Assembly: GCA_037478695.1 (NCBI GenBank)
Contig: JBBFME010000001.1
Coordinates: 1 to 56,522 of the forward strand
Length of the DNA: 56,522 nt
Direction: 5' to 3'
DNA from: Pseudothermotoga sp.
GTDB lineage: Bacteria > Thermotogota > Thermotogae > Thermotogales > DSM-5069
The notes under the pieces are model-generated. The model searched no databases, was not told the DNA's origin, and was given only the letters and a program-made list of their open reading frames with translations. The first letter of the stretch is position 1, and each line of letters begins with the position of its first letter. Shown here piece after piece: positions 1 to 56,522 of the stretch. A program made the translations under genes and the position numbers.

Positions 1-356
1 ATGGTGAAATCACTTTCTGCCTTGACTATTATGCTTTGATCGGCTGTCCAATATGGCTGTGAAAAATCGACTACTTGTTTGCGCTCGTCGGTGATCGTCA
101 TTGCTGCTGCAACCACGTCAACTTGGCCAGCTCTGAGCGCTGGTATCAAAGAATCAAAACTCATGTCGACAAACTTCAACTCGAAACCAGCAAGCTTTGC
201 GATCTCTCTCATCAAATCCATGTCAAAACCTACAAATTGACCATTCTCCATGTACTCAAATGGTGGAAAATCCGCACTGGTACCGACTGTAACGGTTTTG
301 GCGAAGGCAAAAGCTGTAAGGATCAAACAACAGAGTATCAACCACCGAGATCTCAT
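1..356 (-). CDS. Polar amino-acid ABC transporter substrate-binding protein, family 3 (partial, runs off window start)
   Basis: Not in the ORF track. Manual minus-strand translation from ATG at 356 (upstream GGGAGGGG RBS) gives MRSRWLILCCLILTAFAFAKTVTVGTSADFPPFEYMENGQFVGFDMDL...DFSQPY: a signal peptide plus GlnH/HisJ-type motifs. Confidence 0.9.
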   Translation of the reverse strand, partial: MRSRWLILCCLILTAFAFAKTVTVGTSADFPPFEYMENGQFVGFDMDLMREIAKLAGFELKFVDMSFDSLIPALRAGQVDVVAAAMTITDERKQVVDFSQPYWTADQSIIVKAESDFT

Positions 357-404
357 CGAACCCCTCCCTTCTCTACGAAAATCAATTATAACACAGTCGG
401 TGAA

Positions 405-1187
405 TCAATTTGTAGAATTCCTCGAGAATTTAGTCAGTCTGTATGATACAAAGGCTGCAGTGATTGTCAAGAGAACCACCACGATGTATCCATGCCACGT
501 AAAGCTTTGTTTGTCAAAGGGTTGTACTTTGATGAGTGATGCCAAAACGAGTCCAAAGACCATGTTCTTCGTCTGTGTTGGGAATCTTTCATAGAGGTAC
601 TTCATGAAGATCGCACACACCACCATACCAAAAACAACACCCACTCCGAACGGTATCAGGATGCTAAATTCAATTTCACTCACTGCCTTGACAACGTCTT
701 CATAAACACCAAAGATGAGCATGACAAGTGATCCGCTCAAACCAGGCATAACCATTGCGAAGGCTGCCAGGAAACCAGCTATCGAAATGAATGCTTTTGA
801 AAGATCAAGAGAGATGCCAGAAAATTCAATGAATAGGAACAATGCAATTCCGATTAAGAGGTGTAAGACCTTTATCTTGCCAAGTTGTCTGAACAACAAC
901 GGAATCGTACCCAAAATCAAACCAAAGAAAATCGCATAAGTGATACCACTTGCTCTTTTCAGAGAGATGTCGATCAATTTGGAACCTGCGAAGATCGCTG
1001 TTACTAAACCTATTCCAACATAGATGAGTAGTCTCAATTGCTCGCGTGTCGGCTTGATCTTCAGAGTTGCCACGATGGCTTTGATCAGTTCTTCGTAAAT
1101 GCCGAGTACAACAGCTATCGTTCCACCACTGATACCTGGAACGAGGTTTGCCAAACCAATCAAGAGTCCAGACAAGATAGCTTTCAC
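405..1187 (-). CDS. DUF368-family membrane protein (putative undecaprenyl-phosphate translocase)
   Basis: Repeated motifs ANLVPGISGGTIA and AMVMPGLSGS, typical of DUF368; multiple TM helices. Confidence 0.85.
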   Translation of the reverse strand: MKAILSGLLIGLANLVPGISGGTIAVVLGIYEELIKAIVATLKIKPTREQLRLLIYVGIGLVTAIFAGSKLIDISLKRASGITYAIFFGLILGTIPLLFRQLGKIKVLHLLIGIALFLFIEFSGISLDLSKAFISIAGFLAAFAMVMPGLSGSLVMLIFGVYEDVVKAVSEIEFSILIPFGVGVVFGMVVCAIFMKYLYERFPTQTKNMVFGLVLASLIKVQPFDKQSFTWHGYIVVVLLTITAAFVSYRLTKFSRNSTN

Positions 1188-1402
1188 CTTCTCTCAGCTC
1201 CTTTCCAAAGAATTTTACACCTTGTCTGCGAAATCCTTCGTGTAATGTCTTGAACTACAGCAGTTCAGCAAAGTCAGGCTGTAATCCTGAAAGTACAAAA
1301 CCACAAATTAACCAAGATCTCTCAAGTGCGCTCGCCAATTCAGCAATCAGCTTTGTGACAGTAAGAAGGTTCTCTATGAACAAAACCACAAGAGAATGAA
1401 AT

Positions 1403-1446
1403 TTGACTTGATTTGAAAATCGGCGTAAAATAATGTACGTACCTTA
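1403..1446 (+). promoter_or_regulatory. araR promoter with autoregulatory AraR-type operator
   Basis: TTGACT (1403-1408), 17 bp, TAAAAT (1426-1431), then palindrome TAATGTAC|GTACCTTA (1431-1446), resembling the Bacillus AraR consensus ATTTGTACGTACAAAT. Confidence 0.8.
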
Positions 1447-1457
1447 TCCGGAGGTGA

Positions 1458-2525
1458 GTGATCATAGTCCCAAAATACAAATTCATAGAACAGGCACTCA
1501 TAAAAGAACTGAAATCGGGAAGATACTCGGTTGGTGGGAAACTGCCCACTGAAAAAGAGTTGATGGAACAATACAATGCGAGTAGAGAGACCGTTCGTAA
1601 AGCTCTTGATAGACTCGCTGTCAGAGGTGTTATTGTTAGGAAACCTGGTGTTGGTACATTTGTGAACGCAGAGAGAGAAAATCAGACAGTTGGTATAGTT
1701 GTCCAACAGATCACCAGTTACATCTTTCCTTATGTGGTACTCGGAGCAGAAGATTATTTGTTCAGAAATGGCTACAAGATGTTGCTTGGGAACGCATCAG
1801 AAGACCCGAACAAGGAAAGACAGATAATCACCGAATGGGTTGAATCAGGCGTGAGTGGTTTGATAATTGATCCCGTTTGTAGTGCCACGAAACGTTCAAA
1901 CAAAGAATATCTTGAGTCACTAGTAAAAGATGGTATCAAGGTGGTCTTGGTACACAGTGACTGGAAGATTGGCGGTTGTGGAAGCGTGATATTAGATGAT
2001 GCCTTTGGGGGAATGAAAGCCGCAGAGATCTTCCACGAACACGGGCACAAAAGAGTCGCCGTTCTGTACAAATCTATTCATTTACCGAGTGTAACGAGGG
2101 CGATGAGTTTCATCGAAAGGGCAAGACAGCTTGGTTTTGAGAAGATTTACGAAAAGTCTTTCAACGTTTCTGAATTCACAGGAGCACCAATGCAGAGTGC
2201 GTATGAACTCTTGAGCATGCCTAACCAGTTGCGCCCAACAGCCATCTTCTGCTACAACGACGCTACAGCTTTGCAGCTTCAGCTCGTGGCAAAGAGACTG
2301 GGATTGAAGATACCAGACGATGTGTCGGTCATTGGCTTCGACGATGCACCAATTGGTGATTTCAGAGACTTTCTGACAACCTTTGCCCATCCAAAGGAGG
2401 ACGTTGGAAGAAAAGCTGTTGAAATCTTGCTGAAGATGCTTCATGGTGAGAAGGCAGAGAAATATGTTCTGCAACCCGAATTGATTGTGAGGAACTCAGT
2501 TGCTTTGATAAATCCTCGAAATTGA
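1458..2525 (+). CDS. araR: AraR-type repressor (GntR HTH fused to LacI-type sugar-binding domain)
   Basis: N-terminal GntR motif LPTEKELMEQYNASRETVRKAL..RKPGVGTFV; C-terminal LacI motifs AIFCYND and IPDDVSVIGFDD; adjacent to araD. Confidence 0.9.
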   Translation: MIIVPKYKFIEQALIKELKSGRYSVGGKLPTEKELMEQYNASRETVRKALDRLAVRGVIVRKPGVGTFVNAERENQTVGIVVQQITSYIFPYVVLGAEDYLFRNGYKMLLGNASEDPNKERQIITEWVESGVSGLIIDPVCSATKRSNKEYLESLVKDGIKVVLVHSDWKIGGCGSVILDDAFGGMKAAEIFHEHGHKRVAVLYKSIHLPSVTRAMSFIERARQLGFEKIYEKSFNVSEFTGAPMQSAYELLSMPNQLRPTAIFCYNDATALQLQLVAKRLGLKIPDDVSVIGFDDAPIGDFRDFLTTFAHPKEDVGRKAVEILLKMLHGEKAEKYVLQPELIVRNSVALINPRN

Positions 2526-2535
2526 GGTGATAAAG

Positions 2536-3174
2536 ATGTATGAGGCTGAAAAAAAGTTACTCTATGAAGCTCACATGACCCTTGAAAAATATGGCTTGGT
2601 TGCTTACACGAGCGGCAACGTGAGCTTGAGAATCGATGATAAAGTTATTATAAAGCCTTCTGGAGTTCCTTACTCTCTCTTGAAGCCAGCAGATATGGTT
2701 GTGGTTGACCTCCAAGGAGAAATCATCGAGGGAACCAAGAAACCATCGATCGATACCGCCACGCACCTCTATTTGTACAACCACCTTGAGTGGGCGAAGA
2801 GTATTATACACACTCATTCAACCTTTGCAACCACTTTTGCAGTATTGGGAAAAACAATACCAGTCTTGTGCACCGCACATGCCGATGTCTTTGGCGAAGA
2901 GATTCCAGTCAGTGAGTATGCACCTGTCGGTTCCGAAGCAATTGGAAAGGCTGTTCTGAAGGTAATAGGAAAGTCAGGAACGGTTTTGCTCAGAAAACAT
3001 GGTGTAATAGTTGTAGGTGAATCTTTGGATGATGCGTTGAAGAAAGCCATCTTTCTTGAGGAAGTCGCCAAGATGAGTTATTTCGTTTTTCTGAGGGAAA
3101 ACGTTGAACAGCTCGATACATCTGAGATCGATAGACTAAATCTTCAGTATCATACAAGATATGGGCAGAGATAA
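2536..3174 (+). CDS. araD: L-ribulose-5-phosphate 4-epimerase (class II aldolase family)
   Basis: SGNVS, IKPSG, PSID..TH, HTHS, LRKHG motifs and C-terminal YGQ. ATG 2536 preferred over GTG 2527 on RBS spacing. Arabinose gene context. Confidence 0.88.
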   Translation: MYEAEKKLLYEAHMTLEKYGLVAYTSGNVSLRIDDKVIIKPSGVPYSLLKPADMVVVDLQGEIIEGTKKPSIDTATHLYLYNHLEWAKSIIHTHSTFATTFAVLGKTIPVLCTAHADVFGEEIPVSEYAPVGSEAIGKAVLKVIGKSGTVLLRKHGVIVVGESLDDALKKAIFLEEVAKMSYFVFLRENVEQLDTSEIDRLNLQYHTRYGQR

Positions 3175-3560
3175 CATCTGTTAAGATCTTCCAAAAATAT
3201 ATTCTGCGTGTTCTCACAATTGTGCAGATTTTTGCGAGATTGATTCGATTGATACTTAATATGTGTTCGTATTTCAATCTCTACTTCTTTCAGTATGTTC
3301 TTCCTCAAAAAGTTGAGTTAGTCGTGCTGAGGCCAGTGAAGGTATATCTCCTTCAGAGTCATAATTTCACAGGTGTCAGTTCGAATAATCGATTAAAGTT
3401 GTCTTTATAATTCATGCGTAAGGATTCCATTCAAGCCTATTGTGGTCGTAGAACAACTGTCTTGCGACGGTCTGTGTAGAAATTAGTAATCGATCTCAGT
3501 TCTCAATTGAGCGATTTTATGATTGGTTGTCGTGCCGGATTTGACTCAATAATTGCTCCA

Positions 3561-3610
3561 AAGAGATATTTGAAGAAAAGGACAGTAAATCAAAGAAAAT
3601 ACGAGAAAAT
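3561..3610 (+). repeat. 10-bp-periodic AG(A)AAAT direct repeats upstream of promoter
   Basis: aagagatatt/tgaagaaaag/gacagtaaat/caaagaaaat/acgagaaaat in 10-bp register. Confidence 0.6.
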
Positions 3611-3667
3611 GGGAATTTTATTCCGATTCCTTGAAATAGTTCATATCATCTTGGCTCATTTGAGCCT

Positions 3668-3728
3668 TTGTCTCACCCGGAGAGAAAAGTATAATTCAGT
3701 TGGAATGTACGTATCAATACGTATCTTA
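3668..3728 (+). promoter_or_regulatory. Promoter of ABC operon 1 with AraR-type operator(s)
   Basis: TTGTCT (3668-3673), 16 bp, TATAAT (3690-3695). GAATGTAC|GTATCAAT (3703-3718) overlaps a second TACGTA core (3713-3728). Confidence 0.65.
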
Positions 3729-3817
3729 TTTTTCGTCGTGCAACGGGGTAGGGAGACCAATCATAAGAATTCTTTGCACAAATGAAAGTTCATACATCAT
3801 CAGGGGGAGGTGTTGCT

Positions 3818-5146
3818 ATGAGGTTTAGGGTTTTGCTTGCATTGGTTCTGGCAGTTGTGAGTGCACTTGCCTTAGCAGAAGTTACCATCAGTGTGGTTGC
3901 TTGTTCTGACAACGCCGATTCCTTGAAGTGGTTAGCCGAGGAGTTCATGAAGAAGAACCCCGACATCAAGGTCGATGTCACTACCCTGTCATGGGAAGTT
4001 TTGTATCCCAGAATTCTGGCAGACATCAGCGCAAAGTCAGGTGCATTTGATGTCTTTAACTGGGACGTCATGACGGCTGGTGCGGTCAGTCAAGGCTGTG
4101 TGGATCTGTTTGAATTCATCAAACAAAATCCTGATATTGTTGATCCAGCGTACGACATGGACGATTTACTCCCACTGGCGAAGAACTTGGGGATTTGGGA
4201 TGGTAAATTGGTTGGTTTCCCGTATTTCAACAACACAATGTTGTTCTACTACCGCAAAGATCTTTTCGAAAATCCCAAACACAAAGAAGAATTTGAGAAG
4301 ATGTTCGGTAGACCTTTGAGAGTTCCCACTACATGGGCAGAGGCTGTAGATGTGGCAAGATATTTCACCAAGTCCTTTAACAAGAATTCTCCAACACAAT
4401 ATGGCATCGCACTGATGTTCCCCACAACACACACCATGTTTTACATGTACCTGATCTTCTTCGGTCCTTACAGAAGAAGTGTCGAAGGCATAACACGCTT
4501 TGGACCAGTCGATCTCGATTATGGAGACTACTTCACCAGCGATAAAAAACCTGCTTTCGCCAGTGATTTGGGTCTAAAAGCCTTTGAAGACATGAAAGCT
4601 CTCATGCCCTATTCACCAGACCCACTCGGATCTGACTACGGTGAGACACTCGAATACTTTGCAAAGGGTATAGTTGCAATGGTGCCACAATGGACCAACC
4701 CATATCTGCAATTCAAATCATCTCCAGCACTACAGCCAGCTGAGGAAAAGATAGGAATTGCCCCAATGCCTGGTCGCTCGGTAGCCGGTAACTGGGCTCT
4801 TGGTATCAACAAGTTCATACCCCTGGAGAAGCAAAGAGCGGCCTTCAAATTCATTCAGTTCGCCACATCAAAATGGGCCGATAAAGAAAAACTCATCAGG
4901 TTTGCGATTGCCCCTGTGAGAAAATCAACCCTTGAAGATGCGGAGGCACAAAAAGCCATCCCATGGGTAAAGGTTCTACCGTCGATCTATGCTGATGAGA
5001 CATTCAGACCAAGGATACCAGAAGAACCAAGACTCGAGGACATCAGCAACATAAACTTTGCAAAGATTCTCTCTGGAGAGCTTCCTTTGACACTCGACAC
5101 ACTGAACAAACTTGCCGCTGAATGGGAAAAGGTTCTCGCAAAGTAA
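3818..5146 (+). CDS. Sugar ABC transporter substrate-binding protein (CUT1, family 1)
   Basis: Signal peptide after GGAGG RBS (ATG 3818); LFYYRKDLF and PTTW motifs; followed by two permeases. Confidence 0.9.
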   Translation: MRFRVLLALVLAVVSALALAEVTISVVACSDNADSLKWLAEEFMKKNPDIKVDVTTLSWEVLYPRILADISAKSGAFDVFNWDVMTAGAVSQGCVDLFEFIKQNPDIVDPAYDMDDLLPLAKNLGIWDGKLVGFPYFNNTMLFYYRKDLFENPKHKEEFEKMFGRPLRVPTTWAEAVDVARYFTKSFNKNSPTQYGIALMFPTTHTMFYMYLIFFGPYRRSVEGITRFGPVDLDYGDYFTSDKKPAFASDLGLKAFEDMKALMPYSPDPLGSDYGETLEYFAKGIVAMVPQWTNPYLQFKSSPALQPAEEKIGIAPMPGRSVAGNWALGINKFIPLEKQRAAFKFIQFATSKWADKEKLIRFAIAPVRKSTLEDAEAQKAIPWVKVLPSIYADETFRPRIPEEPRLEDISNINFAKILSGELPLTLDTLNKLAAEWEKVLAK

Positions 5147-5156
5147 AAGCACCTCT

Positions 5157-5183
5157 GGGTGGGTGAGCCTCACCCACCCTTTC
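5157..5183 (+). terminator. Intergenic hairpin after SBP gene (partial terminator or mRNA stabiliser)
   Basis: GGGTGGGTGA-gcc-TCACCCACCC, a 10-bp perfect stem followed by TTTC. Confidence 0.65.
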
Positions 5184-5208
5184 ACACCTGTCTGAGGAGG
5201 GAACAACC

Positions 5209-6099
5209 TTGATATCTCGACAGAAGAGAAGAAAAGGCTTGTTCATGGTGTTACCAGCGGTCATATTGTTTCTGGTGATGACTATCTATCCTTTCATGTA
5301 CATGATCTACAATTCTTTCACAAATCTTGATCTTTCAAAAAAGGGCACAGGACAGTTCATCGGCATGAGAAATTATTTTGAGATCTTTCAAGATAGATTG
5401 GCAATATCGTCGATCGAATTCACTGTCTTGCTGGTTCTCATAGCTGTTCCATTGGAGATGATCTTGGGTTTGGGACTTTCGTACCTGCTGCGAGATTTGT
5501 TTGGTGAGAAGGTTCTCAGATCACTGTTCCTCATCCCGATGATGGTGCCTGCGGCGGTCGGAGGGTTTGGTTGGAAGATGTTGTTCAATTTCATCTTTGG
5601 ACCTATCAACTATTTTCTGGGACTTCTTGGTCTCCAGCCGGTAGAATGGTTTGGTAAATTGAACAGTGCTCGAATGGCTGTTATGATAGTCGAGATCTGG
5701 CAGTGGACACCTTTTGTCTTTCTCATCTTATACGCAGCTTTACAAGCACTGCCGAAGGACATTCTCGATGCTGGCAAGGTCGACGGGGCAAATGGTTGGA
5801 AGCTTTTCATGTACGTTGAACTTCCGCTCCTAAGACCAATCATATACGTGACATTGTTGCTGAGGATCATCGATGTGTTGAGGGCTTTTGATGCAGTCTA
5901 TATGACCACATATGGTGGTCCTGGTTCGGCAACTTCGACGTGGAGTTTTTACGCGTATAAAGTCACGGTTTCTTATGGATGGAATATAGGTTATGGTTCT
6001 GCTTTGTGTGTCATCTTAGTAATTGTGAGTGGGATCTTGATAAATACACTTACAAAGGTTTTGAACATAGGTAAAGAGCTGGGCCTTTCCAAGGAGTGA
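5209..6099 (+). CDS. Carbohydrate ABC permease (MalF/UgpA type)
   Basis: WQWTPF, EAA-like loop DAGKVDGA, T.GGPG; TM pattern. Confidence 0.9.
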   Translation: MISRQKRRKGLFMVLPAVILFLVMTIYPFMYMIYNSFTNLDLSKKGTGQFIGMRNYFEIFQDRLAISSIEFTVLLVLIAVPLEMILGLGLSYLLRDLFGEKVLRSLFLIPMMVPAAVGGFGWKMLFNFIFGPINYFLGLLGLQPVEWFGKLNSARMAVMIVEIWQWTPFVFLILYAALQALPKDILDAGKVDGANGWKLFMYVELPLLRPIIYVTLLLRIIDVLRAFDAVYMTTYGGPGSATSTWSFYAYKVTVSYGWNIGYGSALCVILVIVSGILINTLTKVLNIGKELGLSKE

Positions 6100-6956
6100 T
6101 GAAGATGACGCGCAAGAAGATTCTACGAATCATCAGATTTTTTGTAGCAGTCTTTATTCTAACCATATTTCTTTTCCCAATCTATTGGATCCTCTTAACA
6201 GCTTTCAAGCAGGAGTCTGAATGGTTTACCACACCTCCTGTGTTCTGGCCAACGAAATTCACTCTTTCGAACTTTCTTGGCACAGGCTCAACTACCTTTG
6301 GAACTACGACCACATCGATAGCTGGGATAATTCCTTTCCTGCGCAACAGCATAATCGTTGCCACTACTACTTCCTTGGTTTCAACAATCATCGCAGCCTT
6401 TGCAGCATATGCTATTTCCAGAACAAAAATAGGCGGTACAGGTTTGGCTGGTTGGTTCATCTCGATGAGATTTCTACCCCCAATTGCGAGCGCCATACCT
6501 TTGTATGTCATTTTCTCGAAAATATCACTTTTGAACACTTGGTGGGCTCTCATTCTTCCGTATCTTGTGCCAACAACGGCTCTCTCCGTTTGGTTGTTGA
6601 TATCCTTCTTCAACGAAATTCCCCAAGAAATTGAAGAAGCCGCTTACATAGATGGAGCATCGCGAACACAAGCTTTTTTGCAAGTAGTATTGCCGTTGAG
6701 TGCACCTGGTCTTGCTGCGGCCGCAATCTTAGCGTTCATCCAGAGTTGGGGTGAATTCTTGTTGGCTTTGGTTTTGACAAGCAATGCTTCAGCTCAGACT
6801 TTACCGGTTTATCTTGGAAGATACATAACTGGTTGGCGTGTAGCCTGGGGACCACTCTCTGCTGCAGGTTTGGTAACAATGTTACCGGTGATAGTCTTTG
6901 CACTCATAACACAGCGTTATTTGATAAGGGGACTAACCTTAGGTGCTGTAAAGTAG
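6096..6956 (+). CDS. Carbohydrate ABC permease (MalG/UgpE type)
   Basis: EEAAYIDGAS EAA motif, SWGEFL, TLPV, QRYLIRGL. Confidence 0.9.
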   Translation: MMKMTRKKILRIIRFFVAVFILTIFLFPIYWILLTAFKQESEWFTTPPVFWPTKFTLSNFLGTGSTTFGTTTTSIAGIIPFLRNSIIVATTTSLVSTIIAAFAAYAISRTKIGGTGLAGWFISMRFLPPIASAIPLYVIFSKISLLNTWWALILPYLVPTTALSVWLLISFFNEIPQEIEEAAYIDGASRTQAFLQVVLPLSAPGLAAAAILAFIQSWGEFLLALVLTSNASAQTLPVYLGRYITGWRVAWGPLSAAGLVTMLPVIVFALITQRYLIRGLTLGAVK

Positions 6957-7010
6957 TCTCCTTCGATTTCACTAACAAGAACCTATTTGCAAGCAGTTGA
7001 AAATTAATCT

Positions 7011-7050
7011 CCCACGAAAATCAAAGAAATCAGGAGAAATAGTGAGAAAT
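7011..7050 (+). repeat. 10-bp-periodic AGAAAT direct repeats upstream of promoter
   Basis: cccacgaaaa/tcaaagaaat/caggagaaat/agtgagaaat. Confidence 0.6.
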
Positions 7051-7116
7051 TGGTCTTAGTATGTATAAGATCAATTATTTTCGTTTACTTTCACTAAGAG
7101 CTACCCTTCCTCAGCT

Positions 7117-7164
7117 TTGACTTGTGACAAGTGCTTCGGTAGAGTCATATATGTTCGTACATAT
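7117..7164 (+). promoter_or_regulatory. Promoter of the GH127/HypD operon with AraR-type operator
   Basis: TTGACT (7117-7122), 17 bp, TAGAGT (7140-7145); near-perfect palindrome ATATGTTC|GTACATAT (7149-7164). Confidence 0.78.
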
Positions 7165-7213
7165 AACGGCACTTTTGTACCATCCGTTTCTATACTGAAA
7201 GGGGGCTAAGGTA

Positions 7214-8554
7214 ATGAGGGTTTCAAGGATCTTCACTGTTTGTGTCATTTTGCTTGTTCTCGCAGCCAGTGCTCTTGCAGCAAAGAAGGTCGAGTTAACT
7301 TTCACCTTTTGGGGTACCGAATTGGAAGCGAAAGTCGTTAGTGAAGCCTGTGAGAAATTCAACAAAACGCATCCTGATATCAAGGTCTCACCGATGCACA
7401 TTCCCACAAACTATATCGAGAAACTCACTGCAATGGTAGCCGCTGGTACTCCGCCACACATAGGATATCTGTACGAACCGAACGTTTTGGACTGGGCGTC
7501 GAAAGGTATTCTCTATGACCTGACTGAAGCGATCAGCCAGGATCCGTTACTTTCAAACAAATTGCCAGAACTCTATTGGAAATTCGACGGCGGTAAGAAG
7601 ATAGCAGGCATCACGGTTGCTGCTGAATTTATGATCACATACTACAACAAAGATTTGTTTGACAAGGCAAAGGTACCGTATCCACCCACAAAACCTGAGG
7701 AATGGACGTGGGAAAAGTTTGTTGAGACAGCCAAGAAGTTGACATTCGACAACAAAGGTAGAAGACCAGGTGAACCGGGGTTTGATCCGAACAATATTGT
7801 ACAGTACGGAGCTGTAATTCCATTGTGGTGGTGTCCGCTGATCCCGTTGATTTGGTCGAATGGTGGCGACATTGCCGATCTAACTGGTACCAAACCAATG
7901 ATTAATTCTCCTGAGACGATAGAAGCACTTCGCAAAATCTACGACCTGATATATAAGGATCATGCTGCTGCTCCACCCACTGTATCAGACGCGTTTCCGA
8001 GCACGAATATTGCTTTACAGACAGGGCAAGTCGCCATGGTCATCGATGGACAGTGGGCTATGCAAGAAGCAGGAGAAATGATCAAAGAAGGAACACTGAA
8101 TCTCGGCTTAGCACCACTACCGTATTTTAAGAAGCCTGTTACCGGAGTGATTGGTACTCCAATAGTCATTTTTAAGGATGCCGTTAAAGATCCAGATGTT
8201 CTCAAAGCAGCTTTGGAGTTCCACAAATTTATCCAAGACCCAGAGAATGTCTTGCCACTTATAAAATGTGGGTTGTGGCAACCTACAACCGTTGAATGGT
8301 ACACCAGAGATGATTACATAAAGAAATGGATGGATCCGAAACTACACCCAACTGAGTATAAAGAGGCTGTTATTAACTATTATCCGTATGCGAAAAAGTA
8401 TCCCGTGGCATATCTGAAGAATTCTGCTGAGATCAACACGATTTTTGGTCAGGAAATGACAAGAATTTTCTACGGAAACGAAGACATTGAAAAAGTGTGC
8501 AACGAGGCTGCTGAAAAATTGAAACCGTTGCTTACAGGAAGATATGATATGTAG
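7214..8554 (+). CDS. Sugar ABC substrate-binding protein, paralog 1
   Basis: Signal peptide; YYNKDLFDKAKVPYP, WTWEKF, AMVIDGQW (family 1 SBP). Confidence 0.9.
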   Translation: MRVSRIFTVCVILLVLAASALAAKKVELTFTFWGTELEAKVVSEACEKFNKTHPDIKVSPMHIPTNYIEKLTAMVAAGTPPHIGYLYEPNVLDWASKGILYDLTEAISQDPLLSNKLPELYWKFDGGKKIAGITVAAEFMITYYNKDLFDKAKVPYPPTKPEEWTWEKFVETAKKLTFDNKGRRPGEPGFDPNNIVQYGAVIPLWWCPLIPLIWSNGGDIADLTGTKPMINSPETIEALRKIYDLIYKDHAAAPPTVSDAFPSTNIALQTGQVAMVIDGQWAMQEAGEMIKEGTLNLGLAPLPYFKKPVTGVIGTPIVIFKDAVKDPDVLKAALEFHKFIQDPENVLPLIKCGLWQPTTVEWYTRDDYIKKWMDPKLHPTEYKEAVINYYPYAKKYPVAYLKNSAEINTIFGQEMTRIFYGNEDIEKVCNEAAEKLKPLLTGRYDM

Positions 8555-8624
8555 AACCGAACAAGTTGTTCAAGGGGAAATTGAGGACTCACAAACTTTG
8601 ACAAAATGATAGGAGGTGGATGTT

Positions 8625-9968
8625 GTGAAGTTAAGACTCGGCATAGTTGTTTTTCTCGTTATCGCTGTTCTCATTTCAGCAAAAACAGTTGAATTGAAGT
8701 TTGCATTCTGGGGAGATGAACTTGAAGCAAAGGTTGTGACTCAAGCTTGTGAGAAATTCAACAAAACACATCCAAATATCAAAGTGGTACCGATGCACAT
8801 TCCTCAGTATTTGGAAAAACTGTCAGCAATGATTGCATCTGGTGAACCACCGCACTTGGCATATCTTGTGGAAAGTCGTGCGCTCGGATGGGCTGCGCAG
8901 GGAATTCTTGTCGATCTAAACGAACTCCTCCAAAAGGATCCTGATCCAGTTATCATGAATAAATTACCACAACTGTACTGGAAATTCGATGGCGGCAAGA
9001 AGTTAGCAGGCGTTAGCTTTGCAGCCGAGTTTATGATCACATACTATAACAAAGATTTGTTTGACAAGGCAAAGGTACCATATCCTCCAACAAAACCTGA
9101 GGAATGGACGTGGGAAAAGTTTGTTGAGACGGCCAAAAAATTGACATTTGACAACAAAGGCAGAAGACCAGGTGAACCAGGATTTGATCCTAAAAACATT
9201 GTCCAGTACGGTGCGGCAATTGGTGGAGGAGGAACAAGCCCCTGGGTTCTGTACCCGTTGCTATGGTCGAACGGCGGGGACATTGTCAGTGAAGATGGAA
9301 AGCAAGTTATGTTAGATTCCCCGGCAACTGTAGAAGCCATTCAGAAGATATACAATTTGATCTACAAAGACTTTGCTGCCATAGCACCAGCAGCTGCAGA
9401 TGCCTTCCCAAGTTTGAATGTTGCTCTGCAAACGGGCCAGGTTGCGATGGTCCTTGATGGTCAGTGGGCTATGCAAGAGGCTGCACAAATCGCAAAAGAG
9501 GAGGGTATGAGATTTGGCGTGGCACCGCTTCCATACATGAAAACACCTGTTACTGGTGTAGAAGGTGCGCCAATTGGTATCTTCAAAGATGCTGTAAAGA
9601 ATGATCCAGAGGTGTTGCAAGCAGCTTGGGAATTCTACAAATTCATCCAGAACCCTGACCAGGTCGCTGATGTGATTAAAAGTGGTTTGTGGCAACCGAC
9701 TACGATCGACTGGTACACAAAAGAGGAGTACATAAGCAAGTGGCTAAACGCAGAAGTACATCCAAAGGAATACAGAGAAGCTGTGATAAATTACTACAAA
9801 TACGCAAAACCATATCCGAACGCTTATCTGAAGAACGTAGCAGAAATCAACACTATTGTCGTTCAGGAGATGAGCAGGATTTTCTATGGACAGGAAGATA
9901 TCGCTAAGGTCTGCAAAGAAGCGGCTGACAAGATTAAGCCTCTCTTGGCTGGAAGGTATGACAAGTAA
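8625..9968 (+). CDS. Sugar ABC substrate-binding protein, paralog 2 (tandem duplicate)
   Basis: AGGAGG RBS at 8611, GTG 8625; colinear with and highly similar to 7214..8554. Confidence 0.9.
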   Translation: MKLRLGIVVFLVIAVLISAKTVELKFAFWGDELEAKVVTQACEKFNKTHPNIKVVPMHIPQYLEKLSAMIASGEPPHLAYLVESRALGWAAQGILVDLNELLQKDPDPVIMNKLPQLYWKFDGGKKLAGVSFAAEFMITYYNKDLFDKAKVPYPPTKPEEWTWEKFVETAKKLTFDNKGRRPGEPGFDPKNIVQYGAAIGGGGTSPWVLYPLLWSNGGDIVSEDGKQVMLDSPATVEAIQKIYNLIYKDFAAIAPAAADAFPSLNVALQTGQVAMVLDGQWAMQEAAQIAKEEGMRFGVAPLPYMKTPVTGVEGAPIGIFKDAVKNDPEVLQAAWEFYKFIQNPDQVADVIKSGLWQPTTIDWYTKEEYISKWLNAEVHPKEYREAVINYYKYAKPYPNAYLKNVAEINTIVVQEMSRIFYGQEDIAKVCKEAADKIKPLLAGRYDK

Positions 9969-9985
9969 TTGTTGTCAATCTCACT

Positions 9986-10010
9986 CAAAGGGGGACCGTT
10001 CCCCCCTTTG
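9986..10010 (+). terminator. Intergenic hairpin between SBP and permease
   Basis: CAAAGGGGG-accgttc-CCCCCTTTG. Confidence 0.6.
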
Positions 10011-10037
10011 TTCTATGTGGAAGGGGTGTGAACAGAG

Positions 10038-10919
10038 TTGAGAAAATTTGAAACAAAGTGGGGTATAATGCTTGCTTTACCAGGAATTCTTGGATACTTT
10101 CTATGGGTACTTGGACCAACGATTGCCGCAATTTTCATGAGTTTCACGAATTGGTCGCTGGCTGGTCAACCTCAATGGATAGGTTTGGAGAACTATTCAA
10201 AACTGTTCAGTGATTTCATATTCAAGAAATCACTGTTTGTAACCTTTTACTATGCTATTGGCAGCGTTATTGTAAGTCTTCTTGTCAGCTTCTTTTGGGC
10301 GTTGTTGTTGAATGTGAAAGTTCCTGGAAGGTCTCTTTTTAGAACATTTTTCTTCATACCATCAATTACACCATCTGTAGCAGTTGCAATGGTGTGGCTG
10401 ACCCTATACCATCCTCAGTTTGGTTTACTCAATCACATTTTCAAATCCTTTGGTTTACCAGCGCTCAAATGGATCTACGATGAAAAACAAGTGATACCGG
10501 CATTCATTGTGATGAGTACCTGGACCATAGGTTACACAATAACGATCTTTCTTGCCGGATTACAAGGTATACCAGAATATCTCTACGAAGCAGCGATGCT
10601 CGATGGTGCTACTTGGTGGCACAGACTTCGTCATGTGACCATACCAATGATGACACCTACTATATTCTTCAACTTGCTCATGGGAGTCATAGGAGCATTG
10701 CAGGGGGGATTCACACAAGCGTACATCATGACCAGTGGTGGACCAAATTATGCAAGTATGTTCTATACATACTATATTTTTCTCAATGGTTTTCAATACG
10801 GGAAAATGGGATACGCTTGCGCTTTGTCGGTGATAATCTTTGTAATAATAATGATTCTGACTCTTATCATATTCAGAACATCTCGATACTGGGTCTATTA
10901 CGAAGCACTGCGAAAGTAG
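10038..10919 (+). CDS. Carbohydrate ABC permease
   Basis: FLAGLQGIPEYLYEAAMLDGA, TSGGP. Confidence 0.9.
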   Translation: MRKFETKWGIMLALPGILGYFLWVLGPTIAAIFMSFTNWSLAGQPQWIGLENYSKLFSDFIFKKSLFVTFYYAIGSVIVSLLVSFFWALLLNVKVPGRSLFRTFFFIPSITPSVAVAMVWLTLYHPQFGLLNHIFKSFGLPALKWIYDEKQVIPAFIVMSTWTIGYTITIFLAGLQGIPEYLYEAAMLDGATWWHRLRHVTIPMMTPTIFFNLLMGVIGALQGGFTQAYIMTSGGPNYASMFYTYYIFLNGFQYGKMGYACALSVIIFVIIMILTLIIFRTSRYWVYYEALRK

Positions 10920-10922
10920 TGT

Positions 10923-11780
10923 GTGGAGGTGTTAAGAGTGGTTCATTCAAAGAGAACGACCCTTCTCACTGGAAAGACTATTACCTTCGTTATCTTGGTT
11001 TTGGGTTCTGTTGTTTACCTGATGCCTTTTCTTTGGCTTCTAAGAAGTTCTCTTATGTCCTCAGGTCAGATCTTCAGAATGCCACTCGAGTGGGTACCAA
11101 AACCCTTCAGGTGGCAGAACTATCCTCAAGCTTTGACGGCAATGCCTTTTTTCAGATATCTGTTCAACACGCTGATTGTGTTATTTTTTGTAGAGGCAGG
11201 CACTCTATTAACGGCTCCTATGGCTGCTTTTGCCTTTTCGAGACTTCGCTGGCGTGGTAGAGATCTGTTGTTTTTCATAATCCTGACATCTCTCATGATA
11301 CCTTATGCTGTAACTTTAATTCCCACATTTATCTTGTGGAAATCTTTGGGTTTCGTAAATACCTACTTGCCACTGACCGTCCCGGCTTGGTTTGGTGGAA
11401 GCGCTTATTACATTTTCATGCTCAGGCAATTTTTCTCAGGACTGCCAATTGAACTCGATGAAGCAGCTTATCTTGATGGGGCAACGCCATGGCAAGTTCT
11501 GTGGAGAATAGTTGTTCCTCTTTCTAAACCTGCACTCATAACTGTGGCTGTGTTTACTTTTCTGGGTGTATGGGGAGACTTGATGGGACCAATCATTTAT
11601 TTGAATGATGCAAACAAATACACATTAGCGGTTGGTTTAACCATCTTTCGTGGTGCCTACAGCACCAAGTGGAATTTGTTGATGGCAGCTTCCTCGGTGA
11701 TTATGATTCCGCCGATCTTGATTTACTTCATTGGGCAGAACTACTTTCAACGTGGCATAGTTATGACGGGAATGAAATGA
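10923..11780 (+). CDS. Carbohydrate ABC permease
   Basis: LRQFFSGLPIELDEAAYLDGA, YTLAVGL. Confidence 0.9.
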   Translation: MEVLRVVHSKRTTLLTGKTITFVILVLGSVVYLMPFLWLLRSSLMSSGQIFRMPLEWVPKPFRWQNYPQALTAMPFFRYLFNTLIVLFFVEAGTLLTAPMAAFAFSRLRWRGRDLLFFIILTSLMIPYAVTLIPTFILWKSLGFVNTYLPLTVPAWFGGSAYYIFMLRQFFSGLPIELDEAAYLDGATPWQVLWRIVVPLSKPALITVAVFTFLGVWGDLMGPIIYLNDANKYTLAVGLTIFRGAYSTKWNLLMAASSVIMIPPILIYFIGQNYFQRGIVMTGMK

Positions 11781-11796
11781 TCAAAAAGGAGGTTGA

Positions 11797-13692
11797 GTGG
11801 CAATGGGAAAAAAGGTACCTGTTGATACACAGAAAAGTCCTTATGCATTTTTGGAAGGTTTAGAAATATCTGATGTTCACATTTCAGGCTTTCTTGGTGA
11901 TTACCTCGATCGAGCAGCCAATGTAACACTACCGAGTATGTATGAAATGCTTGAAAAGGAAGGAAGAATAGACAACTTGAGATTTGCCTCTGGTAAGAAA
12001 AAGGGTACTTTCAAAGGATTTCGCTTCAACGATACTGATGTACACAAATGGGCTGAAGCCGTTTCTTTTCTCTTTGCAACAAAAGTAGATACAAGGCTCG
12101 AAAAGAATCTCGACTCTGCTATTGAGGAAATCAGGGCAGCTCAAGACGAAGATGGTTATGTCGATAGTTATTATCCCAAAGATAAAAGAAATGAAAGATG
12201 GACAGATCTGGGATGGTCTCACGAAATGTATTGTGCAGGACATCTTATCCAAGCTGCCGTTGCACATAAAAGAGTCACTGGTAAGAATTCCTTACTCGAA
12301 ATAGCTAAGAGATTTGCCGATCATATCGATACTGTTTTTGGACCAGGCAAGAAACCCGAGTTGGACGGGCATCCCGAAGTCGAGATGGCGCTCGTCGAAC
12401 TTTACAGGGAAACCGGTGATGACAAGTATCTCAAATTAGCAGACTATTTTGTGCGAGCACGAGGTAGAGGCTATGCGAGCAGTTCAAAGTATCCTGGAAT
12501 AACCCGAGAATATTTCGTGGACCATAAACCGTTCATCGAACTGGACCAGGTTGTTGGCCACGCCGTGAGAATGTTGTACTTGTGCTGTGGGGCTGCTGAC
12601 TTGTATTTGGAAACCGGCGCAGAAGATCTCTGGCGTGCACTTGAGAGACTGTGGCATGATTTGGTCGAAAAGAAAATGTACATCACTGGGGGATGCGGAG
12701 CTCGAGCAGAAGGGGAAGCCTTTGGTAACGAGTACGAATTGCCAAACAAGAAAGCATACACAGAAACTTGTGCAGCAATTGCCAGTTTCATGTGGAATTA
12801 CAGAATGTTCTTGGCAACAGGTGATGCAAAGTATGTAGACATCATGGAGCAAGTACTATACAATGGACTGCTTTCAGGTATCTCCTTGGACGGAAAGCAT
12901 TATTTCTATGATAACCCACTCGAAAGCGACGGTACACACAGAAGAAAAGAATGGTTTGAATGTGCGTGTTGTCCACCAAACATAGCCAGGTTAATTACCT
13001 CTCTGCCTGGATACATATACTCTATGAAGAAGGATGGTTCAGCTGTTTTTGTCAATCTTTATGAGAAAAACACAGCTAACATCAGAACACGTTTTGGAAT
13101 GATGGCGCTGGCAATGGAAACAGATTATCCATGGTCTGCACAAGTGCAGATCCGTGTAGCAAGTTCACAAATCACGGACCCGGTGGCGATCTATCTGAGA
13201 ATACCAAGTTGGGCAAGAGATTTCTCGATAAAAGTCAACGGTCAAGATGTGAGCACCGAACCGCAGAATGGCTATGCGGGGATAAAAAGGATCTGGAAAA
13301 CAGGAGATTCTATAGATTTGTCACTTTCGATGCTCGTAGAGACGATTCAGAGCCATCCGTTTGTAGAAGAGAGCAGAGGAAAGGTTGCAATTAAGAGAGG
13401 ACCTATTGTCTATTGTGCAGAAGCCGCAGATAATGATTTTGAAGTTCGGGCATTAGGATTACCCAAAAATCCTCAGTTGCAAGTTCACTACAACAGCATT
13501 CCTGTTTTGGGTAAGATTGTTTCGATTTCAGGACAAGGTTTTGCTCAGGACATGAAAGACTGGAAAGGTGCACTCTATATACCCACGGAAAAACTGAAGG
13601 CGGATAAACCAGTTGAGGTGCGGCTCGTTCCTTATTATTCTTGGGCAAATAGGACTGCAGGACCAATGGTTGTGTGGGTAAGATCAATTTGA
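11797..13692 (+). CDS. GH127 beta-L-arabinofuranosidase (HypBA1/DUF1680 family)
   Basis: HEMYCAGHL, GHPEVEMAL, GHAVR, YTETCAAI and the Zn/Cys motif CACCPPN; no signal peptide, so cytoplasmic. Confidence 0.9.
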   Translation: MAMGKKVPVDTQKSPYAFLEGLEISDVHISGFLGDYLDRAANVTLPSMYEMLEKEGRIDNLRFASGKKKGTFKGFRFNDTDVHKWAEAVSFLFATKVDTRLEKNLDSAIEEIRAAQDEDGYVDSYYPKDKRNERWTDLGWSHEMYCAGHLIQAAVAHKRVTGKNSLLEIAKRFADHIDTVFGPGKKPELDGHPEVEMALVELYRETGDDKYLKLADYFVRARGRGYASSSKYPGITREYFVDHKPFIELDQVVGHAVRMLYLCCGAADLYLETGAEDLWRALERLWHDLVEKKMYITGGCGARAEGEAFGNEYELPNKKAYTETCAAIASFMWNYRMFLATGDAKYVDIMEQVLYNGLLSGISLDGKHYFYDNPLESDGTHRRKEWFECACCPPNIARLITSLPGYIYSMKKDGSAVFVNLYEKNTANIRTRFGMMALAMETDYPWSAQVQIRVASSQITDPVAIYLRIPSWARDFSIKVNGQDVSTEPQNGYAGIKRIWKTGDSIDLSLSMLVETIQSHPFVEESRGKVAIKRGPIVYCAEAADNDFEVRALGLPKNPQLQVHYNSIPVLGKIVSISGQGFAQDMKDWKGALYIPTEKLKADKPVEVRLVPYYSWANRTAGPMVVWVRSI

Positions 13693-13711
13693 ATTAGAAA
13701 GGGGAAAGTAA

Positions 13712-14797
13712 ATGAAAAGAGCCAAGCAATTAATCGATTATGTAAGATCCAACGTTCACAAGGATATAGATACAGTGATGATTTGGAACTATGAAAGCTC
13801 ATCAACAGCAAATACCTTCTACTTGTCCGGTTTTCGAGGTTCGTGCAGCATTCTGATAATTCGGGATGAATCCAATTACATAATCACTGATTCAAGATAC
13901 TTTGAACAAGCAGAACAAGAAAGCAACTTTGTTTTGGTCAAACACACTGGTGGCAAACTGACAAGAACTGTGGCGTCTTTTCTTAAGGAACTGTCTGCGC
14001 AATTCATAGGTTTCGAAGCAGAAAGACTTGACTGCAAGACTTATGGAGAACTGAGCGAAGAACTGAAAGCTAAGTTCATACCAGTAGATGACGTGCTCTA
14101 CAGAATGCGTTCCACTAAAAGTGAGGAAGAAATAGACAAAATACGTGCTGCGAGCAGAATAGCCGAACAGGCTTTTAGAGAAACCCTTAATCATATTAAG
14201 GAGGGTATATCAGAAATTGAGATTTGTGCCGAACTCGAATACAGGATCAAGAAATTAGGTGGACAAGTGGGGTTTGAAACTCTCATTGGTTCAGGACCCA
14301 GTACTTCAAAACCACATGTCAAACCCACGGCGAAAAAGATACGAAATGGAGAATTGATCTTGTTCGACTTCGGTGCGCGCGTTGACGGTTACTGCTGTGA
14401 TATAACAAGAATGGTGGTACTGGGGAAACCGTCTGTGGAGATGACTGAGTGTTACGAGTTGGTGAGACAATCTCTTGACAAAGCGACAAATGAAGGCAAG
14501 GCTGGGATGATCCCCAGTCGAGTCGACGAAGTAGCGAGGTCTGTTATTCTTCAGAGTAAGTACACTGAATACTGCTTCAAATACGGACTGGGACATGGTA
14601 TAGGACTCGAAGTCCACGAGGCACCCAGAATGGGGCCAACGTTTAATGAACCACTCCCAACCGGAGCGGTAGTAACGGTGGAACCAGGAATCTACATACC
14701 AGGGAAATTCGGCATCAGGATAGAAAACGATGTAATTGTCCGTGAAAATTGTTTTGAGAGACTCACAGATTTGAGTGAAGAGCTTGTCATGATCTAA
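13712..14797 (+). CDS. Xaa-Pro aminopeptidase/dipeptidase (M24B)
   Basis: Creatinase-like N-domain (TDSRY); metal ligands in FDFG, CDITR, GHGIGLEVHE, TVEPGIY, GIRIEND. Confidence 0.9.
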   Translation: MKRAKQLIDYVRSNVHKDIDTVMIWNYESSSTANTFYLSGFRGSCSILIIRDESNYIITDSRYFEQAEQESNFVLVKHTGGKLTRTVASFLKELSAQFIGFEAERLDCKTYGELSEELKAKFIPVDDVLYRMRSTKSEEEIDKIRAASRIAEQAFRETLNHIKEGISEIEICAELEYRIKKLGGQVGFETLIGSGPSTSKPHVKPTAKKIRNGELILFDFGARVDGYCCDITRMVVLGKPSVEMTECYELVRQSLDKATNEGKAGMIPSRVDEVARSVILQSKYTEYCFKYGLGHGIGLEVHEAPRMGPTFNEPLPTGAVVTVEPGIYIPGKFGIRIENDVIVRENCFERLTDLSEELVMI

Positions 14798-14822
14798 AAT
14801 GTAACCACAGGAGGTGGGTGGT

Positions 14823-17234
14823 TTGAAAACAAGTCTTGACAAAGAAATCGAGCGAAGACGCTCAAGTATAAAACCAGTGAGTGATCGAATTGAGAAGTTG
14901 AGAGAGGAGAGTATTCAAGCGAAAGAAAGAATATCTCTCGAGCGAGCAAAGTTGGTAACGGATTTTTACAGAACTAAAGCTCCGAAGAATGTTTCATACG
15001 CCGTTCTTCGTGCTATGGCTTTCAAATACCTCATGGAGAACTGTAGTCTCCCATTGGAAGAAGGTCAACTCATAGTTGGTATTCGAGGAACAGGACCAAA
15101 AGAGGTTCCAACATACCCTGAAATATGTGTTCACACACTTGAAGATCTCGATACACTCGCAACAAGAAAGAACATGCCATTTCAAGTTGATGATCAGGTA
15201 CGTGGCATTTACGAGCAAGAGATTATACCTTTCTGGCGTGGACAAGCGATGAGAGATATCATTTTCGAAAACATGACGCGGGAATGGAAAGACGCATATG
15301 AAGCGGGAATCTGGACTGAATTCATGGAACAAAGAGCACCTGGGCACACCTCTGGTGGTGGATGGATTTTCAGAACGGGTGTTTTGGATATAAAGAAGAG
15401 AATAAAGGAAAAAATCGACCAACTTGCTCCTTCAGATCAAGAATATTTTGAAAAACTTGAAGAACTCAAGGCCATGGATATTGCTTGCGATGCAATTCTA
15501 ATCTATGCAAGGCGATATAGTAAAAAATTGAAAGACCTCGCTGCGAACGAGCAAAATTTCCAAAGAAGGCAAGAACTCTTGAAGATGGCGGAGATCTGCG
15601 AAAAGGTCCCAGCGCATGCGCCAGAGAGTTTTTGGGAAGCTCTTCAACATTATTGGTTTATCCACGTTGGTATCACCTATGAGACTAATCCCTGGGATTC
15701 TTTCACACCTGGCAGATTAGACCAACATCTCTATTCATTCTATTCAAGAGATATAATGTCGGGTGCTTTGACCAGAGAAAGGGCAAAAGAACTGCTTCAA
15801 GCGTTTTGGATCAAGTTCAACAATCAACCATCGGTTCCAAAGGTGAAGATAACCGCCGAAGAAAGTTTTACCTACAACGATTTTTCAAAGATCAACATAG
15901 GTGGACTTAAGACAGATGGTTCTGATGCGGTAAATGATCTTTCCTATTTGATTTTGGAAGTACTTTCTGAAATGAGAACACTTCAACCGAACACAGCTGC
16001 TCTCATAAGTGATAAGAATCCTGATGCTTTCTTAATGAAAGCATTGGAAGCACTCTCTCCTGGTTTTGGTGAACCACCTCTTTTCAACTACGACAGGATA
16101 ATTGTAAAGATGTTGCGTCAAGGGAAGACGCTTGAAGATGCAAGAGAATCAGGTGTGAGCGGATGTGTCGAGACAGGTGCACTCGGTAAAGAAGCCTATA
16201 TTCTGACAGGTTATCTGAACATGCCAAAGATTCTGGAGATAACACTCAACGGTGGTATCGATCCACGAACAGGTAAGCGCATAGGCTTGGAAACACAAAT
16301 ACCACAGAGTTTCGATGACCTTTGGAGTTCTTTTGTGAAACAACTTCGATATTTCATAGATGTAAAGATGAAAGGCAATGACATCATAGAGGCCCTCTAT
16401 GCCAAGTATTTGCCTGTCCCTTTCATGTCTTTGTGGATTCAAGATTGTGTGGAGAATGCAAGAGATTATAATTCGGGTGGAGCTCGATACAACACTCAGT
16501 ACATTCAGTTCGTTGGCCTGGGGACTGTGACAGATTCACTTGCTTCTGTGAAGTGGAACGTTTTCGACAAGAAGCTTTTCACTTATCAAGAAGTTCTGAA
16601 AGCTTTGCGTGAAGACTTTCAAGGTTATGAACATATGAGACAGATCTTTCTGAACAAAACTCCGAAGTATGGCAACGACGACGATTATGCTGACAATATA
16701 GCTAAGAAACTTGTCGATGAAATTATTCGAATTGTGGAGAGTTATGCCCCCTCACCCATAAGAAAGGCGTCTCGAAGAGCTTATTTTCTTCCGACGACTG
16801 TTCACGTTTACTTTGGTAGTGTAACTGGGGCAACCTGCGATGGTAGAAAAGCTGGTATGCCTGTTTCAGAAGGTATCTCACCTGTCCAAGGCGCAGACAG
16901 AAAAGGGATAGCGGCTGTTTTCAATTCTGTCTGCAAGTGCGATTGGGACAAAACAGGTGGGGCATTGCTCAATCAAAAACTCACGCCCGATTTGGTACAA
17001 GATAATACAAATCTGACCAAACTTGGGAAACTCATAAGGACCTTTTTCAGAATGGGTGGACACCATGTACAGTTCAATGTAGTCTCTTCAGAATTGTTGA
17101 GAGAGGCCCAGAAAAGGCCAACGGATTTTCAAGACTTAATGGTGAGGGTTGCCGGTTACAGCGATTATTTTGTCAGTCTCCCTAAGGGATTGCAGGAAGA
17201 GATCATAGCGCGAACGGAGCAAGGTGAACTATAA
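14823..17234 (+). CDS. hypD: Glycyl radical enzyme, trans-4-hydroxy-L-proline dehydratase (HypD)-like
   Basis: Gly-radical loop LMVRVAGYS; Cys loop SGCVE; HypD-type segments EQRAPGH, NPWDSFTPGRLDQ, ES.TY.DF, EAYILTGY, LPTT.H.YFG (compared from memory). Single Cys rather than the CC of PFL. Start TTG 14823 or GTG 14814. Confidence 0.8.
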   Translation: MKTSLDKEIERRRSSIKPVSDRIEKLREESIQAKERISLERAKLVTDFYRTKAPKNVSYAVLRAMAFKYLMENCSLPLEEGQLIVGIRGTGPKEVPTYPEICVHTLEDLDTLATRKNMPFQVDDQVRGIYEQEIIPFWRGQAMRDIIFENMTREWKDAYEAGIWTEFMEQRAPGHTSGGGWIFRTGVLDIKKRIKEKIDQLAPSDQEYFEKLEELKAMDIACDAILIYARRYSKKLKDLAANEQNFQRRQELLKMAEICEKVPAHAPESFWEALQHYWFIHVGITYETNPWDSFTPGRLDQHLYSFYSRDIMSGALTRERAKELLQAFWIKFNNQPSVPKVKITAEESFTYNDFSKINIGGLKTDGSDAVNDLSYLILEVLSEMRTLQPNTAALISDKNPDAFLMKALEALSPGFGEPPLFNYDRIIVKMLRQGKTLEDARESGVSGCVETGALGKEAYILTGYLNMPKILEITLNGGIDPRTGKRIGLETQIPQSFDDLWSSFVKQLRYFIDVKMKGNDIIEALYAKYLPVPFMSLWIQDCVENARDYNSGGARYNTQYIQFVGLGTVTDSLASVKWNVFDKKLFTYQEVLKALREDFQGYEHMRQIFLNKTPKYGNDDDYADNIAKKLVDEIIRIVESYAPSPIRKASRRAYFLPTTVHVYFGSVTGATCDGRKAGMPVSEGISPVQGADRKGIAAVFNSVCKCDWDKTGGALLNQKLTPDLVQDNTNLTKLGKLIRTFFRMGGHHVQFNVVSSELLREAQKRPTDFQDLMVRVAGYSDYFVSLPKGLQEEIIARTEQGEL

Positions 17235-17236
17235 AA

Positions 17237-18133
17237 ATGCGCGCGCTTGTCTTTAACATACAGAGATTCTCCGTACACGATGGCCCCGGAATAAGAACAA
17301 CTGTGTTTTTGAAAGGGTGTCCTCTCTCTTGTCTATGGTGTCACAACCCAGAAGGCATATCTCCAAAGGCCGAACTGATGTGGGCGAAGTACAAGTGCAT
17401 ACACTGTGGGTCATGTATTGCTTCATGTCCAAATCACGCTTTGAGTTTTAATGGTGATCTCTTGATTCTGAGAAAGGATCAATGTACGCTTTGTGGAAGA
17501 TGTACACAATATTGCCCGACAACTGCTCTCAAGAGTGTCGGGCAGTTGATGGAACCAGAAGATCTCTTGAAGGAATTACAAAAAGACATAATGTACTTTG
17601 ACCAATCTGATGGTGGTGTAACCTTTTCTGGTGGTGAGCCATTGTTACAGAGCGAGTTTCTGTTGGAAGTATTACCCAAAATCAAATCACAAGGGATAAA
17701 CGTTGCCATTGATACCTCTGGTTATGTGAGCCAGGAATGTCTGGAAAAACTTCTGCCGTTTGTGGATTTGTTTTTGTATGACCTGAAGATCATCGACGAA
17801 GAGAAACACATCAGGTACACCGGTGTCAGCAACGGTGTGATAAAAGACAATCTGAGATTACTCATTGAAAAAGGAAAAAAAATAGTGATTCGCATTCCTG
17901 TGATACCATGTGTGAACGATTCACAACAAGACGTAGAAGACCTGTGCAACTTTTTGGCTTCACTCAACACCAGGCTGAAGATAGATTTGCTGCCTTATCA
18001 CAATGTTTCAGAGAAATACTCAGCACTTTGGAAAGAGTATAAAATGAGCAACTCAAAAGATATCAACAAGGCAGTGAAATATGTGGAAGGTAAAATAAGT
18101 TCAAGAGGCTTTCAAGTGAAAATTGGAGGATGA
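17237..18133 (+). CDS. Glycyl-radical enzyme activating enzyme (radical SAM)
   Basis: HDGPGIRTTVFLKGCPLSCLWCHNPE (CX3CX2C), ferredoxin insert with two CxxCxxCxxxC, SGGEP. Confidence 0.93.
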   Translation: MRALVFNIQRFSVHDGPGIRTTVFLKGCPLSCLWCHNPEGISPKAELMWAKYKCIHCGSCIASCPNHALSFNGDLLILRKDQCTLCGRCTQYCPTTALKSVGQLMEPEDLLKELQKDIMYFDQSDGGVTFSGGEPLLQSEFLLEVLPKIKSQGINVAIDTSGYVSQECLEKLLPFVDLFLYDLKIIDEEKHIRYTGVSNGVIKDNLRLLIEKGKKIVIRIPVIPCVNDSQQDVEDLCNFLASLNTRLKIDLLPYHNVSEKYSALWKEYKMSNSKDINKAVKYVEGKISSRGFQVKIGG

Positions 18134-18337
18134 AAATTCCAGTTTGTTTCTCATAATGAGAAAATTCATCTTCGAACTTGGATATCAGTTTCTACTCATT
18201 CGTGGTTTGCAAAGAAAATTCTATGTAAAAGACATAAAGATTACGAGAAATTCAAAGATACAATGAACAGGACAGAGCATCTCGTTGCTAATTGCTCCAA
18301 AAGCCTTGAATTACCTTGTTGAAGGCTTTCTTGCAGT

Positions 18338-18384
18338 TTGACAGGGAAGCCTTCATTGTTGATAATACTAATGTACGTACATAT
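18338..18384 (+). promoter_or_regulatory. Promoter of ABC operon 3 with AraR-type operator
   Basis: TTGACA (18338-18343), 17 bp, GATAAT (18361-18366); TAATGTAC|GTACATAT (18369-18384). Confidence 0.82.
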
Positions 18385-18627
18385 ACTGAGGTATCTCCGA
18401 ACTTGCTAAGCATTTTGCATAAGCGTGATTCATTCTACCACTCTTGTAGCTTATCTTGGTTGAGATAGTTCTTTTCTGCCAAAACATTGTGAACAAAGCG
18501 GGGGTGATGAGGGTGAGAGATCTCAAACACGAAACAGGCTTTACTTAGTTTTGAAATTCATTCTGCAGATTTTCAACCATCAATCAGCGCTCAATTGCGG
18601 GGTTAAACCTCAAGGAGGTGAAAGTTT

Positions 18628-19869
18628 ATGGGTATGAAGAGGATTCTCTTGGTGATTTTTGCCCTCCTGTTTGTAGCTTCGTTAGTGAATGCAAAGATAA
18701 CTTTGACGTTCATGACCCCTCTTGCTGGTGAAGACGGTGCATACATGGACAAGATCATTCAGAGGTTCAATGCAGAACATCCGGATATCGAAGTTGTTCA
18801 CCTTGTTCTGGTGAATGATCTTGAGTACAAGATGAAACTGTCCACAGGTGTTGCTACGAAACAAGCACCACAAGTTTTGTTCACTCGAAAGTATGTATTG
18901 CCAGCCTTCAAAGATCTTTTGAAGACATTTACTGCTGATGAACTCGAAGGATATGGAATCGACGTTAACGATATTTACGCAGGTTTGATCGAAGGGTTGA
19001 TTGAAAACGGCAAGATCTACGGAATACCGCTTGACTGCTGGATATTCTACATGGCTTACAACCGCGGTAATTTCGTGAAGGCCGGTCTTGATCCCAACAA
19101 GCCACCGACAAATAGAGAAGAGTTTTTTGCGGCTTTAGAAGCGTTGAAGAAAGTCACACCGCAAGGGGTAACTCCATATTATGAAAACCCATCTTGGAGC
19201 TGGCTATGGGTACATTATCTATGGCAGTTCGGTGGCGACTTACTCACACCAGATTTCAAAGAGCCAGCCTTCATGGAAGCTGGTGCAAAAGCACTGAGAT
19301 TCATGATGGAAATGCAAGATAAGGGATACTTGCCAAAGGCAAGTGTTGATCCAGGTCCGGTCTTTCTTGGTGGGCAATCCACCTTCCTGATCACAGGAAT
19401 TTGGACGGCAGCAGCATTCAAAGAAGCTTTGGGAGAGAACTTTGGAGCAGCTCCTGCGCCACAACTTGGTACCCACAAGGCAGTTTTCGGTGGTTCCCAT
19501 GTTCTTGCCTTAACGAAGGTCATGGTTGAAGATCCAGCTGTGCTCAAAGCTGCTATGACTTGGGTCAAATACCTTTGGGATCATGCTATAGAATGGTACG
19601 CAGCTGGACAAACCCCAGCAAGAATATCGATCGCACAGAGCCGGGAGCTGAAGGAAAAACTTCCACACATATACGCGGTTGCTCAACAGCTTCCAAACGT
19701 TAAGACATTCCAGATGTTCCCGATACTCTCCGAGGTCTTAGATGCTGTGGCAGTACATCTTGAGGATGTACTCGTTACTCGAAAGTTGACACCAGAAAAG
19801 GCTATGCAGATGGCTGCCGACGAAGTGAGGGACATCTTGGAAGACTACTGGTCTGGTCAAAAGAAATAA
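18628..19869 (+). CDS. Sugar ABC substrate-binding protein (family 1)
   Basis: AAGGAGG RBS, signal peptide, IYGIPLD, AYNRGNFVKAGLDP.KPP. Confidence 0.9.
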   Translation: MGMKRILLVIFALLFVASLVNAKITLTFMTPLAGEDGAYMDKIIQRFNAEHPDIEVVHLVLVNDLEYKMKLSTGVATKQAPQVLFTRKYVLPAFKDLLKTFTADELEGYGIDVNDIYAGLIEGLIENGKIYGIPLDCWIFYMAYNRGNFVKAGLDPNKPPTNREEFFAALEALKKVTPQGVTPYYENPSWSWLWVHYLWQFGGDLLTPDFKEPAFMEAGAKALRFMMEMQDKGYLPKASVDPGPVFLGGQSTFLITGIWTAAAFKEALGENFGAAPAPQLGTHKAVFGGSHVLALTKVMVEDPAVLKAAMTWVKYLWDHAIEWYAAGQTPARISIAQSRELKEKLPHIYAVAQQLPNVKTFQMFPILSEVLDAVAVHLEDVLVTRKLTPEKAMQMAADEVRDILEDYWSGQKK

Positions 19870-19893
19870 GATTTAGGGGAGGAGGTGTGAGCT

Positions 19894-20799
19894 ATGGCAC
19901 GACCGCTGTCTAAACGTATTAGAACGGGGGTTGGAGCCTACATGTTCCTCCTCCCCCACTTGTTCTTCTTTGCCCTCTTTGTAGCAGCGCCACTGATTTA
20001 CGGTATGATAATGAGTTTTCATGATTGGCGTCTTCTTGGCGAACCCAGATTCATTGGATTTGAAAACTTTTCTCGTGTGTGGAATGATTCGCGATTTTGG
20101 GAAACGGTGAAGAACACTGTTTTTTTCTCCGCGATCAGCGTACCACTAACTGTAGCTTTGGGTGTCGTCTTGGCGCTGATTTTGAATCAGAAAATGTATG
20201 CGAAACTTTGGCCCCTTGTTGCCTTTGTCTCACCGGCATTTTTTGGCTCCATTGGCATTTTGTTCTCTTGGAGATGGATACTTGGTTCTCAACCTGCCGC
20301 TTTGGCGAATTACTACTTGAAGCAGTTGGGGTTGATATTGGATCCTATGTCTTGGTTCAAGAGTGCTACCTTTGCATGGACCTGGATAATCACGATAACA
20401 GCTTGGTGGATTGTTGGCTTCAGCGTTCTTCTCTACATTGGTGCACTGCAACGAATTCCACCAGAACAGTATGAGGCTGCAAAAATAGATGGCGCAGGAC
20501 CTTGGAAAAGGTTTGTACATGTAACGCTTCCATGGATAAGAAATGTGATGTTTTTTGATGTGGCAAGACACGTATTACTTGCTTTCGGTTTGTTTGATCA
20601 GGTGTACATCCTAACAGGTGGAGGACCTGCCGGAAGCACGCGTACGATGGTCTATTATCTGTATCTGGTTGGTTTTGAGCGGCAACAGCTTGGTCGTGCC
20701 GCAGCGATATCTTGGTATATCTTCATGATAGTAATTGCCTTTGGATTGATACAGTTGGCTCTCTTGACGCAATCAGTCAGATCAGCGGAGGTGGAATGA
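19894..20799 (+). CDS. Carbohydrate ABC permease
   Basis: YEAAKIDGA, LTGGGP. Confidence 0.9.
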   Translation: MARPLSKRIRTGVGAYMFLLPHLFFFALFVAAPLIYGMIMSFHDWRLLGEPRFIGFENFSRVWNDSRFWETVKNTVFFSAISVPLTVALGVVLALILNQKMYAKLWPLVAFVSPAFFGSIGILFSWRWILGSQPAALANYYLKQLGLILDPMSWFKSATFAWTWIITITAWWIVGFSVLLYIGALQRIPPEQYEAAKIDGAGPWKRFVHVTLPWIRNVMFFDVARHVLLAFGLFDQVYILTGGGPAGSTRTMVYYLYLVGFERQQLGRAAAISWYIFMIVIAFGLIQLALLTQSVRSAEVE

Positions 20800-20800
20800 C

Positions 20801-21661
20801 ATGCAGACTAAAAAGATCAGGAGGTCAGTGATCAGAAAAGCTGTATACTCAGTACTCATATGGTCGTTGGCAGTACTGTGGTTTGTGCCGATTTTCTGGA
20901 TGCTGACCACCTCCCTCAAGCCAACAACCACTGCAGTAACGGAAGATCCTCCCCGATGGATACCTTCACCAATGACTTTCGAAAACTACGCAGTTGTTGC
21001 AAGAGCTGCAGGGGGTATCAACGTTGGCAGGTCGGTCTGGAACAGCTTTGTAGTGGCTGGGATAGCGACCATTACTGGGTTGCTCGTTGCTACACCAGCT
21101 GCATACGCACTCGCAAGGTTGAGGTTTCCGGGACAGCGAATAATCTTCTGGACATATGTTGCAATACTGGCATTTCCATCTGTCCTTTTCTTGGTTCCCA
21201 ACTTTTTCATAATCAACAGTCTGGGATTGATGAACAGTTTCGCGGCTTTGATCTTGCCAGGACTAGGTGGAACCTTTGGTGTTTTCATGCTGCGCCAGTA
21301 CATGCTTGGAATTCCTAAAGAACTTGAAGAAGCAGCTTTGATAGACGGTTGCTCGCGTATACGCATCTTGACGAAAATAGTCGTTCCACTGATCAGGCCG
21401 GCGCTTGTCACATTGGGTATAATGACATTCTTGGGTTCTTGGAACAGCTTTCTGTGGCCGCTCATCGTACTGACATCCTCGAGCAAATTTACCTTACCAA
21501 TCGCACTTGTGCGTTTCAGCGCAGGATGGGGTGATCCGTACAGAGGTATAGGTCCATCAATGGCTGCCGCCTTTATCTCTGTTGCACCAGTTCTCATTAT
21601 CTTCGTGGCTTTTCACAGATATCTCATGCGTGGTGTGTCACTCGGATCCATTGGAAAGTGA
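20801..21661 (+). CDS. Carbohydrate ABC permease
   Basis: LEEAALIDGCS, SWNSFLWP. Confidence 0.9.
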   Translation: MQTKKIRRSVIRKAVYSVLIWSLAVLWFVPIFWMLTTSLKPTTTAVTEDPPRWIPSPMTFENYAVVARAAGGINVGRSVWNSFVVAGIATITGLLVATPAAYALARLRFPGQRIIFWTYVAILAFPSVLFLVPNFFIINSLGLMNSFAALILPGLGGTFGVFMLRQYMLGIPKELEEAALIDGCSRIRILTKIVVPLIRPALVTLGIMTFLGSWNSFLWPLIVLTSSSKFTLPIALVRFSAGWGDPYRGIGPSMAAAFISVAPVLIIFVAFHRYLMRGVSLGSIGK

Positions 21662-21690
21662 TATCACCGTTTCGTATGGAGTTGATCTTC

Positions 21691-23079
21691 ATGATGCATG
21701 TTTGGCTGAAAAAGTTCATACAGATTAGTTTTCTCTTTTTCTTCCTGCTTGGTGGTGAGATAGGTATGGCTGTTGAAACGATAATCAATGTGAATTTGCA
21801 GAAATATCTGAAATCAATCGAGGAAAACAAAAAGTTGTCTGCGAGCATAATTGTTTTGGATGAAAACGGAAGATCGATGGCGGACGTGGAAGTGGAATGT
21901 ATCCAACTCACACATGAATTCTATTTTGGCAATGCACCAGAATATTTACTCTTTGCCTATGCACCCTATAGCTACAGGAGAGGAAACAGGTTCGGAACAA
22001 AGCCTCTACCCGAAGATCAACTGGATCAGTACAAAAAGCTTTATGTCGAGTTGTTCAATTATGCAACTTTACCAGCTTTTTACTGGTCAGATTATGAACC
22101 GGCTCCTGGCTTTCTGCCGTTGGTTGAGGCAATAAAGAAGATCGTCGAATGGTTGAATGAGAACAGAATCACCTCAAAAGGACACACCCTTGTGTGGGGG
22201 AATCCACCGAGCGTAGGTGTACCAGGATGGGTTGTGGCAAAAGGATCTGCAGGGGAATGGAAAGAAGTTCGTAATCTTCTGTACAACAGGGTAATTCGCG
22301 AAATGACTCAGTTCAAAGGCTTAATACAGATGTGGGATGTTGTGAATGAACCAATCGTTCAAAGGTGGTTTGACAATCTCTCACAAGACTACGTCATCGA
22401 AGCATACAGGCTTGCAAGAAAGGTTGACCCCAATGCGAAATTGATCTTGAACGAATTTGGTGTATTGACCAACAACGACACACGCCGTAGGTTTGTCAAC
22501 CTCGCCCGTAAATTGATTGAAGAGAATCTAATCGACATAATAGGTGTCGAGGCGCATATTTTCGACGCTCGAGATTTGAAGATGCAACTTGAGAATCTCG
22601 AAGGGATTTACACAGCCCTTGACGAGATAGCTGTTCTTGGAAAACCCATTCACATCACCGAATTTCAGATTCCCCTTCTGGCCGTTATTGAGGCTTTCAA
22701 TGTAGATGTAGAGACCGCCGAAAAACTGCAGGCAGAAATTGTTAAGATCTTCTACACGTTCTTTTTCAGCCATCCTGCTGTTGAGGTAATTGTGTACTGG
22801 AACTTTTATCGGGCCTGGCAACAAGGTAGTGGCTTCCTAAGGGATGATCTGACGATAAAACCGATGTACTATGTTCTAAAAGATCTGATTCATCGAGAAT
22901 GGAAGACATCTCTTAACATACGAACTGACCAAGAAGGAAAGGTGAGTTTCAGAGGCTTTCCAGGGACTTATGAGATAAGAGCAAAATATGATGATCAGGA
23001 AAAAATATTTAACATAACGGTGTCGAAAGGGAAGATCAATGATTTTACGGTGGTCTTTAATGGAAGTGGTGATAAATGA
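21691..23079 (+). CDS. GH10-like glycoside hydrolase (endo-1,4-beta-xylanase family), likely exported
   Basis: GHTLVW, WDVVNEP (acid/base Glu), IHITEF (nucleophile Glu); hydrophobic N-terminus; start uncertain. Confidence 0.78.
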   Translation: MMHVWLKKFIQISFLFFFLLGGEIGMAVETIINVNLQKYLKSIEENKKLSASIIVLDENGRSMADVEVECIQLTHEFYFGNAPEYLLFAYAPYSYRRGNRFGTKPLPEDQLDQYKKLYVELFNYATLPAFYWSDYEPAPGFLPLVEAIKKIVEWLNENRITSKGHTLVWGNPPSVGVPGWVVAKGSAGEWKEVRNLLYNRVIREMTQFKGLIQMWDVVNEPIVQRWFDNLSQDYVIEAYRLARKVDPNAKLILNEFGVLTNNDTRRRFVNLARKLIEENLIDIIGVEAHIFDARDLKMQLENLEGIYTALDEIAVLGKPIHITEFQIPLLAVIEAFNVDVETAEKLQAEIVKIFYTFFFSHPAVEVIVYWNFYRAWQQGSGFLRDDLTIKPMYYVLKDLIHREWKTSLNIRTDQEGKVSFRGFPGTYEIRAKYDDQEKIFNITVSKGKINDFTVVFNGSGDK

Positions 23080-25505
23080 GCCGATCGGCTATCACGATGA
23101 CTTTCTTGTTCGTCTCGTTTTTTTGCGGACTCTTCGCTGGGGAGAATTCATACAGATTGATCATTGATTTTGACAAACAACTGCATCAAGTACCACCGAC
23201 ACTCTTTGGTATTTTCCTTGAAGATATCAATCATGCTATTGATGGTGGATTGTACGCGCAATTGGTCAGAAATGGTTCATTTGAACATTCGAATCCCCTG
23301 GAGGGTTGGTCTGTAGAAAAAAGTACTGATGTGCATGCAAGAATAGAGAATACAGACCCATTGAACCAGAACAACCAGCATTATCTGAGGATATCTCTGG
23401 AAAAACCATCAGCCGTGGTTAGTATAATCAACGAAGGTTACGATGGTATATATCTTGAGGAAAACAGAGACTATCTCCTTTCACTCTACGCTAAAGCCTT
23501 GCACCGAAGTTCCAGAATGACAATTTCAATACAAGACTTAGTCGGTAAGATCTACTTCACAGAGACAGTCACAGTTGATTCAACCAATTGGAGACAGTAC
23601 AGATTGGCTATCAAAATCCCTGAGACTGTTTCAAAGGGCAAGTTAGTCCTGAAAATTGATGGATTGTCTGATCTTTCTCTGGATATGGTTTCTCTGCTAC
23701 CAACCGATTCACTCATGGGAGTTATGAGAAACGATCTTGTGAAGATGCTGTTGGATCTGAAACCTGGTTTTGTTAGATTTCCCGGAGGTTGCTTGGTTGA
23801 GGGTTACAATCTGGCAAATGCATACAGATGGAAAGAGACCATAGGACCTATAGAAGATAGAAAAGTTAAAGTGAATCTGTGGGGTTATCATCAATCGTAT
23901 GGTATTGGATTTGACGAGTACTTTTCGCTGAGCAAGTTTTTGAAAGCAGAACCGCTGCCAATATTGAATGCCGGTATTTCTTGTCAAGTGAGAGGAGCAC
24001 AGATTGCTCCGTTGAATGATATGGATCAATGGATACAAGACGCGCTCGACTTGATAGAGTATGCAAACGGTGATTCAAGTACGATATGGGGCACCAAGAG
24101 AATCGATCATGGCTTTTTAGAACCAATAGGATTGAAGTACCTCGGTATTGGCAACGAAAATTGGGGCAAAGAGTACTACGAACGTTTTGAGTTGTTCCAG
24201 CGAGAAATCAAGAAAAATCATCCGCAGATGAAACTCATCTTCAGTTGCCCTCCAGAATATCAAGGACCTTCCTTTGACGAAGCTTGGTCATGGGCAAGAA
24301 GAAATCAGGTAGACATAGTGGACGAACACATCTATGCATCTTATGAATGGTTTCTCGCAAATGCAAATAGATATGACGATTACGATAGATCTGGGCCAAA
24401 GGTGATGGTGGGTGAATATGCAGTTCATACAATCGGTAGAAGGAATAACCTCCAGGCAGCTCTTGGTGAAGCAGCCTTCATGACTGGTTTAGAAAGAAAC
24501 AGCGATGTGGTGATAATGGCTTCGTACGCACCTTTGTTCAATCGAGTAGGATGGTCACAATGGACCCCCGATCTCATATGGTTCAACAATTCACAAGTCT
24601 ATGGTACACCGAGTTATTATGCGCAGAAACTCTTTATGAATAATCCTGTGGATATCATCCTATCCTCAGATCTCCACACAAATGGGTCAATAGAGAGAAT
24701 AGTAGGTAAGATCGGCTTGGGAACATGGAAAACTGCTGTTGAATTTGACTACATAAAAGTTTTGGCCCGTGAAGGAAAAATTCTGTTCTTTGATGACTTT
24801 GATAACGATGAAAGGAGCTGGCAGGTGTATCGCGGCACTTGGAAGACAACGAATGGTTTGCTCCTTCAATCAAGTTTGGCAGAAGACAGACGAGCTTATT
24901 TCGGGCAAACAGATTGGTCAGACTACACGATAGAAGTAAGAGCAAGAAAGAAAGAAGGATCAGAAGGGTTTCTGGTCTTGTTTGGAGTAAAGAACAACAA
25001 CAATTACTATTGGTGGAATATCGGTGGTTATGCCAACAGATCATCAGTGATCGAGAAAGCTATCAACGGACAACGAATGGTTCTATGCCAGACAGTGCCG
25101 ATGACTGTGATAAGCGATGAATGGTACTTGTTGAAAGTAGAAGTAAATGGTAAAAGGATCAAGTGCTATTTGAACGGTGAGTTGGTTCACGACATAATCG
25201 ATAAAGTTGATTACAAGGTCTTGTATCACTCAGCTGGGTACGATTCTCAATCGAAAGAAATCGTTCTCAAGGTAGTCAATCCTTGGTCTGAAGACAAAAG
25301 AGTGACAGTAGAGATTGTTGATTCGTCGTTAACAGGTCAGATGAAGATCATTACTTTGGCGTCTGACAATATTGATGTTGAAAACTCTTTTACCAGCCCA
25401 ACCAGAATTTATCCGGTTGAAAGGAATGAAATGATACAAGGTAATCAGTTTGACTTTCTCTTCAAGAAGAATTCCATAACAATTTTGAGATTGAAAACTC
25501 AGTAG
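23076..25505 (+). CDS. GH51 alpha-L-arabinofuranosidase, secreted, with extra beta-rich domains
   Basis: Signal peptide; GIFLEDINHAIDGGLYA, RFPGGC, GIGNENWG, MVGEYA, MASYAPL; beta-sandwich-like insert before the C-terminal GH51 domain. Confidence 0.88.
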   Translation: MSRSAITMTFLFVSFFCGLFAGENSYRLIIDFDKQLHQVPPTLFGIFLEDINHAIDGGLYAQLVRNGSFEHSNPLEGWSVEKSTDVHARIENTDPLNQNNQHYLRISLEKPSAVVSIINEGYDGIYLEENRDYLLSLYAKALHRSSRMTISIQDLVGKIYFTETVTVDSTNWRQYRLAIKIPETVSKGKLVLKIDGLSDLSLDMVSLLPTDSLMGVMRNDLVKMLLDLKPGFVRFPGGCLVEGYNLANAYRWKETIGPIEDRKVKVNLWGYHQSYGIGFDEYFSLSKFLKAEPLPILNAGISCQVRGAQIAPLNDMDQWIQDALDLIEYANGDSSTIWGTKRIDHGFLEPIGLKYLGIGNENWGKEYYERFELFQREIKKNHPQMKLIFSCPPEYQGPSFDEAWSWARRNQVDIVDEHIYASYEWFLANANRYDDYDRSGPKVMVGEYAVHTIGRRNNLQAALGEAAFMTGLERNSDVVIMASYAPLFNRVGWSQWTPDLIWFNNSQVYGTPSYYAQKLFMNNPVDIILSSDLHTNGSIERIVGKIGLGTWKTAVEFDYIKVLAREGKILFFDDFDNDERSWQVYRGTWKTTNGLLLQSSLAEDRRAYFGQTDWSDYTIEVRARKKEGSEGFLVLFGVKNNNNYYWWNIGGYANRSSVIEKAINGQRMVLCQTVPMTVISDEWYLLKVEVNGKRIKCYLNGELVHDIIDKVDYKVLYHSAGYDSQSKEIVLKVVNPWSEDKRVTVEIVDSSLTGQMKIITLASDNIDVENSFTSPTRIYPVERNEMIQGNQFDFLFKKNSITILRLKTQ

Positions 25506-25578
25506 AGTATTTTGAGGAAAACGAATCAATGGATATACGATGGGGGAAAAATTGGTTCAAAGATGATATTGTCAAAAT

Positions 25579-25594
25579 CGATGTACGTACGCGT
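25579..25594. promoter_or_regulatory. Isolated AraR-type operator core
   Basis: CGATGTAC|GTACGCGT; no clear consensus promoter adjacent. Confidence 0.5.
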
Positions 25595-25990
25595 AAGATA
25601 CTTATGACAATTTCTTACCTCACGATCTGAAATGTGTAGACCTTCTCTATATGACTCTCAAGAATTCTGCTTAAGGTTAACCCAAGTCGACTTCATGCAC
25701 GTAAAAGTGTCACTCCTTAAGCAGATGAACATAATAGTAGAATTATCGTCTGCTCATATGAGTGACAGCGAGGAACGGACATATGCACGAGCTTCGTAGA
25801 CTAATATCTTAACACTATCTACGAAAGACAAATGCTTCGTTCTAAAGGCAAAATGGTATGAAATGACTAGGCCCTCATTGTGTCAGTCACAACCTCACAA
25901 GTGAAACGAGAAAACCAGTCAAATGGCAAAGGTGATTCTTACTCGAGATATCGTTGCGCAAGTGTCTCTGCTAAATTGATATAAAATGCC

Positions 25991-26020
25991 GAGAAAAACA
26001 GAGAAAATCAGAGAAAATGA
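25991..26020 (+). repeat. 10-bp-periodic GAGAAAA direct repeats upstream of promoter
   Basis: gagaaaaaca/gagaaaatca/gagaaaatga. Confidence 0.7.
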
Positions 26021-26093
26021 AAGCAAGAACGGTTTTTTGGCAACAGAATGTACTTATATGCCATGAATTGTGATCTGTGCAAGCTCAGACCAT

Positions 26094-26149
26094 TTGACTC
26101 TCTGAGCCGAATAAGTATACAATAATTATGCATATAGGTATGTACAAAG
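26094..26149 (+). promoter_or_regulatory. Promoter of the Opp-type/abfA/isomerase/kinase operon with degenerate AraR operator
   Basis: TTGACT (26094-26099), 18 bp, TACAAT (26118-26123); ATAGGTAT|GTACAAAG (26134-26149); extra half-site GAATGTAC at 26046. Confidence 0.6.
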
Positions 26150-26249
26150 TCATAGAAATCCTCACACTTCTGTGCTCGTCTTGAAAAATCACTTCTCAAC
26201 GATTAGGTCAGCATTACCAATATCTTGCAACCGTGGGGGTATCAAAAAA

Positions 26250-27236
26250 GTGGAGGACATCTTGCTGCGCTTTGAGAGAGTGTGCAAAACATTCAGTGTA
26301 GGGCGTCTTCTGTCTAAAAGTGTAATCCACGCCGTTTGGGATGCGAGTTTTGAAATAGCAGGAGAACCGGTTGTTTTCACATTAGTTGGGGAAAGTGGTA
26401 GCGGAAAAACCACAATTGCAAACCTTTTGCTCAAAACCATGAACCCAACAAGTGGGAATATTTGGCTGATGAACAAGAATCTTAAGGATTATTCCAAAGC
26501 TCAACTAATAAAGATTGTACAACCAGTTTTCCAGGATCCATTCGAGACATTTAACCCATTGAAACGAGTGGAAGCATATTTTCTGTTAATGCTTAAAAAG
26601 ATGAAGACCTCAAAGGCAAAAAGCAGCAACTATAATTTGCTTGAAAGAGCTCTCAACGAAGTAGGCCTTACACTGGAAGACATTAAGGGCAGATATCCAC
26701 ACGAGTTATCTGGCGGACAACTGCAAAGATTATCAATCGCAAGATCATTACTCATTAGTCCTAAGATACTTGTCGCTGATGAACCTGTCTCGATGTTGGA
26801 TGCTTCTTTACGAATATCTGTTCTAAATCTCTTCAGAAAATTGCGTGATCAGAAGGTGCTACACATTTTTTACATAACTCATGATCTCGCTACAGCGTAT
26901 TACATAAGTGATTACATAGCGGTCATTCTCAAAGGAAGCATTGTTGAGTCAGGGCCTGCAGATAAAGTTCTTACTTCTCCATTACACCCTTACACACAGT
27001 TGCTGAGAGAATCTGTACCCGATATCACCAAAAAAACGAGACAGCAGATAGCCAAACGACAAATTGAGAGCACTGTTGAATCTGCACAGTTACATCTGAG
27101 GCATCTCTGTAAGTTCATGTACAGATGCCCATACAAGAGAGAAATCTGTGAAAAGAAGGCCCCACCTGCTCTCACCTTGGATGGTGTTGCTGTCAGGTGC
27201 TGGTTTTATCACAATTCCGTTAAGGGAGGTGTGTAG
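26250..27236 (+). CDS. Opp/Dpp-family ABC ATPase (OppF-like)
   Basis: GESGSGKT, PHELSGGQLQR, VADEP, HPYT and Cys-rich C-terminus; GTG 26250. Confidence 0.9.
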   Translation: MEDILLRFERVCKTFSVGRLLSKSVIHAVWDASFEIAGEPVVFTLVGESGSGKTTIANLLLKTMNPTSGNIWLMNKNLKDYSKAQLIKIVQPVFQDPFETFNPLKRVEAYFLLMLKKMKTSKAKSSNYNLLERALNEVGLTLEDIKGRYPHELSGGQLQRLSIARSLLISPKILVADEPVSMLDASLRISVLNLFRKLRDQKVLHIFYITHDLATAYYISDYIAVILKGSIVESGPADKVLTSPLHPYTQLLRESVPDITKKTRQQIAKRQIESTVESAQLHLRHLCKFMYRCPYKREICEKKAPPALTLDGVAVRCWFYHNSVKGGV

Positions 27237-27237
27237 C

Positions 27238-29157
27238 ATGTCCGTAGGACATGTCAAGTGGTTTGTGTTGGTAGTTCTGCTAATAGCGGGGATAACGGGC
27301 CTTGCACAGGAAGTCCTTCCAGGTGTACCACGAAACGAAGTGATCATCATTGAAGATCCTTCAGGCCGATCGTTGAATCCCACAAGATTTAACCTTTGGG
27401 GAGGAGGCGTGTCAAGCTGGTCAACCGGGATTCAACAGCTGTGTTTGGGAGCTCTGTGGTACATTGATCCAGATGCAGGTATAGAAGGAGACACGTGGAT
27501 CAATCTTTTGGCGGCCGATGCACCCATATACAACACTGACAACACAGAAATGACAGTAAAACTAAGAAAGGGGATCTACTGGAGTGACGGAGTGCCATTC
27601 ACAGCAGATGACCTTGTCTTCACTGTCGAAACGCTGAAGAATCACCCGGAAATGACTTGGGGTGCATACATGCAAGTCAATGTGAAAGAGGTTAAGAAAG
27701 TCGACGACTACACAGTTGTGTTCAAACTTGTAAAGCCCAACGGAAGATTCCATACGATTTTCACAGTCAGATGGTCTGCGTGCTATATTATGCCAAAACA
27801 TATCTTCGAGAAGGTTGAAGACCCTGTCGCCTTTGACTTCTACCCACCGGTTGGAACCGGACCATATGTGCTGAAATCATACGATCCGAATGGTTATTGG
27901 TTCTTGTGGGAATTGAGGCAAGATTGGGAAAGATCAGATCTCGGTGTGGCATTTGGCAAGAAGCCGGGTCCGAAGTTCGTTCTCTACAAAGGAGTAGCTT
28001 CGCCTGAGAAAAAGGTCATGGATCAGATGGCCCATGAACTCGACATAATTCACGATCTACCACCTGAGGGAGCAATAACTCTTTCTCAGAATAACCCATA
28101 CTGCGTTACATGGTTTGATGGTTGGCCATGGGCACACCCCGACCCAACTCTCCCATCTTTGATCATGAACCACGAACAATATCCATACAATTTGAAGGAA
28201 GTCCGCTGGGCATTGACACTGGCTATCGATATAGTACAAGTTGTATTGCAATCTTACAATGGCTGCGCAACGATATCACCAATTCATGTTCCTCCAACCG
28301 GAAAAGGTCCCGAGTGGTACTTTGACAAGATCGAACCGTGGTTGAAGGAATTCACAATTAAGGTGGGGTCTGAAACCTTCAAGCCATACGATCCAAACAT
28401 ACCTTCGAAAATAGCCGATGCAGTCAAATACGCATACGGCTACAAAGTTCCAGAAGACTTCAATGAAATCAAGAAAATGGTCGGTTATGGTTGGTGGAAG
28501 TATGCCCCAGATGTCGCTGAGAAACTCTTGAAGAGCGTGGGATTCAAGAAAGAAAAGGGTAAATGGTTGCTACCAGATGGCAAACCTTGGAAGATATCGA
28601 TTCTCTGTGAAGCTTCTACCAGATCGGTCATGACGAGAGCAGCAGCAGCCGTCGCCGAACAGTGGAGAAAATTTGGAATAGACGCTCAGATTGAAGCTGT
28701 GGAAGCGTCAATGCTGTGGAATAGGATGAACTACGGTGAAGACAAAGACACAATCTACTGGGCTTGGTGTATTGAGACATGGGGTGGGCATCCTGATTTG
28801 TTCTGGTTCCTCGAATCCTGGCATTCTGACTATTACAGACCGACAGGGCAGACAGTTGTGGCTAAGAACCCGATGAGATACAAGAGCGAAAAAATCGATA
28901 AAATAATCGAAGCTTTAAGAGGGACAGACTTCTTCAAGGGTACGGAGGAAATGATCAATCTGGGACTGGAATATGTGAAAACCTGCGTAGAGGATATGCC
29001 AATAATCCCAATGTTCTCTTACAATGTCTTCACGGTTTGTGATGGATATTACTGGACTGGGTATCCTACTTCAGATGATCCATACACAAATCCTGTTCCT
29101 AACTGGGGTAACACGAGATTCATGTTCTTAAAATTGCAGCCGACTGGTAGAAAGTGA
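27238..29157 (+). CDS. Family 5 (DppA/OppA-like) substrate-binding protein, probable oligosaccharide binder
   Basis: GGAGG RBS, signal peptide, LRKGIYWSDGVPFTADD, VGTGPY; Trp-rich. Thermotoga uses this family for oligosaccharides. Confidence 0.88.
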   Translation: MSVGHVKWFVLVVLLIAGITGLAQEVLPGVPRNEVIIIEDPSGRSLNPTRFNLWGGGVSSWSTGIQQLCLGALWYIDPDAGIEGDTWINLLAADAPIYNTDNTEMTVKLRKGIYWSDGVPFTADDLVFTVETLKNHPEMTWGAYMQVNVKEVKKVDDYTVVFKLVKPNGRFHTIFTVRWSACYIMPKHIFEKVEDPVAFDFYPPVGTGPYVLKSYDPNGYWFLWELRQDWERSDLGVAFGKKPGPKFVLYKGVASPEKKVMDQMAHELDIIHDLPPEGAITLSQNNPYCVTWFDGWPWAHPDPTLPSLIMNHEQYPYNLKEVRWALTLAIDIVQVVLQSYNGCATISPIHVPPTGKGPEWYFDKIEPWLKEFTIKVGSETFKPYDPNIPSKIADAVKYAYGYKVPEDFNEIKKMVGYGWWKYAPDVAEKLLKSVGFKKEKGKWLLPDGKPWKISILCEASTRSVMTRAAAAVAEQWRKFGIDAQIEAVEASMLWNRMNYGEDKDTIYWAWCIETWGGHPDLFWFLESWHSDYYRPTGQTVVAKNPMRYKSEKIDKIIEALRGTDFFKGTEEMINLGLEYVKTCVEDMPIIPMFSYNVFTVCDGYYWTGYPTSDDPYTNPVPNWGNTRFMFLKLQPTGRK

Positions 29158-29224
29158 TGGTGATTTTCGCAGTTGAGCTGGTGAGCTAATCAACAGAGTT
29201 TTTGAGTCCACGGGAGGAGTCTGT

Positions 29225-30253
29225 GTGAAAGATTTTGTCAGGTTTTTATCTAAGTACTTCATAACGAGATTGTTGATCAGTCTGCTTGTGATTTTCATAG
29301 GTGTCTCGATCGTTTTTCTGATTCCAAGATTGGTCCCAGGTGCAAATCCTGCAGAAATGGCAATCAGAAGATTGCAGATGTCGGGCGCTTATTTACCAGC
29401 CGAGAGCATGGAAAAGATGAAACAAGCATTGCTGAAACTGTATGGATTGGAAGGATCGCTTTTCAGTCAGTATATCACGTTTTGGAAAGAATTGCTGAAA
29501 GGAAACCTCGGACCATCATTTGCATCATTCCCCACTCCAGTCATAACGCTTATATCCAGATCCCTCCCGTGGACTGTTGGATTACTTGCACTGACAGCAA
29601 TACTTTCGTGGGTCGTTGGAACGATTCTCGGTGGAATTGCTGGTTACAGGAATAAAGGTGTATGGGTTAGAGTTGTTGAAATAGTTTCCAACGCTGTAAG
29701 ACCCGTTCCGTATTATATTCTTGCGCTTTTATTGTTGATACTCTTTGCCTATGTATTACACTGGTTCCCAACTGGTGGTGCATACAAAATAGGTCTTACG
29801 CCAACCTTGAGCTGGAGTTTTGTAAAGAGTGTTGTGAAGTATGGTTTTCTTCCTGCTTTCTCGTTGATAATAGTTGGCGTAGGTGCATGGTTTTTGAACA
29901 TGCGAAATTTGGTATCGAACATAACAGGTGAGTACTTCGTGAGCTTTGCGCGTCAAATGGGATTGAGAGATTCTATCATACTCAGGAGCTACGTCATGAG
30001 ATTGGCAATGCCTGCGCAGTTAACAGGTCTTGGTTTGCAACTTGGATTCATATTCAACGGGACGATAATAACTGAGATCGTCTTCAATTATCCTGGATTA
30101 GGAACTCTTATTTACACGGCAATAATGCAATCAGATTACAACCTGGTGATGGGAACTACTCTGTTTTCAATTGTAGCTGTTGCATTGGCAACACTGATTG
30201 TGGATCTTCTGTTACCGTTCATCGATCCAAGGATTCAGTATGTACCAGGTTAG
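29225..30253 (+). CDS. Opp/Dpp-family permease (OppB-like)
   Basis: GNLGPSF, TEIVFNYPGLG, DPRI. Confidence 0.9.
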   Translation: MKDFVRFLSKYFITRLLISLLVIFIGVSIVFLIPRLVPGANPAEMAIRRLQMSGAYLPAESMEKMKQALLKLYGLEGSLFSQYITFWKELLKGNLGPSFASFPTPVITLISRSLPWTVGLLALTAILSWVVGTILGGIAGYRNKGVWVRVVEIVSNAVRPVPYYILALLLLILFAYVLHWFPTGGAYKIGLTPTLSWSFVKSVVKYGFLPAFSLIIVGVGAWFLNMRNLVSNITGEYFVSFARQMGLRDSIILRSYVMRLAMPAQLTGLGLQLGFIFNGTIITEIVFNYPGLGTLIYTAIMQSDYNLVMGTTLFSIVAVALATLIVDLLLPFIDPRIQYVPG

Positions 30254-30287
30254 GCATTGATGGACCCTCAGGAAGGGGAATCGACAT

Positions 30288-31163
30288 ATGAGAGCGTTCA
30301 CCAACACTGTGAGAAAACTTTTCAGAACTGACGTGAGATTTAGATTTGGTGTGATTGTCCTTGCACTTCTGCTCGTTTTTGTTCTACTATCTCTTTTTTC
30401 GCCTTATGATCCACGTTCAAGTTATTATGCACCTATAAGCCGTCCACCTTCCTTGAAACATATATTCGGAACCAACGGTAGAGGACAAGATCTTTTCTGG
30501 TTGCTGACGTTCGCTTTGAAGAATTCACTGATATTTGGGTTGGAAGTTGCCCTTCTGTCGCGTATTATAGCGATAATCATTGGTGTTATCGCTGGATATA
30601 GAGGCGGAGCTATAATTGATAGTGTTTTGATGCTTTTTTGTGATACATTCGTTGTGTTGCCGATATTCCCAATACTGGTTTTCTTGCGACTCATTGCACG
30701 CGGTATGACCTTCTCCACCTTGGCAGTTGTTTTGGCACTCTTTGGTTGGCCATGGGATGCAAGGCTTATAAGATCTCAAGTACTCAGTTTAAGGGAACAA
30801 AAGTACACTCTTACAGCTGTGTTCTCTGGCAGAAGTATCTTTGGTTTGATATTTTCTGAATATCTCTTGCATATACTTCCAATTATTCTTGCTACGACTA
30901 TAAACAACATGCTTTGGTCTTTGGGCTTGGAGATAACCCTGTCGATCCTTGGATTAGCACCTTTGGATATCCCAACAATGGGAACCGTGACTTACTGGGC
31001 AATACAGCAACAAGCAATGGTTACCGGTGCATGGTGGTGGATATTCTTCCCAATTGTCTTCATCGTCCTCCTCTTTACCTCTTTGTATCTTCTGTTCACG
31101 AGCATAACGTCTTTCATTAATCCACGATTGAGGAGTATCAACGCGGGGGAGGTCGGCAGATGA
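30288..31163 (+). CDS. Opp/Dpp-family permease (OppC-like)
   Basis: PPSLKHIFGTNGRGQD, ARLIRSQVLSLRE, WWW.FP, NPRLR. Confidence 0.9.
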   Translation: MRAFTNTVRKLFRTDVRFRFGVIVLALLLVFVLLSLFSPYDPRSSYYAPISRPPSLKHIFGTNGRGQDLFWLLTFALKNSLIFGLEVALLSRIIAIIIGVIAGYRGGAIIDSVLMLFCDTFVVLPIFPILVFLRLIARGMTFSTLAVVLALFGWPWDARLIRSQVLSLREQKYTLTAVFSGRSIFGLIFSEYLLHILPIILATTINNMLWSLGLEITLSILGLAPLDIPTMGTVTYWAIQQQAMVTGAWWWIFFPIVFIVLLFTSLYLLFTSITSFINPRLRSINAGEVGR

Positions 31164-32128
31164 GTCTCGTACAAGTTAATGACCTCAAGGCATATTACAC
31201 TATCGAGCAGAACGGAACGCTCAGAACCGTCAAGGCCGTGGATGATGTGTCTCTGTCGATAGAGAAGAATGACTTTTTGGCTATAGTAGGTGAATCTGGC
31301 TGCGGTAAAACAACCTTAGCCAAGGTTCTATACGGTGCTTTAGACTCGACGTTGAAGATCATTAGTGGGAATGTGCGCCTTATCTTTGAGGATAGCGAAT
31401 ATGAAATCTCCGGCAAAGAGAATAGTCTACCGAAGGCTTGGTGGAAGAAAATTTCGTGTATACCCCAAGGATCACTCAGTGCGTTGAACCCTATAAGGAA
31501 GGTTGAGCAGATCTTTCGCGACTTACTGTCATCTCATGGTTTGCCATTTGATATAAAGGCTGTCGAAAGTCACTTAAGATTGGTCAACCTTTCAGAACAA
31601 GTTCTGAAAATGTACCCGTTTGAACTCTCTGGAGGTATGAAACAAAGAGTTGTAATTGCACTGGCAATCTTTCTGAATCCTAAGTTAGTGATCGCAGATG
31701 AGCCTACATCAGCACTAGATGTTGTTACACAAAGTGATATTCTTGAGCTTCTCAGTTCCCTCCACAAAACACGGGAGATTTCTTTTGTCTTCATCACTCA
31801 TGATATTTCTTTGATACCTGGTTTGGCGAACACCGTAGCCGTAATGTACTGTGGAAACGTAGTGGAATTTGGCTCAGTGGAGGAATTGTTCTCTGATCCT
31901 CTTCATCCATACACTAAATTTCTACTCTCTTCGATTCCAAGAATAGGTGACAAAGCTGAAAAGAAACCAATACCAGGTGCAACTGTTAGTCTGATCAATC
32001 CACCAACTGGTTGCAAATTTCATTCAAGATGCCCACAGAAGAATGAGCTATGTGAGAGTTCTAAGCCGCCGATGATAAAAGTTGGTTCAGGGAGGCATGA
32101 AGTCGCTTGCTGGTTATACAAAACATGA
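31160..32128 (+). CDS. Opp/Dpp-family ABC ATPase (OppD-like)
   Basis: GESGCGKT, YPFELSGGMKQR, IADEPT, HPYT, CKFHSRC. Confidence 0.9.
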   Translation: MSLVQVNDLKAYYTIEQNGTLRTVKAVDDVSLSIEKNDFLAIVGESGCGKTTLAKVLYGALDSTLKIISGNVRLIFEDSEYEISGKENSLPKAWWKKISCIPQGSLSALNPIRKVEQIFRDLLSSHGLPFDIKAVESHLRLVNLSEQVLKMYPFELSGGMKQRVVIALAIFLNPKLVIADEPTSALDVVTQSDILELLSSLHKTREISFVFITHDISLIPGLANTVAVMYCGNVVEFGSVEELFSDPLHPYTKFLLSSIPRIGDKAEKKPIPGATVSLINPPTGCKFHSRCPQKNELCESSKPPMIKVGSGRHEVACWLYKT

Positions 32129-32272
32129 GTGAAAGACAGGCTTCACCGGCTAGGAAAAGATCTTTCGTTCAGCGGTGTATACCAAGAGATTCGAGCGAGA
32201 TCGTCAATGAATCCTCAAACTGGAAAACATTTCGAGGTTCAAAATTGTGTGAAGTACAAGGAGGGAAATCGA

Positions 32273-33757
32273 ATGGATGGCTATGTGAAAGTCTGGAAGA
32301 AAAAGGTTGGGAAAATCGATGAGAAAATCTATGGACATTTTATCGAACATTTAGGTAGATGCATCTACGGAGGTATTTTTGAGCGAAACTCACCTTTATC
32401 AGATCAAAGGGGTTTCAGAAAAGATGTCCTTGCGGCAGTGAAAAAGATCAAATGTCCAATCTTAAGATGGCCCGGTGGGAATTTCGCCTCGGCGTACCAT
32501 TGGGAAGATGGTATAGGTCCTGTTGAGAAAAGACCAAAGCTGCTCAACTACATTTGGGGTGGCATCGAGACAAATGAGTTTGGTACAGACGAGTTTATCG
32601 AATACTGCAGAGAAGTTGGAGCTGAACCTTATCTTGCGGTGAGTTTAGGCACAGGCACCCTCGACGAAGCTGTTCATTGGTTGGAATATTGCAATCTCAA
32701 CACACCCACTAAATACGCATCTCTCAGAAAGCAGTTTGGACACCAACAACCTTACAAGGTCAAATATTGGGGTATTGGAAATGAGGTATATGGTCCTTGG
32801 CAAGTTGGTCACTGCAGTGCAGCTGAGTATGCAGAAAAACTCAGGCAGTTTGCCCAATTCATGAAAGGTATCGACCCTTCGATAAAGATAATCGCCGTGG
32901 GAGCCGATGATCCTGATTGGGATATGACGGTGTTGAAACACGCCGGGAAGGTTATTGATTACATATCGATTCATCAATATCACGGTTCTGAAGACCATTA
33001 CGAGACCATTTCAGCTGCATATTACGTGCGAGAACGGTTGAAATTGCTTGAGAGTGAGATCAAACATCTCAAATTGGATCATGTAAAGATTGCGTTGGAT
33101 GAATGGAATGTGTGGTATCAAGTTATCCCAGAAAAAGAAGCATCAGAGAAGGGTATTGTGCTTTTGGAAGAACCGTACACTTTGAAAGATGCACTCTTTG
33201 CTGCAGGTATTTTCTTCACTTTGCACAGAATGTCTGATACAGTACAGATGGCAAACCTTGCACAGATGGTCAATGCTTTGGGAATGATCAAGACAAACAC
33301 AGAAATTATGGTTCTGTCACCGATCTATCACGTTTTCGACCTCTTTGTAAACCACACAGGGCGAACACGTCTGGGAATAGAGATCAATTCAGATACTTAC
33401 TCCATTAAGGCAAAAAGTTTCTTTGAAGGCAGACTGTCTTTGAAAGTTGAGAATGTACCTTATGTTGATGGTTCAGCAACTTATGATGAAACTCGAGGTT
33501 TGTTGTCCTTAGCACTTGCAAATTATTACAAAGACAGGCAAGCCAAAGTGAAGATCGATCTGTCAGATTTCAGTTTCTCGAAAGATGCAAACGTCATTGA
33601 ACTGAATGCAGATGATGTTCTTGCTGAAAACAACTTCGAGAATCCAGATCGAGTTCAACTCAGAGCTCGAAAAGTCACTTTGTCTTCAGAAATGACAATC
33701 GTTGAGTTGCCAGCACATTCTTTAACAGTTATGGAAATACCTGTTGAAAGATTCTGA
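32273..33757 (+). CDS. abfA: GH51 alpha-L-arabinofuranosidase, cytoplasmic
   Basis: YGHFIEHLGRCIYGG, RWPGGNF, WGIGNEVYG, LDEWNVWY, MANLAQMVN; AAGGAGG RBS before ATG 32273. Confidence 0.92.
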   Translation: MDGYVKVWKKKVGKIDEKIYGHFIEHLGRCIYGGIFERNSPLSDQRGFRKDVLAAVKKIKCPILRWPGGNFASAYHWEDGIGPVEKRPKLLNYIWGGIETNEFGTDEFIEYCREVGAEPYLAVSLGTGTLDEAVHWLEYCNLNTPTKYASLRKQFGHQQPYKVKYWGIGNEVYGPWQVGHCSAAEYAEKLRQFAQFMKGIDPSIKIIAVGADDPDWDMTVLKHAGKVIDYISIHQYHGSEDHYETISAAYYVRERLKLLESEIKHLKLDHVKIALDEWNVWYQVIPEKEASEKGIVLLEEPYTLKDALFAAGIFFTLHRMSDTVQMANLAQMVNALGMIKTNTEIMVLSPIYHVFDLFVNHTGRTRLGIEINSDTYSIKAKSFFEGRLSLKVENVPYVDGSATYDETRGLLSLALANYYKDRQAKVKIDLSDFSFSKDANVIELNADDVLAENNFENPDRVQLRARKVTLSSEMTIVELPAHSLTVMEIPVERF

Positions 33758-33903
33758 TAGTGCTTGTTGAGCCAAATTGAAGTGGGATTGAAAAATCTAT
33801 TTGTGACGAGAGATTGCCAACAGCAGCGCATTGGTATGTTGCGTTTTAGAAGGTGTAGGATTGTCCATAGAGGTTGCCAAATTGAGAGAGGAGGGAACGA
33901 ACA

Positions 33904-35331
33904 ATGAACGTCGATAAGATGGTGATCGGTTTGATTGTTGGTAACAGGGGATTTTTCCCCGGTTCATTAGTCGAAGAGGGACGCAAGCGAGTTCTTTCTG
34001 TTTTTGAAAAAATGGGAATTGAGGTAGTAACACTGTCCCCACAGGACACAAAATATGGAGCAGTAGAAAACATTGAAGATGCAGAAAAATGTGCTCGACT
34101 CTTTAAAGAACATGCTGACAGAATTGCCGGTATAGTCGTTACACTTCCAAACTTCGGTGATGAACGTTCTGCAGCAACGGCGATACGTCTTTCTGGCCTG
34201 AATGTACCAGTCTTGGTTCATGCCTTTTCAGATGATCTGAAGAAACTTGGAATTGAAAGCAGAAGAGATTCGTTCTGCGGAAAGATATCTCTCTGCAACA
34301 ACCTTGTGCAATATGGTATCCCCTTTTCGGATACAACCGAGCATGTAGAAGATCCAGAGAGTGAGGAATTCAAGAAAGATATCGATCATTTCTTGACTGT
34401 TTGCAGAATAGTGAGGGGCCTTAAGAATGTCAAGATCGGAGCTATTGGAGCAAGACCGGCAGCTTTCAACACTGTGCGCTTCAGCGAGAAGATCTTGGAA
34501 AGATATGGAGTGACAGTAGAAACAATAGATCTTTCAGAAATCATTGCGCGTGCATGCAGTTTTGATTCTAAATCTTCTGAACTATCGCAGGAACTTGAAA
34601 AGCTGAAGAGTGCCTTCAAACCACGTGGTATTCCAACTGAAGCACTTGACAAAATGGCTCGTTTGGCTGCTGCTGTCAGAGGATGGATGAAAGAAAACAA
34701 AATCAACGCAATGGCATTTCAGTGTTGGACTGCGTTGGAAGCTCTGTATGGGATAGTACCCTGTGCTGTTATGAGCATCTTCTCTGAATCACTCATTCCA
34801 AGCGCATGTGAAATGGACGTAATGGGTGCACTGTCTATGTACGTTCTGCAGCTTGCATCTAACAGCCCGTCTGCTCTCATGGACTGGAATAACAACTACG
34901 GCGATGATCCAGAAAAAGCCATTATGTTCCACTGTAGCAACTTCCCGAAGTCCTTCTTCGAGAGTTGTCAGATGTCCTATCAAGCTATCATCGCTGGTAC
35001 TGTTGGAAAGGAAAACACCTATGGCACATGTACCGGGAAGATCGCAGCAGGTCCTGCAACTTTCCTGAGGCTTTCTTCTTTTGACAACGAAGGCACCATT
35101 GCCGGTGTGATAGCAGAAGGTGAATTCACAAATGACAGCCTGAAGACCTTTGGAGGTTATGGCGTGGCTCACATACCACAGTTGAGATCTCTGCTCAGAA
35201 TCATAACTCAGTATGGCTTTGAACATCACGTTGCTGTCAGCAAGAGTTTGGTGAAAGATGCAATAATTGAGGCTCTTGAGAAATACAAAGGTTGGGAGAT
35301 CTTCACAGTGAATTCCTGCAATTGTCACTGA
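33904..35331 (+). CDS. L-fucose/L-arabinose isomerase family protein (probable L-arabinose isomerase here)
   Basis: NFGDE, DSFCGK, QCW, ACEMD, FHCSN, GFEHH motifs of the FucI/AraA superfamily; not a canonical AraA sequence. Confidence 0.78.
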   Translation: MNVDKMVIGLIVGNRGFFPGSLVEEGRKRVLSVFEKMGIEVVTLSPQDTKYGAVENIEDAEKCARLFKEHADRIAGIVVTLPNFGDERSAATAIRLSGLNVPVLVHAFSDDLKKLGIESRRDSFCGKISLCNNLVQYGIPFSDTTEHVEDPESEEFKKDIDHFLTVCRIVRGLKNVKIGAIGARPAAFNTVRFSEKILERYGVTVETIDLSEIIARACSFDSKSSELSQELEKLKSAFKPRGIPTEALDKMARLAAAVRGWMKENKINAMAFQCWTALEALYGIVPCAVMSIFSESLIPSACEMDVMGALSMYVLQLASNSPSALMDWNNNYGDDPEKAIMFHCSNFPKSFFESCQMSYQAIIAGTVGKENTYGTCTGKIAAGPATFLRLSSFDNEGTIAGVIAEGEFTNDSLKTFGGYGVAHIPQLRSLLRIITQYGFEHHVAVSKSLVKDAIIEALEKYKGWEIFTVNSCNCH

Positions 35332-35356
35332 TTGAAGATCAAGGGAGGCATAAACG

Positions 35357-36877
35357 ATGTATTTGATAGGCAGTGATATTGGCACTCAGGGAACAAAGAC
35401 TGTGATGGTCGATGAATCTGGCAATGTCATCGCCGAAGCTTCCATGGAGTATGATGTCATCAAACCCAAACCAAATTGGGCTGAGCAATGGCCCGATGTG
35501 TGGGTCAAAGCAGTTTTTCAGACTATAAGAGAAGTAATCGAGAACTCGAAAGTTCAAAAAAATAAGATAGCCGGTGTGGCAATAAGTGGTCTGTTCGGTG
35601 GTGCCGGAGTTCCGGTTGACAGGAATATGCAGCCGTTGTATCCATGTCTGATCTGGATGGATCGCCGTGCTGTGGAAGAGACAGAGTGGGTTAAGAAAAA
35701 CATACCAAAAGAAGAGATCTTCCAAATAACCGGAAATTATGTCGACTCGTACTTTGGTTTCCCAAAGATGATGTGGATAAGAAACAATCAACCACAGGTA
35801 TGGAAGAAGATCTACAAATTCGTCACACCTAAAGACTACGTGATCTACGAAATGACCAAGGAACTTGCGATAGACTACTCTTCTGCAGGCAATATCGGTG
35901 GCTTGTTCGATATTCGCAAACTAAATTGGTCCGATCACATGTGTAAAGTTCTCGGTATACCAATTGATTATCTACCGGAGAGAATTGTGAAATCTTCTGA
36001 TGTAGTTGGCAAGGTGACAAAAGAAGCAGCAGCGTTGTGTGGTTTGCTGGAAGGTACACTCGTTGTTGCGGGGGGTATCGATGCACCGGTTGCACAGTTT
36101 TCAGCGGGCGCACTTGAAGAAGGAGAACACGTTGCGATGGTTGGAACATCGACGTGTTGGGGGACCGTTCACGATGGCAGCAAATTGGCTTTTGGACTGG
36201 TGAGTTATCCTTACGTGGTATACGATACAGAGAGAATCTACACCTTTGGTGGTTCAGCAACAACAGGGGCACTCGCAAGGTGGTTCAAAGAACAATTCGG
36301 AGAATCAGAAACAACAGTGGCTGAGAGAATCGACACATCGCCATACCAACTTTTCGACAAAGAGGCAGCGATGATCCCAGCAGGAAGTGAAGGTATTGTA
36401 GTACTTCCTTACTTTATGGGTGAGAGGTCCCCCATATGGGATCCATTTGCAAAAGGAGTTGTTTTCGGGCTCAGCCTCTATCACAGTCGTGCGCACCTGT
36501 ACAGAGCTCTTATGGAAGGAGCAGCCTATGCTCTAAGACACAACATCGAAGAGGGCCTGAAGGCGGGCTTGAAACTCAACGATGAATGCTGGATCGTCGG
36601 TGGCGTTGCGAAATCAAATCTTTGGGTGAAAATCTTCGCTGATGTCACTGGTTTCAAAATGCGCCAAGTTGCAAGTCTTGTGGAAGCACCCTTTGGAGAT
36701 GCGTTCTTAGCAGGACTCGGCACTGGTGTAATAGACAAACCAGAGAGAATTAAAGGTTGGGTTAAATACAAAGAAGCCATCGAACCGGATTCAAAATCAA
36801 AACAGACATACGATAAATACTACGAGATTTTCCTCGAGCTATACAGAAACACCTCATCACTGATGAAGAAACTCTAA
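35357..36877 (+). CDS. araB: FGGY-family carbohydrate kinase, probable L-ribulokinase
   Basis: GSDIGTQGTK, IWMDRR, GGID, GTS, LPYFMGERSPIWD; arabinose context. Confidence 0.75.
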   Translation: MYLIGSDIGTQGTKTVMVDESGNVIAEASMEYDVIKPKPNWAEQWPDVWVKAVFQTIREVIENSKVQKNKIAGVAISGLFGGAGVPVDRNMQPLYPCLIWMDRRAVEETEWVKKNIPKEEIFQITGNYVDSYFGFPKMMWIRNNQPQVWKKIYKFVTPKDYVIYEMTKELAIDYSSAGNIGGLFDIRKLNWSDHMCKVLGIPIDYLPERIVKSSDVVGKVTKEAAALCGLLEGTLVVAGGIDAPVAQFSAGALEEGEHVAMVGTSTCWGTVHDGSKLAFGLVSYPYVVYDTERIYTFGGSATTGALARWFKEQFGESETTVAERIDTSPYQLFDKEAAMIPAGSEGIVVLPYFMGERSPIWDPFAKGVVFGLSLYHSRAHLYRALMEGAAYALRHNIEEGLKAGLKLNDECWIVGGVAKSNLWVKIFADVTGFKMRQVASLVEAPFGDAFLAGLGTGVIDKPERIKGWVKYKEAIEPDSKSKQTYDKYYEIFLELYRNTSSLMKKL

Positions 36878-36904
36878 AGGTGGGGCAGACGCCCCACCTT
36901 TTTT
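36876..36904. terminator. Bidirectional rho-independent terminator between kinase and gnd
   Basis: AAAGGTGGGGC-agac-GCCCCACCTTT followed by a T run, between convergent genes. Confidence 0.85.
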
Positions 36905-38310
36905 CATTCCAATTCCTGCCATTCAACGTGAAAAGTTCCCTCTTTGTCAATCCTCTCAAACGTGTGAGCACCAAAGAAATCTCTCTGTGCTTGTATGAGA
37001 TTTGCAGGCAACTTTTCTTCCGTCAAGCTGAAGAGATAATCGATGCAACTGTTCAAAACGGGCATCGGCAAAGATGCTTCTCTGGCGATTGAAGTGACCT
37101 TCAAGGCAGAAGAAAGTTTTTCTTTAATAAAATCCATTGCAGCCTTGTTTGCAAGCAAATTGACATTCTGCGGATTTTCTTTCAAAATCTTGCGCAGAAA
37201 GTCTAAGAGCCTTGCCCTTATGATACAGCCACCTTTCCAGATTCTCAAAACCTCTAAGAGATCAATGTCGTATTTGTAAGCCATCGATGCCTCACTGATG
37301 AGCCATAGACCTTGCGAGAAAGAGAGAAAGATGGCAAAGAGCAGTGATCTTTCAAGATCTTGCAAAAGTGATCTGTCAACGTTTACTTTGCGTTTGTCTC
37401 CAAAGATCTTTGACAGTTGTTCTCTCTGTTCTTTGAAATGAGAAATGGTTCTTGCGAAGACAGCAGTACTCAAAGATGGAGTCGGAACACCAAGATCAAG
37501 GGCTGCCTGTGCAGTCCATTTGCCAGTCCCTTTTTGTTCTGCTTTATCGAGTATCAACTCAACCAAAGGTTTGTTCGTTTCTTCGTCTATCTTTCCCATA
37601 ATCTTGTAGGTTATTTCAACGAGGAAGGAGGAAAGTTCACCTCTATTCCATTGCTCAAAAACTTGTCTGATCTCTTCGCTGTTCATTTTCAAGACTTTTC
37701 TCATCACATCATAGATCTCAGAGATTGCTTGCATTATCGAATATTCAATACCGTTGTGTACCATTTTCACGAAATGCCCTGCCGAACGATTACCGACATA
37801 AGTACAACATGGTCCATCTTCTGTTTTCGCAGCGATCTTCAAAAAGATATTTTCAACCAATTTATAGGCTTCCAAAGTTCCACCAGGCATTATCGACGGG
37901 CCGTGCAATGCTCCATACTCGCCACCTGAAACTCCTGTACCAAGGTAAAGAATGCCGTGTTGAGAAAGCTTATCCAATCTTCTGTTGGTATCTGCGTAGT
38001 GAGAATTTCCGGCATCTATTAGGAGATCTCCTTTTTCTAAGAATGGCAAAAGTTCTTCAATCATCTCATCGACAGGAGAGCCTGCCTTAACCATGAGAAT
38101 TATCTTTCTTGGTCTTTCGATGGATCGAGCAAAATCTTGAAGATCATAAGAAGGCAATATCTTTTCACCTTTCACTCTCTCTTCAACGAATTTCTTAGTT
38201 CTCTCTGCCGTCCTGTTGTACACAGCCACGCTGTAACCTTTTCGCGCGATATTCAAAGCCAAATTCTGCCCCATAACGGCAAGTCCGACTACTCCAATCT
38301 GAGCTTTCAT
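36904..38310 (-). CDS. gnd: 6-phosphogluconate dehydrogenase, NADP-dependent, decarboxylating
   Basis: GLAVMGQNLALN, YNRT, VSGGEYGA, KMVHNGIEY, KGTGKWT, QAQRDFFGAH. Confidence 0.96.
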   Translation of the reverse strand: MKAQIGVVGLAVMGQNLALNIARKGYSVAVYNRTAERTKKFVEERVKGEKILPSYDLQDFARSIERPRKIILMVKAGSPVDEMIEELLPFLEKGDLLIDAGNSHYADTNRRLDKLSQHGILYLGTGVSGGEYGALHGPSIMPGGTLEAYKLVENIFLKIAAKTEDGPCCTYVGNRSAGHFVKMVHNGIEYSIMQAISEIYDVMRKVLKMNSEEIRQVFEQWNRGELSSFLVEITYKIMGKIDEETNKPLVELILDKAEQKGTGKWTAQAALDLGVPTPSLSTAVFARTISHFKEQREQLSKIFGDKRKVNVDRSLLQDLERSLLFAIFLSFSQGLWLISEASMAYKYDIDLLEVLRIWKGGCIIRARLLDFLRKILKENPQNVNLLANKAAMDFIKEKLSSALKVTSIAREASLPMPVLNSCIDYLFSLTEEKLPANLIQAQRDFFGAHTFERIDKEGTFHVEWQELE

Positions 38311-38743
38311 GTTCATCGCCTCCATCACTCAGTCTAAGTTATATTTTACAATGAAACAACTGAAAGGCACATTTTCTGCTTAACAACTCAGAGTCAATCT
38401 TGAGTGTTTTCAACACCAGCAAAGGCAGATTCTTCAGAGTCTTTCGTGAAGACATTGGTTTCACAAATCATGAAATTAACGATGCCAAAAGCGAATTTCA
38501 TAACGCTTCAATGAATGAAGATGAAAAGACTACAAAGAACAGAATATCAAACGAAAGTTGCTGTGAAAGATTCAAATAGCATTGAGATGACCAAACTCAG
38601 AACTCGATATGAAGCGTTTATAAATCTTCAGTAGGATGTGTTTCTGCGTTCAATGATTTTCTTGGCCATAGAATCCTAATAAAGGTTCTCTGAGAAAGAT
38701 GAAAACAAAGCACAGTGAAGTTCAACAACTGAAGTAAATCAAA

Positions 38744-38769
38744 CAGAAAGGGGATGAAATCTCATCCCC
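38744..38769 (-). terminator. Terminator of liv-type operon
   Basis: GGGGATGA/TCATCCCC stem, followed on the minus strand by TTTCTGTTT. Confidence 0.65.
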
Positions 38770-38789
38770 ATCGCAAGGTTGAGAAGAGA

Positions 38790-39494
38790 TCACATCCCAA
38801 GGTATGCCTTTTTCACGAGTTCGTTTTCAAGTAACTCTTTTCCAGTGCCCTCTGCAACTATCCTCCCGGTCTGGAGAATATAACCTCTGTCTGCTATTTC
38901 CAAGGCTTCTTGTACCTTTTGTTCAACCATCAATACTGCTACACCTTTTTTGTTTATCTCTTTGAGAACATCTAATACTTTGTCAACTATGAGGGGCATC
39001 AATCCCAAGGACATCTCGTCAACCAAAACAAGTTTTGGTTTTGCCATCAGAGCCCTTCCGATTGCGAGCATTTGTTGTTCTCCACCGGAAAGCGTTTCTG
39101 CTTTCTGGTTCTCCCTTTCTTTTAATCTTGGGAAGAGCTTAAAAACCTCTGCCAAAAGTTTCTGAATTTGTGATTGATCGTCTATCGTATAAGCCCCCAT
39201 CAGCAAATTGTCCCTCACCGACATCTTGCCAAAGACATGTCTGCCTTCGGGAACGTGTGCGATTCCCATTTTGACAATTTCATGAGCCGGGAGTTGATCG
39301 ATCCTTTTGCCCATGAACTCGATCTTTCCGGAGAAAGGTTTCAACAATCCCGATACGGTTTTTAAAATGGTAGACTTACCTGCTCCGTTCGAGCCAACTA
39401 TTGAAACCAGTTCTCCCTCGTTCACGTTGAAAGAAACCTCGAAGATAACTGGTACGCTGTCATATCCCACTGTTAGCTTGTCTACTCTTAGCAT
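38790..39494 (-). CDS. livF: Branched-chain amino acid-type ABC ATPase
   Basis: GSNGAGKST, PEGRHVF, LSGGEQQMLAIGRALM, KAYLG. Confidence 0.9.
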   Translation of the reverse strand: MLRVDKLTVGYDSVPVIFEVSFNVNEGELVSIVGSNGAGKSTILKTVSGLLKPFSGKIEFMGKRIDQLPAHEIVKMGIAHVPEGRHVFGKMSVRDNLLMGAYTIDDQSQIQKLLAEVFKLFPRLKERENQKAETLSGGEQQMLAIGRALMAKPKLVLVDEMSLGLMPLIVDKVLDVLKEINKKGVAVLMVEQKVQEALEIADRGYILQTGRIVAEGTGKELLENELVKKAYLGM

Positions 39495-40215
39495 AGTACC
39501 TCTCCCCTAAGTAAGCCTTTATGACCTCTTCGTTGTTTGTAACTTGCTCTGGAGTCCCTTCGGTGATCTTCTTCCCAGCGTTCAGAACGATAACCCTGTT
39601 TGAGATGGGCATAATAGCTTCCATAACATGTTCGACTATCAAGAGTGTGATACCACTCTTGTTCAGAGCAACACACAGTTCCATTGCTTCCTTAACCTCT
39701 GTTCTGTTCAGGCCTGCCATTGTCTCGTCTAACATGATCATTCTCGGTTTGGTGGCAAGAACCTTTGCGATCTCAAGCCGTTTTTTGTCCGCTATTGTTA
39801 AACTGCCTGCTAGCATATCTCTCTTTTCCCACAAGTGAGTCATCTGCAAAACCTGTTCAGCGATGATTTCAGCTTCTTTTCTGCTGTTTGCATGCAAGAA
39901 AGCTCCTGTCAGTACATTTTCTTTCACCGTCATTTCCTTCAGAGGCTTGACGATCTGAAAAGTTCTGGTCAAACCCATCAAGGTGATCTCGTGTGTTGTT
40001 TTTCCGGTTATCTCTTTTCCATCGAAGAAGACCTTTCCTGAGAAAGGTTTGTAGAATCCACTTATGCAATTGAAAAGCGTTGTCTTACCAGCACCATTAG
40101 GTCCTATTAAGCTGACTATCTCTCCCTCGTTCACGGAAAAGGAAACGCTGTCATTTGCAATGAGACTGCCGAACTTCATAGTCACATTTTGGACTTCAAG
40201 CAGCGGTCTTGACAT
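39460..40215 (-). CDS. livG: Branched-chain amino acid-type ABC ATPase
   Basis: GPNGAGKTTLFN, RTFQ, VEHVM, VIKAYLG. Confidence 0.9.
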   Translation of the reverse strand: MSRPLLEVQNVTMKFGSLIANDSVSFSVNEGEIVSLIGPNGAGKTTLFNCISGFYKPFSGKVFFDGKEITGKTTHEITLMGLTRTFQIVKPLKEMTVKENVLTGAFLHANSRKEAEIIAEQVLQMTHLWEKRDMLAGSLTIADKKRLEIAKVLATKPRMIMLDETMAGLNRTEVKEAMELCVALNKSGITLLIVEHVMEAIMPISNRVIVLNAGKKITEGTPEQVTNNEEVIKAYLGERYYAKSRQANSGI

Positions 40216-41164
40216 ATTGTGCACCTCTCTTTTTGGATCTCTTGAAAAGTCCGAGTATACCTCGTGGTTCAAAGCATGCAACTACAACAATTAGTGCGCC
40301 ATAGATCATCAAGTCTATACCCTTTCCTGTTCCTCCTAAGAAGGCACGTGTGTATTCTGAAAGTGGTATCAGTATACCAGCTCCGACAACAGGTCCATAG
40401 ACATTACCAATTCCACCAAGGACTGTCAGCAAGACAATCTTCATCGATATGTCGAGTCCAAAAACCATGAATGGGTCTATGTACAAAATGTACTGCGCAT
40501 ACAACGAGCCAAACAAGGCTGTGATCGCAGAACTTATCATCATTGCGTACAGTTTGTACCTAGTCGTACTTATGCCTAAAGCTTCAGCAGCCTCATGACT
40601 CTCGCGTATTGCCTTCAGATAATATCCCATCTTGTTTTTCTCAATTAGGATGGCAATAGTCAAGCCAATTACGAAAAGAATATAAGCAATGAGAAAGTAA
40701 GGTATCTTCGACTTATGAAATTGCATGAGCCAGAAACTGTCTGGCTTAACTGGTATAGATATACCGGTTGCACCCTCCACAAAATCCCAGCTTACAAAAA
40801 GTTGCTTGATGATCTCCGCCACAGCCAGTGTGGCAATGGCGAAGTAATGTCCCTTCAATCTGAAACACGGATAACTCACAACGGCAGCTACTATCGAGGC
40901 GAATATGGCACCTACTATCATGCCAATCCACGGCGATACACCGAATTTATAAAAGAGAACCGTTGAGGTGTACGCACCAATGCCAAAAAATGCCGCATGG
41001 CCGAAAGAAGTCTGACCAGCAAAACCTGTTATGATATTCCAGCTCTCACCAAGACCGGCGAAGATCAAGAACATTATCAGAACATGTTGAAAATTCACAT
41101 TTTGAAAAACAAATGGAAGAATCAATATTGCCAACAAGATCACATAGAGCATACGATTTTTCAT
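40196..41164 (-). CDS. livM: Branched-chain amino acid-type ABC permease
   Basis: GQTSFGHAAFFGIGAY, YFAIATL, AIRE.. EAAEALG, PRGI. Confidence 0.88.
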   Translation of the reverse strand: MKNRMLYVILLAILILPFVFQNVNFQHVLIMFLIFAGLGESWNIITGFAGQTSFGHAAFFGIGAYTSTVLFYKFGVSPWIGMIVGAIFASIVAAVVSYPCFRLKGHYFAIATLAVAEIIKQLFVSWDFVEGATGISIPVKPDSFWLMQFHKSKIPYFLIAYILFVIGLTIAILIEKNKMGYYLKAIRESHEAAEALGISTTRYKLYAMMISSAITALFGSLYAQYILYIDPFMVFGLDISMKIVLLTVLGGIGNVYGPVVGAGILIPLSEYTRAFLGGTGKGIDLMIYGALIVVVACFEPRGILGLFKRSKKRGAQYVKTAA

Positions 41165-41172
41165 CTGCAAGA

Positions 41173-42027
41173 TCACCACCCGAACAAGCCCTTAGGCCTG
41201 AACTGCAAAACCAGAAGGTATATCAAGAATGCCAAGGCATATTTGAACTGGGTGCCAAGGTAGAAACCACCTATTGCTTCGGTGAGACCAATCAAGATTC
41301 CCGCGTAGAAAGCCCCCCAAATGTTTCCGAAACCACCTAACGCGACGATCACAAAGGCCAGCAATCCATACATAGCGCCAGACTCCGGATAAACTGGGAA
41401 AATGCCAGAAAGAAGTGTACCAGCGACACCAACACATACTCCTGATAGAGCAAAGGTTATAGCATATATTCTTTCGGTATTAACACCCATTAATTCCGCT
41501 ATCTCTCTACTCTGGGCAGTTGCTTGAATTGCCTTTCCAGTCTTAGTCTTCTTTATGAATAAGGCTATCAAAAGAGTCATGGCAATACTTCCAAGCGCTG
41601 CCACCAACTGTGGAAGTCCTAGTACCAGATCACCTAAGAGAATTCTCTTGCCCGAGAGAATCGATTCTCCGACAAACCTGTAATTGGGAGACCAAAGAAA
41701 TTGTGCAAAATTTCTGATGAAAAGGCTCAAACCAAAGGTGGCGAGTAATGCCATCAAACCCGGTGCGTTGACCACACGTTTGATCACGAACTTGTAGATC
41801 AAGATACCGAGTAATGCTGTAAGGCCCGCTGCAATCGGCAGAGAAACAAAAGGATCAAATTTCAAAAGTGTGTACAACCAAAAGACCGTGTACATTGAGA
41901 TCATCATCAAGTCACCATGTGCAAAATTTATGATGTCCATTAATCCCCATACGAGTGTCAAACCAACGGCGACAAGAGAGTAAACAGAGCCTATCAGTAC
42001 ACCAGTCAGAAGAATCTGAAGGAACAT
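41173..42027 (-). CDS. livH: Branched-chain amino acid-type ABC permease
   Basis: INFAHGD, TKTGKAIQA, GGFGNI.GA, RPKGLFG. Confidence 0.9.
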   Translation of the reverse strand: MFLQILLTGVLIGSVYSLVAVGLTLVWGLMDIINFAHGDLMMISMYTVFWLYTLLKFDPFVSLPIAAGLTALLGILIYKFVIKRVVNAPGLMALLATFGLSLFIRNFAQFLWSPNYRFVGESILSGKRILLGDLVLGLPQLVAALGSIAMTLLIALFIKKTKTGKAIQATAQSREIAELMGVNTERIYAITFALSGVCVGVAGTLLSGIFPVYPESGAMYGLLAFVIVALGGFGNIWGAFYAGILIGLTEAIGGFYLGTQFKYALAFLIYLLVLQFRPKGLFGW

Positions 42028-42057
42028 CGCTCATCCCCTCTTTGTGCTAAATCTTTA

Positions 42058-42078
42058 AAGGGGGCTTGCGCCCCCCTT
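42058..42078 (-). terminator. Intergenic hairpin downstream of liv SBP gene
   Basis: AAGGGGG(C)...(G)CCCCCCTT GC-rich stem between SBP and permease. Confidence 0.55.
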
Positions 42079-42081
42079 CGT

Positions 42082-43326
42082 TCATCTCTTATTCCACTCA
42101 GGAAATTGAGGTGCTGGTTCTTTTGTTTGGTATTGTTCAGGCCAAACGGCTTCATAAACACCGTTGAAGATTTGAGTCATAACGGATGCAGAATAGATAT
42201 TTTGTCCATCGGGACCAAATTTGATTCTTCCCGACACAAAGTAAGGAGCCATGAAGGACGTGGTCTTTAGAACATTCAGTATCTTCTGTGGATCGGTTGA
42301 TCCAGCCAAATTGATTGCTTCTGCTATGACGATTGCCGAAGCGAAGTCTTCCAGAGTTGGTCCGTCGATGTCTACACCGGATTTTGCTCTGTACAACTCG
42401 TTGATTTTAGCAAGAATCGGCATCTTCTTGAAGAGTGCTGATGTTGTCGCGTTTGGTCCTGCAAAGTAATCTGCATCCTTTCCGAGGTTGACAACAAACT
42501 GTGGGTCTTGATATCCACCGCAGTATGAGAGAACAACCTTTGGCAATACGTTGAATTCTTTATACTTCTTGACAAACATCGTCATATCACCAATGTAAGA
42601 TGCGTGGAAAATCGCGTCTGGTTTGGCTCCTTTGATCTTCTGAACTTCGATGTCCACATTTGTTGCATTCGCTGGATATTTCACATCTGCCACTAATGTA
42701 AAACCATCTGCTTCGTAATTCTTTATCTTCTCCTTCACCATCTGCGCGGCATGAACACCGTATTCGTTGTCGATGTAAACAACTGCGACTCTCTTAATGT
42801 TGGCGTTGAATTTCTGATTCAGGTACTTCAAGTATTCAAAGAAAAACACCGTTTCCATACCGTCATGGGGAGCTATCCTGAAAAACCATTGGAGCCCTCT
42901 TTCAGTCAGAGCAGCAGAACTCGATGAACCTGCTATGAACGGTATTCCATACTTTTCTGCCACTTGACTGGCAGGCTTTGTGGCTGAAGAGTGATAACAA
43001 CCTATGAGAGCCACTACACCTTCATTTCTGATAAGCCTTTCTGCCTCTGCCATCGCTAATTCAGGGTTAGCTTGGTGATCTGCAAAGACAAACTGAATCT
43101 TAGCTCCGTTGAGATTCGGCAAACCAGCCGTCTTACCAAGTAAGAGTTCGATCTCAGGATGTTCGTTGTTGATGATCTCTTGAGCTACCTCAACTGCGTA
43201 CTTGATCTTCACACCGGTCGCCGCCGCGGGACCTGTCAGTGGGAATATGGCTCCGATCTTGATGATTTGTTCTGCAAAGACCACAAAGGCTACACAGATT
43301 AACAGAAATACCAGCAACTTCTTCAC
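42082..43326 (-). CDS. LivK-family ABC substrate-binding protein
   Basis: Signal peptide (GTG 43326, AGGAGG RBS), IKIGAIFPLTG, GCYHSS, FFRIAPHD. Confidence 0.88.
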   Translation of the reverse strand: MKKLLVFLLICVAFVVFAEQIIKIGAIFPLTGPAAATGVKIKYAVEVAQEIINNEHPEIELLLGKTAGLPNLNGAKIQFVFADHQANPELAMAEAERLIRNEGVVALIGCYHSSATKPASQVAEKYGIPFIAGSSSSAALTERGLQWFFRIAPHDGMETVFFFEYLKYLNQKFNANIKRVAVVYIDNEYGVHAAQMVKEKIKNYEADGFTLVADVKYPANATNVDIEVQKIKGAKPDAIFHASYIGDMTMFVKKYKEFNVLPKVVLSYCGGYQDPQFVVNLGKDADYFAGPNATTSALFKKMPILAKINELYRAKSGVDIDGPTLEDFASAIVIAEAINLAGSTDPQKILNVLKTTSFMAPYFVSGRIKFGPDGQNIYSASVMTQIFNGVYEAVWPEQYQTKEPAPQFPEWNKR

Positions 43327-43575
43327 CTGCACCGCCTCCTTTATCAAAGTGGTTTCGTACACAACATGTTAAGACAAATTCCTTAAGGATACACTCATCT
43401 TACGAAATCAGTGAATTTTTTCTCAACTTTTTCAATTATATCATTCATGTTGCGTCATGTCAACAAAACTGTTGGCATGAGAGCCATTCCCTGATGCGAT
43501 TTTCAACTTGAGTTTGTGCTTTGCCTTCCGATCGCTTGGGATTCATGGCTTATAATCAAGAAGGAGGTGTGAAGG

Positions 43576-44265
43576 TTGAGATCTCTGAAAGCCACATATG
43601 TGGTCTTGGTGATAAACGTTGTGGTGGCGATTCTAATGTTTTTTGTTGAGAGTTTCTCAGGCTTTAGAACACAAGCTTATCTGTTCATTCGATTTGGTGC
43701 ACAATATGGTCCACTTGTGGCTAATGGTGAATGGTATAGACTGATTACAGCGATCTTCGTTCACGGTGGACTATTGCATTTGCTATTCAATTCTTATGCG
43801 CTGTTCTACTTTGGAAATATTGTCGAATCCATATACGGTGTTGAAAAGTTCATCTTTGTGTATTTGGTAACTGGTGTTGTGGGTAATGTCGCAACACATT
43901 TTCTTTACTACAAGGCGATTTCAGTAGGGGCAAGTGGCGCAATCTTTGGACTTGTTGGAGTACTCTTTGCGCTCGGTTTCAGACGTGACACACCATTCTT
44001 CATTAGGCAGTTCACGGGTTATGCACTCCTACCCATGATATTGTTCAACATCATCTATGGGTTCATTCCGGGAAGTGGTATAAACAACGCAGCACACGTT
44101 GGTGGGTTTGTCACGGGCATGCTCTTTGGCTATTTCCTCACACCACGGCCTGTGTATGCCTCTTGGAAAAGATCGACTGCCCTTATTTGGAGAACTATTG
44201 CCCTCAGCTGTGCACTGCTGGTGGTACTATCGTTCGTCCTCTTGGCCGGTTTCTCCGCAAAGTAG
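43576..44265 (+). CDS. Rhomboid intramembrane serine protease
   Basis: WYRL..FVH...HL.FN, GASG (catalytic Ser), AHVGG (His). Confidence 0.92.
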   Translation: MRSLKATYVVLVINVVVAILMFFVESFSGFRTQAYLFIRFGAQYGPLVANGEWYRLITAIFVHGGLLHLLFNSYALFYFGNIVESIYGVEKFIFVYLVTGVVGNVATHFLYYKAISVGASGAIFGLVGVLFALGFRRDTPFFIRQFTGYALLPMILFNIIYGFIPGSGINNAAHVGGFVTGMLFGYFLTPRPVYASWKRSTALIWRTIALSCALLVVLSFVLLAGFSAK

Positions 44266-44294
44266 AACTCAATTTCATGTTGAATCGAGCCTTT

Positions 44295-46013
44295 CTAACT
44301 TTGCTCGATCACCTTCAAAAGGGCTTTGGCTGCGAGCATAGTTCCCTCTTTTTCGTACCCCTCAACACCGAGCATCGTTCTGATTTCACCAACTTTGATA
44401 CCTGTCTCGAACATCTTCTTCATGAACTGTTCTGCGATCTTGTGATGTTCTTTTTGCCTTTGCACAGCCCCAAATGGGTTGGCAAAGTAGGAGGTCGTCA
44501 AACCGGTTTCAGAAGTGGTACCTTTACTCATTCTCTTTCCTTCTGAAAACACTTTCAAAGCATCTTCTATGTTGTCGAAAAAGATTATTCGATCTTCATC
44601 TCTGCTCACTTCGGTGTAATTGTTCGCGTACAAAAAGAAATCTATGTGAGTAGGTGTGATAACTTCGTTGTAGTTGTTGAAGGGCACAATAACGCGTGCA
44701 TTCACCTGATCTGGATTCATGAAAATGCTTCTATCCATTGTCGAGTATGCAAATCCCGGCGGAAGATCATCGAGTCTGACAAAGGCGCCTGTTTCTGTTC
44801 CCAATGCAACGACGTGGCCATCTGCAATAGAGAGACTTCCCATATCATCTATGATCGTGTCGATCTGCGCAACTTCTTCAAGTCTGTTGAGAGCATCGAG
44901 TGTTTCACTCTTTCCAGCTCCACTGTCACCGACAAACATCGCAACAACACTCTTGCCACTCTTCAGAGTAATTCTTGCCATCGAGCCGTGTATTGGAAGT
45001 TTTCCGTGATCGATCTTGATCAAATTGTGGATTGTCAGAGTTGTCTTTTTCATGTAACCAAAATAGTCATTTTCGTCAAGAGCAGGTATCACACCGACAT
45101 AAAGCTTCTTGTCCTTGAAAATCACACCATTTTTCCATTTATCGTTGTAGTTGGGAATTTTGCTCGTCGGTAATCCGAATATCAGTATTCCATCCGGTTC
45201 TCTGTGTTTCAAGTCCTTTGGGGTAGCGAGTTCAAACAAGTTAGCAAGACCTGCACCGTGTGCCAAGTATTCGGCATGGACAAAGTTATAAAAGAGAAGA
45301 TCGCCTACGAAGATTGTGAATCGATACCACTCAGTAGGATCAAGTACGACCTTGTCCAGTATCGTTTCTTCAATGACGGGTAGTACTCCCTTTCTTTTGT
45401 TAGATTTCGTGTAAAAGATCGCAGGTGGATCGAAGATGGCACCCCATACAGTTGGGATTTTTGACATCCAGGGATGTTCTTGATACTTTTCACCGTTTGG
45501 CTCATCAATCAAAAACATAACCTGTGCACCACTTGGAAGTTGTCTCATTACAGTGGGAAAGGTGTTTGAGACGTTCATCATCACTTCTCTGTAGAGGTTC
45601 TTTATCACAGCTTTGAACTGGTCTCCTACCATCGTCATCGTGTATTCAATACTGGCACGTCTATTGTGGTCTTCGACATACTTCTCCTGGCGAACCATGA
45701 ATCTGTGTTTCGAGCGCCAGAATGTATAAAAGGCCTCTATGAATCTTTCCAAATCCTTTGGGTTTACATAGTATATGATATTGGTGATTTCTTTGATATT
45801 TCTCATCGTCAAAAGGTGCAAATATTCGGCAAACCTGTGTATATCGTAGTCACTGTTGACCTTAAAGGCATTCAAAGCATTAAGAAGTGGGCTACCTCTA
45901 TCTTTCAAGATATCCACGAATTCTCTTAATAGTGACTCGAACTTCCTCTGGCTTACGATTTGACTGTAATTAGTGTAGATGATAGAGCCATCTATGATCA
46001 CGCTTCTACTCAT
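44295..46013 (-). CDS. Divergent phosphoenolpyruvate carboxykinase (ATP-type fold)
   Basis: YFGYMKK, PIHGS, P-loop GDSGAGKSE, IDD, GTETGAF, ANPFG parallel the ordered PEPCK motifs; ATG 46013 with GGAGG RBS. Confidence 0.65.
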   Translation of the reverse strand: MSRSVIIDGSIIYTNYSQIVSQRKFESLLREFVDILKDRGSPLLNALNAFKVNSDYDIHRFAEYLHLLTMRNIKEITNIIYYVNPKDLERFIEAFYTFWRSKHRFMVRQEKYVEDHNRRASIEYTMTMVGDQFKAVIKNLYREVMMNVSNTFPTVMRQLPSGAQVMFLIDEPNGEKYQEHPWMSKIPTVWGAIFDPPAIFYTKSNKRKGVLPVIEETILDKVVLDPTEWYRFTIFVGDLLFYNFVHAEYLAHGAGLANLFELATPKDLKHREPDGILIFGLPTSKIPNYNDKWKNGVIFKDKKLYVGVIPALDENDYFGYMKKTTLTIHNLIKIDHGKLPIHGSMARITLKSGKSVVAMFVGDSGAGKSETLDALNRLEEVAQIDTIIDDMGSLSIADGHVVALGTETGAFVRLDDLPPGFAYSTMDRSIFMNPDQVNARVIVPFNNYNEVITPTHIDFFLYANNYTEVSRDEDRIIFFDNIEDALKVFSEGKRMSKGTTSETGLTTSYFANPFGAVQRQKEHHKIAEQFMKKMFETGIKVGEIRTMLGVEGYEKEGTMLAAKALLKVIEQS

Positions 46014-46140
46014 TGCACCGCCTCCCAAAAAGCCTTTTTTATTTTTATACCACGTCAACTGATAGAAAAGAGGAAGTTCAAGGCACAAAACCTTTTCATC
46101 ACTGTGAAGAAAAGGTTAGATTAACCAATCCTGAATCTCC

Positions 46141-46653
46141 TTAAGGTGTTATGGGATTTGGAAAGATCTTGACTTGATCATCATCTTTATAGATCACAGC
46201 AAGATATATCTTATTTGTTTCACCATTCAAAGTGATGAATGGTAGAACAAACAGCTTTTTTGAAATAGTCAAGGTACCCTGAGTCTGAACCAACAAGATA
46301 TTCATCAGATAAACTTTCTCAACAGATTCTGGTTTATCGGTATTGATATCGAATGAATAAACTGGCGTTGCGGCTTTCGTCTCCTGAATGCCTACGAACT
46401 CTACCTTGTTACCCAGTGTGCTAAAAGTATCTTTCAGTGCATTCAAGTACTTGTCAGCTTCTGGTTTTAATGAAAATTCGTCTGTTACTTTGACATACTT
46501 GGAAATAGTACTCAAGTCGTTGCTCAAGAGTTTCTCAAGAGCACCCGCGAGATCTTTAGCCAGATCTTCAACCGTTGGAATGTCTTCTTGTGTTTCTGCG
46601 CAGCCATACAAAATCAATAAGATCACGCCAAGCAACAAAACAAATCTCTTCAT
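46141..46653 (-). CDS. Hypothetical lipoprotein
   Basis: MKRFVLLLGVILLILYG-C lipobox; GGAG RBS. Confidence 0.75.
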   Translation of the reverse strand: MKRFVLLLGVILLILYGCAETQEDIPTVEDLAKDLAGALEKLLSNDLSTISKYVKVTDEFSLKPEADKYLNALKDTFSTLGNKVEFVGIQETKAATPVYSFDINTDKPESVEKVYLMNILLVQTQGTLTISKKLFVLPFITLNGETNKIYLAVIYKDDDQVKIFPNPITP

Positions 46654-46657
46654 ACCC

Positions 46658-48685
46658 TCACTCCCTCCTTGATAGTTCATCATTTATTATACCAACCAAG
46701 ACTTCAACAACTAAGGGATTAAACTGAGTTCCAGCGCAACGCTTCAACTCGTTAATGGCATCTTCAAAACTCATGGGCGTCTTTCTGTAAGGGCGTGGAG
46801 TTGTCATGGCGTCGAAGCTGTCTGCGATGAATATCACCTGAGATTCGATTGGAATTTCACCATTTTTCAGGCCCATGGGATAGCCTTTTCCATCATATCT
46901 CTCGTGGTGATAAAGAATGATTCTTGCAATCTTCTCCATGCCACCTATAGAATTGATCAGCTCATAGCCTTTCACAGGATGTTTTTTCACAAGATCAAAC
47001 TCATCATTGGTCAAATGTCCTTCTTTGTTCAAGATGCCCTGAGGAATATAGATCTTGCCTACATCATGTAAAAGTGCGGCGAGCTCCAACTCAGATGCCG
47101 ATAGTCCTAACTTTCCTGCCATCTTCTTGGACAGTTCAGCTACCCTTTGTGAGTGTACTTGAGTGTATCTGTCATAATATTCAAGTGCCTTCACGAGCAT
47201 CGATACTATTTCTCTGCTCATTTTTTCCTGTAGGGTAACAAATCTTCTCACGACAAAGAAAGAAGTCACAATCTTTGCAATCGCGTTAGCAGCAGTCAGT
47301 TCATGTTCGCTGAAGTGTTGCTGTGCTTCTGTTGTTTCCAGTACTATGCCACCGATAATTTGATCGGTGACCTTCATTGGGAGTATCATCGTGTTCGCAG
47401 GTCTTGGTATGATGTGCTCTATTTTTTCAAAGATTTCGCTGATCATTCTTTGTCTGTCGAATTCTCTGATCTCCTTGACCAACACTGGTTCACTCGGCGT
47501 GTAAAGTTGATCCGACGGTATTTTGAGCGCATTTATCAAATCTTTGTTGAATCCTTTTGCTTCGACAACCTTCCAAACTTTGCCATCAAAAAGAGATATG
47601 TTGGCAAGATCGACATTTGGAAACATATCGAGTATCACATCAAAAGCTTTTTTCAGAAATCTCTCTGCATCTTCTTCAAGGTTGAAGGCTTCGTTGATGA
47701 GTTTCAAAGTGTTCGTAAACCTTTGGTTTGTTTTCTCAAGCTCACTGATGGCTCTTTCCAGTTCTTCGTTGATTACCTTGATCTCTTCAGACTATGCTTC
47801 GAGCTCTTCGTTGTAAGCACTCAGTTGTTCGTTACTCCTTTTTAGCTCCGCTGTAGCTCTTTTCACTGAGTTCTTGAGCAGTCTGTTGAACAAGAGTAAA
47901 GCAAAAACAAAGCCAATCAGGATTGTAACAACGAGCAGCAGAAGGTAAATTACAGAAGGATCAACACCAGCGGGAGGTATCATCGAACTCACGATCTGTT
48001 CAATCTCCTTCGGTGAGATCTTCTGTAAGCCACTGTTCAGCAACTCTAAGACTGCGCTCTTTCCTTTTGGAACAGCCCAGTGCAGGTCATTTTCTGTGAA
48101 AGGAGGAGATTTTCTCACCTGGTATACGAGATCATATCGGTGAAGGTAGTATCTTGCCGGGATGTCATCCATCAGAATTACTTGTATTTCATGATTCTTT
48201 AGAGCTTGAAATAACTCACCGTAAGTGTCGTAGAATTTAAACTGAATCTTTGGATTTTCAGCTTTCGCAATATCATAAAGCGCATCTTGTTTTTTCACTC
48301 CAACAACATAAGGTGTGAGATCGTTGAGGTTTTTCAAAGTCGGCAGACCTTCGTTGTAATATATACTGCTTGTGAGTTTATAAACAGATATGGAATAGTC
48401 CAAGAATTTCTTTCTCTCCTCGGTGACAAAAATGAGATCTATCACATCGGTCTCTTTCTCGCGAGCCATTTCGATCGCCTCATGCCAGTTCATGGGGAGA
48501 AGTTCTACCTCAACACCTGTTCTTTCTGAGAAAAGCTGCCAAAGTTTCACGCTGATCCCGACGAGTTTCCCTTCTTGATCTATGTAGGTAAAAGGTGGAT
48601 AATCTATATCGGTGACGACAGTTATCTTCATACCAAGACTGATTAGAACAGGCAGCAAAAGGATCAGCAAACAGATTTTTCGCAT
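46658..48685 (-). pseudogene. Periplasmic-binding-domain/TM/coiled-coil/GAF/HD-GYP phosphodiesterase interrupted by one in-frame TAG (47792-47794)
   Basis: ORFs 47792..48685 (DYPPF family-3 binding domain plus TM) and 46658..47707 (GAF-like, HDVGK, HHERYDGKGYP) share one frame; the heptad sequence NEELEA*SEEIKVINEELE continues across the stop. Confidence 0.8.
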
Positions 48686-48747
48686 GCTTGCTCCTCCTCG
48701 CTGTGAGGTTGGAAACAAAATTATTTTACCACATTGGAGGGTCGAAG

Positions 48748-49797
48748 TTGAAAGTAGGTGTTTTGCTGAGCGGTGGTGTTGACAGCGCAGTCGCACTCTA
48801 CACTCTTAAGGAAGAAGGTCATGACGTAATTGCTTACCACATGAAAACGATGTACGATCAGTTTTACATAGAAAAGCAGATAAAGCACAAAGTGTGTTGT
48901 TCGCCTTCAGACACGTATGATGCACAACTTATAGCCAGACAAATGGGTGTGCAATTGAGGGTTGTGTACCTACAGGAGCTCTTCAAAGACTCAGTGATCA
49001 AATATTTCTTACAAGAGTACAGATCTGGAAAAACACCAAATCCATGTTATAGGTGTAATCGCTTGATAAAATTCGGCTACGTGATGGATTTGATGACCAA
49101 AGAAGGCGTAGATCTTGTTGCAAGTGGACATTATGCAAGAGTTGTGAACGGCAAGTTGTACAAAGCTGTGAGCAAAGAGAAAGATCAGTCATATTTCCTG
49201 GCGTCGATAGAAAAGGAAAGATTGAAAAACATCGTTTTCCCAAATGGAGATAAAACCAAAGAACAGATAAGAGAGATAGCGAGAAAAGCGGGAATTCACG
49301 TGCACAACAAAGACGAGTCTCAGGATCTCTGTTTCATACCAGATGGAGATCAAAGATCGTTTTTCCAAGAACATGGTTTGGTAGTCGAGGAAGGACCTAT
49401 CTTCGATCTACAGGGCAATCAAATCGGCAAGCACAACGGTCTGACAAACTACACGATTGGTCAGAGAAAGATAGGAATCTCCACAGGAGAAAGGAGTTAC
49501 GTGGTGAAGATCGATCCAGAAAGAAACGCCATAGTAGTTGGTACACAAAAGGATGTCTACGCCTCAACTTTCTTGGTAAAAGAACTGAATTGGTTGACAG
49601 ATGTCGATGAGGTCTTTGAAGCAACAGTGAAGGTCAGAAAAAACTCCCAAGAAGTGAAATGCCAAGTATTGATCGAGAACAACAATGCTCGTGTGACGAG
49701 TGTAGAACCAATCTTTGCTGTGACTCCAGGGCAGATAGCAGTTTTCTACAATGGCGAAATGGTTGTAGGTTCTGGAAAAATCGACGAGGTTTTGTGA
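48748..49797 (+). CDS. mnmA: tRNA-specific 2-thiouridylase MnmA
   Basis: SGGVDS PP-loop, TPNPC..CN..IKFG, SGHYAR, KDQSYFL, SQDLCF, YTIGQR, PGQ; TTG 48748 after GGAGG. Confidence 0.95.
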   Translation: MKVGVLLSGGVDSAVALYTLKEEGHDVIAYHMKTMYDQFYIEKQIKHKVCCSPSDTYDAQLIARQMGVQLRVVYLQELFKDSVIKYFLQEYRSGKTPNPCYRCNRLIKFGYVMDLMTKEGVDLVASGHYARVVNGKLYKAVSKEKDQSYFLASIEKERLKNIVFPNGDKTKEQIREIARKAGIHVHNKDESQDLCFIPDGDQRSFFQEHGLVVEEGPIFDLQGNQIGKHNGLTNYTIGQRKIGISTGERSYVVKIDPERNAIVVGTQKDVYASTFLVKELNWLTDVDEVFEATVKVRKNSQEVKCQVLIENNNARVTSVEPIFAVTPGQIAVFYNGEMVVGSGKIDEVL

Positions 49798-49840
49798 TAA
49801 AATCAAAAAATAAAAGTGTTTAGTCAAGGGAAGTGATTCT

Positions 49841-50536
49841 TTGTTTCCACTACATGACACTATTGTTAGCAGAAGAAAACCCTATGTAGTCTATGCTTTG
49901 ATCGTGATAAACGTAGTAATCTTCATATACCAACAGACTCTGTCAAGACGAGAGCTTGTAGAGTTTCTGTACAACTTTGGTCTTGTTCCTGCTCGCTTTA
50001 CTTCAGAACGCTGGAGTCAAATATGGCAGCTGAGAACCAATCTGGATCTTTACTCTCCGAAGTGGTTGCCACTCTTCAGTCATATGTTTCTTCACGGTGG
50101 CTGGTCTCATCTGATTGGGAACATGTGGTTTTTAGGCGTTTTTGGCGATAATGTAGAAGACACTATGGGTCACTTTCTTTTCAGTATCTTCTACATCTCG
50201 AGCGGTTTTCTCGCTGCTATGACACACTTTTTGCTGAGTTTCAATTCGCAAGTGCCAATGGTTGGCGCTTCCGGTGCTATCTCAGCTGTAATGGGTGCTT
50301 ATTTTGTTCTTTTTCCCTATTCGAGAGTGATTTCCTTTGTCCCACTCTTCTTCATGCCATTCTTGGTTGCGATACCAGCAACCATTTACTTGTTCATGTG
50401 GTTCATTTTCCAGATCATCAGCGGGTTGTTTGACAGCGTTGTGAGTTCTGGTGTTGCTTATTGGGCACATGCAGGAGGTTTCGTTGTGGGAATGTTGTGG
50501 GGATTTATCCTAAGGAGAAAGAGATATCGCTGGTAA
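49841..50536 (+). CDS. Rhomboid intramembrane serine protease (second)
   Basis: MFLHGGW.HLIGNM.FL, GASGA, AHAGG. Confidence 0.9.
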   Translation: MFPLHDTIVSRRKPYVVYALIVINVVIFIYQQTLSRRELVEFLYNFGLVPARFTSERWSQIWQLRTNLDLYSPKWLPLFSHMFLHGGWSHLIGNMWFLGVFGDNVEDTMGHFLFSIFYISSGFLAAMTHFLLSFNSQVPMVGASGAISAVMGAYFVLFPYSRVISFVPLFFMPFLVAIPATIYLFMWFIFQIISGLFDSVVSSGVAYWAHAGGFVVGMLWGFILRRKRYRW

Positions 50537-50545
50537 AAGGAGGTA

Positions 50546-51958
50546 TTGCCCTTGTTTGAAAAGATGACGATAGAAGATTGTCTGAACTCCGATAGAGAGA
50601 GATTGGTTGAGGAGTCTTTCGAAAGAATAAGAACTATCGATCCATTGATCAAAAGCTTCATCACGGTGACGCAAGAGGTTCAGTTCAGAGAAGGTCCTTA
50701 TAGGGGAATACCAATTGCCATCAAGGACAACATAACAACCAAAGGCTTGAGGACAACATGCGCTTCAAAGATACTCGAGAACTACATGCCACCGTACGAT
50801 GCAACGTGCGTCAAGAGACTGAAAGATTATGGTTTCGTCATCGTTGGCAAGACCAACATGGATGAGTTTGCAATGGGTTCGAGTACGGAGAGATCAGCCT
50901 TCTTCACAACGAGAAATCCTTGGGACACCCAGTGCGTACCAGGTGGAAGTAGTGGTGGTTCAGCTGCAGCAGTTGCGAGTGGGCAGGTCGTAGCTGCACT
51001 CGGAAGTGATACTGGTGGTTCGGTCAGGCAACCAGCCTCTTTCTGCGGAGTAGTTGGTTTCAAGCCGACCTACGGCTTGGTGTCCAGATACGGTTTAATT
51101 GCCTTCGCATCGTCCTTGGATCAGGTGGGACCGATAACAAAATCTGTAAGAGACGCCGCTTTAATAATGGACATCATAGCAGGAAGAGATCCTTTTGATT
51201 CAACGACTGTTTATAGGAAAATCGATTTCTTAAGTCAAATAGAAGAAGATATAGCTGGGATGAAGTTCGCCATTCCTGAAGAAGTCTATGAGTACGAACA
51301 GCTCGATGAGGAAGTTGCTCAGAGATTTGATGAAGCGATAAGACTTGCAGAAAAGCTTGGTGCCAGTGTACAGAGAGTTCGTATCCCTACAATCAAATTT
51401 GCCGTCGCAACGTACTATGTGATAGCACCAGCAGAAGCGAGTTCAAATCTTGCAAGGTATGATGGGGTGAAATATGGTTTGAGGGTGGAAGAAAATGGAC
51501 TCAAAGGTACCTATATGAAAACAAGAAATGTAGGTTTTGGTGAGGAGGTACGTCGTAGGATAGTCCTTGGTACCTTCACACTGAGCGCAGCTTATTACGA
51601 GGCATATTTCAACAAGGCTCAGAAGGTGAGAAGACTTCTTTCGAACGATGTGAATCAGGTTCTTGAGAAATTCGATGCCATTCTCACTCCGACTTCGCCC
51701 GTACCGGCTTTCAAAATAGGCTCGGTTTCAGATCCACTCACATATTATTTGATGGATGTCTTCACGGTACCTGCAAACTTGGTTGGTATTCCTGCTATAA
51801 GTATTCCGTTTGGGTTCGCGCACAACTTACCTGTAGGATTACAGATAATGGGTAAGAGGTTTGATGATGCAAAAGTACTCAGAATTGCGCGGAATTTCGA
51901 GAAGAAATCTGCATATAATGATAATGGAAGGATTCCCATGCCGGTGGTGAGAATATGA
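50546..51958 (+). CDS. gatA: Asp/Glu-tRNA amidotransferase subunit A
   Basis: [40 protein letters not shown]. Confidence 0.96.
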
Positions 51959-53394
51959 GTTTTAGAACCGTAGTAGGGCTTGAAATACATGTTCAATTGC
52001 TGACCAAGACAAAGGCATTTTGTTCTTGCAGGGCAGATGTCTTCGAACTGCCCCCGAACACGGCAATATGCCCTGTTTGCACTGGTCAGCCAGGAGCCTT
52101 GCCGATTGTGAATTCTTCGATGATAGACTACGCCGTAAAGATAGCACTTGCGTTGAACTGTGTAATTCACGAATATTCGAGATTTGACAGAAAGAATTAC
52201 TTTTACCCAGATCTGCCGAAAGGTTATCAGATAACACAGTATTTCTATCCCATCGCGACAAATGGCTATCTCGATATAGATGTAGATGGGCAGACGAAGA
52301 GAGTCAGAATCAGAAGACTTCACATTGAAGAAGATGCAGGTAAGCTGATTCATGAAGGCGATTCGATAACACAAGCACAGTACTCCTTAGTTGACATGAA
52401 CAGGTGTGGAATACCACTGGTAGAAATAGTCACCGAACCAGATCTATCTTCACCCAAAGAAGCGAGAATATTCGTCGAAAAACTTCGTTCGATACTCAGA
52501 TACCTGGATGTCAGTAGTGGGGATATGGAAAAAGGTGCTCTACGATGCGATGCAAATATCTCTGTAATCGATGAACTCAGAGGCACTCAGAGCAACAGGG
52601 TAGAGGTCAAGAACATGAACTCCTTCAGGTTCATCGAGAAGGCACTTGAGTACGAGGAACAGAGGATAATAGAGGCTCTAAAAAACGGAGTAAACGTTGA
52701 AAAGGAAACAAGGGGCTGGGATCTCGCAACAAAGACAACTGTTTCCATGCGTGGCAAAGAAGAAGAAAGTGATTACAGATATTTCCCAGAGCCAGATATA
52801 CCTCCGGTAATCATTTCACAGAACAGAATTGAGCAAATCAGATCGACGCTGATAGAACTCCCCGATCAGAAAGTAGATAGATTTGTATCGCAGTACAAGA
52901 TTCCCAAATACGATGCAACTGTCTTGGCGGCGAATAAAGAAATTGCAGATTTTTACGAAGAATGTGTAAGACTCATTGATAAGCCCAAAGAGGTGAGTAA
53001 CTGGATCATGACGGAATTGCTCAGAGAGATGAAACAACTCGAAACAGAGCAAATAAACATATCTCCAGCGCATTTCGTTGAACTTTTCTCCTTGATGGAG
53101 AAAGGTGAAATCTCTATCAAGATGGCGAAAGAGATCTTTCCAGAGGTTTTCAGGACAGGGAAGATGCCAAGACAGATCGTCGAGGAAAAGGGCATGAAAC
53201 AGATCAGCGACGAAAAGCTCATAGAAGAGATTATAAGAAAGGCAATGACGCAGAATCCAAAGGCTGTAGAACAATATAAATCTGGAAAAACAAATATCTT
53301 AGGCTACTTCGTTGGTCAAGTGATGAAAGAGACAAAAGGTTCTGCCAATCCGCAGATTGTGAACGAGATTGCAAGGCGTCTGCTGGAGGGATAG
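51955..53394 (+). CDS. gatB: Asp/Glu-tRNA amidotransferase subunit B
   Basis: [41 protein letters not shown]. Confidence 0.97.
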
Positions 53395-53396
53395 CT

Positions 53397-54155
53397 TTGG
53401 AAAAGATAACGACGATTCTCATCGTGCTTGTGACATCTGTCTGTGTTGCAACACAATTTAACTTCTCAGGCGATCTTTACAACTCAATAGAGGTCGCCAA
53501 CCTTTTGGTAAATCTCAAGAAGGACGATCTGCAGATCGGCTTTCTCTACAAAGACAGTAGAGCGACATACACGAAACTCGGTTTTCTTAGAATGAAATCA
53601 TCGGATACAACGATATCCGTGGGTGGAAGCGTAGGCCGTTCATGGACAGCCCAGATGAGAGTCGAAGCAAATAGTTATGGACTTGCACCAGGGCAATATT
53701 ACTTTGATTTTGTGATTAGCCCAGAAAGGAGCTATAGTACCTTCAAAATCAGTCAGAAGGTATTCTTTGGTAACAACGTTCTGAATTTGAGTGATTACGA
53801 GAGAGTAGGCGATCCTTCAGCAGGCTTCACGAGGATATACGCACGTTTTCAAAACAGGGAAATAGGCGTATACAGACTCAACGAAGGTATCTTTGCAGGA
53901 TTCTTTCCGTACACTATTGGTCAGACAGGCGAGGAAGGTTTCTTCATGGGTGCAGGCTGGATGAATGGTTTCTCAGGCTTCTTCGCTTTTAGGAGTAGAT
54001 GGGTTTTGAGCAATTCTTCTATTTTTGTCGATCCTTTTGTGATAATTAAGACTGATTCAGCTGTCTTCGGCGTAAGAACTGAGATAGTAGGTCCTGTTCT
54101 CAAAGGTGATCTCTTGTTCACGGGCAGGCAGGTGTTTTTCAGTGTCTCATTCTGA
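53397..54155 (+). CDS. Hypothetical exported protein, possibly outer-membrane beta-barrel
   Basis: Fills the gap in the operon; signal peptide; alternating aromatic/Gly strands; terminal Phe. Confidence 0.6.
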   Translation: MEKITTILIVLVTSVCVATQFNFSGDLYNSIEVANLLVNLKKDDLQIGFLYKDSRATYTKLGFLRMKSSDTTISVGGSVGRSWTAQMRVEANSYGLAPGQYYFDFVISPERSYSTFKISQKVFFGNNVLNLSDYERVGDPSAGFTRIYARFQNREIGVYRLNEGIFAGFFPYTIGQTGEEGFFMGAGWMNGFSGFFAFRSRWVLSNSSIFVDPFVIIKTDSAVFGVRTEIVGPVLKGDLLFTGRQVFFSVSF

Positions 54156-55263
54156 AGGTTTTGGGCTTTACGTGCATATACCTTTTTGTGAGAGTCGTTG
54201 TTCGTACTGCGACTTTGTTTCGTTCACAGAGTTTTCACATCTTGATAGGTACTTTGACTGCCTTTGCCGTGAGTTAGCAATGTGGTCTGAGTCACTGAAC
54301 AAACCTGTCGTAGACACAGTTTATATCGGTGGGGGCACTCCAAGCGATGTGCCAACTGAATATCTTGGTAGATTGTTCGCTGTGATCGAGAAAGATTTCA
54401 AATTGATTAACCCCGAGATAACAATGGAAGTGAACCCGAAAGCTTGGCAGTTCAGTGAGCTCAGAACTCTTGGAGTAAACAGATTGAGCATAGGACTGCA
54501 AGCTGCTGACGACAATGTTTTGAAAGCCGTAAACAGAAGACATACTTTCGTAGACTTCCAAAGAACCTACGAGAAAGCCTGCAATCACTTTGAAAACATA
54601 AACATCGATTTCATTCTCGGTCTACCAAGAGAAACCGATAAAACAATATTGAACGATCTCAAAGTGCTGGAGACTTATAAGCCAAAACATGTGTCCGTCT
54701 ATATCCTTGAGATTGATACCGAAAAAAATGCGAACTTCAAAATAGATGAAGATCTCACAGCCATTCATCACGAGATTTTTTTGAGTGAACTTGAGAAGAT
54801 GGGTTATGTGAGATATGAGATATCCAATTTCTCCTTACCTGGTTATAGGTGTCGACACAACCTGAAGTACTGGCACAACGAGAATTACATAGGTGTTGGT
54901 GTTTCTGCTGGTGGACATGTTGGCACGAAAAGATACGTGAACACTTCCAATCTCTCGGAGTACTTTGAGAAGATAGAACGAGGTAACAATCCATTTGAGT
55001 ATTTTAGAGAAAACACGATTTATGAAGAACTGCGAGAAACACTCTTTATGGGTTTAAGGCTCTGTGAAGGTGTCGAGCTGGAGAAGCTGGAAAGACTCAA
55101 ACCGGAAATAGATTTCACAAGTTTGGTTGAGAGATTCCCAATGCAACTAATCTTGGAGAACGGTAGATTGAGAATGTCAAAGCTGGGTATGGATTTTTCA
55201 CATATGCTTTTCTCTGAAATATTGGGCGAGAATATCCTTTCGGGTGTGACTGGGGGTGAGTGA
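54142..55263 (+). CDS. hemW: Radical SAM heme chaperone HemW (HemN-like)
   Basis: LYVHIPFCESRCSYCDF, GGGTP, YEISNF, HNLKYW (HemW HNxxYW motif). Confidence 0.85.
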   Translation: MSHSEGFGLYVHIPFCESRCSYCDFVSFTEFSHLDRYFDCLCRELAMWSESLNKPVVDTVYIGGGTPSDVPTEYLGRLFAVIEKDFKLINPEITMEVNPKAWQFSELRTLGVNRLSIGLQAADDNVLKAVNRRHTFVDFQRTYEKACNHFENINIDFILGLPRETDKTILNDLKVLETYKPKHVSVYILEIDTEKNANFKIDEDLTAIHHEIFLSELEKMGYVRYEISNFSLPGYRCRHNLKYWHNENYIGVGVSAGGHVGTKRYVNTSNLSEYFEKIERGNNPFEYFRENTIYEELRETLFMGLRLCEGVELEKLERLKPEIDFTSLVERFPMQLILENGRLRMSKLGMDFSHMLFSEILGENILSGVTGGE

Positions 55264-55846
55264 GATGATTTTTGTGGAAAGCCTGGAAAAGTACAATCTC
55301 CACTACCCGGCAAATGTTGCAATCATTTGCTGCAAACATGAAGAGAGAACCAATTTAATGAGTGCCGCGTGGCACACACAACTTTCTCACGATCCGCCTT
55401 TGTATGGTGTGTCAATTTCTCCAAAGAGATTTACACACGATTTGGTGCTTGTTTCAAAGGAATTCACCGTGAATTTCTTGAGATTCGATCAGAGCCGTTT
55501 AGCTGCATTCGTTGGCAAAACATCAGGAAGAGACATCGACAAAATGAATGTTTTTGAGATAGATCTCTTCGATGGTAAGAATGTAAAAGTGCCTGTGCTC
55601 AAGAATGCTTATGCAGCGTATGAATGTAAACTCATCGATTTTCGTAAGACCGGTGATCATACCTTTTTCATCGGTAAGATAGTCGGAGTTCACTACGATC
55701 CCAATGCTTTCTCACCTTCTCTGAATGTTTTTCCGACTCTGTATTTGGGTTCTGATCTCTACGTTACCTTTGACCCAACGATGAAGCGTACGCATGACGA
55801 AAAGCAAGTGAAAGAATATCTTTCAAGATGGGTTCAAGGTGGGTGA
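55256..55846 (+). CDS. Flavin reductase family protein (flavoredoxin-like)
   Basis: NLMSAAW, PPLYGVSI, SGRDIDK, GDHTFFIG. Confidence 0.85.
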   Translation: MSEMIFVESLEKYNLHYPANVAIICCKHEERTNLMSAAWHTQLSHDPPLYGVSISPKRFTHDLVLVSKEFTVNFLRFDQSRLAAFVGKTSGRDIDKMNVFEIDLFDGKNVKVPVLKNAYAAYECKLIDFRKTGDHTFFIGKIVGVHYDPNAFSPSLNVFPTLYLGSDLYVTFDPTMKRTHDEKQVKEYLSRWVQGG

Positions 55847-55849
55847 AAG

Positions 55850-56522
55850 ATGAACAAGATCACATCGATACTTTCTCAGATAAATGAATCGCAGAATATA
55901 CTGGTATTAGGTCATGTAATGCCTGACGGAGACGACATAAGTAGTGTAGCATCTTTGACTATGGCATTAAGACAACTTCATAAGGACTCCATTGGGGCAA
56001 TTGATTCATCAATTCCAGAGTACTACCATGTTTTTTACGGTGTCGACCAATTGATTTCTTATGAAGAGTACTCTGACTTTTCGCCTGACCTAATTGCTGT
56101 CTTGGATTGCTCATCACCTGACAGGGTTGGTCGATTTGACAGTTTGCTGACACAGTACAAAACTGTTGTGATAGATCACCATGCCACAAACACATTGTTT
56201 GGAGGTACAAACTGGGTTGATAGTTCTTATGCAGCCACTGCTCAGATGGTGTATACTTTGAACAAGGCGCTTGGTGTGGTCTATGATTCGCAGCTTGCAA
56301 CTGTCAATTACCTTGGTATGGCAACCGACACCGGTTTTTTCAGATTTTCCAACACAGATGAAAGAGTTTTTCAAGATGCTGCTGAACTCGTCAAAATGGG
56401 TGCAAAGCCACACTTTGTTGCCACAACAATTCTGGAGAATAAGCGACTTCCTCTTGATTTTCGCAGTCATGGTATTTCTCGGTGGAGTTCTGAAAGCAGA
56501 ACAAATGAGATTTCACAGGAAA
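55850..56522 (+). CDS. DHH-family phosphoesterase (NrnA-like), partial
   Basis: Not in the ORF track because it has no stop in the window. Manual translation MNKITS..GHVMPDGDD..LDC..IDHH..TDTGFFRF; similarity appears to end near 56449. Confidence 0.85.
   Translation, partial: MNKITSILSQINESQNILVLGHVMPDGDDISSVASLTMALRQLHKDSIGAIDSSIPEYYHVFYGVDQLISYEEYSDFSPDLIAVLDCSSPDRVGRFDSLLTQYKTVVIDHHATNTLFGGTNWVDSSYAATAQMVYTLNKALGVVYDSQLATVNYLGMATDTGFFRFSNTDERVFQDAAELVKMGAKPHFVATTILENKRLPLDFRSHGISRWSSESRTNEISQE

Follow-up and report, generated by a model that had tools for sequence, protein, structure and literature searches.

The eight-gene cluster at positions 7214-18133 of a 56,522-nucleotide stretch of Pseudothermotoga sp. 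DNA (the window, meaning here the whole stretch that was analyzed) is likely a single arabinose-induced operon and, with a probability of roughly 0.77, serves the import and salvage of arabinosyl-hydroxyproline (Ara-Hyp) (glyco)peptides from the wall glycoproteins of plants or algae. In extensins and related glycoproteins from the walls of plants and green algae, Hyp-O-arabinosides form the linkage units. The cluster consists of eight plus-strand open reading frames encoding two solute-binding proteins (SBPs), two permeases, a GH127 glycosidase, an M24B peptidase, the glycyl radical enzyme (GRE) HypD and its activase (Table 1), separated in this order by gaps of 61, 69, 3, 16, 19, 16, and 2 bp. 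The co-oriented layout and tight spacing described in the first-pass annotation are thus borne out, with every reading frame in place and gaps of 2-69 bp; the gene identities it proposed agree with profile matches (Pfam and NCBIfam) and residue checks, and the link it drew between sugar removal and hydroxyproline (Hyp) use is supported. The source bacterium is probably heat-loving.

Table 1. Features of the cluster and of its surroundings in the window.
Feature	Position	Strand	Basis or remark
AraR-type repressor	1458..2525	+	PF00392 + PF13377; GntR head with LacI-type sensor
AraD, L-ribulose-5-phosphate 4-epimerase	2527..3174	+	NF005123, over cut-off
Candidate sigma-70 promoter	7117..7145	+	-35 at 7117-7122, -10 at 7140-7145; 9 of 12 match
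AraR-type 16-bp palindromic operator	7149..7164	.	Just downstream of the -10 box
SBP1, solute-binding protein family 1	7214..8554	+	PF01547; oligosaccharide-type fold; predicted Ara(n)-Hyp/glycopeptide binder
SBP2, tandem paralogue of SBP1	8616..9968	+	PF01547
GC-rich hairpin	9986..10010	+	Between SBP2 and the first permease
ABC permease 1, MalF-type	10038..10919	+	PF00528
ABC permease 2, MalG-type	10923..11780	+	PF00528
GH127 beta-L-arabinofuranosidase, HypBA1-like cysteine glycosidase	11797..13692	+	PF07944 (E 2.9e-112), PF20736, PF20737
M24B Xaa-Pro peptidase, prolidase/aminopeptidase P type	13712..14797	+	PF00557 + PF01321
HypD, trans-4-hydroxy-L-proline dehydratase (GRE)	14814..17234	+	NF043068, 1113.7 bits against a cut-off of 1100
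HypD activating enzyme, radical SAM	17237..18133	+	NF043069 is the best NCBIfam match, 384.5 bits, under the cut-off of 425
14-bp hairpin, candidate terminator	18320..18355	+	After the activase gene; z -3.5
GH51 alpha-L-arabinofuranosidase	23076..25505	+	PF22848/PF06964; apparent signal peptide (read by eye)
Non-canonical arabinose isomerase candidate (PF02952) and FGGY kinase	33904..36877	+	Pfam

The components of an AraR regulon were found together, namely a chimeric GntR/LacI regulator gene with a site of its own, a related palindrome at 1431, and a conserved 16-bp operator at or just behind the cluster promoter. The palindrome at 7149 is one of two window sites with at most two mismatches, against 0.06 matches expected from a control that is lenient in that its mismatch pattern derives from those very sites. 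It ranks second when the 2.18 Mb genome is scored with a matrix built from sites of relatives alone, agrees with 13 of the 16 bases of the Bacillus subtilis AraR consensus (as quoted in PMC1950556), aligns at the same position in all four genomes that hold the region (the relatives being G001, G004, and G005), and recurs in metagenome loci L114 and L115. Two other high matrix scores (C90:7311 and C82:2661) lie inside coding genes and were rejected as operators. Of the promoter with an AraR-type palindrome that had been proposed, the palindrome therefore stands, by its rank and its conservation in relatives, and the sigma-70-like site is present as a candidate, such matches being near chance level (41 found against 32.4 +/- 6.2 expected); G001 and G004 visibly preserve the -35/-10 spacing ahead of this operator. 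Comparative footprinting of the conserved operator supports the putative AraR-type control of the cluster. A candidate internal promoter before hypD (14771-14800, 9 of 12) shows no conservation in six related loci and was rejected as a chance-level match.

The surroundings resemble the Thermotoga maritima AraR regulon (TM0275-0285, including DUF1680/GH127 gene TM0280 and abfA), which likewise combines an AraR-type regulator, GH127, GH51, araD, and a kinase, and in which the DUF1680 gene is AraR-controlled and arabinose-induced (PMC3750489); the GH127 loci of relatives carry the same palindrome as the cluster. T. maritima, the control in our Thermotogota survey, differs in lacking HypD, and none of the 16 AraR rows in its regulon table lists a peptidase, GRE, or activase (PMC3750489, supplement file 1). 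Canonical AraA (PF02610) was not found in the Pseudothermotoga genome, and no solved relative was found for the isomerase candidate; the AraR regulon given in the PMC3750489 supplement includes an "araI". Within the cluster, a hairpin of differing sequence follows SBP2 in all seven loci compared and is likely an mRNA stabilizer or partial terminator that may reduce read-through, while the 75-nt SBP2-permease spacer as a whole folds no better than shuffles (z -0.65). Nothing comparable to the hairpin after the activase gene stood out in relatives. The GH51 gene belongs to the next unit with an AraR site, whose operator lies at 18369.

HypBA1, the closest model for the glycosidase, is known to act on Ara-Hyp. 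The GH127 protein of the cluster matches the structure 3WKW (E 1.1e-109), has no evident signal peptide, and keeps all 11 HypBA1 positions checked (H142, Y145, H192, H255, R258, E307, E323, C325, C389, C391, and C392). The HypBA1 Zn/Cys site (E322, E338, C340, C415, C417, and C418; roles from PMC10728902) is thereby present, and the substrate pocket residues R273, H194, H142, and Y145, which differ in GH146 (PMC10850190), correspond to R258, H192, H142, and Y145. A function as aceric acid hydrolase scores below threshold (NF049879, 532.5 against a cut-off of 950). GH127 enzymes are also active on arabinan and arabinogalactan ends (PMC10850190), and aglycone preference varies among members of the family (PMC6085000 and PMC10850190). 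The GH51 enzyme might remove the alpha-1,3 cap from Ara4-Hyp. The peptidase that follows GH127 resembles 2ZSG (E 3.2e-81) and scores under the cut-offs of both the PepQ and the YpdF-type models. Its residues D219, D230, H295, E324, and E338 reproduce what we take to be the D, D, H, E, E metal-ligand pattern of the M24B family. It is an extra copy in addition to the housekeeping gene, which adjoins efp; the paralogue on contig C33 is 46% identical.

SBP1 and SBP2 are 69% identical, and SBP1 falls in a distinct SBP subfamily. The structure model of SBP2 (pLDDT 94.6) has oligosaccharide binders as its nearest solved folds, at 25% identity or less, with the arabino-oligosaccharide binder AbnE as second-best structural match. 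Reading the ligand off structure was abandoned, all matches being that distant and spanning many sugars; searches with SBP0 and SBP3 were likewise uninformative, and an SBP profile search of viral contigs returned no relative. Plasmids of Priestia, Deinococcus, and Nonomuraea matched through permeases only, which are parts of other transporters, and were discarded. The cluster encodes no ATPase, and four MalK-type candidates lie on other contigs (PF17912, 4 matches).

Recurrence in other genomes, a prediction of the first-pass annotation, was found both in relatives and in three independent lineages. Among Thermotogota, gene order is kept in G001, G004, G005, and G007 (whose contig ends inside SBP2) and in metagenome loci L113, L115, and L116, with short gaps throughout, and HypD and GH127 lie together in six of the seven genomes that have both (151 genomes surveyed). 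In G143, HypD stays in the arabinose locus though GH127 is lost and the peptidase broken. The grouping of a beta-arabinofuranosidase with M24 and HypD recurs in two further HypD lineages, the peptidase subtype differing each time. Genome G122 has another order, GH51-GH127-long aminopeptidase P-HypD-activase-araR, in which the peptidase-HypD-activase block sits between GH127 and araR, themselves neighbors in G139 and G125; no AraR-type site was found in this cluster. Genome G463 (Anaerolineae) carries two SBPs, two permeases, GH146-like and GH127-like genes, PepP, and HypD; its SBPs and permeases match those of the operon best among all paralogues of the Pseudothermotoga genome, and no activase was found in 41 kb around its hypD. 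A single clade for the linked HypDs is rejected (p-AU 1.4e-5), and the three cluster peptidases share only 27-29% likeness. GH51 adjoins activase-hypD in two more lineages (L040 and L120). A locus of Paenibacillus cellulositrophicus (NZ_CP045296.1), outside the training set, carries the same SBP subfamily (WP_152404489.1; 552 bits, the next non-member scoring 264), permeases (51%), an Xaa-Pro peptidase, and a beta-L-arabinofuranosidase, together with two genes of the proline-racemase/Hyp-epimerase family, a DapA-family gene, an aldehyde dehydrogenase resembling KGSA dehydrogenase, and FAD/2Fe-2S oxidoreductases; judged by these gene families, its pathway is a non-homologous, oxidative hydroxyproline-type counterpart to HypD. 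Such recurrent convergence across lineages supports the import and salvage of Ara-Hyp (glyco)peptides. On balance, SBP1 and SBP2 probably represent an undescribed ABC importer subfamily for arabinosyl-Hyp glyco-amino acids or glycopeptides, and bacteria would have repeatedly joined this importer, or a beta-arabinofuranosidase, to a proline-specific peptidase and a Hyp pathway of their own, the radical HypD in anaerobes (in at least three separate assemblies) and an oxidative one in Paenibacillus.

The transporter genes could also be co-regulated with the Hyp genes without a common imported substrate. The transporter and GH127 would then handle only beta-arabino-oligosaccharides (beta-Ara2, or arabinan and AGP ends, as in Bifidobacterium longum), Hyp peptides would enter separately, and the peptidase, HypD, and activase would be under AraR because arabinose signals plant glycoprotein. 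This is unlikely, though the oligosaccharide-class SBP fold with AbnE as its second-best match would suit it, as would the SBP subfamily accompanying a beta-arabinofuranosidase, with no Hyp gene, in G062 and on Clavibacter plasmid pCI3, and the lack of a family-1 transporter in the examined stretch around the G122 cluster. B. longum itself imports beta-Ara2 and not Ara-Hyp (bioRxiv 2020.03.26.009860). An Opp-type system at 26172-32128 of the window is an example of a route by which Hyp peptides could enter under such co-regulation. In three of the five lineages with this SBP subfamily, on the other hand, the unit continues after the SBP with M24 and with genes for Hyp use, which belong to one of two unrelated pathways. 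Structure 6LCE, which we take to be the B. longum-type beta-Ara2 binder, also matches SBP2 only weakly (E 1.8e-8).

Far less probable is that a cassette of peptidase, hypD, and activase genes serving collagen-type or general Hyp peptides entered the arabinose locus in a single ancestor and is functionally unconnected with the sugar genes. Of the 80 closest distant HypD loci, 22 have an M24 match near HypD but neither GH127 nor GH146, so that peptidase and HypD can be a module of their own, and the nearest outside HypDs neighbor amino-acid transporters, proline racemases, or Opp systems. In those same 80 loci, many of them short, GH127 or GH146 was found near HypD in none. The two genes also lie apart in most genomes that have them: outside the Thermotogota they adjoin in one of 38 sampled genomes, making the cluster rare, with 0/6 in Clostridia (among the matches listed; 22 further matches were weak), 1/25 in Anaerolineae, 0/6 in a Bacteroidota-centered sample, and 0/1 in the archaeal sample, where both are on one contig but separated by 14.5 kb that include another cassette. 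The Anaerolineae figure is roughly what chance allows (about 0.15 expected, by hand estimate), so G463 counts for its architecture and not toward the tally. G827, with GH127 14.5 kb away, and G520, with isomerase/araD 8 kb from hypD and dnaK-type genes between, were not counted as clusters, and the hypD regions of Enterococcus and Parabacteroides (two of nine records) held no arabinosidase. Against a chance landing stand the three separate HypD lineages with three peptidase subtypes and the oxidative counterpart in Paenibacillus, the lack of promoter conservation in the 16-44 bp that precede hypD in related loci, and the preservation of gene order among relatives despite GH127 identities of only 64-88%.

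HypD of the cluster, which probably starts at TTG 14823 and not at GTG 14814, matches 6VXC (E 2.2e-272). Its G781 aligns with G765 of the reference HypD, presumably the radical site. All 14 active-site residues are kept (F170, R174, H178, W294, D295, K343, S351, D356, F357, C451, E453, Y467, T661, and G781), as mapped by alignment from the reference set F152, R156, H160, W277, D278, K326, S334, D339, F340, C434, E436, Y450, T645, and G765 (list from PMC7077986). The activase passes the cut-off of TIGR02494 and is filed as a GRE activase, cognate by position, with a CX3CX2C motif at 28 and two CX2CX2CX3C motifs (auxiliary 4Fe-4S). That the GRE has moved to a sugar or polyol, to another Hyp isomer, or to Ara-Hyp itself, eliminating arabinose in place of water, is the least probable reading of all, because, although HypD passes its cut-off narrowly, its activase falls short of its own, and the enzyme sits in a long-branched thermophile/archaeal clade for which no assay was found in the accessible literature, every residue that contacts or positions Hyp in 6VXE is identical, GREs for other Hyp isomers and sugars score far lower (HplG 7VUA 363 and YbiW 391 against 909 bits), and GH127 would be redundant if the GRE itself eliminated the sugar.

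Under the salvage reading, AraR would sit on the palindrome over the start site and be released by arabinose, as the B. subtilis and T. maritima systems suggest. SBP1 and SBP2, with the permeases and a shared MalK-type ATPase, would take up Ara(n)-Hyp or peptides of the Xaa-Hyp(Ara) type, a ligand suggested by gene neighbors only. By analogy with HypBA1, GH127 would take off beta-arabinofuranose and free the Hyp 4-OH, the M24B peptidase would release Hyp from Xaa-Hyp bonds, and HypD, activated by the radical SAM enzyme and placed in its family by profile and residues, would dehydrate free Hyp to P5C. Arabinose would pass to the nearby isomerase, kinase, and AraD, and P5C probably to proline by ProC or to ornithine by ornithine aminotransferase.

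The first-pass annotation had envisaged complete anaerobic catabolism, with Hyp being fermented, and neither is borne out: the operon ends at P5C, and neither a P5C dehydrogenase over cut-off nor ornithine aminomutase was found in this genome, the latter exceeding its cut-off only in G122 (one of five genomes). A TIGR01237 match (287 against 660) was dismissed as a generic aldehyde dehydrogenase among sugar genes. Ornithine cyclodeaminase was found in none of five genomes, nor was proline reductase (PF09338), for which the control set was silent too. ProC (contig C19) and ornithine aminotransferase are encoded elsewhere in the genome and proB was found in 0/18 family genomes, which makes proline or ornithine the probable destination of P5C, and salvage with a small electron sink fits better than full amino-acid fermentation. 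We rejected a selective link of the operon to the loss of proB, since none of those 18 genomes has proB, whether or not they carry HypD, and ornithine aminotransferase with ProC could yield proline from ornithine.

Every enzyme family in the operon is already known, and no published description of a GH127, M24B, and HypD operon was found in the literature; the recycling route is likely undescribed. Like the B. longum JCM 1217 locus BLLJ_0208-0213, which encodes an SBP, two permeases, HypBA1 (GH127), HypBA2 (GH121), and HypAA (GH43), the operon pairs a sugar-type ABC importer with an intracellular GH127 for extensin beta-arabinofuranosides and keeps the catalytic and binding residues of HypBA1. 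B. longum, however, cuts off and imports beta-Ara2, leaving Hyp outside, whereas here the unit continues after GH127 with peptidase, HypD, and activase, the SBPs fall in a different subfamily, and no GH43 Pfam match was found among the 45 window proteins scanned. Xanthomonas euvesicatoria removes arabinose stepwise from Ara4-Hyp to Hyp with XeHypBA1, XeHypBA2, and XeHypAA, and a broken prolyl peptidase gene adjoins xehypAA (accessible parts of PMC6085000), but this is a plant-pathogen system with a GH146 enzyme, for which those parts mention no linked Hyp-catabolic gene. The Clostridioides difficile HypD/HypD-AE/P5CR system (6VXC and 6VXE) shares the enzyme family, the active site, and the adjacent activase, while in the window no proC adjoins and HypD follows the genes of a sugar importer and a glycosidase, with an AraR-type site ahead of them, instead of having a Stickland setting. 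Aerobic hydroxyproline operons (Pseudomonas, Sinorhizobium, and Streptomyces) employ an epimerase, D-Hyp dehydrogenase, deaminase, and KGSA dehydrogenase, unlike the oxygen-sensitive radical route of the window, and the accessible literature on them showed no tie to a beta-arabinofuranosidase; the P. cellulositrophicus locus pairs these families with the transporter subfamily of the window, M24, and a beta-arabinofuranosidase. Published bacterial systems thus treat the sugar only (Bifidobacterium and Xanthomonas) or free Hyp only (HypD and the aerobic hyp operons), and the operon joins both halves.

A review of HypD calls its role in most anaerobes unclear (PMC6219649) and already names plant extensin as a source of HypD substrate, without this operon (Fig. 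4 legend). The present analysis points to a possible function of HypD beyond gut collagen and Stickland metabolism and proposes a ligand for an SBP subfamily that is unannotated and has no solved relative above 25% identity. Heat stability is to be expected of the operon enzymes, and substrates of the Ara(1-4)-Hyp type have already been described. If the salvage reading is correct, arabinose would control a glycyl radical enzyme together with part of the supply of proline in a family in which no proB was found, and a recycler of the linkage residue of extensins and related Hyp-rich glycoproteins in anoxic hot habitats would have been identified.

The eight co-oriented genes of the operon occupy the positions given by the first-pass annotation; every one is on the + strand, and the intervals between them are 61, 69, 3, 16, 19, 16 and 2 bp. 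Pfam and NCBIfam matches bore out their identities as two family-1 solute-binding proteins (SBPs), two permeases, a GH127 with three domains, an M24B Xaa-Pro peptidase, a glycyl radical enzyme (GRE) and a GRE activase. The GRE scores above the NCBIfam cut-off for HypD, the dehydratase of Hyp (trans-4-hydroxy-L-proline), and the top NCBIfam family of the activase is the HypD activase, at a score below that family's cut-off. The cluster is real, conserved and preceded by an AraR-type site, and it lies within a 35-kb arabinose locus comprising araR, araD, three more ABC systems, two GH51 genes, a GH10-like gene, an isomerase and a kinase. HypD is present in four of seven same-genus genomes and in one sister genus, whose contig is too short to show gene order; the order is retained in all four HypD-bearing congeners, the contig of one (G007) stopping within SBP2. 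Three of five metagenome loci carry the cluster, in another (L114) a perfect operator accompanies araR and an SBP, and the fifth is unrelated; congeners and metagenome loci represent one lineage and were counted once. Close homologues of SBP2 (92-93%) are labelled in their source records as Pseudothermotoga, a genus of thermophilic anaerobes. A hairpin 3' of SBP2, found in 7/7 loci, may raise the SBP level or reduce read-through, and comparison of related loci revealed no conserved promoter upstream of hypD. SBP1 and SBP2, encoded in tandem, are identical over a long stretch (about residues 136-193), and in alignment the variants of that stretch follow the genome and not the paralogue, which suggests gene conversion between the two genes. 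The family also has a second type of GH127 locus (L099, L102 and L110, in G002, G011 and G007), combining GH127 with divergent GH127/146-like, GH116-like, GH38-like and MGH1-like genes.

Coordinates of the operon and of related or neighbouring features (window positions unless a locus is named)
Feature	Position	Strand	Description
Operon	7214-18133	+	Two SBPs, two permeases, GH127, M24B peptidase, hypD, activase
SBP1/SBP2	7214-9968	+	Tandem SBP genes
AraR-type palindrome	7149-7164		Begins 3 bases past a candidate -10 box
Region upstream of SBP0	3175-3781		AraR-type site degraded relative to congeners G004 and G005
Strongest AraR-type site	18369		By position, would govern the GH10-like and long GH51 genes
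GH10-like and long GH51	21658-25505		GH10-like protein (closest 8B73, E 2.4e-42); GH51 with CBM4/9-like and extra domain; apparent signal peptides on both
Opp-type transporter	27148-32128		Resembles the archaeal system below
Isomerase	33904-35331		PF02952 only, no solved relative; second copy (55%) on contig C6
597-aa protein	44295-46088	-	No Pfam match at 1e-5; P-loop-like GDSGAGKS motif; by eye, taken to be a candidate divergent PEP carboxykinase
Paenibacillus cellulositrophicus cluster	L147:11860-25236 + L154:915-3212 (NZ_CP045296.1, 801056-815211)		Same SBP subfamily, permeases, two-component system upstream
Decayed G122-type cluster (G143)	L098:1600-3460		GH127 deleted, HypD and activase intact; aminopeptidase P with internal deletion and frame breaks
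G463 hypD	L118:15961-19285, L119		Followed by HAD hydrolase, URO-D-like gene, sulfatase, ADP-ribosylglycohydrolase-family gene
Anaerolineae MAG locus	L040:2798-12370		GH51 alpha-arabinofuranosidase directly 5' of (M24)-activase-hypD
Clostridia locus	L120:7094-12359		As L040
Archaeal contig (G827)	L149 (G827:C38:1-19000), L087		Opp-type transporter, then GH127; racemase-hydantoinase-HypD-activase cassette 14.5 kb beyond GH127

The single promoter with an AraR-type palindrome proposed for the operon stands as far as the palindrome goes, the promoter match being weak (41 sites found vs 32.4 +/- 6.2 expected). The palindrome aligns at the same position in congeners G001, G004 and G005 despite divergent flanks, and with a matrix trained solely on relatives' sites it ranks second in the genome, four of the top five sites falling within the arabinose locus. 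Related palindromes also precede araR and other units of the locus, and relatives lacking HypD carry the same motif at their GH127 loci (L100, L101 and L106). The operon's palindrome agrees at 13/16 bases with the Bacillus subtilis AraR consensus as given in PMC1950556, and the Thermotoga maritima DUF1680 gene TM0280 is listed as an AraR regulon member, with 61- to 161-fold induction of TM0280-abfA and araA on arabinose (PMC3750489, in the parts consulted). From site conservation, genome rank, consensus match and the T. maritima regulon, we infer AraR control of the operon, which appears well founded.

Of the HypBA1 positions compared, the GH127 retains 11 out of 11; among these are the nucleophile C417, the residues that bind Zn and the GH127-specific pocket, to which we take H270 of HypBA1 to belong. 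HypD is closest among solved structures to 6VXC (909 bits; next GRE 503) and keeps 14/14 active-site residues. The HypD residue list comes from passages of PMC7077986, and the GH127 residue roles from passages of PMC10728902 and PMC10850190. All metal ligands are present in the M24B peptidase, an additional copy whose housekeeping paralogue (46%) adjoins efp. Since the arabinose chain sits on the 4-OH that HypD eliminates, sugar removal would have to precede the HypD step, and since HypD binds the carboxylate and amine free, peptide-bond cleavage would also be required; the enzyme set thus fits a chemically coherent scheme of deglycosylation and peptide cleavage, then HypD.

The expected recurrence of GH127-type, M24 and HypD genes in other genomes was borne out, both in relatives and in separate HypD lineages. 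Among 151 Thermotogota genomes, HypD occurs in 33, GH127 in 39 and both in seven, six of which have them together. In G122, from another order of Thermotogota, the arrangement is GH51, GH127, a 593-aa aminopeptidase P, HypD, activase and araR; in its relatives G139 and G125 GH127 lies immediately 5' of araR, so that the peptidase-HypD-activase block was gained or lost at the GH127/araR junction. G463 (Anaerolineae) has two SBPs, two permeases, GH146-like, GH127-like, PepP-type M24 and HypD genes in that order, and its transporter genes find their best match among the paralogues of the window's genome in those of this operon. Linked HypDs occupy three places in both trees (FastTree, 108 rows; IQ-TREE quick, LG+G4, 31 selected rows), and a single clade for them was rejected (AU test, p 1.4e-5; group chosen by gene neighbours, with L098 placed outside the group). 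The GH51-linked loci L040 and L120, the former from a MAG in which GH127 is absent, are a possible alpha-arabinosidase variant of the sugar-Hyp link.

The most telling case of recurrence is that of Paenibacillus cellulositrophicus, found with Clavibacter through the SBP subfamily. An SBP2 search of the plasmid collection returned three records, and a profile built from 73 SBPs, from which both proteins were absent, scored P. cellulositrophicus at 552 bits and Clavibacter at 387 (other SBPs <=264). In P. cellulositrophicus, the SBP and permeases are followed 3' by an Xaa-Pro peptidase, an FAD oxidoreductase and two proline-racemase/Hyp-epimerase-family genes and, further on, by a DapA-family gene, a KGSA-dehydrogenase-like gene, 2Fe-2S and FAD subunits and a GH146-like beta-L-arabinofuranosidase, without HypD. 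The gene-by-gene assignment of this set to the oxidative Hyp pathway is our presumption. None of its Hyp-type genes exceeds the curated Hyp-specific cut-off (epimerase 367 vs 376); the set agrees with the pathway outline in section 5 of PMC6219649. The cluster is likely an aerobic twin of the operon. Across five lineages with the SBP subfamily, a beta-arabinofuranosidase is adjacent in 5/5, and M24 and a Hyp pathway as well in 3/5. Paenibacillus/Bacillus SBP homologues at 33-39% are many, and may mark further such loci.

These observations make import and dismantling of arabinosyl-hydroxyproline the preferred reading of the cluster, at a probability of roughly three in four. Its main rival, sugar-only import plus co-regulation, is unlikely. 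Several points were counted against the arabinosyl-hydroxyproline reading: in compared genome G062 and in Clavibacter pCI3, transporter and beta-arabinofuranosidase occur without Hyp genes; GH127/GH146 enzymes also act in arabinan and arabinogalactan breakdown (PMC10850190, in part); the predicted SBP fold, by structure comparison, indicates no particular ligand; no activase gene lies in the 41 kb around the G463 hypD (L118, L119); no AraR-type site was found at the G122 cluster; and the arrangement is uncommon. No GH127/GH146 occurs near the 80 closest distant HypD loci within the DNA examined, 22 of which have M24 matches of some kind. Among genomes with both genes, adjacency was seen in 0/6 Clostridia (281 sampled), 1/25 Anaerolineae (201), 0/6 of a Bacteroidota-centred sample (191) and 0/1 archaea (111), with GH127 E-value limits varying from 1e-15 to 1e-60 and many genomes fragmented. 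The thermococcal hypD loci L021 and L024, with ornithine-cyclodeaminase-family and proline-racemase-family genes and a sodium symporter, represent by gene content a different Hyp context within the same HypD clade.

Every part of the operon belongs to a known family; what appears not to have been described is their combination and the ligand proposed for the importer. No description of a GH127-peptidase-HypD cluster was found in the open literature (subscription journals and RegPrecise lay outside the search; prior notice is possible), nor any open-literature paper joining HypD and hydroxyproline with GH127, HypD with arabinofuranosidase, or Pseudothermotoga with hydroxyproline. In the parts consulted, a review of HypD has a figure legend in which extensin is given as a source of Hyp in the gut, and also points out a clade of thermophile/archaeal HypDs (PMC6219649), a 2026 GRE review links Hyp use to collagen (PMC13450708), PMC4454575 mentions GH127 for extensin without HypD alongside, and the Bifidobacterium longum system is covered by bioRxiv 2020.03.26.009860.

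On the arabinose side, no canonical AraA was found in the window's genome, where the PF02952 isomerase likely substitutes for it; this is probably the 'araI' predicted as such an isomerase in the relevant part of PMC3750489. The 'complete' catabolism first proposed was not borne out for this organism: the operon's last product is P5C and, in this genome (93.5% complete), P5C dehydrogenase is below cut-off and ornithine aminomutase and cyclodeaminase were not found. In the five genomes searched, P5C dehydrogenase above cut-off and ornithine cyclodeaminase are each 0/5, proline reductase gave no match (its positive control being equally silent), and ornithine aminomutase occurs only in G122, where catabolism might be complete by way of ornithine. 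Because proC is present, ornithine aminotransferase is above cut-off here and in 4/4 congeners tested, and other exits were not found, P5C would most likely yield proline and ornithine, ProC most likely acting as a minor sink for NAD(P)H. With proB not found in 18/18 family genomes and proA not found in 5/5 (controls detected), proline in this family may derive from ornithine or from salvage.
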